Shown: positions 1 through 64,000 of the stretch, in pieces
Layout: every line of letters begins with the position of its first letter
Position numbering within the stretch: the first letter of the stretch is position 1
NCBI GenBank assembly: GCA_038045705.1
Contig: JBBSXO010000006.1
Location: 1 to 64,000, forward strand
From: Nanobdellota archaeon
GTDB lineage: Archaea; Nanobdellota; Nanobdellia; Pacearchaeales; GW2011-AR1
DNA length: 64,000 bases
Direction: 5' to 3'
Made by a program: the position numbers and the translations under genes
The notes under the pieces: model-generated
Told to the model about the DNA's origin: nothing
What the model saw: the letters and a program-made list of their open reading frames with translations, nothing else
Database searches by the model: none

Positions 1-246
1 CTCCGCGACGGGATGGTGGCGATGGTGAATTCGGCGGTGACGTGAGGGATGACGAAGGCCGACGACCTTTCGGATCAATCCGGTGCGACACTGGCGCGCA
101 TGAAGGGCCCCGCGATCTACTACGCCGCGGGCAGTGGCTACTGGCGTGTTTGGTGATACAATCAACGAATAGCGCCGGGACGACATGTAGGCAGTCGACG
201 GCATGGTAATGGCCTCGGCTTCTATTATCATGCATCGACTCGACCG

Positions 247-1701
247 TCACTTCGACCTGGCACCAGCAGATAAATGCTCCATGGTCATTCCGCAACCAAG
301 GACAAGAGCGGATAGAACCATGCCAATCGTCGGCGACAAGAACACGAGGTTCTGGATACCCGCGAGCTTTCCGTATAAGGCTATACCCCATCCACCAATA
401 AACCCTACTACTATCGCGGCCAGAGCTGCAGGTCCAAGCCTCGCAAGCTTGACACGATCTCGCAGGAGAGCAATAAGAATCGGTGGAAACAGAGAAAGCG
501 CCCCTCCATATATACTGAATATCATGTCCTCGATTTGGAATTCCAGCTGTTGTAGCACTATTACTAAACCGCACGCGATCACAGTAGACGCGAGAATCGT
601 TAGCCTGACTCGCTGAAGACCCAGCGGCCTAGCTGATTTAGCGCGAATGTCCGTCGCTAGAGTATGGCCTACGGCAACAAGGAACGCGGAAGCTGTAGAA
701 AGGAGAGCGCAGTATAGCCCCATTAGGATCAAGAAGGCCAGCGCGTTTCCCACCGTGCTCTCCCCAAGTCGAGCTAGCATGTTTCCAAACACCTCTGCGC
801 CCGAAGCACCCGTCACAACGATGGTCGCGAGCCATGCTACGAGCACGAGCAGGCCCCAGGTAAACAGCACACCGACCGCGCTGCGTTTCAGACCACCCTG
901 CGTGATATCGCGATTTGCACTTCCTGAGACCCTCTGGAATAGTATCATCGAGCTCAGGTGCGTCGGAATATTCATCAACGCGACGCCAACCAAGAACCAA
1001 ACCAGCCCCGCGTCCAATTGCCGTAGAGTGTTATCCCGTGTAGCACGCGCTAGGATCGAATCCACACTGCCTGCATGGACGATTACGACGGCGGCGGCGA
1101 TAGCCGGAATCATCCACCATATGATCAGCATTTGAATTCGGTCTGTTCGTATTACAGTATCGAATCCGCCAAGCATGACATAGGCAACGGCAACAGCGGC
1201 AATTCCAATGGTCAATACCCAACGCGAAGCCCCCGGAATCAACTGCGCAAGAAACGAGCTACCGACTATGAACTCAGTGGCAAGCAAGAGTAATATGCCA
1301 ATAATAGTAAACGTGGCAGCGGCGCGACGTAGCGCATCCAACGAGTACTCGCACGCCAGGAACTCATGAAGACTGGGACGAAAGCGATACTGGCTGAGCT
1401 TGTCTGAGATGCGTCCTGCGAACAGGGCCGCCAGGAGCATTCCAGCCGCGCCAGTGAACGCGGTCCAGAGCAGCCACAGGCCGAAGTGCCCCACAAGGTT
1501 GAAGTAGGCAGCAACGATGGTAGCAAGACTCACCGTTGTCGCTACTGTGCTCGCCGAGAAGTCTCTCAATGATCGGACCCGGGTGCCTTGCTCTCTTGAC
1601 ACCGGCAAGAAGTCGGAAACCACTCGCACGCGACGCGATGCCAAGTAACCGAGGACTAGGAATGCTCCGGATGCAATCAGAAGTGCTATGTAAGGAATCA
1701 T
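247..1701 (-). CDS. Sodium:solute symporter (SSS/PutP-like) family transporter
   Basis: About 13 hydrophobic segments and the SSS-type 'YVMLGGFDTVIRTDRIQ' motif; ATG at 1701 lies 11 nt after the CDPS stop (ORF track starts at 1737). Confidence 0.85.
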   Translation of the reverse strand: MIPYIALLIASGAFLVLGYLASRRVRVVSDFLPVSREQGTRVRSLRDFSASTVATTVSLATIVAAYFNLVGHFGLWLLWTAFTGAAGMLLAALFAGRISDKLSQYRFRPSLHEFLACEYSLDALRRAAATFTIIGILLLLATEFIVGSSFLAQLIPGASRWVLTIGIAAVAVAYVMLGGFDTVIRTDRIQMLIIWWMIPAIAAAVVIVHAGSVDSILARATRDNTLRQLDAGLVWFLVGVALMNIPTHLSSMILFQRVSGSANRDITQGGLKRSAVGVLFTWGLLVLVAWLATIVVTGASGAEVFGNMLARLGESTVGNALAFLILMGLYCALLSTASAFLVAVGHTLATDIRAKSARPLGLQRVRLTILASTVIACGLVIVLQQLEFQIEDMIFSIYGGALSLFPPILIALLRDRVKLARLGPAALAAIVVGFIGGWGIALYGKLAGIQNLVFLSPTIGMVLSALVLGCGMTMEHLSAGARSK

Positions 1702-1712
1702 GGCGAGGGCAG

Positions 1713-2396
1713 TCAATCCATGGATAGATCGACACAAATCTGGTTGCTTAGGTCTGTCGTTGGGGCCTCAAGCGTGCGATCAGACAGTCTCTTGAGAACA
1801 GAGAGGTTGGTCCCCGGATAAATCTGGACGGTCGAGCCTCTGCTGACGAGGAATGAGAATATTGCGAGCTCCTCCAGGACATATGCCACGCATTGCTCGG
1901 GGCTAACTTCCGCCAGACGGGATGGAGAGACACCGCGGCGACGTCGCCGGATGAACCCCTCAACATCATCCGAAACAACCTTGCAGAATTCTGCACTACG
2001 ATGGTAGTGCCGTGTTACGGTGTCACAGAGTCGGGAGAATGCCGGATCTCCATAGATAGACTCGGAACTGACAATGCGGACTCTGTCTCCCGGATATCCA
2101 CTTACCACATCTCGCAATAGGCAATGGGTTGGGATTGACTCCGCTACAGCAAGTGCTCGCGCTTTCCCAGCGTCCCCTTTCGCCTTGCCAATCCAGTTGT
2201 GTCGATGCAAGTCGTCCCCCATCACTAGCTGGAAAGTCGCGAACCTCGCGGTTGCCCACTGGAGGAGGCGCGGCAGACGACTAGCCGTGTAGGCTGGATT
2301 GCCGATGCTCACTCCAGCGAAGGCGTGTCGGCCGACCAATTCATCCGGGCCAACGCCTGCGGGATGGATTTCGCGGATTCTTACTCGGCTTGACAT
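1713..2396 (-). CDS. tRNA-dependent cyclodipeptide synthase (CDPS, AlbC family, probably XYP subfamily)
   Basis: CDPS motifs 'HAFAGVSIGN' (HxxxGxSxxN), 'YVLEELA' (YxxEE) and 'IYPG'; likely ATG at 2396, 1 nt after the upstream stop. Confidence 0.8.
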   Translation of the reverse strand: MSSRVRIREIHPAGVGPDELVGRHAFAGVSIGNPAYTASRLPRLLQWATARFATFQLVMGDDLHRHNWIGKAKGDAGKARALAVAESIPTHCLLRDVVSGYPGDRVRIVSSESIYGDPAFSRLCDTVTRHYHRSAEFCKVVSDDVEGFIRRRRRGVSPSRLAEVSPEQCVAYVLEELAIFSFLVSRGSTVQIYPGTNLSVLKRLSDRTLEAPTTDLSNQICVDLSMD

Positions 2397-2397
2397 C

Positions 2398-3672
2398 TCA
2401 GAAGATCCCGAACGCGACCCGCCAACGTCGCGCTGCTTCGATGCATTGATCAAATGTCAGAAAGCTGATAGATCTCGCGATCACAGTTTCGCTGGAAAAG
2501 CGCGCAGTAGCTCCTATTAACGCACCGCTGTGTGTCTGAAACAGCATTAGTGCATCTGCATTGGGGCTCTCGGTGTCAACTGACATTAGTGCTTCAACAT
2601 CCTGTCTCGGGACCTTGCTACACGTCAAGAACACAGTCTTCTTGGCCAGCGTCTCCTCCAGAGTGGCCAACCTCGCCCTATCCTTCTCAGTGTTCTTATG
2701 CTCCAATGCCGCCCTTAGGTTGTCATGGAACACCGCAGCAGCATCGGCAGGACTATGGGAGTCATCATAGAGTACAAACGTAATCTTGGCAAAGTCATGG
2801 TTCCATAGATAGTCGTAGCTGTATGCCCGGAGATTCTCAAGCGGCAGCAGGTGCCGGCTCGAACATATTACTGCAAGTTGTGAGAATCGCTCGCAATTGA
2901 GTCCCTCCCATTCCCATGAGGTACTCGCGGAGACGGTTCTGGGGAGCCGCATCACTTCACGGCGCAGCGATTCAAACAGGGGCTCATAAAGCGATGGTAT
3001 GTTGCGAAAGAAACCAGAATAATAACCATCGGCCGTCAGTGCAGGGGCAGATGGCGGTCGTTCTTCGATCAAGCTTCGATGGGTCTCCACATCGAGATGC
3101 GCGGCGGCTACGAGCTCTCGAGGATCGAGTCCGGAACTGTCGATCGCCTGCAGCACGCTGAGCCCCTCTTGACCACGGAGGTCCGCTCGGGTGAGACGGG
3201 AAAGCGGCTCGAGGAATTTCTGAAGTAGTGGCCGAAGGCAATGTCGGTCAGGAAGCGACTCCAACAGAGCCTGAACATTCCGGTGCAGTCTGATTCCACG
3301 CTTGCGGTTTGGGTTATCGCCTGGCCCCTCCTCAGAGCTTCCGATCGCGGTAACCAGCGCTACCAAGGCGTCGAAGGACAGCGGCTGCGGCCGGACCTTG
3401 CCATGGCTGCTAGCGAATGCTCGGTGGATCGCTGGCACCTTCCCGATCGACGGGTGGTTACGCCCACTCTCGATCAGCCGGTAGGAGCTGTCCTCGACTC
3501 CGATGGTTGCCGCGATGGAGCGCGTAGGGATCCTCTGCCGGGCAAGCCGCAGCGCGGCGCCAAAGGCTACGGCTAGTGGGTTGGGTTTGGCCGGCCGCGC
3601 CACGCGTGAACCTCTCTGCGAAGAAGTACTTGTCCTTGCAGGACGGGAGGCCGGCAACCGCCTGCCAGCCAA
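2398..3672 (-). CDS. XRE-family HTH protein with large uncharacterised C-terminal domain
   Basis: N-terminal 'FGAALRLARQ...IAATIGVEDSSYRLIESGRNHPS' is a Cro/XRE HTH pattern; start uncertain. Confidence 0.65.
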   Translation of the reverse strand: MAGRRLPASRPARTSTSSQRGSRVARPAKPNPLAVAFGAALRLARQRIPTRSIAATIGVEDSSYRLIESGRNHPSIGKVPAIHRAFASSHGKVRPQPLSFDALVALVTAIGSSEEGPGDNPNRKRGIRLHRNVQALLESLPDRHCLRPLLQKFLEPLSRLTRADLRGQEGLSVLQAIDSSGLDPRELVAAAHLDVETHRSLIEERPPSAPALTADGYYSGFFRNIPSLYEPLFESLRREVMRLPRTVSASTSWEWEGLNCERFSQLAVICSSRHLLPLENLRAYSYDYLWNHDFAKITFVLYDDSHSPADAAAVFHDNLRAALEHKNTEKDRARLATLEETLAKKTVFLTCSKVPRQDVEALMSVDTESPNADALMLFQTHSGALIGATARFSSETVIARSISFLTFDQCIEAARRWRVAFGIF

Positions 3673-3859
3673 GAAGATCCGTTAACTAGTTTACGCACAG
3701 CCATTTAAGCGGTGAACTTGTGGCCGGCGAACATGCTGAGCCACCGTCACTCAGAATCGTAGGCATTGTGCCGCAGATTTCCAGATAAATGCATACGCAT
3801 GTGCTTGCATCTGCCTACAGCCCGCGGCACAGTGCGGCGGCACCGAATCGGAGGTTCCC

Positions 3860-4417
3860 ATGCAGACTTACGATCAGGAAGGTTCCCTCGGGGCGGCCCT
3901 CGGGCCCTCCTCACTACGGCTTGCCTTGGACCATCACGGAGTGCCACTCGTGACGTTCGGAGGTAGACACCTTGCGGACTTCGAGCAGGATCAGCTCTTC
4001 CTCATGGCTTGCCTGCTTGCGGCAACGAAGGTCCGGAGGGAAGACGGTGGAGCCGTCCATGTGACTGCCCTGGACCGTACTCTCAACCATGAGAACCTTC
4101 GTCGATTGAAGTCTGCGTTCGGAGCAGAGGGGGCCAGGGTGATTCAATCCCGTAAGCGCGGCAAGGGACTTGTCTTCCTGTCATTGCCATCCGCAGACAT
4201 ACGCATCGAGGACCACATTCGCACGTTCGTGCCTGTTCTGTTGCAGCGCTCATGGAACTACCAGAAGTGCCACCGAGATCTCACCCTGCGAACACTTGAG
4301 TCGGCATGCCATCAACGTGACATGTTGTTCAAGATACTCCATTTGATGCAATGGGACTGGGACTGTAGTGAGGATCTACGGCGCTTCGGCGTCCAACTTT
4401 CGGTGCCAACGCTCTAG
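3860..4417 (+). CDS. Hypothetical protein
   Basis: 185-aa ORF divergent from the XRE gene, no recognised motif. Confidence 0.5.
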   Translation: MQTYDQEGSLGAALGPSSLRLALDHHGVPLVTFGGRHLADFEQDQLFLMACLLAATKVRREDGGAVHVTALDRTLNHENLRRLKSAFGAEGARVIQSRKRGKGLVFLSLPSADIRIEDHIRTFVPVLLQRSWNYQKCHRDLTLRTLESACHQRDMLFKILHLMQWDWDCSEDLRRFGVQLSVPTL

Positions 4418-4483
4418 TTCTTGGGCCGGGTGCGCCCCGAAATAACTCCAGCTTCCCGCGCTGCGCGCCGTCAGCTCCTCCTG

Positions 4484-5329
4484 CTAGAGGTCGAGTCGTA
4501 GACACCAATAGCGAATGGCAGCTTCCAACAACTCTCCACTCTTCCTAGCCTTCTCCAGGAGCGGACTACTCCTTGAGACACCATAGGCCCGGCGCACCGC
4601 CATTGTGTATCCATCGCACCACAGTGTCGCACAGTGCAGCACGTTATCGTAGCCGAGCCATCCGCCAGGCGCAGGGTCGTGGCCCTGTGATCTTGGAAGC
4701 GCTGGGGCAAAAAACCGGATGAAGAAACCTCCAAGTTCTCGCTCCGGGAGGTCTCGGTAGGACCTTGGTACGACCCGCCAGTTAGAACTCGACAGGATCC
4801 GCCCTGGCCGTAGCAACATCGTGTGCTGCATGTCAAATCCAGATTCATGGTACAGGGCATACCTACTGTGTAGTTCTCCTGCAGCTTGTCCCGCATCGAA
4901 TAGGGGGCGCCCATCCGGGATACCAATATCCGCAAGACTCATATCTGCTTCATCATCAATCTGCTCTCGCATGATCGGTCTCGCCATGGCATGGCCATCA
5001 CGGGGAAACTCCCAGTAGAGGCTGGCGGAGTTCGCAGACTCAGGCGTTGCTCCTGCCGCAAGGAAGCGGGGAAGAGTAATAACTGCCGCCGCGTCGATGC
5101 GCGAGGCGAGCGCAGCGTGTCGGCGCAGCGCGGTCGGCGGAGCACGGGAGTAGTAGGCCGGAAACCGCTCTGCAGCGGCCAGAACGGGAGGGCCGCTTCT
5201 CGCAGAAGGCAGTTCGTAGAGATCAACGCCAAGTGGTGATCTGCCACGGAAGCGGAGGCGCTCCCAGTCATATCGTTCACCCTCCGCTGTGAGGTGCAAC
5301 TGCCCATACTGTGTCAACCTAGTGAGCAT
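4484..5329 (-). CDS. Hypothetical protein
   Basis: 281-aa ORF with GGAGG upstream on the minus strand. Confidence 0.55.
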   Translation of the reverse strand: MLTRLTQYGQLHLTAEGERYDWERLRFRGRSPLGVDLYELPSARSGPPVLAAAERFPAYYSRAPPTALRRHAALASRIDAAAVITLPRFLAAGATPESANSASLYWEFPRDGHAMARPIMREQIDDEADMSLADIGIPDGRPLFDAGQAAGELHSRYALYHESGFDMQHTMLLRPGRILSSSNWRVVPRSYRDLPERELGGFFIRFFAPALPRSQGHDPAPGGWLGYDNVLHCATLWCDGYTMAVRRAYGVSRSSPLLEKARKSGELLEAAIRYWCLRLDL

Positions 5330-5443
5330 ATGTTACGACCTCCAAACGTCATACCACTCCCTGCATCTGTACCTTTTATTCCTTTGCTTAGATGGTGCCT
5401 TGCTTCGCAGATGGCTTTGATAGCGCTGTGAGTCGCGTTTGGC

Positions 5444-5935
5444 ATGGCTTGGTCAACCGCGCATTGGCGTCGTGTAGCAGAGGCCATGGACGCACGGTCA
5501 GCACTCGACTCACGGAGCTCAATTTCAGCGCTTGCACGACTGATCAGTCACCTCGCGCGCGCTGGTGGTTTCACGATCGATCCGCGGAATGGCATGGCTC
5601 CCTCGTTCTCTCGACGGGACTTCGTGGTGTCACTTGCCGGGCGCGAAGCGGTGTACCGTATCGCTCCGAGGGCCGCGGAGGTTGGCGCCTGGCTCTCGAA
5701 GGTGAAGTCGGCACTTGAACCACCGAGCCGCTTTGTTGGCGGGTGGATGAGTGATCTCTCTGGCCTGTACTACCTAGATGTCTCCACCGTAGTTCGCGGT
5801 CTCGAATGCGCCTTGACACTTGCGGCTTCATATGGACAGCAAGCAATTTTCCACCCGACGTCTGGTCGTACCATCTACCTACACGAGGACCATGTCGGCG
5901 GTAGAAGTGATTGCGCACAACAGGATGGGGCTTGA
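5444..5935 (+). CDS. Hypothetical protein, phage/MGE type
   Basis: 'GGW...YYLDVS...ALTLAASYGQQAIF' pattern resembling mobile-element proteins. Confidence 0.5.
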   Translation: MAWSTAHWRRVAEAMDARSALDSRSSISALARLISHLARAGGFTIDPRNGMAPSFSRRDFVVSLAGREAVYRIAPRAAEVGAWLSKVKSALEPPSRFVGGWMSDLSGLYYLDVSTVVRGLECALTLAASYGQQAIFHPTSGRTIYLHEDHVGGRSDCAQQDGA

Positions 5936-5977
5936 TTCAAGTGCACTTCGAGACACTGCGCGATGTCATGACGTGCA

Positions 5978-6304
5978 ATGCGGTATGTCGCCATGAATGA
6001 CCTGCATGAGCCAGTGGCTGATATGTCCGCTGTGCGGAATGCGTACGGCCATGACGTACTAGCCATGTTCAGGGCCTGCCAGGACTGCCTGACTGTACGC
6101 CAATGGGAAGCCTTGGTTCTTCTGTACGGCCGCCACATGACTCAGCAAGCCGTTGCAATGACTCTTGGCATCGCTCCAAGCTCCGTGAGTGGCTTGCTAA
6201 AGCGCGCGAGGCAAGTACTTGACTCTTACAGGCGCCAGGTAAGGCGCGAGGCAGTCGAGGTTAGGCGGGTTCTTGCTCGGGACCCTCTCGATTCGGAATC
6301 GTGA
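5978..6304 (+). CDS. Sigma-70 region 4-like HTH protein
   Basis: 'LTVRQWEALVLLYGRHMTQQAVAMTLGIAPSSVSGLLKRA'. Confidence 0.75.
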   Translation: MRYVAMNDLHEPVADMSAVRNAYGHDVLAMFRACQDCLTVRQWEALVLLYGRHMTQQAVAMTLGIAPSSVSGLLKRARQVLDSYRRQVRREAVEVRRVLARDPLDSES

Positions 6305-6386
6305 AAGAAGCGGTTCGATTCGATACGCAGTCTATACGTAGATAGCGTCCGTCGGCTCTGATGGGGCCAGCATTGCAAAGGCTGGC

Positions 6387-7005
6387 TCACTTTTTCAGTT
6401 CTACACCCAACCACCGCCTTCCCAGTCTTTCGGCGGCCGTCAGCGTGGTTCCAGTTCCGCAGAACGGATCGAGCACGAGGTCACCGACCCTGGAGCCTCC
6501 CTGGAGCCTGCCATGATCGCTCGCTTGGCCAGCTCGGGCGGGAACGTCGCATGATGCCCTGAACGCGAGCACGCGTGGCTGATGGTCCAGACGTCCCCAG
6601 GGTCCTTGCCCCCAGGGTGAAGCTCTGGGCGTTCCTTGATGATCGGTGGAATGTGCGCGTGCAGCGGCCCAGGGTTGCGCCATCGAGGCCCGGACTTCGA
6701 AAGGGCTCGTCGTGCCTGGGCAATTCGTTCGATTGTCGACGGCTTGTAGGGCTCGCGGATGGCATCCAGGTCGAACTGGTAGACGGCAGAGTTCGAGAGC
6801 ATGAACACGAACTCGTAGCGACAGCTCAGTCGGTCCTTGATCGCAGACGGGAGTGCGTTCGGCTTGTTCCAGATGACCGCGTTCCTGAGCCACCACCCAT
6901 CGGCCTGCATGGCAAGGGCCACGCGCCAGGGAATGCCGACGAGATCCTTTGGCTTCAGACCTGGAATGCCAGGCCTTCGATTCGGAGGCAGTCCTCGAGG
7001 GTGAT
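6387..7005 (-). pseudogene. N4/N6 site-specific DNA methyltransferase, truncated and frameshifted
   Basis: 'KDLVGIPWRVALAMQADGWWLRNAVIWNKPN', 'HHATFPPEL', then in another frame 'VLDPFCGTGTT'; no catalytic PPY motif (5' part missing); 11-bp duplication at 6488-6509 shifts the frame. Confidence 0.85.
6488..6509. repeat. 11-bp tandem duplication CCCTGGAGCCT x2
   Basis: Seen directly; coincides with the methylase frameshift. Confidence 0.9.
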
Positions 7006-7039
7006 GCGTTCCAGCGTTGCCTCCTGCCCGACGACAACC

Positions 7040-7440
7040 CGTTCTCCCAGGGCTGTTCAAGACCGTGAAGTACCGGCCAGGTTTCCCCGAACGTTTCGGC
7101 TCGCGGGAGCACGCACGCGTACACTGCGGACCGCTGTTCTACTGGTACAATGACGAGCACCACCATTCCAGCTTGGCGCTGCTCACCCCCGCCGACGTGC
7201 ATCATGGTCGTGGTGACCGGATCCTGGCCGCTCGTGACCGCGTCCTCGCGGGCGCCTTCGCCGCCACCCCGCAGCGCTTCGTCAAGCGGTTGCCCGTCGC
7301 GCCGCGACCGCCAACCGCGGTCTGGATCAACCGACCCGTCCAGGTCCACCAGCACCAGCCCTCCGACGTCCAGGCCGAGTCCGCATCGGCTGTTCACTCA
7401 TCTCTTCTTCCGTGTGTCTCATTTACGTTGACACGTTCCG
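7040..7440 (+). mobile_element. IS3-family transposase C-terminal remnant with probable right end
   Basis: 'LFKTVKYRPGFP...WYNDEHHHSSLALLTPADVHHG' resembles an IS3 transposase C-terminus; end-like TGTCTCA...TTGACA at 7415-7433. Confidence 0.75.
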
Positions 7441-7521
7441 GTTCTTGATGCGCCGATGCGCCGGCTTTTCGACCAGTGCACCGCTCAAAGTTGCGAAGCC
7501 CACCCAATCTAGACAGGCCCG

Positions 7522-10500
7522 ATGACTAGCATCTACCTATCGTCGACGTTCGAGGATCTCCGCCAATTCCGCGACGCGGTCTATCGGATCCTAAGGCGTC
7601 TGCGTTACGACGTTTGCGCAATGGAAGACTACGTCGCTAGCGAACAACGTCCGATCGACGTATGTCTGAAAGACGTAGCTTCTTGCGACGTCTACGTCGG
7701 GATTTTTGCGCAGTGCTACGGCTTCATACCGAAAACAAGCAACCCAGAATGGCTTTCAATCACCGAGCTGGAGTACCGAGAGGCAGGCGAGAAAGGCAAA
7801 CCGCGCCTGGTGTTTCTGCTGAGGGAAGGCTTGGACTGGCCCCGACTCCACAGCGATGTTCTGACCGGGAAACACGAGCGGGGCGAAAGGATTGCCAAAC
7901 TGCGACGCACACTCGAGCAGAAACACACGGTCAGCTACTTCTCGTCGGCCGACGATCTCTCAGCGCTTGTTTGTGCAGCGCTCGTGACCTGGGAGAAGAG
8001 CAGCCACGAGTTCGGTAGGCGTGATTTCTATCGCCACGTGGCGCTCCCCCCGAATCTCGTGCCGCGCAAAGCGCTTCTACGCGATCTACGGCTCGCAATC
8101 CTGACGGGATCAACTCCCCTGGCCCTAATATCGGGCGCCTCTGCGACTGCGACAGCTCTTCACGGCATGGGCGGTATCGGCAAAACTGTGATCGCCCGGG
8201 CGCTGTGCGATGACGTCGTGGTGCAGCGCGCCTTTCCAGACGGTATCCTCTGGGCGACCCTCGGAAAAGATGCCACAGAGACCGATGTCTTTTCCCACAT
8301 GACGGATTGGCTTTCGACCCTCGCCGGGAGCGGGCGTGCGGAACATAGGAGTCTGAGCGCTCTCAAGAACTCCTTGGGGCAGTTGCTCAGCAGCCGATCC
8401 TGCCTGCTTGTCATCGACGACGCCTGGCGACATTCTCTGGTCGACCATTTCAGGATCGGCGGGCCTCGGTGCCGGTTGATGCTCACAACCAGAAACGCTG
8501 AGGTCGCAGCAGAAAGTGGCGCTGATGTGCACGCTATTCCGCTGATGACACAGGACGAAGCACTAGCGCTCCTGTCATCATGGGCTGGGCGTCTGACCGA
8601 TGGCCCTGGTGACATAGGAAAAGAGATAGTCGACAGAATTGCGAGACTTCCCCTCGCGACCAAGCTTGCGGGCGTACAGTTGCGCCGGGAAGAGCCCAGG
8701 GCTTGGTTGCGGCAGCTCAACGTTGCCATGTTGAAGACAAACAGACCGGAAACGATCCACGACAGCTTGGAGTTGACATTCCGCGCTAGCATCGACGACC
8801 TGCCAGATGAAGAGCGGCTGGCCTACTCAGTCCTAGTCATCTTTAAGGAAGATCAGATGACTTCTGAGCATGTTGTCGCTAGACTTTGGCGAGCGATGTG
8901 CGGACTTGAAGCAAGCGAGTCCGCCAAGCTCTTGGACAAGCTGGCCTCTCTCGCCTTGCTCGACCTAGTTGGGAAAAACCCCAGGCGAGTCGCCCTGCAC
9001 GATCTTCTCCGGGACTTTCTTCGTGAGGACCTCCGCGAGCAAGGAGCCGCGGCAGCGCATGACGCTCTGCTTAACTCCTACTGCGTAGCTAGGTCTGCCA
9101 CAGATTGGATCGCCCTCCCTAACGATGGCTATCTGTTCGACCACTTGGCATATCACCTTCTCTCCGTAGGTCGCAGGGAGGAATTGTACGAGCTCTTGAC
9201 GGGATCGTGGGAATGGGCTGCCAGAAAGTCTACTGTTCTTGGCGGAGACCTGTCCTATGTCGCTGACCTCGACCGGACAATCGAGGCGCTGGACGGCAAA
9301 AGTGACGAAGCCTCGATCCTGCAGATCACAGGCTTGATAGCAGCAAGGGCAGCAGTACGTCACCGGGCAGAAGTCTACTCGGACCTAGACCTAGAGATTC
9401 TGTGCCTTCTTGGTCGCACTGCCGAAGCGGCCAGCCACGCCACACTCAGATCCGCCCCACTCGCACGCTGCGTTGGCCTTGCCACCATCTACGACATGCA
9501 AGTCCAACACGACGGGAAGGGGAACGACAGCTTCCTGCAGCAGGCCATCATGATCGCGACAGGGCTTGCTGAGCCGGCAATGCACTCCAAAGCACTGTGT
9601 CGTATTATTGATTCACTGTACTTGGCGGGCCTTGATACGCAAAGAGAAGCTTTTTACCCAGAAGCTCTCGCTGCGGCGAAGCGCGTCGCGGAACCCCGAG
9701 AGCGATCCGTCGCCCTGCAGGGGGTCGCAAGACGTCTCATTCAAGCTGGTCGTCTCTCGGATGCGCTGGCCGCCATGGACGGTGACATCCCAGGTAGCTT
9801 AGCGCTGGCGGCAGATGTGGTCACGGCCTTGGCGCAGCGCGGGGACTTTGATCAGGCGTTGCTCTATGCTCAAGACATCAGTTCTCAGGGAGACAAGAAC
9901 GTTGCGCTCGCCGCAATCTGCGTCGCCATGATTGCCGTTGGGCAGCATGACCGAGCCCACGAACTCGCAAGCAAGATCGAGAACTTCGAAGACCGAGTGC
10001 GCGTGACGTGCGCTCTAGCGATTCGCCATGCAAAGGCAGACCGACTCTCAGCTTGCCGTACGCTGGCACAGTTGCGCCAATCATGTTGCGCCGAGGAGCC
10101 AGCGCTTGCCCGCACCTCTTCTCTGGTGGAGGTTGCCCGGGCTCTGCACCAAATTGGGTCGGAGGATGCGGAGAGCGTTCTGAAGGAAGCAGAAGAACTG
10201 GGGAAGCAGATTGAAGACTGGCTTGACCGACAGAATGTGTTTGGCCAAATCGTCAGTTTGTTTGCACAAATGGGAAACGCCGAGAAGGCCTCTTCGCTCT
10301 CAAGCTGGGGGTTCGGTGAGCACGACTATACCGGACCTTTGGTGATCGCTAAAGGACTCGTTGACAGCGGCAAGTACGACGCGGCGATGCAATTCATAGA
10401 ACATCTCTGGCAACCTCATAACAAGCACGCGGCGGTGGCGTACGTGAGCAAGGCACTTGCTTTGTCCGGCCAGCTATCGCGCGCTCGCACGCTTTTCGAT

Positions 10501-11526
10501 GATCTAATGCCGGAGATGGTGAGGGAGCGAGGTGCCTACCTCGGAGCAACTGAGAGCATTCCCGTCGGCACAGTTTACGTCAGGAGCGGGCAGCCAACAA
10601 AGGGGATCCAGATAGCCAACCTTGGCGTGAGGGACAACACGTCGCATTGCCTCGTCTGCACCACAATGGGGGCTGTGTTGGCATCAGCCGCGTTTGTCAA
10701 GGTAGGTTTGAGGCTCGTCCGCAAGATGACGGGCTTAAGTGCTGACATTGTAGATGGCCTTTGCGCAATCTGCGTAGCGCTGCCCCCTGCGCATAGGAAT
10801 ACGGCCAAGAAGGTGCTTGCAGAAAGCTATTCACTCGCTTGCCGGATTGAAACCGAATACCAGTACGCGCGTGACGCAGCCTTCGTGCACGTGGGGGTCG
10901 CTGCCATCGCCATGGGCAAAACAGATCTCGTCGAACAGATTGTGGGGCGCATAGTCGACCAGCATGACAGGAAAAAAGTGATGATACAGCAGGCCTTGGC
11001 AAAGGCCTCGGAAAGCGAGATTGTACGTCTGGTTTCCGAGGTAGCAGACATGCTGAAGGGAGCGCAGGTCGGCAGCAAGGGCTGGGCAACTGCTCTCGAC
11101 ATTTCTCTCTGGCTTGCCCAAGCAGGACGCGCGGATGATGCCATGCGTGTGCTCAGACCGGTCTCGTCCAGCTCAGCACCGGCTGCGCATCTGGAGCCGC
11201 TCATCGTTGAGTTGGCCAAGTCAGCCAGCCACGGACAGCTGGCCGAGTTGGCGAGAAAGTTTTCTCTGGAAGACGCTTGTCGTATGGCGCAGGCCATACT
11301 CAAAGTAGGGGAGGAGCTGGCAAGCAGTAGCACGCGCAAGATCGTCGAGAACATCGAGTTCTGGGGGCCAGACCAAGTAATGGCCGCGGTTTCCCAGTGG
11401 GCTCCGATGTACGATAACATCGCGGGTGGCGTAGCGGTCAAGGCCGTCAGACGCGCGGCCAAGATAGTGGGCGCAATCCATCCTGGTTGGCAGGAGGTCA
11501 GCGCGGTGATAGAAGATATCGCATGA
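7522..11526 (+). CDS. NLR-like STAND NTPase: DUF4062 + NB-ARC (Apaf-1-like) + TPR-like repeats
   Basis: DUF4062 'IYLSSTFEDL...YGF...SITELEYREA'; Walker A GMGGIGKT; Walker B LLVIDD; 'LTTR'; 'RLPLA'; MHD-like 'LHDLLRD'; 'DGYLFDHLAYHL'; helical repeats at C-terminus. Confidence 0.9.
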   Translation: MTSIYLSSTFEDLRQFRDAVYRILRRLRYDVCAMEDYVASEQRPIDVCLKDVASCDVYVGIFAQCYGFIPKTSNPEWLSITELEYREAGEKGKPRLVFLLREGLDWPRLHSDVLTGKHERGERIAKLRRTLEQKHTVSYFSSADDLSALVCAALVTWEKSSHEFGRRDFYRHVALPPNLVPRKALLRDLRLAILTGSTPLALISGASATATALHGMGGIGKTVIARALCDDVVVQRAFPDGILWATLGKDATETDVFSHMTDWLSTLAGSGRAEHRSLSALKNSLGQLLSSRSCLLVIDDAWRHSLVDHFRIGGPRCRLMLTTRNAEVAAESGADVHAIPLMTQDEALALLSSWAGRLTDGPGDIGKEIVDRIARLPLATKLAGVQLRREEPRAWLRQLNVAMLKTNRPETIHDSLELTFRASIDDLPDEERLAYSVLVIFKEDQMTSEHVVARLWRAMCGLEASESAKLLDKLASLALLDLVGKNPRRVALHDLLRDFLREDLREQGAAAAHDALLNSYCVARSATDWIALPNDGYLFDHLAYHLLSVGRREELYELLTGSWEWAARKSTVLGGDLSYVADLDRTIEALDGKSDEASILQITGLIAARAAVRHRAEVYSDLDLEILCLLGRTAEAASHATLRSAPLARCVGLATIYDMQVQHDGKGNDSFLQQAIMIATGLAEPAMHSKALCRIIDSLYLAGLDTQREAFYPEALAAAKRVAEPRERSVALQGVARRLIQAGRLSDALAAMDGDIPGSLALAADVVTALAQRGDFDQALLYAQDISSQGDKNVALAAICVAMIAVGQHDRAHELASKIENFEDRVRVTCALAIRHAKADRLSACRTLAQLRQSCCAEEPALARTSSLVEVARALHQIGSEDAESVLKEAEELGKQIEDWLDRQNVFGQIVSLFAQMGNAEKASSLSSWGFGEHDYTGPLVIAKGLVDSGKYDAAMQFIEHLWQPHNKHAAVAYVSKALALSGQLSRARTLFDDLMPEMVRERGAYLGATESIPVGTVYVRSGQPTKGIQIANLGVRDNTSHCLVCTTMGAVLASAAFVKVGLRLVRKMTGLSADIVDGLCAICVALPPAHRNTAKKVLAESYSLACRIETEYQYARDAAFVHVGVAAIAMGKTDLVEQIVGRIVDQHDRKKVMIQQALAKASESEIVRLVSEVADMLKGAQVGSKGWATALDISLWLAQAGRADDAMRVLRPVSSSSAPAAHLEPLIVELAKSASHGQLAELARKFSLEDACRMAQAILKVGEELASSSTRKIVENIEFWGPDQVMAAVSQWAPMYDNIAGGVAVKAVRRAAKIVGAIHPGWQEVSAVIEDIA

Positions 11527-11719
11527 ATAGAGCTTGTACTTGTTCCCGAGTTGTGAACTCTGCTAGACCTCAAACAAGCGTTCGCGGACGACGGTGATAC
11601 CGTATTAACGCGTCCCGAAAACCCGACAGAAGATTGACAGACTGTCATCTTGTGCCGCGCCGCGGCCAGCTCAGGTCCCAGGTTATTCATGTTGTCAGTG
11701 GGCAAGTCAGTGGTGGTGG

Positions 11720-11998
11720 ACCGCGGCGTCCGTACCGCGGCTATGTCTGCGCGCGCTGCGCACGACGTTGGGCACCGAGCTTGCTCGCCAGGGTGTCGCT
11801 CCCCAGTTGGCGCAGAAGATCATGCGACACTCCGACTACCGCATCACGATGGAGCACTACGTGTCTCTCGGCATCGGAGAAGCGGCTGCGGCGATCCAGA
11901 AGCTGCCCGGAACCAAGGGTGGGAACAGCAAGGAGCACTGGCCTCGGATCACCCCAGCAGAAACCCCAGCACACCACAGCAGATTCCCCAGCAGTTAG
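11720..11998 (+). pseudogene. Tyrosine recombinase (integrase) C-terminal remnant
   Basis: 'ALRTTLGTELARQGVAPQLAQKIMRHSDYRITMEHY' retains R, H and catalytic Y; N-terminal part absent. Confidence 0.8.
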
Positions 11999-12162
11999 TG
12001 CGCGGTTCGGTGCCTGACCCGTGCGACGAAGAGCGTTGGCACACCCGGCAGGACTTGAACCTGCAACCCTCAGATCCGAAGTCTGAAGAACCGATCACCA
12101 AGCCGAGGCAGGGTAATGACTTCGGCGCTTCTGCTGAGTGTCCTCAGCAGAAACCCCAGCAC
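11955..12162 (+). repeat. Direct repeats CAGCAGAAACCCCAGCAC (11955-11972, 12145-12162; variant at 11977-11994) flanking a tRNA fragment
   Basis: 18-bp exact match seen; candidate integrase arm-type sites. Confidence 0.7.
12037..12086 (-). other. 3' half of tRNA-Arg(TCG), att-site core
   Basis: Minus strand TCAGA-CTTCGGA-TCTGA-GGGTT-GCAGG-TTCAAGT-CCTGC-CGGGTGTG-CCA: anticodon arm, T arm and CCA; 5' half absent. Confidence 0.85.
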
Positions 12163-12485
12163 CCGCGTCGCGACTCAATGCGGCAGCGTGCCCCAGAATA
12201 CGACCTCCAGTTGATCGTCGAAGAGTGGCCGGCGCTCCCCGACGCGATCAAGGCAGGGATCGTGGCCCTGGTGAAGGCGACGAAAGCGTGATCCGAATTC
12301 CCGTTGACGCGCGTAGAAGACAAGGACTGCTGCAAGCGTTTCTGGTTGCGACTGGCCGAGACGGACGGAATGCTCAACTACGTGCCAACACCTCACAACC
12401 CCGAAGCCGATGGACGTATTACAAGACAGCTGAGACTACGCCAACCCTTCAACTTGGCCTCTCACTGAAGGGTAAGGTCTAAATC

Positions 12486-13442
12486 ATGAACTACACTCTC
12501 AGGTATCCAATCCGATTCGCCCCCGACCAGGAGGTCAGCGACATAGAGCAACGATCGCAGACAGTCGATGGCAGAGAGTTTCGATTCGCACAACAGGGGC
12601 CTTGCCTCGCTATTCTTGTTGAAGGTTTTCCGGACGAACGTGCAGCATTGGAGTATCTTCCGCGGCTCCGATCTGCACTGTGTTGGTCTGCAATAGACCA
12701 TGGATTGGTATATCCTGCTGAGTCTGAGCCTGGTCGGGTTTACTACCCAGAAGACCCAATACTTGCTGCGACCAATATTCGCAAGGGTACCGGATTGGGC
12801 GTCGACCGTGTAGGAGGAATGGCTAGTGGCGATTCCCCTTGCGTCTACCGAACTGGCACGCACATCATATTCTTCAACGCACCGGACGGCAAGTTAATGG
12901 CCGGCAGACCCTTTTCTCGTTTCAAGGAGTCTCTACTTGAGGGGCTAGGACACGCTACTCCTGCCGCATTAGCTGACCAACGGCTTTGCACTGCCCTCGC
13001 GCTCTTCTGTGCACGCCTACATGAACACTCTCCAAACGCTCGCTTTCTTGCGCTGATGATGGCACTCGAAGTTCTGACAGAGCAAGCGCGCAAAGCACCG
13101 ATTGCCCTCGATATGCTTAAGCGTTGGGATGCCGAGCTTCGACAACTCCTTGAGTGCGCAAATACTGAGGAGGACCGAGAAGCGCTGCTCTCTCTTCAGC
13201 GCGAAGTAGTTTTCCGAAAAGAAGCATCGATCCGCTCTCGAGTGAACGCATTAGTTGCCAAAGCGTTCCAGCAACCTCGTAGTGGAAAGGACGTACAGCG
13301 TGCTGTCGAGATCTATGATCTTCGCGGAGCACTGCTCCACGATGGAAGAGTTGATGCTGATACCCTTACCAAGGCAAGTGCCGATGCGGAGAGACTTGTC
13401 GCCGTGCTTCTCAAACATAGGTTGCGCGCGCATGGTTCATGA
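12486..13442 (+). CDS. ApeA-like/HEPN domain protein (putative RNase defence effector)
   Basis: 'FLALMMALEVL' helix and C-terminal 'YDLRGALLHDG' (RxxxxH). Confidence 0.7.
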   Translation: MNYTLRYPIRFAPDQEVSDIEQRSQTVDGREFRFAQQGPCLAILVEGFPDERAALEYLPRLRSALCWSAIDHGLVYPAESEPGRVYYPEDPILAATNIRKGTGLGVDRVGGMASGDSPCVYRTGTHIIFFNAPDGKLMAGRPFSRFKESLLEGLGHATPAALADQRLCTALALFCARLHEHSPNARFLALMMALEVLTEQARKAPIALDMLKRWDAELRQLLECANTEEDREALLSLQREVVFRKEASIRSRVNALVAKAFQQPRSGKDVQRAVEIYDLRGALLHDGRVDADTLTKASADAERLVAVLLKHRLRAHGS

Positions 13443-13575
13443 ACTTGTTCCTTTGCACTACCGTCGGCGTGACAAACGCGTCTACGTGGCGCGTTCGGTG
13501 ATGAGAAACGATAAGAAGCACGGTCCACTGTGTTCAGGTCTAGTAGGGTCGTTCTTGAGGACGATACCAATTCCT

Positions 13576-13869
13576 CTACGACGCCACATCACGATCGTCC
13601 CCATGACCCGAATTGGAATCGCCTCTACGAATCTCTCGTTGGTAGCCCTCTGGATCGTGATCGCGCATCCATAGCAACCGGAATACCTGGCTCACTGCAT
13701 TCTTCATGATCTTCTTCATGTTTGCGTCTGTGACGCGGCTATACCCCTCCTCATTTGCGCACGTCGGGCATGTCATGCCTGCTTGCAGATCCTTAATAGG
13801 TCCGTTCCTAAATGCAAGAGCCACGATCGCCTTTGCTTCGCGCACCAACTCCTTGTCAAACTCTACCAT
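13576..13869 (-). CDS. Hypothetical protein with CxxC
   Basis: 97 aa; 'AFRNGPIKDLQAG..CPTC'. Confidence 0.55.
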   Translation of the reverse strand: MVEFDKELVREAKAIVALAFRNGPIKDLQAGMTCPTCANEEGYSRVTDANMKKIMKNAVSQVFRLLWMRDHDPEGYQREIRRGDSNSGHGDDRDVAS

Positions 13870-14071
13870 GCTGCTGGTCAGAGCCCGCGCCTTATAGGCA
13901 TTCTGCTATTCCAAGTAGGATATTACGACGCATGCGATCAAATGTAGATGCCCAATCGTACAGTTTCAATCACCACAAAGCATAAATAGTAGAATAGCGC
14001 CGAGAACTAATAGCATTCAAGAGCCTTGCGCTGAAGTAGTCCAGCAGACAGGACTGCTATTGTCGTCGGTG

Positions 14072-14084
14072 GAGCTACCCCCGC
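14072..14084 (-). other. Possible 5' stub of a tRNA gene cut at the compositional junction
   Basis: Minus strand GCGGGGGTAGCTC resembles a tRNA 5' end; TTTAAA lies 25-30 nt upstream (14109-14114); only 13 nt. Confidence 0.4.
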
Positions 14085-14129
14085 TTAAAATTAGATAATT
14101 AAAATCACTTTAAAATGTTTCTGTATGAA

Positions 14130-14558
14130 TTAATTCCACACAACTGCAAGGAATCCAGCAAGTTTCAAATTAACCAACCAGTAAAGTCCATTAAGTGCAA
14201 ATAATCCCCAAGACTTTCCTTCCCACAATACACTTCCTAAAAGAGTAGTACATGCAAAAAATGCTAACCATATCCAAAAACCAATAACTGCTCCTTGAAC
14301 AGGAATTGTAATTCCAAGAAGAGAAATCAACCCAGTAAGGACATAAACCATGACAAAAGTACCTATAAAGTTAAGAACCATCTGCTTCCACATTCCAGAC
14401 ATTCCTTTCTTCTTAGCCTTCGCAACTTCTAAAGCAGGAATCTTAGATAATTTTATCCAAAGCTTTCCAAACAAAGGACCATACCATAAAAATCCTATGA
14501 CAAAGAGAATAACTGTAATTAGCAATGTAGAATTCAGATTAACAATCCCATCAAACAT
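14130..14558 (-). CDS. DUF1761-like membrane protein
   Basis: 'GFLWYGPLFGKLW' and about 4 TM segments. Confidence 0.75.
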   Translation of the reverse strand: MFDGIVNLNSTLLITVILFVIGFLWYGPLFGKLWIKLSKIPALEVAKAKKKGMSGMWKQMVLNFIGTFVMVYVLTGLISLLGITIPVQGAVIGFWIWLAFFACTTLLGSVLWEGKSWGLFALNGLYWLVNLKLAGFLAVVWN

Positions 14559-14696
14559 ATACTGTAAAGATTATTTTGGTTTATATACTTATCCATTATT
14601 ACATGTGTAAATGGAAAATAACTCTTAGATTTATGGAATTATTTTTCTAACTAAAGATAACCTTAGGTATATAAATAACTATTTTCTAAAAACTAG

Positions 14697-15134
14697 ATGC
14701 AATCAAAGAAATTAGTAAAAATAATTTTAGTTTTAGGATTTATTATAAATTTAATAATTCTTGCACAACTCTCAATTTCATCTGCTAATTTAAGTGAATG
14801 TAAACATATTGCTCCCAATGTAACTGTTTATCCTCCTAGTCAGTTAGGTCAACCAGGAGAGATTCTATCTTATTCAGTAAATCTAACCAACAAGAATTCA
14901 TCTCCTTGTCAGACAGCCAACTTTTATATAACAGATGTTAACCCTGGAACTACATGGGTTTCAACGATTCCAACTCAGCCATTTAGTCTTTGTAATGGAT
15001 GTAATGTTATATTTGAATATGAATTACAAAGCCCATCAAATGTTCAGCCAGGAAATTATCCATCATACATAATAGCTTATGAATCAAGTCAACAATCTAA
15101 TGCAGGAGTCGGCACTGCAACATATTTAGTTTAA
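14697..15134 (+). CDS. Secreted/anchored Ig-like (NEW3-like) protein
   Basis: N-terminal hydrophobic signal; 'GQPGEILSYSVNLTNKN', 'SPSNVQPGNY'. Confidence 0.55.
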   Translation: MQSKKLVKIILVLGFIINLIILAQLSISSANLSECKHIAPNVTVYPPSQLGQPGEILSYSVNLTNKNSSPCQTANFYITDVNPGTTWVSTIPTQPFSLCNGCNVIFEYELQSPSNVQPGNYPSYIIAYESSQQSNAGVGTATYLV

Positions 15135-15149
15135 ATTAGTCATCTGAAT

Positions 15150-15527
15150 TTAATTTCTAATAAAATGTTTACAGTTCTTACAGATCCCACTGATTTCTAT
15201 TTGCACATGACATAAATCTTCATTAATAAATTTTTTAAGAAAATCTACCTTATCAAGCTCTATATGCTTACTTTCTCCACAGATTTCACAAACAAAATGC
15301 GAATGTGACATTCCTTTCTTCGAATAAAGTTTTTTTCTATCACAAGTAAATGCATGAATTGTTCTTTCTTTTCTAAGTTCATTCAAAAATCTATAAACAG
15401 TAGCAATTCCAATAGGTAAATTATCTTTCTTCAGTTTTTTGTAAATATCTTCAGCAGTAAAGAAAGTATTTATTTTTGCAATGAGTATCTCAATTGCTTT
15501 TTTCTGTCTTGTTTCTCGTTTTTCCAT
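15150..15527 (-). CDS. Fur/Zur-family metalloregulator
   Basis: 'IGIATVYRFL', 'HSHFVCEICG', 'GICKNC'; ATG at 15527. Confidence 0.9.
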   Translation of the reverse strand: MEKRETRQKKAIEILIAKINTFFTAEDIYKKLKKDNLPIGIATVYRFLNELRKERTIHAFTCDRKKLYSKKGMSHSHFVCEICGESKHIELDKVDFLKKFINEDLCHVQIEISGICKNCKHFIRN

Positions 15528-15552
15528 CTTATTGATAATCACAATCAATAAG
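15528..15552. promoter_or_regulatory. Fur/Zur-box-like palindrome CTTATTGAT-AATCACA-ATCAATAAG
   Basis: 9-7-9 inverted repeat between divergent Fur-family and ZIP genes, next to a TTTAAATA TATA box. Confidence 0.65.
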
Positions 15553-15582
15553 CTTTAAATACATTCTTAACAAAATAATCTA

Positions 15583-16332
15583 ATGAATGAAGCAATTCTA
15601 TATACAATAATAAGTGTTCTAGTTGTAAGTGTGATTTCTCTAATAGGGGTCTTAACTTTATCTATAAAAATTAAAAGACTCCATAAGATTTTATTATACT
15701 TGGTAAGTTTTGCGGCAGGAGCGCTTTTAGGAGACGTATTTTTACATTTAATTCCGGAATTAATAGAAGAAAATAATTTCACATTAACTACATCTCTCTT
15801 TACCTTAGGCGGAATATTGTTATTTTTTATAATCGAAAAAATAGTTCACTGGCAACATTGTCATATACCACAAAACGGAGGACATAGCCATCCATTTGCA
15901 ATAACTAATCTAGTAGGAGACGGCGTTCACAATTTCATAGATGGTTTAATAATAGGTGCAAGTTATCTAGCAAGCATACCAGTAGGAATAGCAACAACAA
16001 TAGCAGTAATATTCCATGAAATCCCTCAAGAAATAGGCGATTTTGGAGTTTTGTTACACGCAGGATTCTCAAAGAAAAAAGCATTACTTTTCAATTTTTT
16101 CTCAGCCATAGCTGCAATAATTGGAGGATTAGTAGCAGTTCTGGCATCAGGAATTGCTCCTTCAATAGCAAACTATCTAATTCCAATAGCCATTGGAGGT
16201 TTTATCTATATAGCTGGTTCAGATCTTATTCCTGAATTACACAAGAATTTCGAAACAAAAAAATCAATAATTCAAATAATTGCATTCATTGCAGGAATTG
16301 CAGTTATGGCATCACTCCTTTTGTTTGAATAA
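15583..16332 (+). CDS. ZIP-family zinc transporter
   Basis: 'HNFIDG', 'HEIPQEIGDF', His-rich loop. Confidence 0.92.
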   Translation: MNEAILYTIISVLVVSVISLIGVLTLSIKIKRLHKILLYLVSFAAGALLGDVFLHLIPELIEENNFTLTTSLFTLGGILLFFIIEKIVHWQHCHIPQNGGHSHPFAITNLVGDGVHNFIDGLIIGASYLASIPVGIATTIAVIFHEIPQEIGDFGVLLHAGFSKKKALLFNFFSAIAAIIGGLVAVLASGIAPSIANYLIPIAIGGFIYIAGSDLIPELHKNFETKKSIIQIIAFIAGIAVMASLLLFE

Positions 16333-16335
16333 TTT

Positions 16336-16548
16336 TTAACCAAAACGAGATAAAGTTCTTAGACCACGAGAAACCTGAGATACAAGTTTGACTTCTTCTC
16401 TATGGTCATTTCTTTCATATCGCGGAGTAGGCTCAAGTTCATATGAAACTCTTCTTCTAACATCTACTGGAAGAGAAAGCCTACCTTCAGGGCTAATTGT
16501 CAAACTATTTGAATCAAAATTGAAATAAACTATACTCACTTTGCTCAT
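16336..16548 (-). CDS. Hypothetical protein
   Basis: 70-aa ORF with TATA-like element upstream. Confidence 0.45.
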   Translation of the reverse strand: MSKVSIVYFNFDSNSLTISPEGRLSLPVDVRRRVSYELEPTPRYERNDHREEVKLVSQVSRGLRTLSRFG

Positions 16549-16629
16549 AAAATTAACCTAAATTAGTATAATATAAATGTTCGTATTATAAAAGCAAAAC
16601 ATTATAACTCTTAAAAGTCTAATATTTAC

Positions 16630-17253
16630 ATGAATGAGCTGATCGAAAAAGTGAGGCAGCTTGAAAAATCAGAAATAAATGATGTTATTAACAACCGCTT
16701 AGCAGAATTTGGATCATTCAAATCAAAGTCAGGGGATGAATGGTTTTCAGAATTATGTTTTTGTATTTTAACTGCAAATGCAAAACAAAAGACAGGAGAA
16801 ATAATTCAAAATCAAATACACTCTGAAGGTTTTAAAACTATTTCAGAGGAAACTCTCGCAAATCTAATAAAATTAAATAAACATAGATTTCATAACAATA
16901 AGGCAAAGTATATAGTAATGGCTAGAGAGTTTGCAAATATAAAAACAATAATAAAAGATAAAACTGAATTAGAAGCTCGAGATTTCTTAGTGGAAAATGT
17001 AAAAGGTATCGGGATGAAAGAAGCGTCTCACTTTTTGAGAAATACAGGTGGGCAAAACCTCGCAATACTAGATAGACATATTCTATCTTTATTAGCAGAA
17101 CATAAAATAATAGATCGTCCAAAAACTCTAACATCTCAATTATACAAAGAAATAGAACAAAAATTCACAGAATTAGCTAGTACATTAAGAATGTCATTAG
17201 CAAAATTAGATTTGTTTCTTTGGTATATTAAAACAGGCGAAGTTCTTAAATGA
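16630..17253 (+). CDS. ogg: 8-oxoguanine N-glycosylase/DNA lyase (archaeal type)
   Basis: 'ELCFCILTAN', 'VKGIGMKEASHFLRN', 'ILDRHI'. Confidence 0.9.
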   Translation: MNELIEKVRQLEKSEINDVINNRLAEFGSFKSKSGDEWFSELCFCILTANAKQKTGEIIQNQIHSEGFKTISEETLANLIKLNKHRFHNNKAKYIVMAREFANIKTIIKDKTELEARDFLVENVKGIGMKEASHFLRNTGGQNLAILDRHILSLLAEHKIIDRPKTLTSQLYKEIEQKFTELASTLRMSLAKLDLFLWYIKTGEVLK

Positions 17254-17355
17254 TCAATCACCTAATCAATTGCATATATTGAATATGGTATCTCCTAGTC
17301 TTACAGCAAGCTTGGCATTTGCAAAGCATATAACTAAAGCATATCTTAATAAAAA

Positions 17356-17664
17356 ATGAATTTTAGCAATCGTTGTTATGAACTTCTAAAAACAATTCCA
17401 AGAGGAAAAGTCACAACTTACAAAGATATTGCGCTCAAGTTAGGTACAAAAGCATATCGTGCTGTTGGAAATGCAATGAATAAAAATCCTCACGATACAA
17501 ATGTCTATCCATGCCACAGAGTAATAAGCTCATCTGGCGAAGTAGGAGGATACGCTCATGGAATAGAAGCTAAAATAAAGCGTCTAAAATCAGAAGGAAT
17601 AGAAATTATGAATAACAGAATAGATTTAGAAAAGTTTAGGTTTACTTTCCCAACCAAAAGTTAA
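17356..17664 (+). CDS. ogt: Methylated-DNA-protein-cysteine methyltransferase
   Basis: 'RAVGNAM..N' and 'PCHRV' active site. Confidence 0.9.
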   Translation: MNFSNRCYELLKTIPRGKVTTYKDIALKLGTKAYRAVGNAMNKNPHDTNVYPCHRVISSSGEVGGYAHGIEAKIKRLKSEGIEIMNNRIDLEKFRFTFPTKS

Positions 17665-17946
17665 AGTATCAAAATTAAATCTTTATAGACTCTCAATCTA
17701 TTTTCCTTCATTAAGATATTCTGATGAAGATTCATATTTAGAGCCCTTCTCAATATAAGAAGTTTCAGCACTTGGATCACTACTTTTTATATTAAGTCGT
17801 GAAGGTTTATCAAGAACATCACAAGTAGTTAAAGATAAAATACCTAACAAAGAAGCAAGAGTAAAAGAAACACGTTCATTATCTGACAAAGCAATAACCC
17901 TAGAATGACGAGTCATAGGTTATAGAGATATACTTAATTTATAAAT

Positions 17947-19101
17947 TTACTTCTTTCTCAAGAATTCCTCAATTCTGTTCAGAGCTTGCTCTATCTTAGG
18001 ATATTCAGTTGCAAAACTGCATCTTATATGTCCTTCCCCAAAAGGACCAAACTCAGTTCCTGGAATTACAGCAACTTTAGCTTCATTCATCAACTTATGT
18101 GAAAATAAAGACGAGTTTTTAGAATATTTAGAGATATTTGAGAAAGTATAGAAAGCTCCTTTCGGTGTAAGAGTAGGCATACCAATATCATTCAATCTTG
18201 GAACGATCAAATCTCGTCTTTTCTTATATTCTTTAACCATCGAATTAACATATTTTTTATCTAAACTCAATGCTTTAACACCCATCATTTGAGAAATTGT
18301 AGGTGCACCTAATGTAATATAATGATTGTCTTTATTCATTTCAGCAATAAATTTTTTAGGACCTGTGCAATATCCTAATCTAAAACCACACATAGCATAA
18401 CTCTTAGAAAAAGTGTGGAATGTTAGTACATTATCCTGCATACCATTTAAGCTACCTATTGAAATATGTTTGGCCCCATCATATAAAATATGTTCATAAG
18501 CCTCATCAGAAAATACAAGCAAGTTATAGTCAATTGCAACATCAGCAATCTCTTCCATTATTTTTCTAGACATTACATTACCTGTTGGATTTCCAGGACT
18601 GTTTAATATAATTACTTTAGACTTATTTCTATCAATATATCTCTTCAAAACATCAACATTAAGTTCGAAATCGTTTTCAGCAGATAATGGTACAAAAACA
18701 GGGGTTGCACTCACAAGGTCAATCGCTGGAACATATCCAGCATATCCAGGACTAGGAACTAAAACATGATCTGTAGGATCAACAGCAGTAAGCAAAGCTG
18801 AAAATATTGCTTCTTGGCTTCCACAAGTTACAATAACATTTTCAACTTCAGCATGAATATTATTTTCTTTATGCAACTTTTTTACAATCGCCTCTCGCAA
18901 AGGCATAATCCCTTGAGGTTCAGAATAATGAGTAGCTTTTCCAATAATCTTCTTACCATAATCAAGAAGAGGTTTAGGAGTCAAAAAGTCAGGCTCTCCA
19001 GGCCCAAGAGAAATAATTCTTTTATCCTGGGCTATCCTTCTAGATATCTCAGGAAATTCAACATGGGGTAATTGCAAATCTCTTTCAGATATGTGTACCA
19101 T
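17947..19101 (-). CDS. Class I/II PLP-dependent aminotransferase
   Basis: 'GEPDF', 'NSPGNPTG', 'SDEAY', 'FSKSYAMCGFRLG'. Confidence 0.92.
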   Translation of the reverse strand: MVHISERDLQLPHVEFPEISRRIAQDKRIISLGPGEPDFLTPKPLLDYGKKIIGKATHYSEPQGIMPLREAIVKKLHKENNIHAEVENVIVTCGSQEAIFSALLTAVDPTDHVLVPSPGYAGYVPAIDLVSATPVFVPLSAENDFELNVDVLKRYIDRNKSKVIILNSPGNPTGNVMSRKIMEEIADVAIDYNLLVFSDEAYEHILYDGAKHISIGSLNGMQDNVLTFHTFSKSYAMCGFRLGYCTGPKKFIAEMNKDNHYITLGAPTISQMMGVKALSLDKKYVNSMVKEYKKRRDLIVPRLNDIGMPTLTPKGAFYTFSNISKYSKNSSLFSHKLMNEAKVAVIPGTEFGPFGEGHIRCSFATEYPKIEQALNRIEEFLRKK

Positions 19102-19186
19102 TTAAACTTTCACCATCTTTTTCAATCATAACAAGTTAATTTTGTTTTATATAGTTTAGTAAAAATAAATATCAAGAACTATCAGT

Positions 19187-19666
19187 TTAGATATCTCCAT
19201 ATTTATCTCTAAGCTGTTTATCTTGATCTTCAGATATCAATTTTTGTTGCAATCTTAAGCATTCTACTGCAGTTCCAAGTACCAAATATTCATCTTCTTC
19301 GTTTTGTGTAGCACCAATTAACCATTTATTTGGATCCAATGCATCTTCAGATTCAACATAATTTTTAGGATTAGCAGCATCCATTACTTGTTTTAATAAT
19401 CCTCGGTTTGTTGAGCGTCTTCTTGCTTTTTTAGTGTATGGCTCAAGAATGTCATCTAAAGCTATTAGAAAATATCTTCTTTTTAGAACAGGTACAGCTC
19501 CTGGTTCTACATAATCAGGTAAATGATGTGCTTCCAAACTATTGTCCGCATCCTGGACTGCATCATCGAAATCTTCACGGTGTTCTACAAAAATACGATT
19601 TAGTCCAAGTTTATCAACTAATCCTTGATAAGGGAAGTCTCTCTCTCTCGAATCAGACTCTTCCAT
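19187..19666 (-). CDS. Hypothetical protein
   Basis: 159-aa ORF with TATA upstream. Confidence 0.6.
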   Translation of the reverse strand: MEESDSRERDFPYQGLVDKLGLNRIFVEHREDFDDAVQDADNSLEAHHLPDYVEPGAVPVLKRRYFLIALDDILEPYTKKARRRSTNRGLLKQVMDAANPKNYVESEDALDPNKWLIGATQNEEDEYLVLGTAVECLRLQQKLISEDQDKQLRDKYGDI

Positions 19667-19946
19667 AAGAATAATCCCTAACCTTCACTATTTAAATATT
19701 TTTAAAAATTCTTCATTATCAAAAATGTGTGAGCTATGTTCAATAATCTTAGTCAATAGATCTAAAGGTTTTTGATGGGGATATATAGACTTACCAGAGA
19801 TAAACTTAGATTCTTGCACATTGGAAAAGTTCATTTTATCGACGACAAAAACTATGCGCGGACCGTGCTCCGATACTCTTTTCCATCCGGATGCGCAACC
19901 AATTAACCAAAACATAGTTTTAAAAGCAACATAAAAATGCAGTTTT

Positions 19947-20534
19947 ATGGTAGATATAAGTCAAATCAGCGGAAAAGAAACAAGAACAAGAATTCTAACT
20001 CCAGAGATGTGTGAAAGATTCTGGGTAGTTCCAGAAGTGACTGCTAATCATTCTAGAGAAACTCCTGAATCTAGAGACCTAACTATGAGAATCCCTGTTC
20101 AGAGCAACTTTAGGATGATCTCTAGAGATTCTAATGATTACATAGACTTCCTTTACTATGCTGGTTATAATCTTAGAATGATTGACTCTCCACTTCCCTT
20201 CATTCATAATATATTTAGGGGAGGGGCATTAACAGGATTCTACGTGGAAGGACTTATGAGACCTTCAATTGAAGATCAAGCTGTTGCAGAAATCCTTGGT
20301 TATCCATATATTAGTTTAGGGGATGAAAAAAAGCCAGAAGTGGGAGAATTAAGAGAATTACTTACAATGAATAGAATTCCTTATCTAGGATTTGTATCGG
20401 AAGAAGATATAAGAAATAGTCCTTTATTTACAGCAACCCTTAATGCAATTAGGTTAGTAGGCCCACCACTTTGTGATCAAGAGATAATGAAAGAAACTCC
20501 TGTGAAAATTAGAAAATACAAAAAAGCATTATAA
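19947..20534 (+). CDS. Hypothetical protein
   Basis: 195-aa ORF with TTTAAAA about 25 nt upstream. Confidence 0.6.
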   Translation: MVDISQISGKETRTRILTPEMCERFWVVPEVTANHSRETPESRDLTMRIPVQSNFRMISRDSNDYIDFLYYAGYNLRMIDSPLPFIHNIFRGGALTGFYVEGLMRPSIEDQAVAEILGYPYISLGDEKKPEVGELRELLTMNRIPYLGFVSEEDIRNSPLFTATLNAIRLVGPPLCDQEIMKETPVKIRKYKKAL

Positions 20535-20603
20535 AAATAACAAGTGCGAAAGACCCCATGAAGATGGAAAAGGTATGTATGCGCTGGTCGGGAATTGATA
20601 GAT

Positions 20604-22034
20604 TTATCTCTTTTTCACTTTCAGTTTAGATTTAACTTTATCAACAACTTTTATATTGATATTTTTATGTTTCATCTGATAAGCCACAACTTTATCTAGC
20701 GCCATAATTGTTTCAGTGGGAAAATTAAATACAGGGATACCTCTTTCCATGAGAGATCTAGATAGTAATTCTGTAAATTCTCCTCCAGTAGAAACAACAA
20801 CAATTGGTTTCTTTGAATTATGGTGCGCTTCAGTTATAACTTCAACTATTTCAGTTGTGACTAAAGGAGTTTGATAAAGCACTATAAATAAAACTCCATC
20901 AACATTTTTATCATCTAAAGTAGCATTTAAAGCATCTCTATATCTTTCAGTAGTTGCATCTCCCAGTAAATCCAAAGGATTTCCAACATTCATATGCCCT
21001 GGTGTTTTCTTTCTTATCTCTCCAGCAGTTATAGAAGACATATCAGCCATTTTCAAATGTTTAGAAGCAGAAATGGCATCAGTTGAGATTATTCCATAAC
21101 CTCCTCCATTTGTTATAATCTGAATCCTGTTTGATTCAAAGTTAACTTTTTTCTCAAATAATGCTGCAATGTGAAACATTTCCTCAAGCGAATCTGCGCG
21201 TATTGCATTTGTTTGATTAAGTATTCCGAAAAACACATCTTTATTCCCTGCCAAAGAGCCAGTATGAGAAACAGCTGCTTTCATTCCAGCATCAGTCAAT
21301 CCACCCTTTAAGACAATAACAGGTTTATGTTTAGTAGTTTCTTTCAAAATTTCAAAAAACTTTTCACCATCTTTTATTCCTTCAACATACAAACAAATTA
21401 CCTTTGTATTAATATCATGCAACAAGTATTCAATTATATCAGATTCATCTAATTGAGTTGCATTACCATAGCTAACAAATTTAGAAAAACTATATCCACT
21501 ATAACCTGCAATATCTAATATAGCAGAACCAATTGCCCCACTTTGACAAACAAAACTAATTCCTCCAGCTTTAGGTCTTGTTAAACGATATCTAGGCAAA
21601 AAAAGAGTATCAAATTTATTATGGGCATCAAATACACCTAAACAATTAACCCCAATACATCTCATACCATATTTATCTAATTTCTCTCTTAACTTATCTT
21701 CAAGTTCATGGTTTCCAACCTCTCCAAAACCAGCAGTTACAATCAAAACATCTTTTATTTTTTTCTTATTACACTCATCTATTACTTTAATAACATATTC
21801 GCTGGGTACAGAGATAATAGCTAAATCAATTTCTTCATTGACATTAGTCACCGACTTGTAAACTTTATATCCCATTATATCTTTAGCCTCAGGGTTTATT
21901 GGAAAAACTCTTCCCCTAAAACCTCCATCAACCATATTTTTCATGATAACATGGCCAATTTTAGCAGGATTTCGAGAAGCTCCTATAATAGCTACAGAAG
22001 TAGGTTTGAAAAAGTTGTCTAACATCAATACCAT
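20604..22034 (-). CDS. acdA: ADP-forming acetate-CoA ligase, alpha subunit
   Basis: CoA-binding 'AIIGASRNPAKIG', 'QSGAIG', 'SHTGSLAG' phospho-His, 'TNGGGYG', 'NPLDL'. Confidence 0.9.
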   Translation of the reverse strand: MVLMLDNFFKPTSVAIIGASRNPAKIGHVIMKNMVDGGFRGRVFPINPEAKDIMGYKVYKSVTNVNEEIDLAIISVPSEYVIKVIDECNKKKIKDVLIVTAGFGEVGNHELEDKLREKLDKYGMRCIGVNCLGVFDAHNKFDTLFLPRYRLTRPKAGGISFVCQSGAIGSAILDIAGYSGYSFSKFVSYGNATQLDESDIIEYLLHDINTKVICLYVEGIKDGEKFFEILKETTKHKPVIVLKGGLTDAGMKAAVSHTGSLAGNKDVFFGILNQTNAIRADSLEEMFHIAALFEKKVNFESNRIQIITNGGGYGIISTDAISASKHLKMADMSSITAGEIRKKTPGHMNVGNPLDLLGDATTERYRDALNATLDDKNVDGVLFIVLYQTPLVTTEIVEVITEAHHNSKKPIVVVSTGGEFTELLSRSLMERGIPVFNFPTETIMALDKVVAYQMKHKNINIKVVDKVKSKLKVKKR

Positions 22035-22088
22035 AAGTACATGAATTAAAGGTTATATTTAACGTTTATCATCAATTATATATTTTGG

Positions 22089-22946
22089 TTAAACATCATT
22101 TCTATCATCTATCGTTCTAATCGTCTTTCCAGATAAGTCCGGGTACTTATTCGGAAATATTCCCAATCTATAAATTTTATTTTTGTGCATTTTTACCCTT
22201 TTATGTTTAATCAATATTTCAGGATAATATCTAAGTCTTCCTATAGCTTCAAATGTTTGTTGATAGGGTTCAAAAATACGCCTCTCCTCTTTCCATGAGA
22301 GACTATCTAATGTATATAGAAATAAGGTAATGTTGAGAATCATTACAGATAAAATTGAAGAAATGATTGCTACGATTAGAGAGTTAGTTTCAGTTAAAAT
22401 GGTACTTAAAAGAATAATAAATGGTAAGAATGTCGCAACAAGCCATTCAAATCTAGATAATCTATCTGTAATAAGTGCAATAGTTTTTCTCCTGGCCTCA
22501 ATCAAAGATGAAAAACAATCAAGAAACTCACTATATATTTCTCTTTGTTGATCATTAGTGACTTTAGCAGATTCTATTTTGTTATAAATAGCATCAACAA
22601 ATTTTTCATTTTTATGAAAGTCTTTTATTTCATAGTCTAATGTACTAATCAAATATTGATCAATAGCTTCAGCCATTTCAGTTTGATATTTCTTTCCAAA
22701 TGTACCAGCATATTTATGCATTAATATCAAATAACCACGTTCCAATGAATCATTATTGCGTAATTCATTTATTCTTCCATGTCTGTCAGATATAGAAAAT
22801 GAAATAAAAATACCAAACAAAAATGTAGCAATAGAGATAAGGACAGTTAGAAATGTACTTTCTATCTTTCTCGGATAAAATACATTGAGAGCAAGTAAAC
22901 AAATAAATGCTATTATTAAAATAATGGTAATTTTATTCGCTCGCAT
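22089..22946 (-). CDS. Membrane protein (2+2 TM)
   Basis: Hydrophobic pairs flanking a soluble helical region. Confidence 0.65.
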   Translation of the reverse strand: MRANKITIILIIAFICLLALNVFYPRKIESTFLTVLISIATFLFGIFISFSISDRHGRINELRNNDSLERGYLILMHKYAGTFGKKYQTEMAEAIDQYLISTLDYEIKDFHKNEKFVDAIYNKIESAKVTNDQQREIYSEFLDCFSSLIEARRKTIALITDRLSRFEWLVATFLPFIILLSTILTETNSLIVAIISSILSVMILNITLFLYTLDSLSWKEERRIFEPYQQTFEAIGRLRYYPEILIKHKRVKMHKNKIYRLGIFPNKYPDLSGKTIRTIDDRNDV

Positions 22947-23013
22947 ATAACATCCTTTAATATAAAGTACTAAAATTAATTAATAAACTTATCTAGGGAT
23001 TGTTTAAAATAGA

Positions 23014-23379
23014 TTATATATTAAGACATTGAAATTGAGCCAACGCATCACTCATAGGTTCTAAGTTTGGCTTTAAATCTAAAACCAATGAGAAAACATC
23101 TTTAGTTGCTCTATGACCTATAGACTTACTGCATTCACGAAGGGCGTAAAGACATCGATCAAAAGAAGTCGTCCCATCCAAATGGCCATTTTCAAAATCA
23201 ACTGGAGGGTCAATAGCAAGACATGTTAATTTTTCTATCAAACCTAAGTTGATAAGACCCTCTCTTTTCTGAGAAGTTACGTCTTTCACAAAAGTATCAA
23301 GGTAACCCGATGTATAATTGCCATCAATACTCATGTAAATCTCCATACATATTTCATTATTTTTAAGTACTAAAATCAT
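23014..23379 (-). CDS. Hypothetical protein
   Basis: ORF of up to 121 aa, start uncertain. Confidence 0.45.
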   Translation of the reverse strand: MILVLKNNEICMEIYMSIDGNYTSGYLDTFVKDVTSQKREGLINLGLIEKLTCLAIDPPVDFENGHLDGTTSFDRCLYALRECSKSIGHRATKDVFSLVLDLKPNLEPMSDALAQFQCLNI

Positions 23380-23403
23380 TATATAAGTCTTTATGTTTGC
23401 CTA

Positions 23404-24630
23404 TCACTTGAGCAAATACTCGGGTTCCTCTAAATATTCTTTCAAAGTCTCAATAAACTCTGTTGCCTCAGCTCCATCTAATACTTGATGGTCAAAAGTA
23501 AGAGAAACAGGTAAAATTCTAGCATTTCTAACTTTCCCAGTCTTTTCATCCATAACTACTCTGTCGAATATCCTTCCAATACCGAGAATTGCAGATTCAC
23601 CCAGGTTGATAATTGGAGTTGCATACGTTCCCCCAACACTTCCATAGTTTGTAATTGTAAAAGTAGACCCTTTCAAATCCATTGTATCAATGGTTCTATT
23701 TCTAGCTTTCTCAGCTAAAGTCTCAATTTCTTTAGCAATATCAGAAATACTCTTTCTTTCAACAATCTTTAGAACAGGAACCATTAAACCAGCATCTGTC
23801 TGAACAGCTACCCCTATATTGTAATATTTTTTTATAATTATATTATCTCCATCTAATGATGAATTAAGGATAGGGTGTTTCTCAAGTGATTTAACAACTG
23901 CCTTAATAATAAAAGGCATAAAAGTCAGTTTAACACCTTCAATTGCAAAATGTTCTTTTTCTTTTTTTCTAATATCCCATAATTTACTTACATCAATGTC
24001 TTCCATAGCAGTAACTTGAGCAGTCTGTTTTATCGAACTAATCATGTTTTGCGCAATTATCTTTCTAACCCCTTTAAGAGGAATGCGCTCAATATAGCCA
24101 AAAGTATCATACTTGCGTTGAGCAACAATACCTGCAGGTCTGACACTTTCAACAGGTTCGGTAACTTTAGAGAAACCATTTTTCTCCAAATCAGACATAA
24201 CTATCTGTCCATCAGCTCCAGAACCACTAATAGAACTCAAGTCAACTCCCTTCTCAATAGCAGTCCTTCTAACAGCAGGAGATGCAAGAATTTTACCATC
24301 AATTTTAATTTCTTTCTTAACAACAGACCTTTCATTACCCCCAATTTCTCTATTTGTTTTTTCAATTTTAACAACTGTTTTAACTTTCTCACCACTTTCT
24401 CCAATCACACAAAGCACAGCACCAACATTAACAGTATCTCCTTTAGAAAAGTTAATCTTTAAAATAGTTCCAGAAACTGGACAAGGTAAATCAGCGACAG
24501 CCTTATCAGTTTCAATTTTAACAATGACTTGATCCGCTTTAACTTTGTCTCCTTCTTTAACTACCCATTCAACGATTTCAGCTTCAGCTATACCCTCTCC
24601 AATATCTGGAAGTCTAAATTCAGTTGCCAT
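23404..24630 (-). CDS. pdhC: 2-oxoacid dehydrogenase E2, dihydrolipoamide acyltransferase
   Basis: Lipoyl 'ETDKA', E3-binding 'ASPAVRR', catalytic 'DHQVLDGA'; start MATEF at 24630. Confidence 0.93.
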   Translation of the reverse strand: MATEFRLPDIGEGIAEAEIVEWVVKEGDKVKADQVIVKIETDKAVADLPCPVSGTILKINFSKGDTVNVGAVLCVIGESGEKVKTVVKIEKTNREIGGNERSVVKKEIKIDGKILASPAVRRTAIEKGVDLSSISGSGADGQIVMSDLEKNGFSKVTEPVESVRPAGIVAQRKYDTFGYIERIPLKGVRKIIAQNMISSIKQTAQVTAMEDIDVSKLWDIRKKEKEHFAIEGVKLTFMPFIIKAVVKSLEKHPILNSSLDGDNIIIKKYYNIGVAVQTDAGLMVPVLKIVERKSISDIAKEIETLAEKARNRTIDTMDLKGSTFTITNYGSVGGTYATPIINLGESAILGIGRIFDRVVMDEKTGKVRNARILPVSLTFDHQVLDGAEATEFIETLKEYLEEPEYLLK

Positions 24631-24710
24631 CTTTTTACCACTAAATCTTAAAGAGTAATAAATGTTAGTATGGTGAAAAGGTTTAAATATCTCATAAAAT
24701 ATCTCATTAG

Positions 24711-24923
24711 ATGGCACAGATTAAAACAATAGTAAGAAAATGGGGAGATTCCATAGCAGTAATAATACCTAAAAAGTTAGCTGAAGCTAAAAAACTTAAG
24801 CCGGAAGATGAGATTTTAATCTCTATAGAAAAAGAAACAAGTTTAAAGGATTTATTTGGAAAGTGGAAAACAGAAAAGACTGCTCAGGAACTTAAAGATG
24901 AATCAAGAGAAGGATGGGAATAA
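24711..24923 (+). CDS. AbrB/MazE-type antitoxin
   Basis: 'RKWGDSIAVIIPK' swapped-hairpin motif. Confidence 0.85.
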   Translation: MAQIKTIVRKWGDSIAVIIPKKLAEAKKLKPEDEILISIEKETSLKDLFGKWKTEKTAQELKDESREGWE

Positions 24924-25287
24924 AGAGTTATATTTTTATGATACTTATGCTCTTTATGAAATTGCAAAAGGGGCAAAAAATTATGAAAATTACGTTGACG
25001 AGGTAATTATAACTTCTTTAATGAATGTTTATGAATTATACTACAGTTTATTAAAAGATAATAACGAAGAACTAGCAAATCAGTTTTTCTCAAAATTACT
25101 TTCAAAATGTGTTGAAATAAAACCAGAAGCAATAAAAGAAGCAGCTAAATTTAGAAATAAAGAAATTAGAAGAAAGCTTTCATACATTGATTGTTTAGGT
25201 TATATAATTGCGAAAGAACAAGGAGTTAAGTTTCTTACAGGAGATAAAGAATTTGAATCTTTGAGTAACGTTCTTTTTGTCAAATGA
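24898..25287 (+). CDS. vapC: PIN-domain VapC toxin
   Basis: 'FYDTYAL', 'LSYIDC', 'LTGDKEF'; start approximate. Confidence 0.85.
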   Translation: MNQEKDGNKELYFYDTYALYEIAKGAKNYENYVDEVIITSLMNVYELYYSLLKDNNEELANQFFSKLLSKCVEIKPEAIKEAAKFRNKEIRRKLSYIDCLGYIIAKEQGVKFLTGDKEFESLSNVLFVK

Positions 25288-25378
25288 CTATAAAATCTCT
25301 ATGTCCTTATACTTCCAAAGACACTACGCAAAAAAGATACAGATTTGTAGATCTATGAGGTAATGATGATTGCATTCA

Positions 25379-26368
25379 TTATTTGACGTTTCCGCGTGCG
25401 TTAGAAATTACTCTATTAATAGCTACAGTTATTTTTTCTACAGAAGGTAAATAGTAATCTTCATGAAGTCTTAAAGGCACAATAGTATCAAACCCTGTAA
25501 CTCTTTCAATAGGAGCCTCAAGCGAGTAAAGTGCTTTCTCGTTAATGCGGGCAATAATTTCGCTAGCAAGCCCTAAGGTTTTAGGAGCCTCCTGAACGAT
25601 CACACACTTACCTGTTTTCTTTACAGAATTAACTATTGTCTCAGTATCTAGCGGACTAAGCGTTCGCAAATCAATAAGTTCAACAGAAATATCTTTTATT
25701 TTTTCAATAGCTTCCTTTGCAGTCTTTATCCATGCACCATAAGCAATTAAAGTAACGTCTGTACCTTGTTTGATTATATTAGCTTTTCCAAGAGGTATGG
25801 CATAAGCTTCTTCAGGAACTTCTTCCTTAATGGCGCGGTAAATCTTTTTAGGTTCAAAAAATATTACTGGATCTTTTTCTCGCAGTGCAGAAATAAGTAA
25901 ACCTTTAGCATCATAAGGTCCAGAAGGCATTACAACTTTCAATCCAGGCGTATGAATAAAATAAGATTCTGGAGAGTCAGAATGATGTTCAAGGGCTTTT
26001 ATCCCTCCACCAATTGGACACCGGACAATTATCGGAGTTGTAAACCTCCCACGACTTCGATTTCTCATCCTAGAAGCGTGATTAACAAGCTGATTAATAG
26101 CGGGGAAAATAAAACCCTCAAATTGAATCTCACAAACAGGTTTCAATCCAACAAGGGACATTCCAATTGAAGTTCCAATAATTCCAGATTCAGCAAGAGG
26201 AGAGTCAATTACTCTTTTATTTCCATATTCTTTAGCAAGTCCATCAGTAACTCGAAAAACGCCTCCATCTTCACCTACATCTTCACCAATAATCAGAATG
26301 TTCTTATCTCTTTTCATTTCCAAACGCAAAGCGTCATTCAGAGCTTCAACCATATTACAGACAACCAT
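25379..26368 (-). CDS. pdhB: 2-oxoacid (pyruvate) dehydrogenase E1 beta
   Basis: 'GEDVG..GGVFRVT', 'DSPLAESGIIG', 'EIQF', 'EHHS'. Confidence 0.93.
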   Translation of the reverse strand: MVVCNMVEALNDALRLEMKRDKNILIIGEDVGEDGGVFRVTDGLAKEYGNKRVIDSPLAESGIIGTSIGMSLVGLKPVCEIQFEGFIFPAINQLVNHASRMRNRSRGRFTTPIIVRCPIGGGIKALEHHSDSPESYFIHTPGLKVVMPSGPYDAKGLLISALREKDPVIFFEPKKIYRAIKEEVPEEAYAIPLGKANIIKQGTDVTLIAYGAWIKTAKEAIEKIKDISVELIDLRTLSPLDTETIVNSVKKTGKCVIVQEAPKTLGLASEIIARINEKALYSLEAPIERVTGFDTIVPLRLHEDYYLPSVEKITVAINRVISNARGNVK

Positions 26369-26496
26369 TATATCACCATCTCAAAATATAGTCCTTATAG
26401 TAGTTAATAAATTTTCATCAAACTGAATATAAAATATTACCTTTATTAAGTAACAACAATAGAAAAGCTTAAATACTCTTTTTTAATGAAAAGCAC

Positions 26497-27306
26497 ATGG
26501 CAGTCAGTATATATGTTAGCCCAAGCGGAATTGAATCAGCAGTAACTAGTGGTGTAAATTTTAAAGAATCTTTAGCTGAATTAAAGAAAATAGGTCATAA
26601 AGTAATAACTTTAAGAGAAAATGCTAAACTAAGAATTCAACAAGGAAAAGAAGCAGATATATCTCAAAATGGTAATTATGTTATGCAAGGCAACGTCTAC
26701 CTTCAAGGAGAGACAGGGATCATTGTTGCAGAATCTCCATATTTAACTAATGCTACAATGCTTCGAAAAGCCATTAAAGAAAATAATCAAGGAAGATACT
26801 TTAGTACTCCAAATAGAAAGCTATACGATCAATTTCATAAACAAGCTCAAGAAGATACTTCAAAAGACCCAAGAGAACGCAGAGCTGTTTTCATGCCTTC
26901 AGACGGAAGATTTGCAATTTCACAAAGAGAAAATCCAGAGATTTTTGAATTTTTATTGGGAGAATTTGGTCAAAGTTATCTAGAATTTGTTAAACAAGAT
27001 TCTCTAGATTTCTTTCCAGTATCTCAAGAAACTCTTAAATCTTATTCAGGCACAGTTCCAACCCAGTTGTGGTTCGGGCTTGGCGGCGGCAGGTCTTACC
27101 TTGTTGGCGACTTCTACCTCGACCTCGGCGGCCTTAGGGTTCGTGGGGTGCGTTCAGTAGTGAGCGCCACAGGCGCGAACACTTCGCAAATTTCTATCCC
27201 TCAAGGAATCGAACTTTATACTCCTTCACAAATCGCAGAAGCTCTTGAAGGCATGAAACTTACAGGATTAGAAGCTCAGTTAATGAAGAAATTAAGAAAA
27301 AGATAA
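26497..27306 (+). CDS. DGR target (variable) protein
   Basis: Contains the VR (27066-27150) matching the TR; ends VR with CLec-like 'RVRGV'; no signal peptide seen. Confidence 0.9.
   Translation: MAVSIYVSPSGIESAVTSGVNFKESLAELKKIGHKVITLRENAKLRIQQGKEADISQNGNYVMQGNVYLQGETGIIVAESPYLTNATMLRKAIKENNQGRYFSTPNRKLYDQFHKQAQEDTSKDPRERRAVFMPSDGRFAISQRENPEIFEFLLGEFGQSYLEFVKQDSLDFFPVSQETLKSYSGTVPTQLWFGLGGGRSYLVGDFYLDLGGLRVRGVRSVVSATGANTSQISIPQGIELYTPSQIAEALEGMKLTGLEAQLMKKLRKR
27066..27150 (+). repeat. DGR variable repeat (VR)
   Basis: Aligns to 27592-27679 with 21 substitutions at TR adenines, one 3-nt deletion and one codon with non-A differences. Confidence 0.95.
27164..27176 (+). other. Post-VR hairpin GCGCC-ACA-GGCGC (candidate homing stem-loop)
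   Basis: 5-bp GC stem with 3-nt loop 13 nt after the VR; absent after the TR. Confidence 0.65.
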
Positions 27307-27369
27307 TCTCTAGAATATCTTCATTATACTACATTAATTCTTAAAAACAATTATTTCTTTTTAAAAATG

Positions 27370-27694
27370 CCTCGGTCTCTCTGCGGAGTGCAGAGCAAAA
27401 GAGGCCACACGCATTTGTATTAGTCTTGTTTAAGCAAGCAGTAAAATACAACTGCAACAATTAGTATGCTGTCCGGAAAGCGAAACTTGAAGCAGTGGTG
27501 GTGAGTGTTTACATTCAGGCAAGTGATATAAGCATTTTTGAATGTAGGCACGAAGTGAGAAATCACAAATTAGGTACAAAAGCTACTCTGTGTTGTGGTT
27601 CAACAGGCTTGGCGACAACAGGTCTAACCTTAATGGCAACAACTACAACCTCAACAACGACAATAGGGTTCGTGGAATGACCTCTAGACCGAGG
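27370..27694 (+). ncRNA. Structured DGR template RNA enclosing the TR
   Basis: Terminal 9-bp pairing CCTCGGTCT/AGACCGAGG, several internal hairpins with G-U pairs and a GAAA tetraloop; TATA-like TTAAAAA at 27341-27347. Confidence 0.75.
27592..27679 (+). repeat. DGR template repeat (TR)
   Basis: AAC/AAT-rich (28 adenines) copy of the VR just upstream of the RT. Confidence 0.95.
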
Positions 27695-27702
27695 ATTACA
27701 AT

Positions 27703-28796
27703 ATGAAAACCTACAACAATCTGTATTTGCAAGTTTATTCAATGGGCAATCTTACTCTCGCTTGGAGAAAAGCAAGAAGAGGAAAAACAGCCAGACAAGA
27801 TATTCTAGAATTTGATAAGGATGTTGAGAAAAATCTTCTTAAGTTGTATAATGAATTGAAAGATAAAACTTATTCTCCTGAAAATCTCGTTAATTTTGTT
27901 TTGCGAGATCCAAAAACAAGGAAGATTTCCAAATCAGCTTTCAGAGATAGGGTAATACATCATGCTTTAATGAACATAATTGCTCCTTTATTTGAAAAGA
28001 CCTTTATTCACGATTCTTGTGCTGGCAGATTGGGAAAAGGAACTATCCTTGCATTGCAAAGATTTCAATATTTCTTAAGAAAGGTTTCATGCAATCTTAA
28101 AAATAATAAAAATAAGTTTAATGATAGAAATTATGTAAATGGATATTGTCTCAAGGCAGACATTAAACAATATTTCCAAAATATAAATCATGATATACTT
28201 ATCTCAATAATAAAAATGAAGATTAAAGATGAAAGTGTTATATGGTTAATTGAGCAAGTGCTTAATGCGAACTTTGGAAACAAGAGAGAGAGAGAGTACT
28301 TACAGATTGGTTGGGTAATAAAGGAATGCCTTTAGGAAATTATACCTCTCAATTCTTTGCCAACCTTTATCTTAATGAATTAGATCAATTTGTGAAACAC
28401 AAATTAAAAGCGAAATATTACATCAGATATGTAGATGATTTTGTAATTCTTCATGAATCTAAATTACAGTTAATAAAATGGAAAGAAGAAATAAATCAAT
28501 TTCTCAAAGAAAAACTAAAAATTGAGTTACATCCTCAAAAATCAAGAATAATTCCTTTATCTCAAGGAGTGGATTTTGTAGGTTTTAGGAACTTTGCACA
28601 TTTTAAGTTGCTTAGAAAAAGAAATATTAGAAAAATGAATCAAAAGATTGAATTATATAAAAATAATAAGAAAGACTTTAGCTCATTAAAAGAAAGTTAC
28701 CAAGGCTGGCAAGGTTATGCTAAGTGGGCTAACACTCATGAATTAAGACAAGAAGTTAAGAAAAAGATAATAGATGCTCTCTGGGATAAAATATAA
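27703..28796 (+). CDS. DGR reverse transcriptase, split into two ORFs by a frameshift at (AG)7
   Basis: 'DPKTRKI', 'FRDRVIHHAL', 'KADIKQYFQNINH', 'GMPLGNYTSQ', 'YIRYVDDF', 'GVDFVG'; removing 2 nt from the repeat fuses both ORFs into 363 aa. Confidence 0.92.
28283..28296 (+). repeat. (AG)7 microsatellite inside the RT gene
   Basis: Seen directly at the frame break. Confidence 0.95.
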
Positions 28797-28819
28797 CTGA
28801 GTAGAAAGTTTATAAAAAT

Positions 28820-29842
28820 ATGCAATATATCAATAATATGTCAAAAGCACGCTGTTTAATATCAGAAACTCATGACCCATTTTTTAATTTAGCAACTGAA
28901 GACTGGATTTTCAAAGACATGTCCACAGAAGAACACATACTGTTTCTTTGGAGAAATAATAAAACTGTAGTCATAGGAAGAAACCAAAATCCATGGGCAG
29001 AATGTAATATTAACAAATTAGGAGAAAATAAAGTTAATTTAGTAAGAAGACAGAGTGGAGGTGGAGCAGTATTCCAAGATTTAGGAAACACCAACTTTAC
29101 ATTTCTTTCGTCAAGAAGTGAATATGACAGAAAGAGAAATTTTGATATTATAATTAGAGCATTAGAGAAATTTGGAATAAAAGCAGAACAATCAGGTAGA
29201 AATGATATTTTAGTAGATGGTAAGAAAATATCTGGCAGTGCCTTTAAGGAAAATCCAGACAGAGCATTCCATCACGGAACTCTCCTAATAAATGTAAATT
29301 TAAATGAGTTAGCAGATTATCTTACACCTTCCCCAAAAAAGCTTTTAGCAAAAGGCACAACTTCAGTAAGATCAAGAGTTGCAAATTTAACTGAATTTAA
29401 TCAAGAAATCTCTCATGAAAAATTAACCGAAGCAATAATTGAAGAATTCTTTAAAACATATGAATCAGAAAAGAAAATAGAAAGCCTAAATAATGAAAAT
29501 CTAAAAATCATTCCAGAATTAAATAATTATTATCAATTTCTAAAAAGTAATGATTGGTGTTTTGGAGAAACGCCTCAATTTCAGCACCAGTTAACAGAAA
29601 GATTTGACTGGGCAACAGTGGATTTGCATCTAGACACAGATGGGGGAAAAATAAGCAAGGCAAAGCTATTCTCAGACTGTCTTGATACTCAGTTAATAGA
29701 AGAAATAGAAAGAGCAATTCACAACATTAATTATCACCCAGAACATATTTCAAATAGTTTAGAATTAGTAAAAGAACGGTTACCTCATGCATCAAGCCAA
29801 ATCCGAGATTTTCAAGATTGGATAAAGAGAGAAGTCACATAA
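28820..29842 (+). CDS. lplA: Lipoate-protein ligase A
   Basis: 'NLATED', 'IGRNQNPW', 'RRQSGGGAVFQD', 'KKISGSA', 'HHGTLL'. Confidence 0.93.
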   Translation: MQYINNMSKARCLISETHDPFFNLATEDWIFKDMSTEEHILFLWRNNKTVVIGRNQNPWAECNINKLGENKVNLVRRQSGGGAVFQDLGNTNFTFLSSRSEYDRKRNFDIIIRALEKFGIKAEQSGRNDILVDGKKISGSAFKENPDRAFHHGTLLINVNLNELADYLTPSPKKLLAKGTTSVRSRVANLTEFNQEISHEKLTEAIIEEFFKTYESEKKIESLNNENLKIIPELNNYYQFLKSNDWCFGETPQFQHQLTERFDWATVDLHLDTDGGKISKAKLFSDCLDTQLIEEIERAIHNINYHPEHISNSLELVKERLPHASSQIRDFQDWIKREVT

Positions 29843-29871
29843 TTTAAATACTGTTAGATAATCAAAAAAAC

Positions 29872-30550
29872 GTGTTTAAATTAAAAGTAGACTTTAATCA
29901 AGATGGAATTGAATCCGCAGTAGTTACAGACCAGATTTGATAAAGTATTAAGAACCTTAAATCCTAATGGTTATGATGTTGTTTCTCTACAAATTAATGC
30001 TTATTTAAGAATAATTGAAGGAAGAAAAGCAACAGTTACTAAAAAAGGGAACTATGTATTGCATGGAATTGCTTATGTAGAAAATAGCTATCCATTATTT
30101 ATAAGAGAATCTCCCCTCATTACAGATCCAAACCTAGCAGAACTAGCAGTAGAAGCAAATAAGAAAATGGCGTATTTTAGAACAGAAAATAGAGATTTGT
30201 ATGAACAGAGTCTTGCAATTGCTCGTGATGAAGAAGGAATAGAACCATTTAAAAGAAGAGTTTTAGTCCTGCCATCAAAAGAACCATTTAAGTTATCAGA
30301 TATAGATAATTCTGAGACTTTTGAAGGAATCTTCGGAGAGCATAGGGGAGATTATCTTCAATTTCTAAGAATGAACAGTCTAATTTTCTACCCCGTTAGA
30401 ACTGATGAAATAGATTCAAAAGAAAGAACATTGTTGACACAAATGTGGTTTGGCAAACGATATGGTTCCAGTAGATCAAACCTATGCGGTAATGATATTT
30501 CACTAAATAAACGCAGAAGTGTTAGAGGAATAAAGAAGTTATCTGCTTAA
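29872..30550 (+). pseudogene. Paralog of the DGR target protein with degenerate VR, frameshifted near codon 21
   Basis: GTG start 'MFKLKVDFNQDGIESAVVTD', then +1 frame 'RFDKVLRTL...NAYLRIIEG...GNYVLHG...TQMWFG...RSNLCGN...VRGI', collinear with 26497-27306. Confidence 0.8.
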
Positions 30551-30673
30551 GTTCACTCTAGTTCTCAAACAACCCACATTATTCAAGAGTATTCCAAAAC
30601 ATTTAGAAATCACATGATTTTATACGTATTTTTATCAGTAAGATTTATATACTATTTACATATTATCATACGT

Positions 30674-31009
30674 ATGGATTTAAGTAAGGAAGACATAATA
30701 AGAATCAATAAAGGCTTTGGAGGATATCCAAGAAACGAATCTAGTCTTGACTTTGCAATTAAACAACAAGAAAGTAAAAAACTTGGAAATTACAAAAAAC
30801 TAGCTTATCTATTTAGATCAATACTTGTAGATCATCCATTTAGCGATGGGAATAAACGTACTGCAATGTTTTTAGCTCTAGCTTTTGCAGATGAAAACCA
30901 TAAAACTGTTAATAGAGATTTATTACTTCACCATATATTATCAATAGCTTCGAAAAATCTAACTCAAATTCGAGCAATCGAGGAGCGTCTAAAAAATGCA
31001 ATTAACTGA
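30674..31009 (+). CDS. Doc/Fic-family toxin
   Basis: 'HPFSDGNKRTA' Doc motif. Confidence 0.85.
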   Translation: MDLSKEDIIRINKGFGGYPRNESSLDFAIKQQESKKLGNYKKLAYLFRSILVDHPFSDGNKRTAMFLALAFADENHKTVNRDLLLHHILSIASKNLTQIRAIEERLKNAIN

Positions 31010-31208
31010 AGAAAAAATAAAACATATCTTGCACAAATATAAAGAAATGTTTGAAATACTTGAGCAATATGATAAGACAAGAGAATGGCCCATAGGAAGA
31101 GCAAAAATAAATCTTACTTTAAGCAAGAGAGTGATTCAGAAACTAAGAAGAATAAAAGAGAAAACAGGTAAATCAATATCTCTAATTATTGAAGAAGCAG
31201 TTTCTTAA
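30996..31208 (+). CDS. Small RHH-like protein, putative antitoxin
   Basis: 'INLTLSKRVIQKL...TGKSISLIIEEAV'; overlaps the Doc stop. Confidence 0.65.
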   Translation: MQLTEEKIKHILHKYKEMFEILEQYDKTREWPIGRAKINLTLSKRVIQKLRRIKEKTGKSISLIIEEAVS

Positions 31209-32344
31209 GCCTCTTCCAATTCACCAACAACACCCGCATTCTTAGCACTATTCTCTCCACTAGTAGTCTTTGTAATAATCTTATTATCTCTAGAAGACTG
31301 TTCTCTTTGTTCTTTCAAGTCTTCAGTAAGATTCTCATACAAATAGTCAAACATTTCAGTAGGTTGTTGAGGTTTAGAGCTTTCAGCATTCTTAACAGCT
31401 ATTTCGATTTGTTGTTCAGCTTCAGCTTTAACTTTTCCAATAATCACAGGATTGATAATTTTCTTTTGTATTAAGTAGTTTTCAAATCTTAATATTGGAT
31501 CCTTTGACACCCATGAATGCATTTCTTCTTCAGACCTATATCTCTTCGAATCATCTGAAGTAGTATGATCTGCAAGTCTATAAGTAAAACATTCAATCAA
31601 TGTAGCCCCATCTCCACGTCTAGCACGTTCAACAGCTTCACTCGTTGCCTTGTAAACGGCAAAAACATCATTGCCATCAACTTGAATGCCTGGAATTCCA
31701 TAAGCAATAGACTTTTGCGCAATAGTTTGTGAAGCAGTCTGTTCTTTAACTGGCACAGAAATAGCCCACTGATTATTTTGACATATAAAAACACAAGGTG
31801 CTTTGAAAACTCCTGCAAAATTAAGCGCCTCATGAAAGTCTCCTTCTGAAGTTGCTCCATCTCCAAAATAAGTAACTGCAACATTTTTTTTATTAAGATA
31901 ATTAAAAGCCATTCCAGCGCCAACGGCATGAGGCAGATGCGCTCCAACAGTTATTGAAACAGGTAATATATTTACACCTTTAGGAATCTGCATTCCTCTT
32001 TCATCACCCATCCAGTATCTATAAAGCATTTCAGCATTTACTCCTTTAATCATATAAACTCCATTTTCACGAAACGCGGGAAAAACCCAATCATCTTTTT
32101 GCAAAGCAAAGACACTTCCTATCTGACAAGCCTCCTGTCCTCGCATAGGTGCATAAGTTCCGAGCCTTCCCTGCCTCTGTAACTTCAGCGCCTTATCATC
32201 GAAAGCGCGAGTCAAAATAAGTGATTTATACATCTCTTTTAATACATCATCAGAAATCTTAGGTTTTAACTTTTCATCACATACAGCATTTTCATCAAGA
32301 ATCTGTAAATATTTAACTTCAAAGTTAGCAATCACCTTTTCCAT
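31205..32344 (-). CDS. pdhA: Pyruvate dehydrogenase E1 alpha
   Basis: 'LQRQGRLGTY', TPP motif 'GDGATSEGDF...NN', 'HTTSDD'. Confidence 0.93.
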   Translation of the reverse strand: MEKVIANFEVKYLQILDENAVCDEKLKPKISDDVLKEMYKSLILTRAFDDKALKLQRQGRLGTYAPMRGQEACQIGSVFALQKDDWVFPAFRENGVYMIKGVNAEMLYRYWMGDERGMQIPKGVNILPVSITVGAHLPHAVGAGMAFNYLNKKNVAVTYFGDGATSEGDFHEALNFAGVFKAPCVFICQNNQWAISVPVKEQTASQTIAQKSIAYGIPGIQVDGNDVFAVYKATSEAVERARRGDGATLIECFTYRLADHTTSDDSKRYRSEEEMHSWVSKDPILRFENYLIQKKIINPVIIGKVKAEAEQQIEIAVKNAESSKPQQPTEMFDYLYENLTEDLKEQREQSSRDNKIITKTTSGENSAKNAGVVGELEEA

Positions 32345-32345
32345 T

Positions 32346-32750
32346 TTAGATTATTTTCAACCCCCTAATTTTCTCAAAATCTTTTTTATTATTGGTCTTT
32401 AATGAATAGCCTAATTTTAAAGCAATTGCTCCAATAAACATATCTTTGAAATCAATTATGTTACCTTCAGAACTAAGTTTTGCAAGTTGTTGAGCAGCTT
32501 CTCGTGCAGTTTCTTTGTCAAGAGTTAAAATAGTTAAATTATCTAATAAATGATTAACAGCTATAATACTATTGTCTGGGTCAGTAGATTTATAAGACCC
32601 ATAATATAATTCAAAAATATTAATAGTAGTGGTCGCTAATTGGAAATTATCTTCATTCTCTTCAAACCATTTCAAAGTATTATCTTTTTTTCTTAACAAA
32701 TCTACTAGAACATCAGTATCTATACAGAGGGTATCTTCCATCTTTTCCAT
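32346..32750 (-). CDS. vapC: PIN-domain VapC toxin
   Basis: 'IDTDVLVD', 'DMFIGAIA', 'TNNKKDF'. Confidence 0.88.
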   Translation of the reverse strand: MEKMEDTLCIDTDVLVDLLRKKDNTLKWFEENEDNFQLATTTINIFELYYGSYKSTDPDNSIIAVNHLLDNLTILTLDKETAREAAQQLAKLSSEGNIIDFKDMFIGAIALKLGYSLKTNNKKDFEKIRGLKII

Positions 32751-32971
32751 CCTCTTTTAAGTTCATTTCTAATATTTTTCCATTCTTCATCAGTCATTTT
32801 CCAACTTCCAGCTAACTCACTCAATTTCATTTTTTTCACATTTTTTGATGCTAAATCATTAATTGCATCATCAAAAGAAGCTTTTTTTCCTTTAATCTTC
32901 TGAATTTCAGTGGCTATTTCCAGAAGTTTTCTATAATTATCTTCACTAATCTTTATTGTTTTAGACACCAT
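32720..32971 (-). CDS. VapB-type antitoxin
   Basis: 'KTIKISEDNY..L...SFDDAI...LAGSW'; overlaps vapC. Confidence 0.8.
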   Translation of the reverse strand: MVSKTIKISEDNYRKLLEIATEIQKIKGKKASFDDAINDLASKNVKKMKLSELAGSWKMTDEEWKNIRNELKRGWKRWKIPSV

Positions 32972-33017
32972 ATTACTACTAAGTAACCAAGTAACTTAGT
33001 GTATTTAAACTTTTCTT

Positions 33018-33281
33018 TTACCCTTTAGCCCACTTCTTCAAATCTTCGTAAGTTCCAGAGCCACAAATAAACTTACCAGTTTTATCATTATAAAAAAAAG
33101 GAACTCCACCACAACGGCCTTTATCCAAATCCTGCAACTTCTTAGCATTTGCACCATTATGCCATGTTTCAACTTGTTCAACTTTCACTTTAAGCTCTTT
33201 CTCAAGTTTTTCAACAAGTGGCATCATCTCATGGCAATGCACACATTCAGTTCCATAAAACATTAACAAAGCCATAGTCAA
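33018..33281 (-). CDS. Thioredoxin/glutaredoxin-like protein
   Basis: 'CVHC' and 'GVPFF'. Confidence 0.85.
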   Translation of the reverse strand: MTMALLMFYGTECVHCHEMMPLVEKLEKELKVKVEQVETWHNGANAKKLQDLDKGRCGGVPFFYNDKTGKFICGSGTYEDLKKWAKG

Positions 33282-33361
33282 AACAAACTTAGAGTATATT
33301 TAAATTTTAACTTTTATTTTACAAGATTTGTTAATGGATTTTTCCAAATCTCCAAGTATTT

Positions 33362-33787
33362 CTATTGTTCCCATACTCTTCCACCATAAAAATCTTGTAA
33401 AACTAATTTAGCATCTTGAACTATTTTAGCGCCTTCTTGTCCACCACAATATTCTAATTTACACATAACCCCAGGTTTGCCAGTAGAACGAGAACCCCCA
33501 ATAGCACCAGGCATGCCTTGATGATATGCTTGATAATCCCTTAAATCAATACTTAATTCTTGATTTCTTAGAGTATAAGCTTTGACATAGCCTCCTTTTC
33601 CAACTGCCCAATGAAGGGGAATAGGAACATCTTGAGAAGCTCTAATTGTAATATAAGAAACCACTTGAAGACAATCAGGAGGATCAAAACAAATATTTTT
33701 AGCGCTCATCTTTTCTAACAAATCACTTACAGGTTTAGTTCTGATTAAAATACCACCAGCAACAAAAATCTCATCATTTATTTTCAT
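33362..33787 (-). CDS. Hypothetical protein
   Basis: 141-aa ORF with TATA upstream. Confidence 0.55.
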   Translation of the reverse strand: MKINDEIFVAGGILIRTKPVSDLLEKMSAKNICFDPPDCLQVVSYITIRASQDVPIPLHWAVGKGGYVKAYTLRNQELSIDLRDYQAYHQGMPGAIGGSRSTGKPGVMCKLEYCGGQEGAKIVQDAKLVLQDFYGGRVWEQ

Positions 33788-33877
33788 CTAATTCACATCT
33801 AAAATTAACTTATAAATATAATTGCTTTGAATAGTATAAAACAATATCTATTTAATCTCTAAAATCTTTCTTTATTT

Positions 33878-34501
33878 ATGAAATCTGAATTGATGGATAT
33901 ACAAAAATCCCATCAGTTAATTAGTAATTTTATAGATATCCCAAAGTCACAGCTTATTCGTTCTATAAAAGAACTAAAAATGAAATCACCTCTAGTTCTA
34001 AAGATTATCTCTCCAGATGCAATTCATAAAACTGAAATAGGAGGAGTTTCAATAGTTCATAGAGATGAAGAAATAGAATCTTCATTTAACGAACTGATTG
34101 AAAATGCTAAAAAACATAGAATTAAATTAAAAGGGATACTTGCACAGGAATATATAGAAGGTCAACAATTAATTATAGGTCTAAAAAAAGATACAACTTT
34201 CAATCATGTTATTTTATTTGGTTTAGGTGGAATATTTACAGAACTATTAAATGATATTTCAATAAGAAAATGTCCAATAACAAAAGAAGAAGCACAAGAC
34301 ATGATAAACGAGTTAAAATCAAGAAAACTTTTCGAAGGTTTCAGAAACATAAAATTAAACATAGAAAAATTAAAAGAAGATCTAGTAGAAATTTCAAAAA
34401 TACCTCAGAAACATAAAAATATCGCTGAGCTAGATATAAATCCTTATGTCTTAAACAACAAAGAAGGTAAAGCCGTAGACGTAAGAATCGTTTTAGGATA
34501 A
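33878..34501 (+). CDS. acdB: ADP-forming acetate-CoA ligase, beta (ATP-grasp) subunit
   Basis: 'HKTEIGGV', 'FGLGGIFTE', 'ELDINP', 'AVDVRI'. Confidence 0.9.
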   Translation: MKSELMDIQKSHQLISNFIDIPKSQLIRSIKELKMKSPLVLKIISPDAIHKTEIGGVSIVHRDEEIESSFNELIENAKKHRIKLKGILAQEYIEGQQLIIGLKKDTTFNHVILFGLGGIFTELLNDISIRKCPITKEEAQDMINELKSRKLFEGFRNIKLNIEKLKEDLVEISKIPQKHKNIAELDINPYVLNNKEGKAVDVRIVLG

Positions 34502-34512
34502 ATAAATTCTAG

Positions 34513-34824
34513 TTATTTTCTTTTCTTAAACTTTCTCCAAATCAGTGAAAAAAGAAGAGACAATAAAACGAATTCCACAATGGTAATAATAATCATAATC
34601 AAAAGAGCAAAAAAAGTTTTTGGTCCAAACCCATCACTTTCTCCAAATACAAACAAGATAAAACTTTGAGGAGCCACTGGCAAGAAAAATATTGAAATAG
34701 CATCACATATCTCGCCCTTATAAATATAATGTGCCGGGTTCCATTGACACTTCAACATTCCCACAATCGCTATAACTGAAAACAAAACTCCTATAATCAG
34801 ACCTACAACTATCTCTTTTCTCAT
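34513..34824 (-). CDS. Small membrane protein
   Basis: Hydrophobic helices. Confidence 0.6.
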   Translation of the reverse strand: MRKEIVVGLIIGVLFSVIAIVGMLKCQWNPAHYIYKGEICDAISIFFLPVAPQSFILFVFGESDGFGPKTFFALLIMIIITIVEFVLLSLLFSLIWRKFKKRK

Positions 34825-34829
34825 CTAAA

Positions 34830-35651
34830 TTAAATTTTAACTTTAGAAACAGGAACAAGATCTTTCCATGTATTTTCAACCATTTGGTTCATAGACTTAG
34901 CAAAATAATCGCTTGACAACCAAACTCCGAAGTCATAATTTGGATGAACCGTCTTATCATCAAGCAACAAAAGCATTATTTGCTCATTGTCAATAATGGC
35001 AAATCTACCATGGGGTTTATCAAGATGCCTCATATCAGCTATCTTCGAAAGCTCACGGGCAAATTTAACATTTTCAGCATTTATTGGAGCAGCTATCTTC
35101 AAAGCAACCCCTCTCTTCTTAGCTTTTTCAAGACTAGGCATAAGTGACTCGAACTTTCTATTTAGACCCTCAGAAGTTGTAATAATGACTGCATTCTTTT
35201 TAGCATTTCTCAGCATCATATCCATATGACTGTAAATATTTTGTCTGCCCTTCAAACTTCCAGATAAATCTGAAGGTTCTACATATTTAACACCATTCTC
35301 ATACAAAGAAGCAAGTTCATTCAAAACATCTCCACCTTTTATTTCTTCAAGGTATTTCGTTTTTTCCTGGGCAATATTCAACATATGTTTCTTCACTCTA
35401 TCAACAACTTCATCTGGCTTAAGAGCTAAGAACTTAATCGGCTTTCCAAGTTTCATTACAACAAAGCCCTTCTTTTCCAAAGACTCAAGAATATCATAAG
35501 TTCTACTTCTAGGAACATCAGAGATAGTGCTTAACTCTCCAGCAGTCGAAACACCTCTAGAAAGCAAAGAAGTCCAGACCTTCACCTCATACAAGTTAAG
35601 GTCAAAGATCTTACGAAGTCTGCTTAAAAATTCCGCGTTTACAATCATCAA
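34830..35651 (-). CDS. TrmB-family transcriptional regulator
   Basis: 'LNLYEVKVW..LL', 'VPRSRTYDILESLEKKG'. Confidence 0.9.
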   Translation of the reverse strand: MMIVNAEFLSRLRKIFDLNLYEVKVWTSLLSRGVSTAGELSTISDVPRSRTYDILESLEKKGFVVMKLGKPIKFLALKPDEVVDRVKKHMLNIAQEKTKYLEEIKGGDVLNELASLYENGVKYVEPSDLSGSLKGRQNIYSHMDMMLRNAKKNAVIITTSEGLNRKFESLMPSLEKAKKRGVALKIAAPINAENVKFARELSKIADMRHLDKPHGRFAIIDNEQIMLLLLDDKTVHPNYDFGVWLSSDYFAKSMNQMVENTWKDLVPVSKVKI

Positions 35652-35698
35652 ACAAAACAGAGCTCGCGACTATTTAAATCTTTTCAGAAATTTACTCT

Positions 35699-38479
35699 TT
35701 AAAATTTAAATCCAATTTCTTCGTCTTTAACTTTCAAAAAAGTCCATTTTATATTTTTATCGTCGGAAAAATATAGCTTGTTGGCACCAACCCTTTTAGA
35801 TATAAAATCAACATAAGGACTCAAAGAGACCTTCATTTTATTACTAAGGTACAACTCAAGAGTAATTCTTTCCTCTTTCTTCATATTTCTTTCCTTTCGC
35901 ACAGATTGTATTTTTCTGGCAATTTCACGCGCAAAGCCTTCGGCTTCAAGTTCAGGAGTAATATTTAAGTCCAGTGTAATTATTTCTTGATCTCCTTTTT
36001 CAAATTCTAGTGTTTTAAGATTGAGCTGCTTGAGAATAAGCTCATTTAATTCTTCATTTAATTTCATTTTAGTCTTTATTATGGCACCTCCTAGAGGCCA
36101 TCTTAGTCCAATTTTAGCTTTATCCCTTTCAGCAAGTCCCTTTTCAATTAATTTGAGTGCATAAGTAAATTCACTCTCCAATTCAATTTTTATTTTCTTT
36201 TTATCTCCTTGTGGCCACACTGAAAAATGAACAGATTTATCTTGGAAATCAGAATAGATTACTTCAGAAATATTTGGCGCATAAGGAGCAAGCATTCTAA
36301 CAATATTCTCTATTATTTCAGAAATAATCTCTTTGACTCCTTTGTCTTCTCTGTCTCTTATAATTTTAATATAAGTTTTAGAGAAATCATCAACTATAAA
36401 TTCCATTAATGGATTTAATGCTCTTTCAATTTGATAATTCTCTAAATTAGTTGTTACTGTATCAATTGTAGAATTTAATCTAGAAATAATCCATTTATCT
36501 TCTATTCTATATTTTGTTTTTTTTGTATTATTCAGTTCTTTATAGAATTGATGAAGATTCAGTAGAGTATTCATGAAAGGCATAATTTCTTTCTTTACAG
36601 TTTCAATTCCGAATTTCTTGGAGTTCCCTATTTCAACAGTACAGAACTGTAATCTTGTTGCGTCAACTCCCAACGTATCAAGAACCATGTCGTGATCTAA
36701 TATATTTCCTTTACTCTTACTCATTTTTTCTCCTTTTTCATCGACAATATGTCCTGCACAAATAACATTTCTGTAAGCTACATCATCAAATAATACCGTT
36801 GCAATAACATGTAATGTGTAAAACCATCCTCTTGTTTGATCAATTGCTTCAGTAATGAAATCATAAGGGAATCTCTTTGCAAATTTGTCTTTGTTTTCAA
36901 ATGGATAGTGAAATTGAGCAAAACTTGCGCACCCAGAATCGTACCAACAGTCAATTACATCTGACACTCTTCTCATTTCTTTCTTGCATTTTTTACATGT
37001 GAATGTTATATCATCTATCCAAGGTTTGTGTAAGTCTATTTCTTTGTCTGTTATTTTTTTATTAGATTTATTTTTTAATTCTTCAATACCTCCAATTATT
37101 TCTTCTTCACCGCAAGAACATCTCCATATTGGCAAAGGAGTTCCCCAGAATTTCTTTCTTGATAATGCCCAGTCTTTTACATTCTTTAGCCACTCGCCAA
37201 ATCTTCCTTCTTTTATGTGTTTAGGAGTCCAATTTATTTTTTTATTTAGTTCTATTAATTTATCTTTGTATTTTGTGACGCGAATAAACCATGATTTGAT
37301 TGCATAATACATTAATGGAGTATCACATCTCCAACAGAAAGGATATTCATGTTCATATCTTATTTTCTTGAATAGTTTGCCTTCTGTTTTCAGTCTGATT
37401 ATTATGGGTAAATTTGCGTCTTTGATGAATATATCTTTGTAGTCAGCTACTTCGTGAGTAAATTTACCATTTTCATCGATAGGTTGTACAAATGGTAATT
37501 TCTCTTTTTTGCAAACTTCATAGTCCACTTCTCCAAAAGCAGGAGCCATGTGTACTAAACCAGTTCCATCAGTTTCAGTAACAAAATCTCCAGAAATTAC
37601 TCTAAATGCATCTAAATCCTTAAAGTAAGGGAATAGTGGTTCATATTTCATGTCAACAAGCTTACTTCCCTTCACTGTTTTGACTATTTTTGCTTCAGGG
37701 AAGTGAGTTTTAGTAAGTTCTTTTGCAATTACTAGTGTCTGTCCTGTTTCTTTATCATGAACATAATTATAATCTATTTCAGAGTTAACTGCAATACCCA
37801 CATTAGAAGGCAATGTCCAAGGAGTTGTTGTAAATACTAAGAAATATTCGTCTTTTTTATCTTTTACTTTGAACTTTACTATTATTGAATCATCTTTTAC
37901 ATTTTTGTAGCCTTGAGCAACTTCGTGACTTGATAGGGGAGTTTGACATCTTGGACAAAAAGGAACTACTTTATGAGATTCATACAAATCTTTTTTATTA
38001 TATAATTGTTTAAGTGACCACCATACACTTTCTATATAATTGTTGTCAAGAGTTTCGTAAGGTTCTTCCAAGTTGGTTTCGTAATCAAGTCTTGCAGTAG
38101 ATTTATTCCATGATTCTATATATGAAAATACACTTTTCTTACATTCATTTATGAAATTTGCTTCTCCAAAAGTCAGAATTTCCTTTTTGCTATTTAATTT
38201 AAGCTTTTTTTCTATTTGTACTTCAACAGGCAGTCCATGGCAATCCCATCCAGCTTTTCTAGGAACATTAAAGCCTTGCATATATCTGAATTTATTAATT
38301 ATGTCTTTGTAGGTTCTAACTTCAAGATGGTGTAATGCAGGAGGAGCGTTGGCAGTAGGAGGACCTTCTAAAAAACTGAATAACTTCTTTCTTTTAGGGT
38401 CATCTGCTACTCTTTTTGCAATATCCTTTTTAGTCAATATTTCAGAAGCCTTTCTTTCAATTTCCTTAAAATCGTACAT
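35699..38479 (-). CDS. ileS: Isoleucine-tRNA ligase
   Basis: 'EGPPTAN', 'GWDCHGLPVE', 'TTTPWTLP', 'DQTRGWFY', 'KMSKS'. Confidence 0.96.
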   Translation of the reverse strand: MYDFKEIERKASEILTKKDIAKRVADDPKRKKLFSFLEGPPTANAPPALHHLEVRTYKDIINKFRYMQGFNVPRKAGWDCHGLPVEVQIEKKLKLNSKKEILTFGEANFINECKKSVFSYIESWNKSTARLDYETNLEEPYETLDNNYIESVWWSLKQLYNKKDLYESHKVVPFCPRCQTPLSSHEVAQGYKNVKDDSIIVKFKVKDKKDEYFLVFTTTPWTLPSNVGIAVNSEIDYNYVHDKETGQTLVIAKELTKTHFPEAKIVKTVKGSKLVDMKYEPLFPYFKDLDAFRVISGDFVTETDGTGLVHMAPAFGEVDYEVCKKEKLPFVQPIDENGKFTHEVADYKDIFIKDANLPIIIRLKTEGKLFKKIRYEHEYPFCWRCDTPLMYYAIKSWFIRVTKYKDKLIELNKKINWTPKHIKEGRFGEWLKNVKDWALSRKKFWGTPLPIWRCSCGEEEIIGGIEELKNKSNKKITDKEIDLHKPWIDDITFTCKKCKKEMRRVSDVIDCWYDSGCASFAQFHYPFENKDKFAKRFPYDFITEAIDQTRGWFYTLHVIATVLFDDVAYRNVICAGHIVDEKGEKMSKSKGNILDHDMVLDTLGVDATRLQFCTVEIGNSKKFGIETVKKEIMPFMNTLLNLHQFYKELNNTKKTKYRIEDKWIISRLNSTIDTVTTNLENYQIERALNPLMEFIVDDFSKTYIKIIRDREDKGVKEIISEIIENIVRMLAPYAPNISEVIYSDFQDKSVHFSVWPQGDKKKIKIELESEFTYALKLIEKGLAERDKAKIGLRWPLGGAIIKTKMKLNEELNELILKQLNLKTLEFEKGDQEIITLDLNITPELEAEGFAREIARKIQSVRKERNMKKEERITLELYLSNKMKVSLSPYVDFISKRVGANKLYFSDDKNIKWTFLKVKDEEIGFKF

Positions 38480-38519
38480 TCTAATTTAATGGCTCTATTT
38501 GAGCTTTTATAGTTTACTT

Positions 38520-38771
38520 TTACCTATTCCTCTCAACAGCCCATCTTTTATCATATCTCTTCAAAACACTAACATAAGAAACAATACAAATGAACCCTAA
38601 GCTTAAAGTAATAATTTCATCATAAAATGAAAATATCATTGTTAAAACAAAAGATAATTCACAGAGTATTTTTATGTAGGCAAATCCGTCTATCAGCTCA
38701 TCATGGGCAAGTTTAGCAATAACAAAGCCAGTCGGTATTGCTAAAATCAGGATCAAAAAATAAAACAACAT
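38520..38771 (-). CDS. Small membrane protein
   Basis: 3 hydrophobic segments; coupled to the upstream gene. Confidence 0.6.
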   Translation of the reverse strand: MLFYFLILILAIPTGFVIAKLAHDELIDGFAYIKILCELSFVLTMIFSFYDEIITLSLGFICIVSYVSVLKRYDKRWAVERNR

Positions 38772-39142
38772 CAGTCAATCAAAAAGTCATCACTATCCCA
38801 GACTTTTAGTAAATCTTTAGAATCAAGTATTCCAACAAGTTTTCCTCTTAAATCTACGACAGGGAATATTCCTACTTCCTTTTCTCTAACTAACTCGATA
38901 GCTTTTTGTATTTTATCGCTGTCTTTTATAGTTATAACATTTTTAGTCATCACTTCAGAAACTTTCTTTGATTGTCCAAAATATTTTATCAAATCATGAT
39001 GTGTTATTATTCCAACAATCTTACTGTCTTTTTCGACAATCAAACTATTTATAGAATACTTAGTCATAATTTTAGCAGCTTCAGATAATGTAACATCTCT
39101 TTCAGTAACAACTGGCTTCTTCATTAAGTCTTTGATTTTCAT
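38771..39142 (-). CDS. CBS-pair protein
   Basis: 'KIKDLMKKPV', 'VGIITHHD', 'PVVD...LVGIL'. Confidence 0.88.
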   Translation of the reverse strand: MKIKDLMKKPVVTERDVTLSEAAKIMTKYSINSLIVEKDSKIVGIITHHDLIKYFGQSKKVSEVMTKNVITIKDSDKIQKAIELVREKEVGIFPVVDLRGKLVGILDSKDLLKVWDSDDFLID

Positions 39143-39143
39143 T

Positions 39144-39683
39144 TTATATGACCTTAGCACTTATTATAATAACTTCTTCTAAAGGTCTATCCTCAGAATC
39201 AGTCTCAACACCAGCTATTGAATCTACAACTTCCAGACCTTCAATGACTTTCCCAAATACAGGGTGCTTTCCATCTAGAAAATTATTATCTGCTAAATTA
39301 ATAAAAAATTGACTTCCACCAGTATTAGGACCAGCGTTAGCCATTGAGATAGTTCCTCTATCATTCCTATCAAGATTAGTCCCAGTAAACTCATCTTTTA
39401 TTTTATATCCTGGTCCACCCATCCCAGTCCCTGTTGGATCCCCTCCTTGTATCATGAAACCACTAATAACTCTATGAAAAATTATTCCATCATAAAATCC
39501 TTGCTCAACAAGTTTAACAAAATTACCAGCAGTGATTGGCATTTCACCAGTATAAATTTCAAGAACAATAGTCCCTTTATTAGTTTCAAGTGCTACTTTA
39601 GTGTGTTTAGATACCATGAGATTAAATGCAATAACTACAACTATAATTAAAATCACCCCTATTAAAATCTTTTTCTTATACAT
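39144..39683 (-). CDS. Cyclophilin-type peptidyl-prolyl isomerase with N-terminal anchor
   Basis: 'FHRVISGFMIQGGD', 'SMANAGPNTGGSQFFI'. Confidence 0.95.
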   Translation of the reverse strand: MYKKKILIGVILIIVVVIAFNLMVSKHTKVALETNKGTIVLEIYTGEMPITAGNFVKLVEQGFYDGIIFHRVISGFMIQGGDPTGTGMGGPGYKIKDEFTGTNLDRNDRGTISMANAGPNTGGSQFFINLADNNFLDGKHPVFGKVIEGLEVVDSIAGVETDSEDRPLEEVIIISAKVI

Positions 39684-39714
39684 AACCTAAAGAAAGATTG
39701 TCGATTAATAAACC

Positions 39715-40407
39715 TTATTTCCTTGCAATTTTCCAAAGAATCTCAAAATATTTCTTATATCCAGAGGCAAACTCTTCCTGTTGAACCACTAAAGCAAAAG
39801 GATTCTTACCCCATAAAATCATAGCAACATTAATTCCATAAATATTAATTACCATATGACTTGAATATTTTTCAGCAAGATATCTAGTTTCAGCAAGTAT
39901 TTTTGGGCTAATACTTTTATCACTTGTAATTACCCTTATTTTTACTCTTTTTTCTTTTCTACGTTCATTAAACCATTTAAAGTAGTAAGGCATTGCATTA
40001 TAAGCATCTCTAGTTGCTCCAAGTATCAATATTTCAGGATATTCAAGTTGACTTTCAAAAACCATCTTCATTCCATTTTTTCCCTTATAAAAATTAGTCT
40101 GTTCTTTCTTTTTAGAAGTGTTAAATTTTTGTTTTAAACTTTCAACCAAAGGAGTAAGCATATTCTTTTTTTCATCGATAACATCAAGAATTCTTTGTGG
40201 GTTAACAGCCGTGAAAACTCTTCTATTGTTCTCAATAATATAACTAATAAGTCCTTTTTGAATAAGAGTTTCAGTCACATCATAAACAGTTCTTCTATGG
40301 AGTCCAGTTTTTCTGGAGATCTTTCCAGCAAGAGATGACCCTAAGTCAACTAGAGAAGTATAAACTTTTTGTTCATTATCTGTTAATCCAGCTTCTTTCA
40401 AATCCAT
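39715..40407 (-). CDS. TrmB-family transcriptional regulator
   Basis: 'GLTDNEQKVY..L', 'LHRRTVYD..L..KGL'. Confidence 0.85.
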   Translation of the reverse strand: MDLKEAGLTDNEQKVYTSLVDLGSSLAGKISRKTGLHRRTVYDVTETLIQKGLISYIIENNRRVFTAVNPQRILDVIDEKKNMLTPLVESLKQKFNTSKKKEQTNFYKGKNGMKMVFESQLEYPEILILGATRDAYNAMPYYFKWFNERRKEKRVKIRVITSDKSISPKILAETRYLAEKYSSHMVINIYGINVAMILWGKNPFALVVQQEEFASGYKKYFEILWKIARK

Positions 40408-40526
40408 AGATATTCAAATATTTTAGTATTTTTAACTATTTCTAGTGTGGTGTATAGGCTCACCTCATAAATTCATTATCAGTTTTTCCCAATAATTTTT
40501 AAGAAATGTAAGGAGGAAAAAACAAA

Positions 40527-40994
40527 ATGAACACAGAAACAAAATTGCTAGAACTGATAGCAATGGATAGGATTGAAATTCCAATCTCAAGCATGTCTGG
40601 AAAACTCAAAAGGCAGAAACCTAAAATTGCAGAAGAAGTAGATTTGCAAGGAAAGTTAATCTACCAAGGTGAAAGATGCTATGCCAGAATTGAGTCAGAA
40701 GATCTTGAAAAAGCTAGAGGTATGCGAGAAGGAATAAATGAGTTTGCAAAACTACATCCAAAGTATGGAACAATTTTAAGTGGTTTAATAGAACAGAAAA
40801 GAGTAGAAAGAGAAACTCATATGTATTTTGGAATGAATGATGGTTGTAAATTATCGGATAGAGATTATGTTGGAGTAATGCAAAGTTTAGGTTTTACAGA
40901 AACAACTGCAAGAAATCTTTATCCGGAGCTAATGCAAGTAAGCAGAAACTTATCAAAAAAACGCGATGAAGAGCGTAGAATCCTGATAGGATAA
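40527..40994 (+). CDS. Hypothetical protein
   Basis: 155-aa ORF with AGGAGG upstream. Confidence 0.65.
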   Translation: MNTETKLLELIAMDRIEIPISSMSGKLKRQKPKIAEEVDLQGKLIYQGERCYARIESEDLEKARGMREGINEFAKLHPKYGTILSGLIEQKRVERETHMYFGMNDGCKLSDRDYVGVMQSLGFTETTARNLYPELMQVSRNLSKKRDEERRILIG

Positions 40995-41013
40995 TCAAAA
41001 TAGTCTTTATTCT

Positions 41014-41490
41014 TTATTTTTTCAATTCTGCATAACTAAACAATACATTAAATGCATCACACCAAATAAGAACAGTATCGTACTTTTCTAAATCAACATC
41101 ATTTAGAATTTCATAATTGACGTTTCCTTTAGTTGCTTTTATTTTTCCTAAATTAACAAAATCATCTGAATTAACATCGGTAGCTAAATAAATAAACAAG
41201 TCTGGACCATTCACAGTTTCTAAATTCTCAAATCTTAATATTTTTCTACCATTATCATCATAAACTGCAACTCTCCCAGAAACATCATGTGCAGAAGGAA
41301 CTAATTCTCCAGATAATATTTCCACAACAGATCCAACTTTAGTACCCATCGGACTTCCCATTACATAATTAACCATTGGTAAAATATCATTAGATTCTTT
41401 TATAATAAACAAAGGTGATATCAGATAATAAGCAACAGAAAAAAAGATAATTGCTATTACAATCATTATCTTCTTTTTTATATATTGCAT
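41014..41490 (-). CDS. DM13-domain membrane-anchored protein
   Basis: 'NGPDLFIYL', 'GNVNY', 'VLIWC..F.V.F'. Confidence 0.85.
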   Translation of the reverse strand: MQYIKKKIMIVIAIIFFSVAYYLISPLFIIKESNDILPMVNYVMGSPMGTKVGSVVEILSGELVPSAHDVSGRVAVYDDNGRKILRFENLETVNGPDLFIYLATDVNSDDFVNLGKIKATKGNVNYEILNDVDLEKYDTVLIWCDAFNVLFSYAELKK

Positions 41491-41987
41491 GATGCTTGAC
41501 CTCTTTTCATAAGATAATTCTGATGATAATCCTCAGCATTTATATAAGTAGAAGCTTCTTCAATAACTGTAGCAATAGCACGAGAATGTTTATTTTGTTC
41601 TTTTCTTAGAGATTCTTGTGCTTGTCTTTTTTGATTGTTATCAAAATAAAAAATTACAGACCTATATTGATACCCTACATCAGGACCTTGCCTATTCATG
41701 TGAGTTGGATCATGAATCTCCCAGAATATTTCTAAGAGTTTATTGTAAGTTATTTGTTTTGGATCAAATGTTATTCTAACAACTTCAGCATGTCCGCTTT
41801 TTCCTTGACAAACTTCTTCATAAGTTTTTACATTTTTATCTCCACCAGCGTATCCAACTTCAGTATTAACAACTCCAGGTAACTTTCTAAACGATTCCTC
41901 AACACCCCAAAAACATCCAGCCCCAAACATAGCTAATTTTAATTCGTTTTTAGCTTTACTCTCTTTTTTTACAATTGCTTTTTTCAT
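41478..41987 (-). CDS. msrA: Peptide-methionine (S)-S-oxide reductase
   Basis: 'GCFWG', 'GHAEVV', 'AEDYHQ'. Confidence 0.95.
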   Translation of the reverse strand: MKKAIVKKESKAKNELKLAMFGAGCFWGVEESFRKLPGVVNTEVGYAGGDKNVKTYEEVCQGKSGHAEVVRITFDPKQITYNKLLEIFWEIHDPTHMNRQGPDVGYQYRSVIFYFDNNQKRQAQESLRKEQNKHSRAIATVIEEASTYINAEDYHQNYLMKRGQASCNI

Positions 41988-42002
41988 TTTATTTGAACTA
42001 AT

Positions 42003-43127
42003 TTAATTTTCATAAATAAAATCTTTTACCTTTTTTCTAGCAGCTTCTCTTTTCTTTTGGTGCTCTTTCAAGAACTCATTTATCTTATCAATAGTTATTT
42101 GTTTCAGTTCTCCAGATGTCATAGCTCCAGACTTATAAGCGTTATGAATTTCTCTAAGTTTTTTATCATCAGTTTCAAACATGTATCTTAAATATTGAAA
42201 AGCTACATCTATATCAGGGTTTCCTCCATGTCTTCTGTGTTCTTCAAGAGTATCACGACCTCCAGAGAAAGCATATTTTTTTATTTTTCTTTCAACTTCT
42301 TTTGGACTATCAGTAGTATAAATCGCTGTGTCTTGTTTGGAAGAACTCATTTTCCCCCCAGCACCTGTTAAAGGTGGAAGGAAACTACATTGTATTGAGG
42401 CAGGCTTATGATGTCCCAATTTTGGTAAGATATCTCTAGTCAACCTAAAATGCGCATCTTGATCAATTGCATGAGGTATTAAGCAAGGAATTTTCTTACG
42501 GTGAATTATCGAAGGTAAAAATGCAGGAACGGCCTGCATGGATGTATAAAATATCTGTCCTATGTTGGAGCTATCTTCAAGTCCAAAAGAAGATTTTACC
42601 ATTGAGAAAGTTATCTTTTTAGCAACTTTGCATGCTTCGGGATAAAGTAAGTCTGCATGTTTTGTATCAACTATAAAATGCGTCTTCTTTGGATCGAATC
42701 CGAGCGCAATAACATCAAGCATATTTTCTTCCAAATATTTCTGAGTATCTTCAAAACTCAAATCTTTCTTGAATAAAAATTTCTCTTCATCTGGAAACTG
42801 GAACCATAATTCAACATCGAAAGCATCTTGAAGCCATTTTGTAAATTGCCAAGCCATTAAATGTCCTAGGTGTATTGGACCAGAAGGAGATCTACCAGTA
42901 TAAAGAAAGAATTTATTTCCTTTTTCATATTCGTCAAGCAACCATTTTAAATCCCTATGAGCAAAAAATATTTTTCTATCAAGCATAAAGTTTTTACCAG
43001 CTATTTTTTCAATTCTCTTAATTAACCCATCAGATAATTCTTCAACGCCAAATTCCTTTACGATTCTCTTATAATCCACATTTTCAGAAACCTCCCATGG
43101 GGTAACGAATTGTTTATTATCTACCAT
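42003..43127 (-). CDS. trpS: Tryptophan-tRNA ligase (archaeal/eukaryal type)
   Basis: 'VTPWEV', 'YTGRSPSGPIHLGH', 'AIDQD', 'KMSSS', 'AFSGG'. Confidence 0.95.
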   Translation of the reverse strand: MVDNKQFVTPWEVSENVDYKRIVKEFGVEELSDGLIKRIEKIAGKNFMLDRKIFFAHRDLKWLLDEYEKGNKFFLYTGRSPSGPIHLGHLMAWQFTKWLQDAFDVELWFQFPDEEKFLFKKDLSFEDTQKYLEENMLDVIALGFDPKKTHFIVDTKHADLLYPEACKVAKKITFSMVKSSFGLEDSSNIGQIFYTSMQAVPAFLPSIIHRKKIPCLIPHAIDQDAHFRLTRDILPKLGHHKPASIQCSFLPPLTGAGGKMSSSKQDTAIYTTDSPKEVERKIKKYAFSGGRDTLEEHRRHGGNPDIDVAFQYLRYMFETDDKKLREIHNAYKSGAMTSGELKQITIDKINEFLKEHQKKREAARKKVKDFIYEN

Positions 43128-43388
43128 GCTTAATTAATTGTAAAACCTAATATAAACATGTCGTTTTAATACTAGTTAAAAGTCTAAAATCTTAATAGAG
43201 TTGAAGATAGCTACAAAGCTAGGTTTTTAGCGATGTTTCCAATTAACTCAAAAGTATATGCGGATGTTAATGCAAAAATAGGTCAAGTTCTAAAAGTAAG
43301 GAAATCTTTCATCAGTTCTTTATCCACAAGAGCATAGCATAAATTGTCAATAACCTTTTTATACTACTAGAACATACATAATGAAAAG

Positions 43389-44540
43389 ATGGTATTTGAT
43401 TTTGTGGTTATAGGTGCTACGGGTATGCAAGGGCGCATAGTAACTAGAGACTTACTTGAAAATGGTTATTCTGTTCTATTGTGTGGAAGAGACAAAAAAA
43501 GAGTAGAATATCTTTTACATAAACACAATAGAACAGCATTCGAATATGTAGATGCTAGAGAATTAGAAAAGATGACAAGAGTATTCAAAAAATCTGGAGC
43601 TAAAATTATCATCAATTGTGTAGAAGGAGACTGGAATCTAAATGTCTTAAAATCTGCAATAAAAGCAGATATGCACTGCATAGACCTTGGTTCAGAGATA
43701 CCCATGACTAAAGAACAATTCGCTTTACATAATACCCTAAAAGATAAAAATCTAACACACATAACTGGTTGCGGTTCAGTTCCAGGAATAGGGAATGTTC
43801 TTCTAAATTTTGCAGCACAGAAGTTCGATTCAATACATACAATAGAAGTTGGCTTTGCTTGGAACTCAAATATAAAAAAATTTGTAGTTCCATTTTCAAT
43901 GGAAAGCATAATAGAAGAATTCACAGAACCTTCAACTAACATAAAAGATGGTAAATTTGTAAAGTCAAGACCACTTGACACTTTGATGAAAACAAAAGAA
44001 CCGTTCGTAGGGAAAGAAGAGTGCATGTTTGTGCGCCACCCAGAAACTTACACATTTTACCATTATTACAAAAACAAAGGCCTGAAGAATGTTAGATTTT
44101 ATGCTGAATTTCCACCACATTCTTTTGATGTAATTAAGCAACTGATAGATTTAGGTTTTGATAAAAAGGATAAAATACCAGTAGATGGAGTACACGTCAA
44201 ACCTATAGATGTAGTTACTCAAACTCTTAAAGACTTAAAATTTCCAGAAGGCTATAAAGAAAAAGAAAATCTATGGTTAAGATTGTATGGTAAGCATAAT
44301 GGTAAAAGAAAAAATATTCTTATAGAATGTATAGTTGGCACAAATAAAGGATGGGAAGATGCTGGTTGCAATATAGATACTGGAATGCCTGCAAGTATAA
44401 TAGCTCAAATGATAAAAGAAAAAGTAATTACAGAAAAAGGAAGCTTTGCTCCAGAAGCAGTTGTTCCACCCAAAACATTCTTTCATGAGCTAAAGAAAAG
44501 AGATATGATAATATACGAAAACGGCAAAAAGGTAAACTAA
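43389..44540 (+). CDS. Saccharopine dehydrogenase-family oxidoreductase
   Basis: Rossmann 'IGATGMQG', 'GCGSVPG', 'HPE', 'FAPE'. Confidence 0.8.
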   Translation: MVFDFVVIGATGMQGRIVTRDLLENGYSVLLCGRDKKRVEYLLHKHNRTAFEYVDARELEKMTRVFKKSGAKIIINCVEGDWNLNVLKSAIKADMHCIDLGSEIPMTKEQFALHNTLKDKNLTHITGCGSVPGIGNVLLNFAAQKFDSIHTIEVGFAWNSNIKKFVVPFSMESIIEEFTEPSTNIKDGKFVKSRPLDTLMKTKEPFVGKEECMFVRHPETYTFYHYYKNKGLKNVRFYAEFPPHSFDVIKQLIDLGFDKKDKIPVDGVHVKPIDVVTQTLKDLKFPEGYKEKENLWLRLYGKHNGKRKNILIECIVGTNKGWEDAGCNIDTGMPASIIAQMIKEKVITEKGSFAPEAVVPPKTFFHELKKRDMIIYENGKKVN

Positions 44541-44541
44541 C

Positions 44542-45726
44542 ATGAATATCAAACATAAAGTTTTTTGGAAGAATCCAGGTTACAGAGGATATTCTAAATT
44601 AAATAAAGATATTGAATGTGATTATCTTATAGTTGGTGGAGGAATATCAGGAGTTTCACTAGCTTATTTTCTTTCAACTTTGGGTGCAAAGAATGTAATC
44701 TTAATCGAAAAGGATATTCTGGGTTCTGGAGCAACTTCGCATTCGGCAGGAATGCTGACATTAAGAGGAGAATTAGATTTAACTCAGATATTTAATATCC
44801 TGGGTAAGAAAAAAGGATCTGAATATTGGGAAGCTAATAAGCACGGTTTAGATATAGTACGAAATATTATCTCTAGAGAGGGTATGAATTGTGATTATGA
44901 ACCAAATAATACTCTGTTTGGAAATATTAAAGGAGATTCAACTCATTCGTATTTGAGCAAAGAATATCTACTAGAAAAAGAACTAGATCAAAAAGCAACA
45001 TTTTTAATAGGAGAAGAAATCAAAAAAGAACTCAATACTCCTCTGTTCGATCAGGCAGTTCTTTCATATGACCATGGGATTTCAGTAAATCCAGTAAAAC
45101 ATGTTCAAGAATTAGCAAGGGTAACAGCAAGAAAAGGAGTAAGATTTTTTGAAAAAACAAGACTAAACAGTTATACGAAAAATATCGCAACAGCGAATCA
45201 CCATAAAATAAAATTCAAAAAAATAATTCTTGCAATTGACAAAGATTTTAATCATCCTCATGTAAAAAACAGAAAATCCACTATAGTAATTACGAAACCT
45301 CTTACTGATAAAGAAATAGAAAACATAGGTATGAAAACAAGAAAATTTATTTGGGATACAGAAGATGAATACCACTATCTAAAACTAACCAAAGAAAATC
45401 GTATGATGATAGGTTTTGGAGATTTATTTGTAAAAAAAAGACATAAGAAATTATCTCCTCATACTCACCATCTACATAAGATAATATCTTTTACAAAGAG
45501 ATTATTCCCTCAGATTAATCTTAAACCTGAATATGCATGGTCTGGTATTTTCTCAACTAGCTCAAATTTACTTCCTGTGATTCATGAAAAAGAAAACAGG
45601 ATTTCTGTATCAGGTGCAGGCTCACAAGTTGTATGTGTTCTAGCATCACATTACATAGCTCATAAGTTGATGGGTGGAAAATCACCTCTAGACAAAATAC
45701 TTAAGAACACCTGGATAATAAAGTAA
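44542..45726 (+). CDS. FAD-dependent oxidoreductase (DAO/PuuB-like)
   Basis: 'IVGGGISG', 'GSGATSHSAG', 'AWSG'. Confidence 0.85.
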   Translation: MNIKHKVFWKNPGYRGYSKLNKDIECDYLIVGGGISGVSLAYFLSTLGAKNVILIEKDILGSGATSHSAGMLTLRGELDLTQIFNILGKKKGSEYWEANKHGLDIVRNIISREGMNCDYEPNNTLFGNIKGDSTHSYLSKEYLLEKELDQKATFLIGEEIKKELNTPLFDQAVLSYDHGISVNPVKHVQELARVTARKGVRFFEKTRLNSYTKNIATANHHKIKFKKIILAIDKDFNHPHVKNRKSTIVITKPLTDKEIENIGMKTRKFIWDTEDEYHYLKLTKENRMMIGFGDLFVKKRHKKLSPHTHHLHKIISFTKRLFPQINLKPEYAWSGIFSTSSNLLPVIHEKENRISVSGAGSQVVCVLASHYIAHKLMGGKSPLDKILKNTWIIK

Positions 45727-45727
45727 T

Positions 45728-46156
45728 ATGGGCTTCATAAAAGCTGGATTTACGGGTGGATTTCTAGGAATAGTAATTAGTATAGCAGACATTTTTATAA
45801 ACTCAAAAATTTTAGAAAAATTATCTTCTTTAGGAGTATATGTGGCAAGTTCATTTGGAAAGGTTTGCATAAACACAATCACAAATGAATGTACATTTTC
45901 TGAAAAATTTACCACAATTCTTGCAACAATTGTAGGCAACACAGTGGCTTATTTTATAGCATTTTCTCTAATAAGCTTAACAGTAAGCATAATTGCAATG
46001 TGGCTTACACCATCTAAAAAAGAACAACAAATAATAGTTCAACAACCCCAAATGATCCAAACTCCTCAAGTTCAAGAAGTAAAACAAACAGAACAAAAGA
46101 TGGCATTAGAAAAAAGACCTATAAAGAGAGCCAAAATATCAAAAAAGAGAAAATAA
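45728..46156 (+). CDS. Membrane protein
   Basis: Hydrophobic segments with Gln/Lys-rich tail. Confidence 0.6.
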   Translation: MGFIKAGFTGGFLGIVISIADIFINSKILEKLSSLGVYVASSFGKVCINTITNECTFSEKFTTILATIVGNTVAYFIAFSLISLTVSIIAMWLTPSKKEQQIIVQQPQMIQTPQVQEVKQTEQKMALEKRPIKRAKISKKRK

Positions 46157-46168
46157 ATAGTTTAAAAA

Positions 46169-46573
46169 CTAAATTTCTTCTTCATCTTCAGAATCGTCAG
46201 AATTGCTAGGTTCTACAAATTCAGATTCTTCATCTACGTCCAGTTCTAACTCTTTCAAAATAGCAATTATCTTATCTAATTTGACATTAATTTGTTTTAA
46301 GTCTTCAGAATTTCCAGGACTCGAAAAGTTACTTCTTCTATCTCCTTGTTTCTCAAAGCATTGACTACAAAGAACAGGTTTAGTTCCTGTTGGTTTGAAT
46401 GGAACTTGACAAGCCTTTCCGCAAGTACTGCAAGTAGCATCAAACATTTCAGTATTCCTTCTCTCAGGTCTTCTATCGCGATTAAATCCTCCGCCAAAGC
46501 CCCCGCCATTAAAGTCTCTACCACGAGGTCTTCCACCGAATCCACCACGATTTCCTCCATCAAATCTACCCAT
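46169..46573 (-). CDS. CxxC-x17-CxxC zinc-ribbon protein with RG-rich N-terminus and acidic tail
   Basis: 'MFDATCSTCG...VPFKP...PVLCSQCF'. Confidence 0.85.
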   Translation of the reverse strand: MGRFDGGNRGGFGGRPRGRDFNGGGFGGGFNRDRRPERRNTEMFDATCSTCGKACQVPFKPTGTKPVLCSQCFEKQGDRRSNFSSPGNSEDLKQINVKLDKIIAILKELELDVDEESEFVEPSNSDDSEDEEEI

Positions 46574-46616
46574 GATAAAACGTTAAAATCTGGCTATTTA
46601 AATGTGTCTAAGAGAA

Positions 46617-47099
46617 TTAATTTTTTTTCAAATCGTCTTTTTTAACATTGAGCATGACATTTTCCCCTATCTCTCTAATACAGTTTGAGGGAATTGTTAT
46701 TTCTTCCTTGAATAAGAAAGAAAGAATATTGGGTCTGACAATTAAACTTACAATTTGATTTTTATTTTCATAAAGTTCTATAGAAGAAACTCTTCCAATT
46801 ATTCTTCCATCTTTATCAAAAACAACTTTACCTTTAACTTCATAAGAAACTCTTATTTTCAGAAAGACAGCATGTTCTGTTATTTTATTGATATAATTTC
46901 TGCCAACAGTCAATCCTTTTCTCAAAAACCCTTTATCTACAGATATCCCTACGAATTCCAATTCATTAGGGTCTATAAGCACTTTTTCTATAACTCCGAT
47001 AAATGTTCCATCGAAATCAATTACTTCTTTACCTAATAGATCCTCAGACGTTAGAGCTTTGCTCAAGTCTCTTCCAGAGATAGACTTTTGTGGCATCAT
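46617..47099 (-). CDS. Tandem PRC-barrel protein
   Basis: 'LLGKEVIDFDGTFIGVI', 'KGKVVFDKDGRIIGRV'. Confidence 0.8.
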   Translation of the reverse strand: MMPQKSISGRDLSKALTSEDLLGKEVIDFDGTFIGVIEKVLIDPNELEFVGISVDKGFLRKGLTVGRNYINKITEHAVFLKIRVSYEVKGKVVFDKDGRIIGRVSSIELYENKNQIVSLIVRPNILSFLFKEEITIPSNCIREIGENVMLNVKKDDLKKN

Positions 47100-47544
47100 A
47101 TTTTCTTTTTACAGTAACAGAAGAAGCTATTTGCTTAATCTCAGATTCGGGAATAAGATATTTTCTCCACCAGCTTCGTATAATTAAACTTTCTATTTCA
47201 TTAGTTGTTCCTTTTCGGTTTACTTGTGTAACTCTTCCTAAGACCATGCCATCTAAAGTAATTACTTTTTTTCCTTTTAGCAAAATACTAAGCTCTGTAT
47301 TAAGTATTACTGACTGCATTGAAAGTGTAGAAAAGTAAGCTCTTCCAATGTAAATTGGTTTTTCAAATTCTCTTTTAACAACTATCCCCTCCAATTCTAA
47401 GTTTTCAAAGTTAACTCTTACTTCAGAAATCATACCAACAATAACTCCGCCACTAGATAAAACTCTTTTACCTATTAACTTTCTTATATTTACAGTTTGA
47501 TCTAAATTCACTTCTTTTTTTGTTACGTATTGATAATCTACCAC
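47044..47544 (-). CDS. Tandem PRC-barrel protein
   Basis: 'LIGKRVLSSGG..VG.I', 'KGKKVITLDG..LGRV'. Confidence 0.78.
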   Translation of the reverse strand: MVDYQYVTKKEVNLDQTVNIRKLIGKRVLSSGGVIVGMISEVRVNFENLELEGIVVKREFEKPIYIGRAYFSTLSMQSVILNTELSILLKGKKVITLDGMVLGRVTQVNRKGTTNEIESLIIRSWWRKYLIPESEIKQIASSVTVKRKYDATKVYLWKRLEQSSNV

Positions 47545-47572
47545 TAATTTAGATAGTTCTGTAGTATAAATA

Positions 47573-48193
47573 CTATGCGGAAATTAAATAGAAAATAAGA
47601 ATCAATGTAATATATTTGCATATTTTACCTAATAACGTCAAGGTGAATAAACGTGCGAAATTGTATCTTGCAATTCCTAATGCAAAAGTCAACAGCGGTC
47701 CAGGAAATGGTAAAAAGTTAAAAAGAAATATGCCAACTGAACCGTATTTATTAACAAATCTTCTTCCCTCATAAACTTTCTTCTTAGATATAATATGCAT
47801 TATTAATGGGCTTATTTTTTTCCCAGCATAATAGTTCAGAACTTGAGAGATCATATATCCGATAGTAGAAAAAATTAGAGCAAGAAAGTAATTATTTCCT
47901 TTCAATAATCCATAATAAAATATTATCTCATCAGGTGACGGAACAAAAAATATTCCACCTATTAGATGGGCTAGAAACAAACCCCAGAGTGTAACGTTTT
48001 TAATATTATCTGTTAAAAAAAGTACCAAATTTTCAAAATAAGGAAGAGAGTATAATAATTGATAGAAAAATGTCGAAAAAAAGATGCTTATAATTAAAAT
48101 TATAAGTAATATTATTATTGAAGAAATAAGTGTCCAGATTTTATGGGTATGTGAATTCTCCTGAATAAAGTTATAATCTGTCATATCTACCAT
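47573..48193 (-). CDS. DedA/VTT-family membrane protein
   Basis: 'FFVPSPDE', 'NYYAG', 'FLPFPG', 'GKICKY'. Confidence 0.75.
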   Translation of the reverse strand: MVDMTDYNFIQENSHTHKIWTLISSIIILLIILIISIFFSTFFYQLLYSLPYFENLVLFLTDNIKNVTLWGLFLAHLIGGIFFVPSPDEIIFYYGLLKGNNYFLALIFSTIGYMISQVLNYYAGKKISPLIMHIISKKKVYEGRRFVNKYGSVGIFLFNFLPFPGPLLTFALGIARYNFARLFTLTLLGKICKYITLILIFYLISA

Positions 48194-48233
48194 AATATAC
48201 TTTAGTTATTATATTCTTTCCTAAGAATTATAT

Positions 48234-48395
48234 TCAAAGTTGCCCATTCTGGGTGAATTTTCTCATTGCCTGCTCAAGAACAACTTGAGGAGCAAATCCC
48301 TTTCTACTGCATGCCTTCATAAATTCATCAAATGTATTTTGGTCAACCATAAAGTCAAGTTTTCTTTTCTTTGCTCCTGGTGGTGTTGCTGCCAT
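48234..48395 (-). CDS. 53-aa RHH-like protein (below ORF-track cutoff)
   Basis: MAATPPGAKKRKLDFMVDQNTFDEFMKACSRKGFAPQVVLEQAMRKFTQNGQL; TTTATAAA upstream. Confidence 0.65.
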   Translation of the reverse strand: MAATPPGAKKRKLDFMVDQNTFDEFMKACSRKGFAPQVVLEQAMRKFTQNGQL

Positions 48396-48447
48396 ACTAA
48401 ATCTAGATATTATATGTTTATAAACATTCAGAATGATTTTTTGATTG

Positions 48448-48861
48448 TCAATTCTTCCAATTTTTATTTGGTTGCATCATCCCAACTCTGTTGCCTTCCG
48501 TATCAAAAAATGAAACATAAGTTCCGAATCCTGGTATTTCCATTGGTTCTCCTGATATTTCACCACCTGCAACTCTAATATTCTTAATAGCTTCTTTGTA
48601 ATCATCAACACCTATAACAACAGAAGGATAGTTTGAAGTAGCATCATCCGTCTTTTTGTAAAAACCCCCATTAATTGCTCCAGGCTTTTTAGGAAAAGAA
48701 GTCTCTTCATCGATTTCAGTTGTAGTTGCAAGTACATAGTTTCCCATTTCATCCCCAAGCATATTAGTTTTCCATCCAAATACTTTAGAATAGAATTCCA
48801 TCATTCGATTCATATCTTTTGCAGGCATTTCAAAATGTACTACAGAGTTCATTTTAACCAT
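48448..48861 (-). CDS. VOC/glyoxalase-family protein
   Basis: 'VVHFEMPA', 'FYSKVFGW', 'FFDTEGN'. Confidence 0.9.
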   Translation of the reverse strand: MVKMNSVVHFEMPAKDMNRMMEFYSKVFGWKTNMLGDEMGNYVLATTTEIDEETSFPKKPGAINGGFYKKTDDATSNYPSVVIGVDDYKEAIKNIRVAGGEISGEPMEIPGFGTYVSFFDTEGNRVGMMQPNKNWKN

Positions 48862-48915
48862 ACGGCAAAATTACCCCTAAGCATTAATAAATTTATGCAG
48901 TCTAGTCATCTCAAT

Positions 48916-49560
48916 TTATCTAATTAATTTTTTAGGAAATTCCTTTGCTATACGCGGATTTTCTTTTTTGAATCTTTTTATTATCCTATCAAGAAAAGCA
49001 ATTTGACCAAATTTAATGTAGAAATAACCGACTAAAGAAGAGAATAAAGCTCCGATGTTATTCACAATTAAGTCTCCCATTGTATCAACTAATCCAGATT
49101 TTTGCATATTCAGTCCAAAAAATTGATCCATTCCAAATTCGAATATTTCCCAAATTCCTCCAATAGCTGCAGCAAGGGAAAATGAGAAAATAGCAATACT
49201 ACCTGGAGCAGCTACAATATTTCTGTTTCTGTAGAGGATTAAAAGAATAAGAAAGCCAACCAATCCTATAATAACTCCTGTAATGGTATGTAAACCAAGA
49301 TCCCACCACCAAAATGAAGAATAATATCCTCTAAGTTCTCCAAGAAAAATAGAACAGTAGATTAAGAGCACGATGAATATCTCAAATTCTATTGGAATGT
49401 CTATCCTATAACGTCTTTCAATAAAAAAAGCAAAAAATGTTAATAAAAGTGCGAAAATAACAATTCCTAAAACGTGCCAGTTTTCAGATAGTATAGACCT
49501 ATATAAAGCAAGTATTAAAGTAATTCTAACAAACCAAATAAAAAAGAAGTGAAACTTACT
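48916..49560 (-). pseudogene. Membrane protein (DUF2238-like), 5'-truncated
   Basis: 'WWDLGLH', 'WEIFEF', 'DTMGDL'; hydrophobic frame extends to about 49560 with no start codon. Confidence 0.65.
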
Positions 49561-50125
49561 CCAAGATGGTCTAACTCCAGAAAATAAAACATTAAGAGAA
49601 ATATATGATCTTCAAAATACTGAAAAAGTCTTTTTTGAATTGTTTAATTCAAATGAAGAAATTACTCATGAATTTATAATTAATGTTCATGATTCTCTTT
49701 TAGAAAATATCGATCCAAGAAAAGGTTATAGAACAACGGACGTAAGAGTCATAAGAAGTAACTTTGATGCTACTCCTGCACCTTATGTTAAAACAGATAT
49801 GAATTTATTAGTAAAATGGTATGAAGATCATAAAAATAAGTTGCATCCATTAACTTTAGCTACAATTTTTCACCATAAGTTTGAGAAAATCCATCCATTT
49901 ATGGATGGAAATGGAAGAACTGGAAGAATGATATTAAGTTATATTTTATTAAAAAACAACTATCCAGCGCTGATAATCCGTAAAAAAACTAAGTCTCTTT
50001 ATCTTAATGCATTAAAAAAGGCAGATAAAAGTGATTTAACAAAGTTTCCAATGGAAGATTATTCAGAGATAGTTCAGTTTAACGTGCAAGAAATGATTGA
50101 TACTTATTGGAATATCTTTCTTTAA
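49553..50125 (+). pseudogene. Fic-family protein, 5'-truncated
   Basis: 'HPFMDGNGRTGR'; frame extends upstream as 'NLLQDGLTPENKTLREIYDLQN' to a stop at 49550-49552. Confidence 0.75.
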
Positions 50126-50182
50126 AGCTAAGAGATTTTAAGGATTGTCGAATGTGGATACAATAGTACTATGATGGTATAA

Positions 50183-50266
50183 CGCCCGGACCAGGAATCG
50201 AACCTGGGCATCGCTTGCGCGAAACAAGTTCTCCAAACTTGCGCAATTCCATTATGCGATCCGGGC
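50183..50266 (-). tRNA. tRNA-Ser(GGA)
   Basis: Acceptor GCCCGGA/TCCGGGC, anticodon arm CAAGT-TTGGAGA-ACTTG, long variable arm, GGTTCGATTCC T arm; CCA not encoded. Confidence 0.93.
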
Positions 50267-50317
50267 AATTAGATATTTCCTAGAATAAAAGAAGTCTTTT
50301 AAATATTAGTAATAAAC

Positions 50318-50995
50318 TTATTTTCCGTTTCTGGTCTTGTACAATGGTTCGAAATTTTCTAGTATCTGTCTAGCTACTTCTTCCTGTGAAAGGTTAGCAT
50401 TAATCTTTACAACTCTCCCAAGTAGTTTATTTGTAATTGAATCTAATTCTAAGGAATTAGCATATATTAATTCGTGACAAGCCACTACCTTTCTTATAAA
50501 ATCTGGTTGTTCAAATATTTCTTTTGTCTGACATCTCTTTGCAATTCTTCTTATGGCCTCTTCAGCATCTAAATCAAGATAGTATGTAACATCTGGAGCT
50601 TCTATCTCAGCTATTTCATGAGCCCTTATTAATTCATCCATTGGTTGATTTTGGGCAGACTGATATGCTAAAGTTGACATAGAGAATCTATCTCCTAAGA
50701 CAACTCTTTGTTTTGCAACGTCAGGTTTTATTTCGTTATGATAATGAGGTTTTCTATCTTCTCCTACAAAAAGTTCAGTCATTCTTCTAGCATTAGTCAT
50801 AGGATCATCTTGTTTTTCAAGCATCCCTATTAATTCCCTGGCTTTATGAGTTGGTTCTCGTGTAAGAACAATATTTTGATATTTATTCCAGCCTCTTATA
50901 GCTTTTTCCACATGCCCAATGGCAGTTCCTTTTCCAGACCCATCAACACCTTCAAAAACTACAAATAAACCGACAACCATTTTATTTCCTTTCAT
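50318..50995 (-). CDS. tmk: Thymidylate kinase
   Basis: 'FEGVDGSGKGT', 'TREP', 'DRF..ST.AYQ'. Confidence 0.92.
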   Translation of the reverse strand: MKGNKMVVGLFVVFEGVDGSGKGTAIGHVEKAIRGWNKYQNIVLTREPTHKARELIGMLEKQDDPMTNARRMTELFVGEDRKPHYHNEIKPDVAKQRVVLGDRFSMSTLAYQSAQNQPMDELIRAHEIAEIEAPDVTYYLDLDAEEAIRRIAKRCQTKEIFEQPDFIRKVVACHELIYANSLELDSITNKLLGRVVKINANLSQEEVARQILENFEPLYKTRNGK

Positions 50996-51485
50996 AAGTC
51001 ACAAATTCGTACTCTGCTCTATGACCTTCTGCAACTTTTTGCCAAACATTTAAGTCTATTTTTGGAAAGAAAGAATCTCCAGTATAGTTTCTGTGGATGT
51101 GAGTTATTTCAAGCCTATCTGCAATCTCTATAGATGATCTATAAATTTCTTCACCACCAATTACATAAACTTCTCCATCTTCTCTAAATTTTCTAGCTTC
51201 TTCAATGGCTGTCTCAAGATTAAGTCTATAAATCACATCTGATTTATCAGAATGGTTAAGAGTTCTACTCACCACTACATTTAATCTATTTTTTAGTGGA
51301 GTTCCAATAGATTCATAGGTTTTACGACCCATAATCACTCCATGATTAGCAGTTAATCTTACAAATCTCTCCATATCTTCTCTAATTCTCATGCTAAACT
51401 CAGGATCATCTACCCATGGCATCTTTCCTTGGTAACCAATAACATTATCATTTGCAACAGCAGCAATTAGAATTATTTTTCCCAT
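50982..51485 (-). CDS. folA: Dihydrofolate reductase
   Basis: 'IAAV..VIG..G.MPW', 'IMGRKTYESI', 'IGGEEIY', 'GDSFFP'. Confidence 0.95.
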   Translation of the reverse strand: MGKIILIAAVANDNVIGYQGKMPWVDDPEFSMRIREDMERFVRLTANHGVIMGRKTYESIGTPLKNRLNVVVSRTLNHSDKSDVIYRLNLETAIEEARKFREDGEVYVIGGEEIYRSSIEIADRLEITHIHRNYTGDSFFPKIDLNVWQKVAEGHRAEYEFVTYERK

Positions 51486-52547
51486 TTAAACCGCCATCAT
51501 TCTTTTTATTGTTGGATGAGGATTATAACTCTTTAATTCAAAATCATCTACAGTCAAATCTTCTAGTTTTTTTGGGGTGATTCTCAATACAGGAAGATTT
51601 TTTGGTTTTCTAGCAAGTTGTTCTATTATTCCCGTAACATGATCTAACCCTTGTTCAAGATTTTCTTCAACAGGTGCATTTTGCTCAATATGTTCTTTTA
51701 TCTGGAGAAAGTCTTCTGCAGTGGAAGCACCTCTAACTCTTGTTTTAAGATCTCTTAAACTGTCATTATACCATTTTCCTCTTTCTCCCCTCCCACAATA
51801 GAAATGAGCATCTCCAAAACTGTGTACAAATCTTCCTGCTTTGAGTCCTACTTGTTCAGCAATTATATGAGTTAATAAAGCATAACCAGCAATATTAAAT
51901 GGAACTCCTAGAAACATATCAGCAGATCTCTGATACATATTACAGTCTAACTTATCTCCAGCAACATTAAATTGAAAAATTGAATGGCATGGAGGTAAAG
52001 CCATATTATCTACTTCAGCTACATTCCAAGCACTAACCATCAGCCTTCTAGAATTAGGAGATTTCCTTAAAGTTTCGGCAACTTTTCTAATTTGATCAAT
52101 CTCAGCACCTTCAATAGTCTTCCATTTTCTCCATTGTTTCCCATAAACATCTCCTAATGTTCCATGTTTAATTGCAAATTCATCATCATCTATAACTTTA
52201 GAAATAAAAGCAGTTTTTTCGTCAACCCATTGTTGAGTGTAAGGTCTAACCTCCTCCTGTCTGCCTTGACTTCTGAGATAATGATGAAAAGCATTATCGT
52301 CCCATATATGAACTTCATTCTTTAATAGTTTCCTGATATTTGTGTCTCCACTTAGAAACCATAATAGTTCATGTACCACATGTTTGAAAGGTATTTTTTT
52401 TGTAGTAGCTAGCGGAAATCCTTCTGACAAGTCATATTCGGTTTGTCCTCCAAATCTTGATAGGCTATCAACTCCCGTCCTGTTTGGTTTGTATACTGTA
52501 TATTTATCAAATAAAACTCTGACTGCATGAGAAAGATATTGATCCAT
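51486..52547 (-). CDS. thyA: Thymidylate synthase ThyA (bacterial type, with inserts)
   Basis: 'ELLWFL', 'YGKQWR', 'SRR', 'LPPCH', 'YQRSADMFLGVPFN'. Confidence 0.95.
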   Translation of the reverse strand: MDQYLSHAVRVLFDKYTVYKPNRTGVDSLSRFGGQTEYDLSEGFPLATTKKIPFKHVVHELLWFLSGDTNIRKLLKNEVHIWDDNAFHHYLRSQGRQEEVRPYTQQWVDEKTAFISKVIDDDEFAIKHGTLGDVYGKQWRKWKTIEGAEIDQIRKVAETLRKSPNSRRLMVSAWNVAEVDNMALPPCHSIFQFNVAGDKLDCNMYQRSADMFLGVPFNIAGYALLTHIIAEQVGLKAGRFVHSFGDAHFYCGRGERGKWYNDSLRDLKTRVRGASTAEDFLQIKEHIEQNAPVEENLEQGLDHVTGIIEQLARKPKNLPVLRITPKKLEDLTVDDFELKSYNPHPTIKRMMAV

Positions 52548-52601
52548 AGCTAAAAAAAGTTATTTTGTTTTTAATAGATATGTATTCTGAAAAGCATACA
52601 A

Positions 52602-53222
52602 TCACAACTTACTCAAATAATCTTTAATAAACGGCCATGAAATACGAGTCCAAGATTCTACTTCATTATTTGAACTAGAGAATATCTCCTCAATCTCGTT
52701 TATCGAGTAAAATTTACCATGAGTCATATCTTCAATAGGTTTAACTTCGTGATCTGTTTCAGCCAAAGCTACAATGCCAAAATGCACTTCACCCACAGTA
52801 TCGCTATCATCATTAACAAATCCAACAATTTTAGGGATAGGATATTCTTTAATAAATACTTCTTCTTTTAATTCTCTAATCATTGCATCAAGTATGGGGT
52901 TATCAGAATTTTCTTCAGTTTTTTTATCAATATGTCCTCCGACACCACCAGAAAATTTGTCTCGTAATCTACCCTCATTACCCGTTTTTGATCTTTTATA
53001 TAAAAAAATTTTTTTCTCAGATGGGTTTAATATCCATACATAAGGAATTGGTTGTTTTATCGAAGAATCATTCTCAAGTCCATGAGTTCTAATTAAATAA
53101 TTATAATTTTCAAGTATTATATCTAAATAATTTTTTTCATCAATAGGATTAAATCCTTGAAAGTCACTTTCTTTAAACAAAACATCTCTCTTAACAACCA
53201 GAATCTCATCACCCATTCCCAT
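52602..53222 (-). CDS. NUDIX hydrolase
   Basis: 'KQPIPY', 'GVGGHID', 'RELKEEV', 'VGEVHFG'. Confidence 0.85.
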   Translation of the reverse strand: MGMGDEILVVKRDVLFKESDFQGFNPIDEKNYLDIILENYNYLIRTHGLENDSSIKQPIPYVWILNPSEKKIFLYKRSKTGNEGRLRDKFSGGVGGHIDKKTEENSDNPILDAMIRELKEEVFIKEYPIPKIVGFVNDDSDTVGEVHFGIVALAETDHEVKPIEDMTHGKFYSINEIEEIFSSSNNEVESWTRISWPFIKDYLSKL

Positions 53223-53254
53223 AAATCAAAATAATAAAATACCTATTTAAAGAT

Positions 53255-54295
53255 TTATATGAATTTTTTTCTAAAACGAGACATAACCCTTTTTTCAATA
53301 CAAGACTTCAATATCGCAGGAATCCAGCCAGTCATAATAAATTTTTTATATTCAATTACTCCAGAATTCTTTCCTAAAGATATTACCATCAGTCTTTTCT
53401 TGGAGATATATTTCTGCATCTTTCTCCCATTCATATGAGCAAGTAAATTTTGAGCTACAACTTTACCATGTTTCTCTGCATTTTGAGCAGTCTTTTCTTC
53501 AACTATGTTTGAGACATCACCAGCTACAAATATGTTTTCCATTTGTGGAATTTGCAAATACTCATTTACCTCTATTCCTTTAGGTGCAAATTTTGAAAAA
53601 TCTCCTTGCATAAATCCAATATTTGGTTTTATACCTACTGTAAAAAAAGCCATATCGTAATGGTATTTTTTCCCAGATTCTCCAATTATTTCTTTTTTAG
53701 TTTTATCAACTATTTTTTCATTAAAGTTCATTTCAACCCCTCTTTTTTCTAGAAATTTTCTGGCGTATTCGCTAGTCTTTTCATTGTTTCTTTCAAGTAG
53801 TTTTGGACCTGCACTAATAATAGAAATTTTTTTGTCATTATAGTGGGTTGCTAGCTCCGTAGCAAGTTCAACCCCTACCAGACCACCTCCAACGATCACA
53901 ATCCTATTAGATTTCTGTATTTTTTTATTAGCTTCAAGTAAGTGTTTAACTCTTGTAGCAAAGAAAGTATCTTCTTCTTTTATGGGATTATTATAATTGC
54001 TTCCAGAGGCTATAACTAGGTAATCATAATTTATTTTCTCATTACTAGCAAGTATAACTTTATTATCTTCAATCTTCTTAACATGACCAACAACAACCTT
54101 AGTATTTGATAAATAATCTTTATGTTTTACATGTAATTTCTTATAATGTTCAGGTTCTACAAGCACACGCAATATACCAGGAGTATATTCAAAGTAATCT
54201 TCAGTGTCAATTAAAGTTAAATTGCATTTACCATTAAGTTTTTTAGCAACAGTTGTCCCAGCAAAACCACCACCAATAATCACAACCTTTTTCAT
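53255..54295 (-). CDS. FAD/NAD(P)H oxidoreductase (NDH-2/AMID-like)
   Basis: 'IIGGGFAG', 'IVGGGLVGVE', 'FVAGD'. Confidence 0.88.
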   Translation of the reverse strand: MKKVVIIGGGFAGTTVAKKLNGKCNLTLIDTEDYFEYTPGILRVLVEPEHYKKLHVKHKDYLSNTKVVVGHVKKIEDNKVILASNEKINYDYLVIASGSNYNNPIKEEDTFFATRVKHLLEANKKIQKSNRIVIVGGGLVGVELATELATHYNDKKISIISAGPKLLERNNEKTSEYARKFLEKRGVEMNFNEKIVDKTKKEIIGESGKKYHYDMAFFTVGIKPNIGFMQGDFSKFAPKGIEVNEYLQIPQMENIFVAGDVSNIVEEKTAQNAEKHGKVVAQNLLAHMNGRKMQKYISKKRLMVISLGKNSGVIEYKKFIMTGWIPAILKSCIEKRVMSRFRKKFI

Positions 54296-54485
54296 ATAAC
54301 TAATAAAAATCTCAGAATTATAAGGTTATTCTTTTAGAATGTTTAAGATAGTAATACTTCCTACCATCAACAATTTTAGTAATTATTTTCATAAATCTAT
54401 TATACCTACAAACTACTTAAATTTTGCTATTTTAGCAAAATGTGGGTATAAAGTCTCGCTTTATTTTTACATGCGTTAGCAAATA

Positions 54486-54950
54486 TCAATAATCATAATA
54501 TCCTTCATCTTCAAAACCTTCATTCCCAAAGCCCCTAAGTTTACCCACCAAACCAGCAACTTGAACCCTTTCAATATGTTTTAGAGAATTGAAGACTGAA
54601 GCAAGATTATCCCATCCATAAGTATCAGGAAGCTGTTTTTTAAGAAAAAGTAATCTCGCTTCAACCTCTTCTATTCCTGGAAATGGTGTTGTCGCTTGTG
54701 CCACACAAAACCCCACAGAAAATCCCCAATTAGTGTTAATAGGGTATAGAATTAAATCAACATTTTTTCGCACAATTTTCAAAAGTCGTTCTGCCTCCCA
54801 TTCATTTATTTTTTTATCAGGGTGATAACAATCAAACTCTACTTTCCCAGTAAGACGAATATCATATTCCCTAACATAATGAAGACGTTTGTCAAGTCTT
54901 TCTAAAAATTTCAAATCAGACTCTGAAGCAACTTCCACATGACCAACCAT
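54486..54950 (-). CDS. Hypothetical protein
   Basis: 154-aa ORF with TTATAAA upstream. Confidence 0.55.
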   Translation of the reverse strand: MVGHVEVASESDLKFLERLDKRLHYVREYDIRLTGKVEFDCYHPDKKINEWEAERLLKIVRKNVDLILYPINTNWGFSVGFCVAQATTPFPGIEEVEARLLFLKKQLPDTYGWDNLASVFNSLKHIERVQVAGLVGKLRGFGNEGFEDEGYYDY

Positions 54951-55014
54951 AAATAATAATTACATTTAGAATTTATAAGTATTATCTAGAAACAAAACAT
55001 CTATTGATAATTTA

Positions 55015-55323
55015 TTATTCCTTAATATCTATCTTAATCTGAACACTTCTTGGAATCTTAAGCATCATTAATGGGCGTAAAACTCTGTCTTGAGCAGGCA
55101 TGTCAATAATTCTTTTATGAACTCTCATTTCAAATCTGTCAAAAGTAGCGGTTCCATTTCCACAGGGGGACTTTCTTGTAGTAACCTTCATGTGTCTTGT
55201 TGGTAGTGGAATAGGACCCCTCATATTAATACCAGATTTATCAGAAAGGTCTTTAATCATTCCAATAACTGAGTTCAACTGACCTATATCTATACTTGAT
55301 AGTTTTATTCTTACTACGCCCAT
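55015..55323 (-). CDS. rpsJ: 30S ribosomal protein uS10 (archaeal type)
   Basis: 'GPIPLPT', 'TRKSPCGNGTATFDRFEMRVHKR'; ATG at 55323. Confidence 0.95.
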   Translation of the reverse strand: MGVVRIKLSSIDIGQLNSVIGMIKDLSDKSGINMRGPIPLPTRHMKVTTRKSPCGNGTATFDRFEMRVHKRIIDMPAQDRVLRPLMMLKIPRSVQIKIDIKE

Positions 55324-55545
55324 GTTGTCCCAAAGCAAAAAACGGTTCTTAAACCTTGCGGTAGATGACAAGTTTTAAGCTCGAGAATATCAGTTTTTGT
55401 TATCAAAAAATCGATGCGATTGGTACTAGATTTTTGGATGCATGAAAATTCTTTAAATAGAGAATTTTCTGCACAGAAGTTTGTTTGTAAAGACAAACTT
55501 CTTGTGCTCATGATGTTAAGAGACATCGAGACATAAAATTACGTT

Positions 55546-58230
55546 TCATTCAAATCTTTTCTGAACTAATATCCCTACTAAACTCAAGAGAAACACAATA
55601 AAAGTAGTTATTGCTATACGAGACCAGTCCATAAAAGAAAGAGGAATAGTATCAAATAAATTACCAAGGGGTGTATAGAGAACCATTAACTGTAATATAA
55701 ATGAGGCAAATACAGCAAGAAACAACCAGAAATTACTAAATGTAGGGATATTAGCTTCTTTCCTAACAATGTAAACTCTTGCAAGTTCAAGAACAACAAT
55801 AGAAGTAAACGCAATAGTTTGTGCATGGGCTATATCATTAAAGCTACTCAAACTCCAAGTAAATAATGCAAGAACTCCAGCAACAATCAAAGAAGAGGTA
55901 TAAAACATACTAAACAATCTACCTCTAGTTAATATTGGTTCATCTTTTTTTCTAGGTGCTTTTTCCATTGAGCCCTTAGGGTATGGGTCAACACTCAATG
56001 CTAAAGCAGGCAATCCATCAGTAACCAGATTTATCCATAATAACATTAAAGCAGTGAATGGTAGAGGCAACCCAAATATTATTGCTAGGACAACTATCAT
56101 AACTTCAGCTAAATTAGAAGAAAGTAAGTATTTTACAAAAGAAATGATATTGGAATAAATTCCCCTTCCTTCCTCAACAGCTGAAACGATAGTTGAAAAA
56201 TTATCATCTATTAAGATCATATCACTCGCTTCTTTAGAAACATCTGTTCCCTTGATACCCATTGCAATTCCCAAATTTGCAGATTTCAAAGCAGGAGCAT
56301 CATTTACTCCATCTCCAGTCATAGCTACAATGGCTCCCGATTCTTGCAACAATTTAACAATTTCTAGTTTGTGGGCAGGTTCAACCCTAGCAAATATATT
56401 TGTTGTCTTTATTATTTGTCTCTTCTCTATACTGCCTAACTGTGCAAAATGAACTCCTTCAATACTTTCCACAGTTAAACCAATATCTTTAGCGATAGCA
56501 CTAGCAGTATTAATATTGTCTCCAGTAATCATTATTACTCTAATTCCAGCATTTTTTGTCCTGACAATATAATCTTTAATCTCTGGTTTAGGAGGGTCGA
56601 TCATTCCTTGAAGACCTACAAATATCAAATCGCTTTCAGACATTTTTTCTTTTTTTCTAGCTATTTTATAAGCAAAGCCTAAAACTCGTAAAGCACTAGA
56701 AGCGTATAATTTATTTTTATCTAAAATTTCTTTACGTATTTTATCTGTAAATCTAACAATTCTATTATCTATAAAGATATAATTACATTTTTCTATAATC
56801 CTTTCAGGAGCACCTTTAGTACAAAATAAAAACTTACTCCCATCTTTGTGAAGAGTACTCATCATTTTTCTCGAAGCATCAAAAGGCAATTCATCTACTC
56901 TAACAAATTTTTCTCGAAGCTCTCTATAATTTAACCCAGCTTTAAGAGCACTAACAAGTAAAGCAGCCTCAGTAGGGTCCCCAGTAATAGTCACCTCTTG
57001 AGTTTTATGCAAAACAGCATTATTGCACAAAGCTCCAATCTTCAAGATAAGTGAATCTTTTTCAGTAAATGTTTTTCCGTTTAAAGATATCAAACCTTTA
57101 TCAAAGTAACCTTCTCCAGATACAACATAATCTTTTTTATTTGTAAAAATATTTCTTACAGTCATTTCATTTTTAGTTAAAGTTCCAGTCTTATCACAGC
57201 ATATTACATTAGTCTCACCTAAAGTTTCGACAGAAGGCAATCTTCTAATCAATGAATTTTTTTTAAGAAGCCTTTTAACACCTATCGCAAGAGATATAGT
57301 AACAACAGCAGGTAGACCTTCAGGAACAGCAGCAACAGCAAGGGCAATAGCCGTTAGTAACCATGTTCTAACGTGCTTTCCAAAGTTAGAATAATCTCCT
57401 GCTAGTAATTCATAGATTAAACCTTCACGAAAGAAACCAATCAAAAATATAAGTAGTGAAACAAAGATAACCCCAAGACCAACATATTTTCCAAATTTAT
57501 CTAATTTAATCTGCAGGGGGGTAGCTTCTTTTTTAACATCATTTAAAAGATGAGCTATTTTTCCTAACTCAGTTTTCATACCTGTAGAAGTTACAATGCA
57601 AAGACCACGACCATTAGTTATTAAAGTCCCAGAAAAAATCATATTCTTTTGGTCATTAATTACAAGATTCCCAATGAGTGCATCAGAAAGTTTAGAACTA
57701 GGAGAAGATTCTCCAGTTAAAGAAGATTCTAAACAAGAGAGTGAGTGACTTTCAATAACGCGAGCATCAGCAGGAACTTTATCTCCCTCTTCAACAACAA
57801 TTATATCTCCTGGTACAATTTCTTTAGAATCTATCTCGCGAAGTTCTTTGTTTCTTATTACTCTAGCTTTAAGTGAAGACAATTTCTTTAAAGATTCAAT
57901 AGACTTCTCAGCCCTATATTCTTGAACAAATCCAAAAGTAGCGTTTAAGAGTAAAATAGCAAATATTACTACAGAATCAATATACTCTTTAAGAAGAACT
58001 GAAATAAGTAGGGCAAATATAAGTAAATAAATAATAAAACTTCTAAACTGTCTAAAGAATATAATTAAACCAGAAACAGAACTTTCTTTTTTTATTTCAT
58101 TAAACCCAAAATCCGTTAGTCTTTGTTTAGCTATAACCTCTGTCAACCCAGTTTTACTACTAGATCCAAATTGAGAAATTACCTTATTAATTTCTAAAGA
58201 ATAATATCTATCACCCATTTTAACAAACAA
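55546..58230 (-). CDS. P-type ATPase, Ca2+-transporting type
   Basis: 'TGES', 'PEGL', 'DKTGT', 'KGAPE', 'GDGVND', 'NLVTDG'. Confidence 0.95.
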   Translation of the reverse strand: MFVKMGDRYYSLEINKVISQFGSSSKTGLTEVIAKQRLTDFGFNEIKKESSVSGLIIFFRQFRSFIIYLLIFALLISVLLKEYIDSVVIFAILLLNATFGFVQEYRAEKSIESLKKLSSLKARVIRNKELREIDSKEIVPGDIIVVEEGDKVPADARVIESHSLSCLESSLTGESSPSSKLSDALIGNLVINDQKNMIFSGTLITNGRGLCIVTSTGMKTELGKIAHLLNDVKKEATPLQIKLDKFGKYVGLGVIFVSLLIFLIGFFREGLIYELLAGDYSNFGKHVRTWLLTAIALAVAAVPEGLPAVVTISLAIGVKRLLKKNSLIRRLPSVETLGETNVICCDKTGTLTKNEMTVRNIFTNKKDYVVSGEGYFDKGLISLNGKTFTEKDSLILKIGALCNNAVLHKTQEVTITGDPTEAALLVSALKAGLNYRELREKFVRVDELPFDASRKMMSTLHKDGSKFLFCTKGAPERIIEKCNYIFIDNRIVRFTDKIRKEILDKNKLYASSALRVLGFAYKIARKKEKMSESDLIFVGLQGMIDPPKPEIKDYIVRTKNAGIRVIMITGDNINTASAIAKDIGLTVESIEGVHFAQLGSIEKRQIIKTTNIFARVEPAHKLEIVKLLQESGAIVAMTGDGVNDAPALKSANLGIAMGIKGTDVSKEASDMILIDDNFSTIVSAVEEGRGIYSNIISFVKYLLSSNLAEVMIVVLAIIFGLPLPFTALMLLWINLVTDGLPALALSVDPYPKGSMEKAPRKKDEPILTRGRLFSMFYTSSLIVAGVLALFTWSLSSFNDIAHAQTIAFTSIVVLELARVYIVRKEANIPTFSNFWLFLAVFASFILQLMVLYTPLGNLFDTIPLSFMDWSRIAITTFIVFLLSLVGILVQKRFE

Positions 58231-58263
58231 ACATTATTAAGTATAAAAATCCCCCTAAAGTAA

Positions 58264-58683
58264 ATGGGTAATATGTTTAAAAAAGTGAAAGCTAAAACGG
58301 TGGAAGAATACATTAATTCGATCACGGGAGAAAGAAAAGAACAAATTGTTTTTTTACATAATCTAATAAAAAAGACAGTTCCAAGTCTAAAACCTCACTT
58401 CGCTTACAACATGCTTGGGTATGGCTCTTTCAAATATAAAAGTAACAAGAAAGAAATGCTTAACTGGCCAGTAATTGCTTTAGCAAACCAAAAGAATTAC
58501 ATCTCATTATACATATGTGCAACAAATAATGGAAAATATATAGCAGAAGAAAATAAATCAAAATTAGGAAAGGTCAGTGTAGGAAGAAGTTGTATTAGAT
58601 TCAAAAAACTAGAAGACTTAAATCTAGAGACTCTAAAGAAAGTAATAAAACTAGCCTCAAAAAACCCAGGACTTCGAAACTAA
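58264..58683 (+). CDS. DUF1801 (YdhG-like) protein
   Basis: 'TVEEYI', 'QKNYISLY', 'GRSCIRFKK'. Confidence 0.85.
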   Translation: MGNMFKKVKAKTVEEYINSITGERKEQIVFLHNLIKKTVPSLKPHFAYNMLGYGSFKYKSNKKEMLNWPVIALANQKNYISLYICATNNGKYIAEENKSKLGKVSVGRSCIRFKKLEDLNLETLKKVIKLASKNPGLRN

Positions 58684-58724
58684 AATATACAAAAATTTAT
58701 ATACTATAGATATTCTATAGAATT

Positions 58725-58970
58725 ATGCAAAACCAAATAAGCACAATCCAATTAAGAGATAAAGTAAAGCAAGCACTAGACAGATTAAAACAAAAGTCTA
58801 ACGAAAGCTATGAAGAAGTAATAGTTAAGTTAATTGAAGAAAAAGAAAAAAAGGATATCAAAAAATTGCTTAAAGAACAGTGCATTGAAATGTATGATCT
58901 AGATAGAGAAATAGCAAAAGAATGGGAAGGCACTTTAATGGATGGTTTAGACAAAAATGAAAAATGGTAA
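58725..58970 (+). CDS. Antitoxin
   Basis: 'STIQL...L..LK...ESYEEVI..L'; overlaps mazF. Confidence 0.75.
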   Translation: MQNQISTIQLRDKVKQALDRLKQKSNESYEEVIVKLIEEKEKKDIKKLLKEQCIEMYDLDREIAKEWEGTLMDGLDKNEKW

Positions 58971-59311
58971 ATATTAAGAGGGGAGAAATTTTTTTAGCAA
59001 ACTTAGAACCAGTTAAGGGAAGCGAGCAAGGAGGGATTAGACCAGTACTAGTGATTCAAAATGACATCTCAAATGAATATAGCCCCATAACAATAGTTGC
59101 TGCACTTACATCTAAGATCAAAATTACAAAGTTTATAACAAATATATTTATTCCAAAAAGTCAGACAGGTTTAGATAAAGACTCAATAATATTGTTAAAT
59201 CAAATAAAAACAATAGATAAATCAAGAATAATAAAGAGAATAGGAACAGTAGATAATGAATTAATGAATAAAGTAGATAATGCTATAAAAATAAGTCTTG
59301 CTCTTGACTAA
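58964..59311 (+). CDS. mazF: MazF/PemK toxin
   Basis: 'RGEIFLANL.P..GSEQGGIRPVLVIQND'. Confidence 0.93.
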   Translation: MVNIKRGEIFLANLEPVKGSEQGGIRPVLVIQNDISNEYSPITIVAALTSKIKITKFITNIFIPKSQTGLDKDSIILLNQIKTIDKSRIIKRIGTVDNELMNKVDNAIKISLALD

Positions 59312-59327
59312 TCAAAAAATTTCTTAG

Positions 59328-59429
59328 TCAGCAAAATTCACAGACATTCTTTGCATTTTTCTTATCTTCTTTCTTCCCTTTCTCTTTTTTGTCTTTTTTC
59401 ATATCTTTCCCTTTTTTATTCTCTACCAT
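59328..59429 (-). CDS. 33-aa Lys-rich peptide ending in CEFC
   Basis: MVENKKGKDMKKDKKEKGKKEDKKNAKNVCEFC; TATA about 25 nt upstream. Confidence 0.6.
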   Translation of the reverse strand: MVENKKGKDMKKDKKEKGKKEDKKNAKNVCEFC

Positions 59430-59477
59430 ATAAAATAAAGTCTTAACTAATATATAAATTTTATTAAACCGTAAAGT

Positions 59478-59598
59478 GAGCCCGGCTCCGCCGCGAAGCC
59501 GAGCTCTTTCATCTCAGTTTAGGAGATGAATATAAGAAAAACCTTGTAATGGGTTTTTAACATGCAAAAGTCTTTCTAAATGGTTATTTAAGACTTTT
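59478..59598. other. Cluster of four consecutive hairpins (ncRNA or element end)
   Basis: Inverted repeats at 59478-59506, 59508-59530, 59537-59558, 59566-59598. Confidence 0.55.
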
Positions 59599-59976
59599 GA
59601 ATATCTAACCCAAACAAACTTAAAATTTAATACTAGTTGAAATCTTTAGATTGGAGTTAAGTTATTATCTTGGAGACTATCAACTGTAATCCCAAAACAC
59701 TAGCAAACTCATCAGAGTTTTATGATTTTAAACGTATCTTTTCCGAAGAAGATGCCTTTTTAACCTTTATCCAATAACGAATCGCAAATATTAAAAAACC
59801 AAACCCAACCACAAAATAGATTAGATGCATTTTCATGCCAAGAAACATAAAACAAAAAGTAAAGATAGAAAGAGAGGTAGCTAAAAAGAAATCGCTATCT
59901 TTCTCAGATGTGAACTGCATCATTGGGTGAATATCAATAGATTTAAAATCGTTTCCATTCTTTAAACCAAGAGGCG

Positions 59977-61653
59977 ATGGATAGTTTACTTTCACAAATA
60001 GGAATAATTGTAGGCATAGCTGCAATAATAGCTCTTCTTGGCAGAGTTATCAAACAACCATCAATAATAGCTTATCTAATTACAGGGGTTTTAGTAGGTC
60101 CTTTAGTCTTCAATTTAATAGATCCTACAATTCATTTACAGTCTCTAGCAAGTATAGGAATAACACTTTTACTTTTTATCATAGGAACAAGTTTAGATTT
60201 CAGAATTTTAAAAAGCGTAGGAGGAGCGTCAATTATAGGGGGTATTTCAACAGTAGTAATTGTATGTTCAGTAATATTCTTGATAGCTCAATTTCTTAAC
60301 TTTAGTTTAGTTCCAGCTTTATATATAGCCATAGCATTTTCTTTCTCAAGCGCAGTTGTGGTTGTAAAAATCCTATCCGATAAAAAAGAGATAGAAACAT
60401 TGCATGGACAGATAGCTTTGGGGATACTAATCGTAGAAAGTTTCATTGCAGCCTTAGCATTAATGATAATTCCAGTAATTTCAAACGATGGATTTTCAGG
60501 AATTTTGTCACAAATATCTAAATTTGTTTTAATGATTGCTCTAGTTGTTTTTGTTGGACATTTTATATTTTCAAAGATGTTAAGTTTTGCAGCTAAAAAT
60601 CAAGAAGTTCTTTTCCTTGTAAGCATAGCATGGGCACTAGCTGTTGGAGCAATATTCGAAATTTTAGGTTTATCTACTGAAATAGGAGCTCTAATTGCTG
60701 GAATGGTAATTGCATCTTCAAGATATAATCTGGAAATAAAATCAAAAGTAAAAGGAATAAGAGACTTTTTCGTAATTCTATTCTTCGTATATTTTGGAGC
60801 ACAGCTTTCAGCACCAATAACAACAGAGTTAGTAAAACAAGCAGTAATATTCTCAGTTTTTGTTTTAATTGGAAAACCAGTAATTGTAATGGCTCTAACA
60901 AGATCATTTGGATTCAAGAAAAGAACAAACTTTATGATTGGAACTAGCTTAACACAAGTAAGTGAATTCTCTTTAATAGTGATCTTACTTGGTTATAGTT
61001 TAGGACATATTTCCCAATCAGTATTTTCATTAACAATTCTAGTTACATTAGTTACAGTGTCTTTAAGCAGTTATGCGATTTATTTTTCAACTCCGATCTA
61101 TGAATCTATTTCCAGATTTCTAGGATTGTTTGATGGAAAAAAGAGAAACATAGGAAATAACAATAAAAAAGAAAAGTATGACATAATACTATTAGGATAT
61201 AGCAGATTAGGTTTTAATCTTGTCAAAGCTTTTGATCTTGCAAAGAAAAAATACTTAGTAGTGGATTATAATCCATTAACTATAATGAATCTTTCTAAAA
61301 GAGGGATAAATTGTGTATATGGAGATGTTAACGACTCTGAGTTTCTAAAAGGAATAAACATCAAATCAGTTAAAATGATAGTCTCAACTATACCAGATTA
61401 TTCTGCAAATCTAAACATAATAAAATCAATAAACTATAAAGAAACAACATTTATAGCAACATCAAATCAAATACATAACGCAATAGAATTATACAAAAAC
61501 GGCGCAGACTATGTTATAATGCCACATTATCTAGGTGGAGATCACATAGCAAGTATGCTCATAAGGGACAGCTTTAATAAAAAGACATTAAAAGAAGAAG
61601 GCAAAAATCATATAAAACAAATTCAAGAGAGACTAAAAGATAATTCTATCTAA
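59977..61653 (+). CDS. CPA2 cation:proton antiporter with TrkA-N domain (Kef-like)
   Basis: About 13 TM, 'QVSEFS', C-terminal 'LLGYSRLG', 'YGD'. Confidence 0.9.
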   Translation: MDSLLSQIGIIVGIAAIIALLGRVIKQPSIIAYLITGVLVGPLVFNLIDPTIHLQSLASIGITLLLFIIGTSLDFRILKSVGGASIIGGISTVVIVCSVIFLIAQFLNFSLVPALYIAIAFSFSSAVVVVKILSDKKEIETLHGQIALGILIVESFIAALALMIIPVISNDGFSGILSQISKFVLMIALVVFVGHFIFSKMLSFAAKNQEVLFLVSIAWALAVGAIFEILGLSTEIGALIAGMVIASSRYNLEIKSKVKGIRDFFVILFFVYFGAQLSAPITTELVKQAVIFSVFVLIGKPVIVMALTRSFGFKKRTNFMIGTSLTQVSEFSLIVILLGYSLGHISQSVFSLTILVTLVTVSLSSYAIYFSTPIYESISRFLGLFDGKKRNIGNNNKKEKYDIILLGYSRLGFNLVKAFDLAKKKYLVVDYNPLTIMNLSKRGINCVYGDVNDSEFLKGINIKSVKMIVSTIPDYSANLNIIKSINYKETTFIATSNQIHNAIELYKNGADYVIMPHYLGGDHIASMLIRDSFNKKTLKEEGKNHIKQIQERLKDNSI

Positions 61654-62264
61654 TCATCTATAATTATTCTCTTAAATAAGTCAAGGAATCTTAATACTAT
61701 CTCAAGACCAACTATAAATAAAAGAACATATCCAACAAAAATCATAAGCTGAGATATATTTTCAATAGCCTCACCAAACCTCACAAAGTCAAGTAATTTA
61801 TGGCTCAATAACGTTATAGCAAGTATTGTGAATGGTAAAAGTTTAGCTACTTCGGCAGATATTTCAGAATTATAATATGCAAGCAATCTAATTGAACCCA
61901 CAACTGCAGCAGATAAAACCAGAATTTGTTCTAGAGAGTTTACTTCAGAGAATAAAATTAAAACAAGTGCAAACAGCATATACCAGAATAAGACTAAAAA
62001 AGGCAAAATTACAATATATTCAATAAAGTAAAGAATCCCTGCAAACACCTTATTTAGAGTAGGATGGTCAAAAGAGTTATACTGTCCCAAATTAAGAGAG
62101 ATTATATCCTTTCTAGAAATCACTTTATGAACTTTCCATATGAATATGGAATAAATAAAGATCAGCAATGTGTAAACTGCCACATTAAAAATATTCTGAT
62201 AAATCTCTGGAAGAGAACCAATATAATTAATTAAATTACTAAAATAGTCTAATCCAATCACCAT
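61650..62264 (-). CDS. Membrane protein
   Basis: About 5 TM segments. Confidence 0.7.
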   Translation of the reverse strand: MVIGLDYFSNLINYIGSLPEIYQNIFNVAVYTLLIFIYSIFIWKVHKVISRKDIISLNLGQYNSFDHPTLNKVFAGILYFIEYIVILPFLVLFWYMLFALVLILFSEVNSLEQILVLSAAVVGSIRLLAYYNSEISAEVAKLLPFTILAITLLSHKLLDFVRFGEAIENISQLMIFVGYVLLFIVGLEIVLRFLDLFKRIIIDD

Positions 62265-62339
62265 TTAAACTTTAAGAATCAAGGATATTTAAAATGAGTC
62301 ATACAAAAACCATAAATACATCAAAAATTGAAAATACCT

Positions 62340-63197
62340 ATGACTATTCAGATAATTCTCTTTTACAAATTTGTAAGTCTTAATAATCTGGAATCTCTCA
62401 AAAAAAGACATTTAAATTTCTGCAACAATCTAAGTCTAAAAGGAAAAGTCTTGTTAGCAAAAGAGGGCATAAATGGTTCTATTTCAGGGACAAAAGAACA
62501 GATAGAACTGTATATACACGAGTTAAGAAAAGACTCTAGATTTTCGGATATTGAATTTAAAATAGAAGAGGGTATTATCAACCCCTTTGATAAAATGTTA
62601 GTAAGAGTAAGAAAAGAAATAATCAGGTTAGGAGAGGAAATTGACCTTACAAAAGTAGGCAAATATATTTCACCACAAGAATTTCTTGAATCTTACAAAG
62701 ACACAAATGTAGTAATAATTGATGCAAGAAATGAATATGAATCTAAAGTTGGAAAGTTTAAAGGAGCAATTATACCAAAAATTGAAACCTTTAGAGAATT
62801 TCCAGAATTTGTAAAAAATCTAAATATACCAAAAGATACAAAGATACTAACTTACTGCACAGGTGGAATTCGCTGCGAAAAAGCAAGTGCATACATGGTA
62901 AAAGAAGGTTTTACTAATGTAAGCCAATTACACGGAGGAATAATTAAATTCTGTCAAACTATTCCAAACACAGATGTCTGGGAAGGACAATGCTTTGTGT
63001 TTGACAATCGTCTTTCATCTCCAATAGGACAAGATAAAAAACAAATCAATAACTGTATACATTGTAACACACAATCAGACCTTTATAGAAACTGCAAAAT
63101 AAAAGTATGCAACAAACTCATATTTATTTGTAATAATTGCCGAAAAGACTTTCATGCTTGTTGTTCAGAAGATTGTATGAAGAAATTATTGAGGTAA
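62340..63197 (+). CDS. trhO: Rhodanese-domain tRNA U34 hydroxylase (TrhO/YceA family)
   Basis: 'LFYKF', 'EGING', 'DARNEYE..G.F.GA', 'YCTGGIRCEK', 'CFVFDNR', Cys-rich tail. Confidence 0.88.
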   Translation: MTIQIILFYKFVSLNNLESLKKRHLNFCNNLSLKGKVLLAKEGINGSISGTKEQIELYIHELRKDSRFSDIEFKIEEGIINPFDKMLVRVRKEIIRLGEEIDLTKVGKYISPQEFLESYKDTNVVIIDARNEYESKVGKFKGAIIPKIETFREFPEFVKNLNIPKDTKILTYCTGGIRCEKASAYMVKEGFTNVSQLHGGIIKFCQTIPNTDVWEGQCFVFDNRLSSPIGQDKKQINNCIHCNTQSDLYRNCKIKVCNKLIFICNNCRKDFHACCSEDCMKKLLR

Positions 63198-63304
63198 ATC
63201 AGATTATTAGGAGATGCTGGATTTATCGATATTGTTAAGTTTAGAGGAATAAGATTAAATTAAAGATGTTACAAAAGTTAAAAGATATAATTGGAAAGTG
63301 GTCT

Positions 63305-63724
63305 CTAGGTTAATTCTTGATAAACCATCCATTCAGCATAACCAGGAAATTCTCTTTGATATCCAGCTTGTGCAGGATTAATTGATGGCCAGTTTATCCA
63401 AGGATTCATCCAACCATTAGAAGTCTTAAGTAACCAATGCCCTTCAGGATACTTTCTGCTTCTTCTAGAAAATGCTATTGTGCCTTCTCTTCCTAATATT
63501 GCTTTATCCCTAGCTGGAGCTACTCTCTTAAAAGTATAATTTATTCCATTCTTATTAAGTGCTTTAACTAAGTCTAGACAAGAATAACCAGAAGTATAGG
63601 ATTTTTCCAATCTTCCAGATAATTTTCTTGCTTCTTGGTATGTTATTCCTAGCTCAGAAGCAACACAAGCTAAGCCACATCCCATGCCTTCTTCTTGAGC
63701 CACTAGTCTATGTTTTCTCATCAA
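63305..63724 (-). CDS. Peptidase C39-like protein
   Basis: 'QEEGMGCGLACVA' and 'GHW'. Confidence 0.65.
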   Translation of the reverse strand: MMRKHRLVAQEEGMGCGLACVASELGITYQEARKLSGRLEKSYTSGYSCLDLVKALNKNGINYTFKRVAPARDKAILGREGTIAFSRRSRKYPEGHWLLKTSNGWMNPWINWPSINPAQAGYQREFPGYAEWMVYQELT

Positions 63725-64000
63725 AACAATCTAATAAACTGGCTTAAAAACCTGTCGATATTTTTTTAATTTTATATTCGATAAAATAATAATTAAACCT
63801 TTGACAGTATCCTTTGTAAAACATTCATTCTAAAAATAAAAATTCATTCCCTTAAAATCAAACACCATTATAGAATCTAGCAAAAACCCATCCCATTACA
63901 TAAAACATAACATAACTCTGTAACAATCCAATTAATATAGTCCAATCATAAAATGAAAAACCTATCGGATACTTAGCAATTATAAATGCAGTCTCAAAAT

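Follow-up and report, generated by a model that had tools for sequence, protein, structure and literature searches.

A structured RNA with conserved paired ends encloses the TR of an archaeal Avd-less DGR

Genes and repeats at the locus

The window (the whole stretch of 64,000 nucleotides that was analysed) carries on its plus strand, according to the ORF list and Pfam searches, a target gene with a VR, a structured RNA, a TR and a frameshifted RT, in this order. The target gene (26497-27306) encodes a protein of 269 aa that belongs to no Pfam family and has no relative in the PDB (best E 0.51). The VR, delimited by TR/VR alignment (27066-27150), lies at the 3' end of this gene and ends in an IMH-like TGGGGTG, and a GC hairpin, GCGCC-ACA-GGCGC (27164-27176), can be read from the sequence 14 nt past it. 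The TR (27592-27679, 88 nt), which ends in an IMH*-like TGGAATG, is separated from the end of the target ORF by a gap of 285 nt and from the RT start by 23 nt. The RT itself is split into an N-terminal frame (27703-28335) and a C-terminal frame (28311-28796), both of which match RVT_1. The locus is flanked by genes for PDH E1-beta and LplA, in a genome of 844 kb on 10 contigs that is 91.5% complete.

TR and VR differ by 21 mismatches at TR adenines, 2 mismatches at other bases and one 3-nt indel, and a repeat pair that differs almost exclusively at TR adenines identifies the locus as a genuine DGR, with the VR at the 3' end of the target, an RT of the DGR clade beside the TR, and non-identical IMH and IMH*. 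The latter pair, GTGGGGTG in the VR versus GTGGAATG in the TR, recurs in most homologous loci. Every VR shows GG where the GGAAU of the TR has AA, so either these bases are not transferred or initiation takes place 5' of them. A second target-like ORF (30059-30550) was considered as the carrier of a second VR and rejected: its DNA has no match to the TR, although the two proteins are 34% identical.

Elements of the RNA

The first-pass annotation had proposed a plus-strand RNA of ~325 nt that encloses the TR, and this is borne out by a match to the Rfam family RT-16 (RF03019), found on the plus strand only, and by conserved pairing of the RNA ends. The match runs from 27370 to 27591 and takes in the entire model (positions 1-158), scores 68 bits versus a gathering score of 50, and accounts for the 5' two-thirds of the RNA. 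The outermost helix, P1, is formed by CCTCGGTCT (27370-27378; seen in the sequence, in the MFE fold and by covariation) and AGACCGAGG (27686-27694; sequence and covariation), and a GAGG in its 3' strand precedes the RT start codon by 8 nt. Within it lies the hairpin P1a, CUCUGC-GGAGU-GCAGAG (27379-27395; sequence and MFE fold), followed by the 5' strand of P2 (27400-27407), the proposed primer strand, which pairs with 27678-27685, the proposed template strand of a priming duplex, both strands being delimited by covariation. The last base of the 5' strand, the invariant A27407, pairs with U27678, and P2 is two pairs longer than first drawn. A CAC linker (27408-27410), part of a conserved YACAYG in which ACA is invariant in 21/21 rows, connects P2 to P3 (27411-27420 with 27574-27583), which is found in the Rfam model, in the alignment and by covariation. 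The 3' strand of P3 is followed by UAC, a 5-nt linker and the TR, which thus forms a loop held between P3 and P2. P3 encloses the hairpin P4, CUUG-UUUAAG-CAAG (27425-27438), the A-rich conserved motif GUAAAAUACA (27441-27450), and the long stem P5 (27451-27496) with the internal loop AGUA (27463-66)/GAAA (27482-85).

The minimum free energy of 27365-27700 is -99 kcal/mol, compared with -83.3 +/- 4.9 for 100 shuffled sequences (z -3.23), none of which folded as well (0/100), and both the MFE and the centroid structure of this segment hold P1, the 5' hairpin, P2, a 13-bp stem and a GAAA hairpin. All five elements had been drawn in the first-pass annotation and are indeed present when the sequence is read directly. 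The 13-bp stem (27505-17/27539-51) and the hairpin GTGA-GAAA-TCAC (27555-66) are, however, parts of a lineage-specific insertion (27501-27572, ~70 nt) that most homologues lack: it is an insert in the Rfam alignment, 20/21 aligned RNAs have little or nothing in its place, and contigs of relatives from the same samples skip 27500-27571 and 27503-27564. A further helix, TTGTATT/AATACAA with an inner CTTG/CAAG, survives in part. The inner hairpin (27425-38) corresponds to P4, but the outer pairing is not conserved and was rejected, as the comparative data pair TTGTAT with 27574-83 in P3 and present AAAAUACA as a conserved unpaired motif.

Helices conserved across homologous loci

The comparison drew on 151 genomes of 0.5-1.9 Mb from a single class of the phylum, and RT-16 was found in 35 of them, in 32 above the gathering score. 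The window's own genome holds a second copy (contig 6:116104-116278), beside a second RT cut off by the contig end. A first set of 31 loci provided 29 usable ones (L031 is cut by a contig end, and in L020 the end of the TR cannot be recognised), and the 15 remaining matches served as a held-out set, of which 14 could be anchored (L040 has no YACAYG), for a total of 43 loci. Their layout is constant: target ORF, 30-240 nt, RT-16, TR, 20-45 nt, RT. An upstream VR is present in 27/28 loci with upstream sequence, with a total of 390 adenine versus 32 other mismatches. The 5' edge of the TR falls -9 to +6 nt from the end of the RT-16 model (27 loci); the 3' edge lies 6-7 nt past the G of the conserved GGAAU in 15/27 loci and stops early in five others because the TR there carries an extra hairpin.

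By eye, a near-universal helix joins the RNA start to the bases just before the RT start, with sequences specific to each locus. It was evaluated by alignment-free tests in which swapped loci served as the null. Over the 29 loci, the duplex energy between the 5' and the 3' zone is -23.3 kcal/mol for own versus -15.5 kcal/mol for swapped partners (0/10,000 permutations), and the best ungapped P1 helix scores 21.3 versus 16.3 (0/20,000). P2, anchored solely by YACAYG and GGAAU, forms 5.28 of 7 pairs versus 3.98 in swapped loci (0/20,000), with several pair types at three positions, and slid registers give 1.5-3.4. In the held-out 14 loci P1 scores 22.8 versus 17.3 (0/20,000), and P2 forms 4.71 versus 4.10 pairs (281/20,000), a weaker signal than in the first set. 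Conserved end pairing with covariation in homologues, a check that had been proposed from the window alone, is thereby replicated in held-out loci.

Pairs were also counted by column after 21 RNAs, trimmed to the ends of P1, had been aligned with MAFFT. Double changes occur in 9/9 pairs of P1 (88.6% of cells paired), 5/5 of P2 (83.9%), 9/11 of P3 (92.6%) and 7/7 of P5 (95.2%), compared with 35-46% of cells paired for slid versions of the pairs; this count leans towards P1, because the 21 loci were preselected as those in which an ungapped P1 had already been seen, and eight of the 29 (L005, L006, L012, L013, L016, L026, L028 and L030) are absent from it. RNAalifold, given a MAFFT alignment of the 21 RNAs at full length, found P3 and P5 and missed P1 and P2, the variable 5' region being misaligned. 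On the other hand, single-sequence MFE folding with generous flanks, which is blind to P1, gave at least 8 long-range 5'-3' pairs in 36/43 loci and none in 5/43.

At the junction of P2 and the TR the pairing is almost uniform. Between the Y of YACAYG and the R that follows GGAAU the pair is U:A in 34/43 and C:G in 8/43 loci; the one exception, L027, is displaced by one base and, with that shift, has G:C. The invariant A after Y pairs with the U of GGAAU in 42/43 loci. The A-rich motif is present in 39/43 loci, and in 39/39 of these a hairpin of at least 4 bp, corresponding to P4, directly precedes it (mean z -3.5). We conclude that the helices P1 and P2 are conserved by covariation.

Relation to RT-16 and to published DGRs

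RT-16 belongs to a series of motifs, RT-1 to RT-19, that Weinberg et al. published in 2017 (PMC5737381); in the accessible text of that study it is neither assigned a function nor discussed by name, and further RT motifs are merely speculated to act in DGRs. A full-text literature search returned no function for RT-16, which was found solely as a listed entry (Rfam 15, JAR3D). JAR3D reports a sarcin-ricin-type match for the internal loop of RT-16, and likewise for RT-10 (PMC13085918). In the RT-16 model P3 and P5 covary as they do in the window RNA, whereas the 3' strands of P2 and P1 lie outside it: the model stops exactly at the TR start and therefore cannot contain them. Its first 34 positions are drawn as one local hairpin, but in the window 4/14 of those pairs are non-canonical and the strands pair over a long range instead.

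The DGR itself also has close precedents. Nanoarchaeota (DUSEL4) DGRs described by Paul et al. 2015 (PMC4372165) have the IMH TGGGGT versus IMH* TGGAAT and, within the target gene, a GC hairpin past the VR, both as in the window. These DGRs and the Avd-less Architecture A of Wu 2018 (PMC5758913) also share with it the order target-TR-RT, orphan targets and the lack of an avd homologue. The available text of these two papers describes no RNA structure, in contrast to the covarying RNA reported here. Paul 2015 marks ORFs between target and RT as Avd-like in pI and size, but in our loci this space is taken by covarying RNA with no conserved ORF. The suggestion that the locus represents an undescribed system thus has to be withdrawn, as its 5' domain is RT-16, its IMH/IMH* pair is that of Paul 2015 and Avd-less DGRs have been published (Wu 2018). 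Both the lineage of the DGR and its RNA motif are known; what appears to be new, set against those parts of the literature that were accessible, is the closed topology of the RNA and its mapping onto the Bordetella mechanism.

Comparison with the Bordetella and retron RNAs

The DGR RNA of Bordetella phage BPP-1 comprises the 3' end of avd, the TR and a spacer, Sp. As described by Handa et al. for the particle of bRT, Avd and RNA (bioRxiv 10.1101/2023.10.23.563531; PDB 8ub7 series), TR117-129 pairs with Sp47-56, and A56, the priming nucleotide, adjoins the initiating G117 and is followed by G57 and C58. Next comes the "cPRT Stop", in which Sp59-70 is paired with avd369-379 just upstream of the TR, then the stem-loop Sp71-78, A-minor contacts of A80/A81 and a single-stranded Thumb Ring, and a long bRT-binding stem with two interior loops; an Avd-binding stem-loop, Sp3-33, lies between the TR and the primer strand. 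Their search for stop duplexes took in 40 nt before and 100 nt after the TR and covered DGRs with Avd together with five archaeal genomes. We checked these Sp and TR positions against the BPP-1 record.

The same order of elements can be traced in the Rfam consensus sequences. The consensus of Phage_DGR (RF03022, formerly RT-10) runs from the Avd stem-loop through GUGGUCAGC, the stop strand, GCUUCGGC and AAuACAuuacua (AAuACA) to a stem with GAGUA...GAAA, that of RT-16 through GgCUACACGC, a hairpin and AUAAAAUaCA to AGUA..GAA, and the archaeal RNA runs from the P2 5' strand (...GGGC-Y-A) through CAC, P3 5', P4, AUAAAAUACA, P5 with AGUA...GAA(A), P3 3' and the TR to P2 3'. By its pairing, the archaeal RNA would, like that of Bordetella, loop out the TR between two adjacent duplexes. 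In both, the last base of the primer strand, which in the archaeal RNA is a proposed one, is an A opposite a U beside the template end, and after a linker of 2-3 nt (CAC in the archaeal RNA, GC in Bordetella) there follows a duplex whose partner strand lies just 5' of the TR, and then a small stem-loop, adenosines with AAUACA, and a long stem with an AGUA/GAAA-type loop. The Phage_DGR covariance model has no match at E <= 1 in 26000-30000 or in 27200-27800 (the BPP-1 control scores 104.7 bits); the likeness consists in element order and short motifs, of which the shared AAUACA alone could be due to chance. The RTs, on the other hand, are homologous: the best PDB match of a same-family RT is bRT 8ub7, over its full length (E 4.9e-37), ahead of retron-type RTs (E 2e-19), and conserved RT-RNA contacts are plausible since this close relationship to bRT extends along the entire RT.

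The two RNAs would be circular permutations of one another. The module lies downstream of the TR in Bordetella and upstream of it in the archaeal RNA; the opening of the Bordetella RNA falls between its RT-binding stem and the stop strand upstream of the TR, where the archaeal RNA is closed, and the archaeal RNA is open at the position of the Avd-binding stem-loop, where its ends are clamped by P1 and a hairpin and Avd is lacking. End pairing had initially been compared with that of retrons. The pairing is conserved, but the analogy with msr/msd (a1/a2) is superficial: paired RNA ends enclose the template and internal 2'-OH priming is proposed in both systems, whereas the present RNA is accompanied by a bRT-like RT of the DGR clade and a TR/VR pair with adenine mutagenesis, it follows the order of the DGR spacer RNA, and no effector context of the retron msDNA type was found at the locus.

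Promoter and start signal

A TATA-like octamer scan identified the box CTTAAAAA at 27340-27347 on the plus strand, 30 nt before P1, close to the ~25 nt given in the first-pass annotation. The best such octamer starts -34 to -28 from P1 in 25/34 loci, and a purine run precedes the box. Archaeal TATA-to-start spacing would put the RNA start at or just before P1, where we infer the 5' end to lie. A look for RNA runs that cover 26950-28450 gave none. The genome encodes TBP; in the control search, this family was found only in the four archaeal controls. Assignment of the genome to the archaea is based on TBP and the promoter layout, as a search for SSU rRNA in it gave no match.

P1 could also be read in terms of translation. 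Its 3' strands are often GAGG-, AGGAC- or GGGAC-like and end 1-19 nt before the RT ATG, and part of their conservation may be due to translation. In the window a TATA-like box precedes the ATG of most genes by ~27 nt, so that mRNAs in this genome seem to be mostly leaderless, and an SD-like 4-mer is found at just 9/36 long ORFs. An RT with a 330-nt leader would therefore need a special start signal, which P1 could mask. P1 and P2 might then mainly constitute a regulatory fold of the RT leader that hides the ribosome-binding site or stabilises the RNA, with RT-16 doing no more than recruiting the RT and with priming achieved otherwise, e.g. from nicked target DNA or a separate primer. We consider this unlikely. 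A P1 of 9-11 bp is kept intact in two loci with the RT on the opposite strand (L032 and L049) and at loci with RT remnants alone, hence masking of the start site cannot be its sole role, and P2, with an invariant A paired next to the TR end and with P3 three bases further on, is laid out like the priming site of Bordetella, a geometry for which no regulatory reason is obvious. P1 may also decide whether a given molecule is translated or copied.

Absence of Avd

No Avd gene is found near the locus, and a search of the whole genome, as proposed along with the original claim of an Avd-less DGR, gave no match to PF05635 at E <= 1 in an assembly that is 91.5% complete. The family is detectable in this class, as 37/151 genomes match it (31 over the cut-off). 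Likewise upheld was the statement that the gap between target and TR holds no credible ORF: over 29 loci this gap contains no conserved ORF, the longest having a median length of 44 aa, on mixed strands and with unrelated low-complexity sequences. A 61-aa ORF in the window (27495-27680) was rejected as an Avd stand-in, for it has no Pfam match, overlaps the TR and is not conserved.

The lack of Avd might be apparent, if a divergent helper encoded in trans, and missed by PF05635, were still required, in which case the RNA would be no replacement. Avd proteins are poorly conserved (Wu 2018, PMC5758913), so that an Avd can escape a PF05635 search, and both the incompleteness of the genome and the PF05635 genes elsewhere in the class leave room for one. 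We nevertheless regard a hidden helper as quite unlikely, given that PF05635 has no match at E <= 0.01 in 26/35 genomes with RT-16 and that the family is equally frequent with RT-16 (9/35, 8 of them over the cut-off) and without it (28/116). Moreover, all the matches in RT-16 genomes lie on other contigs, six PF05635 loci inspected by eye contain stand-alone genes with no RT beside them, and the genes that flank the DGR, here PDH E1-beta and LplA, vary between loci. Wu 2018 similarly list 75/372 DGRs without an accessory gene, and the accessible text reports that avd was not found in trans for such cassettes and proposes Avd-independent homing. That the RNA replaces Avd is a plausible hypothesis.

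The interrupted RT

The RT reading frame breaks at an (AG)7 repeat (28283-28296), as established by frame analysis, and because of this the DGR copy in the window is at present switched off or decaying. A contig of another sample (run X4) has (AG)8 and is otherwise identical over 811 nt. The loop that holds this repeat is inserted relative to bRT, and 9/31 RTs long enough to be judged carry in it a G-run of at least 7 or a dinucleotide repeat; 6/9 of these are out of frame at the repeat, compared with 2/22 RTs without a repeat. The break fits a slippage switch, but it could also be decay; a literature search on repeat-switched DGR RTs gave no relevant title. That the element is a dead relic in this genome, with helices that persist through recent decay alone, is very unlikely: the broken frame, the two non-adenine mismatches and the indel between TR and VR, the lack of a variant VR in contigs of four other runs (contigs drop rare variants) and the truncated or missing RT of several homologous loci agree with it, but the repeat length differs between otherwise identical contigs, the repeats in the same loop of other RTs look like reversible switching, the two RT halves are open and conserved apart from the break, and the RNA scores above the family threshold.

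A proposed mechanism and its implications

With these alternatives weighed, we propose that the window RNA is probably the ncRNA of an archaeal (DPANN-type) Avd-less DGR, circularly permuted with respect to the Bordetella RNA, independent of Avd and self-priming. Transcription would begin at the archaeal promoter just before P1, and the RNA would run from P1 5' through P1 3' to the RT start codon. P2 would act as the template:primer duplex, in which the invariant A27407, paired with U27678, gives the priming hydroxyl, and the RT would start copying at the 3' end of the TR, with misincorporation at adenines. The stop element at the 5' edge of the TR would consist of P3 together with P4 and the adenosines, while P5 and the A-rich strand would hold the RT. 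Where Bordetella has the Avd-binding stem-loop, the archaeal RNA would have its open ends, held together by P1, which fits the absence of Avd. The generalization to the family is more tentative and, in our judgement, falls slightly short of probable: RT-16, the TR and a short tail may together form a natural permutation of the Bordetella-type RNA that works without Avd, with the A of YACAYG priming from its 2'-OH, P3, P4 and the adenosines stopping the RT, and the P1 clamp replacing the Avd-bound stem-loop.

How the template is copied in Avd-less DGRs has been an open question since surveys put their share at about a quarter to a third. The present analysis offers a testable answer, an RNA of ~250-330 nt whose helices are mapped and in which candidates for the priming nucleotide and the stop element can be named; the many natural sequence variants of the homologous loci are ready-made compensatory mutants. 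With it, the orphan Rfam family RT-16 gains a proposed function and a fuller structure, and the comparison suggests for the Bordetella mechanism a greater age and plasticity than gene order implies. A mutagenesis module of two parts, RT and RNA, would be a simpler tool than one composed of RT, Avd and RNA, and if the proposal is true, about a quarter of this archaeal class would possess two-component, RT-plus-RNA adenine mutagenesis.

Surroundings of the cassette and the target paralogue

The GC content of the window falls from 0.52-0.62 (positions 1-13900) to about 0.30 (14400-64000) over roughly 13,800-14,400. At its start the contig carries either foreign DNA or a chimeric assembly join. 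On the other side of the DGR, 1.8 kb downstream of the RT, an ORF of the Fic/DOC family overlaps a small ribbon-helix-helix ORF (30614-31208), and the two form a toxin-antitoxin-like pair. A shorter paralogue of the 269-aa target protein (34% identity, E 3e-31) is encoded at 30059-30550; its C-terminal region has no match to the TR at the DNA level, and it is either an old or a decayed target, or else a copy that is not diversified. As regards the VR of the window itself, contigs from two other sequencing samples break with both flanks covered, at 27085-27108 within the VR in run X5 and at 27154-27204, just past it, in run X6. These breaks might faintly hint at VR heterogeneity, or may simply be an assembly gap.

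Hairpins in the TRs and repeats in the RTs

At six homologous loci (L004, L005, L006, L009, L011 and L027) the TR contains a hairpin of 15-25 nt (CUCG-loop-CGAG) that is absent from the matching VR, so that either the template is processed before copying or the hairpin is skipped by the RT.

One loop of the RT holds simple repeats in nine of the 31 RTs, namely (AG)7 in the window (28283-28296) and in the remainder (L007, L008, L010, L011, L016, L018, L030 and L050) repeats of a range that, with the window, comprises (AG)7, G7-G27 and (CT)9. Six of these nine RTs are out of frame at the repeat, and a contig from another sample, run X4, is identical apart from carrying (AG)8. The repeats resemble a switch that turns the DGR on and off by slippage.

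A second cassette, and cassettes with inverted or truncated RTs

The genome encodes a second cassette of RT-16 (the 5' domain of the DGR RNA), TR and RT at contig 6:116104-116278 (positions 1501-1675 of locus L002), with a P1 helix of its own (GCCCTAGC/GCTAGGGC). There is no VR within 900 nt upstream of it, and the end of the contig cuts its RT at approximately the position of the repeat-bearing loop. Elsewhere, the RT lies on the strand opposite to the RT-16/TR RNA at two loci (L032 and L049), and at four others (L012, L024, L027 and L041) it is reduced to its first 30-60 codons. RT-16/TR cassettes often survive their RT or use an RT in trans.

Follow-up and report, generated by a model that had tools for sequence, protein, structure and literature searches.

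The DGR locus

The window analysed here comprises 64,000 nucleotides (contig JBBSXO010000006.1, positions 1 to 64,000) of the genome of a Nanobdellota archaeon, which was assembled to 844,273 bp in 10 contigs with 32.7% G+C; coordinates without a contig label refer to this window. On its plus strand it carries a DGR target gene (26497-27306, 269 aa), for which no Pfam or NCBIfam family was found at E <= 0.01. The variable region (VR) of this gene lies at 27075-27150 and is a 76-nt ungapped match to the template repeat (TR), which is located at 27604-27679, is rich in adenine in the form of AAC codons, and ends 24 nt before the start of the reverse transcriptase (RT) gene. Over the 76 nt, TR and VR differ at 21 adenines of the TR and at 2 adjacent non-adenine positions; in addition, a 3-nt AAC indel is found just upstream of the VR match. 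Indels beside AAC are described as a common by-product of DGR reverse transcription in the consulted part of PMC5758913.

The locus thus combines an RT with a motif 4 ending in SQ, a TR/VR pair differing at adenine sites, a TR beside the RT gene and a VR within a target ORF, and by these sequence features the ORFs 27703-28335 and 28311-28796 are together the reverse transcriptase of one DGR. In a comparison of the RT family profile with solved structures, the closest was 8ub7_A ('Reverse transcriptase', E = 3.5e-56), which we take to be the enzyme of a Bordetella phage. No match to Avd (PF05635) was obtained at E <= 0.01 in the genome, which is 91.5% complete; Avd is not universal among DGRs.

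Further DGR-related sequences were noted in the same genome. An ORF of 163 aa (30059-30550) resembles the C-terminal part of the DGR target and remained without a match in a genome-wide TR scan. It is adjoined by a Fic/DOC-family ORF (30614-31009) and a small ORF overlapping the latter (30996-31208), which look like a toxin-antitoxin pair. A second DGR lies outside the window (G000:C6:109533-116995). The N-terminal half of its RT (C6:116379-116936) is 47% identical to its counterpart here and stops at the same loop; a sequence of about 50 nt following this half also ends the contigs C9, C1 and C7, pointing to either an interrupted gene or a break in the assembly. For the TR just upstream of this second RT, three matching VRs were located on the minus strand (at about 113.6, 111.2 and 109.6 kb), all differing from it at adenines only.

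The (AG)7 tract and the split RT gene

Within the RT gene, a simple-sequence repeat (SSR) of seven units, AGAGAGAGAGAGAG or (AG)7, occupies positions 28283-28296 of the plus strand and constitutes the proposed switch. The N-terminal half of the RT as assembled (27703-28335, 210 aa) comprises the fingers and motif 3, reads through (AG)7 and terminates with a TAG codon at 28333-28335, before the motif 4 and YVDD blocks. These are found, with the thumb, in the C-terminal half (28311-28796, conserved from 28323), which has motif 4 as GMPLGNYTSQ and runs one base back in frame relative to the N-terminal half. As the frame of the C-terminal half is open only from 28266, the change of frame must fall within 28266-28335, the segment in which ORF analysis finds both frames open and which includes (AG)7. 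The Pfam RVT_1 profile is divided accordingly, with positions 8-118 of 205 matching the N-terminal and 116-204 the C-terminal ORF, as is the NCBIfam group II RT model (3-172 and 177-346 of 353, both under its cut-off). In the alignment with 8ub7_A, the tract falls in the loop that immediately precedes motif 4; in 8ub7_A this loop is 6 residues shorter and has no repeat.

When the number of units was changed by script, six units yielded an ORF of 363 aa and nine units one of 365 aa, with 4, 5, 7, 8, 10 and 11 units giving ORFs of 203-212 aa only. The original prediction, made from the letters alone, had stated that with seven units the RT ends at 28335, before GNxxSQ and YVDD, that six units would restore an uninterrupted protein of 363 aa, that both halves are otherwise complete in their motifs, and that the repeat sits in a linker between conserved blocks. 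The ORF list, the scripted unit change, the intact GMPLGNYTSQ and YVDD motifs with the clean split of RVT_1, and the loop position in the 8ub7_A alignment bear out these four statements.

Under an order-1 Markov model, the expected count of (AG)7 in the 844-kb genome is 0.005, and dinucleotide repeats of at least five units occur only six times in the whole genome; the tract is therefore more than a chance feature. Runs of at least eight G or C were not found anywhere in the genome. Among the six dinucleotide repeats are a (TA)8 at C1:91117 and a (TC)6 at 19638-19649; the latter, read from the minus strand, forms an in-frame (GA)6 close to the 5' end of the ORF 19187-19666 (159 aa).

Assembly check and variation in the population

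Nine public runs contain the stretch, and the Logan contigs of four of them (X1, X2, X5 and X7) were compared. The tract is spanned without difference by contigs of X1 (26400-28877), X2 (26943-28877) and X5 (27685-28718), of which only X5 is clearly independent, X1 and X2 being possible sources of the DNA analysed. Logan contigs drop minor variants, and their agreement establishes (AG)7 as the majority state, not as the sole state; that no tract-length variant was seen in the contigs of X1, X2 and X5 is, for the same reason, weak evidence. No difference in the VR was seen between X1, X2 and X7, and both (AG)7 and the VR are unchanged across run contigs from two studies dated 2021 and 2025. A contig of X7 starts precisely at 28283, preceded by a stretch of zero depth, and the contigs of X5 are interrupted within the VR (27085/27108); at 3-8x, the depth in both cases is too low to support a conclusion. 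An assembly error, in the form of (AG)6 in all reads, had been named at the outset as an outcome that would overturn the switch; the run assemblies show (AG)7 and not (AG)6.

In X2, the segment 26534-26971, which encodes the N-terminal part of the target protein, is covered by two contigs of similar depth; the first agrees with the window throughout and the second has 46 differences. The same doubling was observed at 28859-29227, in a lipoate-protein ligase gene, with 41 differences. These paired contigs point to a coexisting second strain or a recombinant segment. A metagenome scan returned no near-identical relative of the locus, the best reaching 79%; a sequence with 97% identity, P0006, stops short of the tract.

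Repeat tracts in related RT genes

Among the best 120 matches in a protein search with the N-terminal half, roughly half were 190-260 aa long and ended in RERE... or GGG... at the position of the tract, often followed by a frame-shifted reading of the motif-4 block. For counting, 401 species genomes of the same order were searched with the N-terminal half only, a ranking chosen to avoid bias towards intact genes; 154 matched, and the best 150 matches gave 143 loci with both halves. A tract was defined as (AG)n of at least 5 units or poly-G/C of at least 8 in the loop. By this definition, 66 of the 143 loci carry a tract and 13 of these 66 are in frame, against 69 of the 77 tract-free loci (Fisher p = 3e-18, ignoring kinship). 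Broken down by type, (AG)n of at least 5 units was found at 38 loci (8 in frame, 13 shifted one way, 17 the other way), poly-G of at least 8 at 27 loci (5 in frame, 9 and 13 shifted) and C11 at a single locus, which is shifted the other way. Three of the eight tract-free exceptions that are out of frame are shifted at a second poly-G site.

A second, independent sample, likewise ranked by the N-terminal half, consisted of 80 metagenome contigs, 77 of them with both halves. Here, 1/10 loci with (AG)n and 3/11 with poly-G were in frame, amounting to 4/21 tract-bearing loci, versus 51/56 without a tract. With both samples pooled (143 + 77 loci), 17/87 tract-bearing and 120/133 tract-free loci are in frame; the two out-of-frame phases account for 29/87 and 41/87 tract-bearing loci, 70/87 in total. 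A scan by alignment of the full-length RT returned 80/80 loci in frame; this ranking favours unbroken genes and was excluded from the counts, but it shows that in-frame G9-G11 and (AG)13 tracts exist. Most of the relatives are metagenome-assembled consensus sequences, in which assembly may have introduced some error into the lengths of homopolymers of at least 10.

Long repeats (G/C of at least 9, dinucleotides of at least 7 units) are confined to the RT genes of the 143 loci, where all 57 of 57 are located, 50 at the loop and 7 elsewhere; none was found in 295 kb of flanking sequence. A second poly-G site, G9-G18, lies just after YVDD (about nt 707-718 of the RT gene) in six relatives (L097, L107, L155, L171, L182 and L185), all without a tract at the first site and three of them shifted at the second, and L180 has G11 at a third site (nt 410). 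In other orders of the same class, nine genomes with out-of-frame loop tracts were found, including G21 and (CT)9; these are 6/12 extra regions picked for short open frames, a biased choice that serves only to show the occurrence of tracts outside the order, plus L313, L321 and L330. It had been proposed to survey related DGR RTs for an SSR at the same site, with its lack in homologues as a ground for rejecting the switch. Such repeats recur at this site in the homologues, both in and out of frame, and (AG)7 is one instance of a pattern that extends across the lineage.

Tract length, reading frame and allelic variation

If slippage were free, one third of the tract-bearing loci should be in frame; the observed 17/87 fall below this (binomial p = 0.003). 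Short tracts are near one third, with 7 in and 11 out of frame for G8-9 and 5 in and 9 out for (AG)5-6. The counts for long tracts are 1 in and 19 out for G of at least 10, 1 in and 21 out for (AG)7-9, and 3 in and 9 out for (AG) of at least 10; long tracts together (G of at least 10, AG of at least 7 units) are in frame in 5/54 cases. This deficit needs either selection for the OFF state or rescue at the RNA level. A costly mutator could be kept mostly off, its tracts being free to lengthen meanwhile; equally, long tracts could permit stutter at the RNA level, with OFF alleles still yielding some enzyme. The near-absence of long tracts in frame suggests strong selection for a mutator that is OFF by default, or a low-level transcriptional stutter as the normal working mode.

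Close relatives were examined as five pairs of tract-bearing loci whose 500-nt flanks match at 88% or more. In the pairs with 99.4-99.8% flank identity, tract length differs in 3/3, namely (AG)6 versus (AG)8, (GA)5 versus (GA)9, and G13 versus G12 in two copies of one genome; in the remaining two pairs (95.4% and 91.6%), the tracts are of the same length. Ten protein clusters at 90% identity were also read, nine tract-bearing and one tract-free. At least two linker alleles are present in 8/9 of the tract-bearing clusters, and 5/9 contain both ON (read-through) and OFF (truncated) forms; the tract-free cluster is uniform. The cluster nearest to this gene (78% identity) contains all three phases, that is, both OFF alleles and one ON allele, and this ON allele reads on into motif 4, much as had been predicted for (AG)6.

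On a FastTree phylogeny of 213 RTs, the frame state requires 39 changes, compared with 37.5 +/- 2.4 after shuffling, and it carries no phylogenetic signal among the 87 tract-bearing tips. Some signal was found for the type of tract on the same tree (58 changes versus 81.5 shuffled). A search of the 91.5%-complete genome for MutS_I, MutL (DNA_mis_repair) and NucS_C found none of them, which makes uncorrected slippage plausible; the sole MutS-related find is an ORF with a MutS_V domain (C5:68937-69443, in an open frame of 474 aa).

Integrity and selection of out-of-frame copies

Among the out-of-frame tract loci, the ORF of the C-terminal half measures at least 140 aa in 48/53 cases; of the others, 2 run off the contig and 3 are short. 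The median identity of the C-terminal half to this gene is 66-68% in out-of-frame loci, equal to that in in-frame loci. A TR/VR pair is found beside the RT in 45/53 out-of-frame tract loci, 34/45 of these pairs without a non-adenine mismatch; for tract-free in-frame loci, the corresponding values are 45/66 and 33/45. The closest relative at the DNA level, L231, has 79% amino acid identity and (AG)7 in the same phase. In comparison with it, dN/dS of this gene was estimated at 0.09 for the N-terminal and 0.12 for the C-terminal half, and in comparison with L082 at 0.11 and 0.05, respectively; dS is near saturation, making these values rough, yet they are clearly far below 1. The part 3' of the frameshift has therefore been translated for most of the time over which these copies diverged. 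The out-of-frame copies are not decaying; purifying selection on the C-terminal half and the clean TR/VR pairs argue against a dead gene.

Proposed mechanism

We consider (AG)7 to be probably a slipped-strand phase-variation switch of the DGR RT for mutagenic retrohoming, which in this assembly is OFF. The tract would be a hypermutable repeat in a surface loop that separates motif 3 from motif 4 and tolerates changes of length; replication slippage would add or remove units of 2 nt and so move the gene from one of three phases to another. The switch would be ON at 6 or 9 units, for which the RT is complete (363 or 365 aa), OFF at 7 units, the assembled state, or 10, and OFF in the other frame at 5, 8 or 11. 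Cells in the OFF state are expected to make only the 210-aa fragment without motif 4, YVDD and thumb and hence no cDNA, leaving the VR fixed, and rare ON cells would resume the adenine-directed mutagenesis of the target gene. The consensus of the population here is OFF. We infer in addition that the gene switches within a clone, that its ON form is active and that a mutator which is mostly off is of benefit to fitness.

Several features of SSR contingency loci are present. The tract lies within an ORF and its unit number sets the frame, at the level of the sequence; in relatives, length polymorphism occurs among near-identical sequences; and ON and OFF alleles are found within a lineage, with the gene otherwise under selection. 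The contingency locus that had originally been envisaged as controlling the diversifier is supported, as far as sequences can tell, by the frame-variable homologues, the clusters with ON and OFF forms, the purifying selection and the clean TR/VR pairs. Some observations point the other way. That L231 shares both (AG)7 and its phase runs against the expectation for a very fast switch. Moreover, the VR has 2 non-adenine mismatches, and Avd was not found in the genome.

For the DGRs of DPANN archaea in general, we lean towards a selected repeat 'clutch' built into the RT, which would hold hypermutation OFF in most cells and engage it stochastically, and which would have arisen at two or three positions with different types of repeat.

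Alternative explanations

The strongest alternative, which we nonetheless regard as unlikely, is a rescue at the RNA level, with polymerase stutter on the tract or ribosomal frameshifting still producing a little full-length RT from out-of-frame genes. The tract would then attenuate expression instead of acting as a binary switch in the DNA, and such a rescue may combine with slippage of the DNA. It would account for the scarcity of long tracts in frame (5/54) in genes that are nevertheless intact, under purifying selection and accompanied by clean TR/VR pairs, and a stutter giving transcripts of mixed length fits the frequency of both out-of-frame phases (29 and 41 of 87). The length polymorphism at the DNA level, which extends to truly in-frame alleles within the same clusters, is however sufficient on its own, and the segment 28266-28335 contains no slippery heptamer of the form X XXY YYZ. 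The occurrence of two out-of-frame phases also rules out a ribosomal frameshift in a single direction. Transcriptional slippage has been established mainly for long A/T runs, and we know of no demonstration for (AG)7 or in archaea. As the general mechanism, a single programmed ribosomal frameshift is excluded, both phases being common and 28266-28335 lacking a slippery heptamer.

It is very unlikely that this copy is a dead or dying pseudogene, inactivated once at a repeat. The constancy of (AG)7 and the VR in the run contigs of the 2021 and 2025 studies would agree with such a loss, as would the 2 non-adenine mismatches in the VR and the failure to find Avd. Against it stand both halves, intact with all motifs, and dN/dS values of 0.09-0.12 versus L231 and 0.05-0.11 versus L082. 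Non-adenine mismatches are equally common in in-frame relatives (12/45, compared with 11/45 in out-of-frame ones), the AAC indel matches the by-product of DGR reverse transcription reported in the consulted part of PMC5758913, and the nearest cluster contains the ON and both OFF phases.

A split enzyme, with the two halves made separately, the C-terminal one from the conserved ATG of GMPLGN, and assembling into an active RT, is less probable still, and we give it little credence. The Met codon is start-capable in 75/75 out-of-frame and 123/135 in-frame loci, a difference confounded by kinship, and the stop codon of the N-terminal half (28333-28335) lies 7 nt past the ATG at 28326, which could allow termination-reinitiation. 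In the other out-of-frame phase, however, the N-terminal ORF extends about 20 codons beyond this ATG; tracts at the second site cut the enzyme elsewhere; and the split is found essentially only where the repeat is present. Split genes are known in DPANN archaea, but we know of no RT that is split between motifs 3 and 4.

Finally, an artefact of assembly or sequencing at a low-complexity tract can for practical purposes be set aside and (AG)7 taken as real: repeats are error-prone in sequencing and the contigs of L246, L145 and L226 end at the tract, but (AG)7 is found alike in three run assemblies, including one that is not flagged as a source, a dinucleotide tract of 14 nt is short for Illumina error, and the long repeats of the relatives occur only in RT genes (57 versus 0 in 295 kb of flanks), including genes that are in frame.

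Significance and comparison with known systems

If true, the switching of the RT by a repeat would be a simple, heritable and stochastic control of DGRs in a large group of uncultured archaea, by which a target could be diversified briefly and a useful variant then locked in. About 37% of the RT genes at the order level (53/143) would be annotated as split genes or pseudogenes, and surveys that require an intact RT would therefore arrive at too low a number of DGRs for these lineages. The natural regulation of DGRs is termed 'an exciting frontier' in a 2026 study of a reconstituted DGR (PMC12875486). The literature searched, including the consulted parts of PMC5758913, PMC8144416, PMC4372165 and PMC12875486, yielded no account of a repeat or frameshift in the RT gene of a DGR; the main CPR/DPANN survey of DGRs, by Paul et al. 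(2017, Nat Microbiol), may contain a mention.

The proposed switch is most readily compared with the intragenic contingency loci of bacteria, in which the number of repeats within an ORF sets the frame (described, for example, in the consulted parts of PMC3546556, PMC4965091 and PMC2823697). It resembles them in that the frame is determined by unit number, tract length is polymorphic, ON and OFF forms coexist and the gene is otherwise intact. Examples by species are the poly-G/C tracts of Campylobacter and Neisseria and the dinucleotide and homopolymer tracts of Helicobacter. Unlike in these loci, the gene that would be switched here encodes an enzyme of targeted hypermutation, and not a surface, restriction-modification or LPS gene product, such that one stochastic mutator would gate another; the host belongs to the archaea, unlike the bacteria treated in the phase-variation literature found; and OFF is the majority state (70/87).

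With DGRs of the type of Bordetella phage BPP-1, the locus shares the RT family, the TR beside the RT and the adenine-specific substitutions of the VR; it differs in the loop before motif 4, which in 8ub7 is six residues shorter and without a repeat, and in that no homologue of Avd was found. In insect endosymbionts, frameshifted genes are rescued by transcriptional slippage at poly(A) tracts. These are likewise symbionts with small genomes, in which genes out of frame at a repeat are yet conserved. The tracts described here, in contrast, are G-rich or AG tracts in an AT-rich genome, are confined to one gene family, and show a documented polymorphism of length at the DNA level. General mutator genes can also be switched by repeats, as in the repeat variants of mutL/mutS. 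There, as in the switch proposed here, a repeat toggles a determinant of mutation rate; in the DGR, however, what would be toggled is the targeted mutagenesis of a single VR and not the rate of mutation across the genome.
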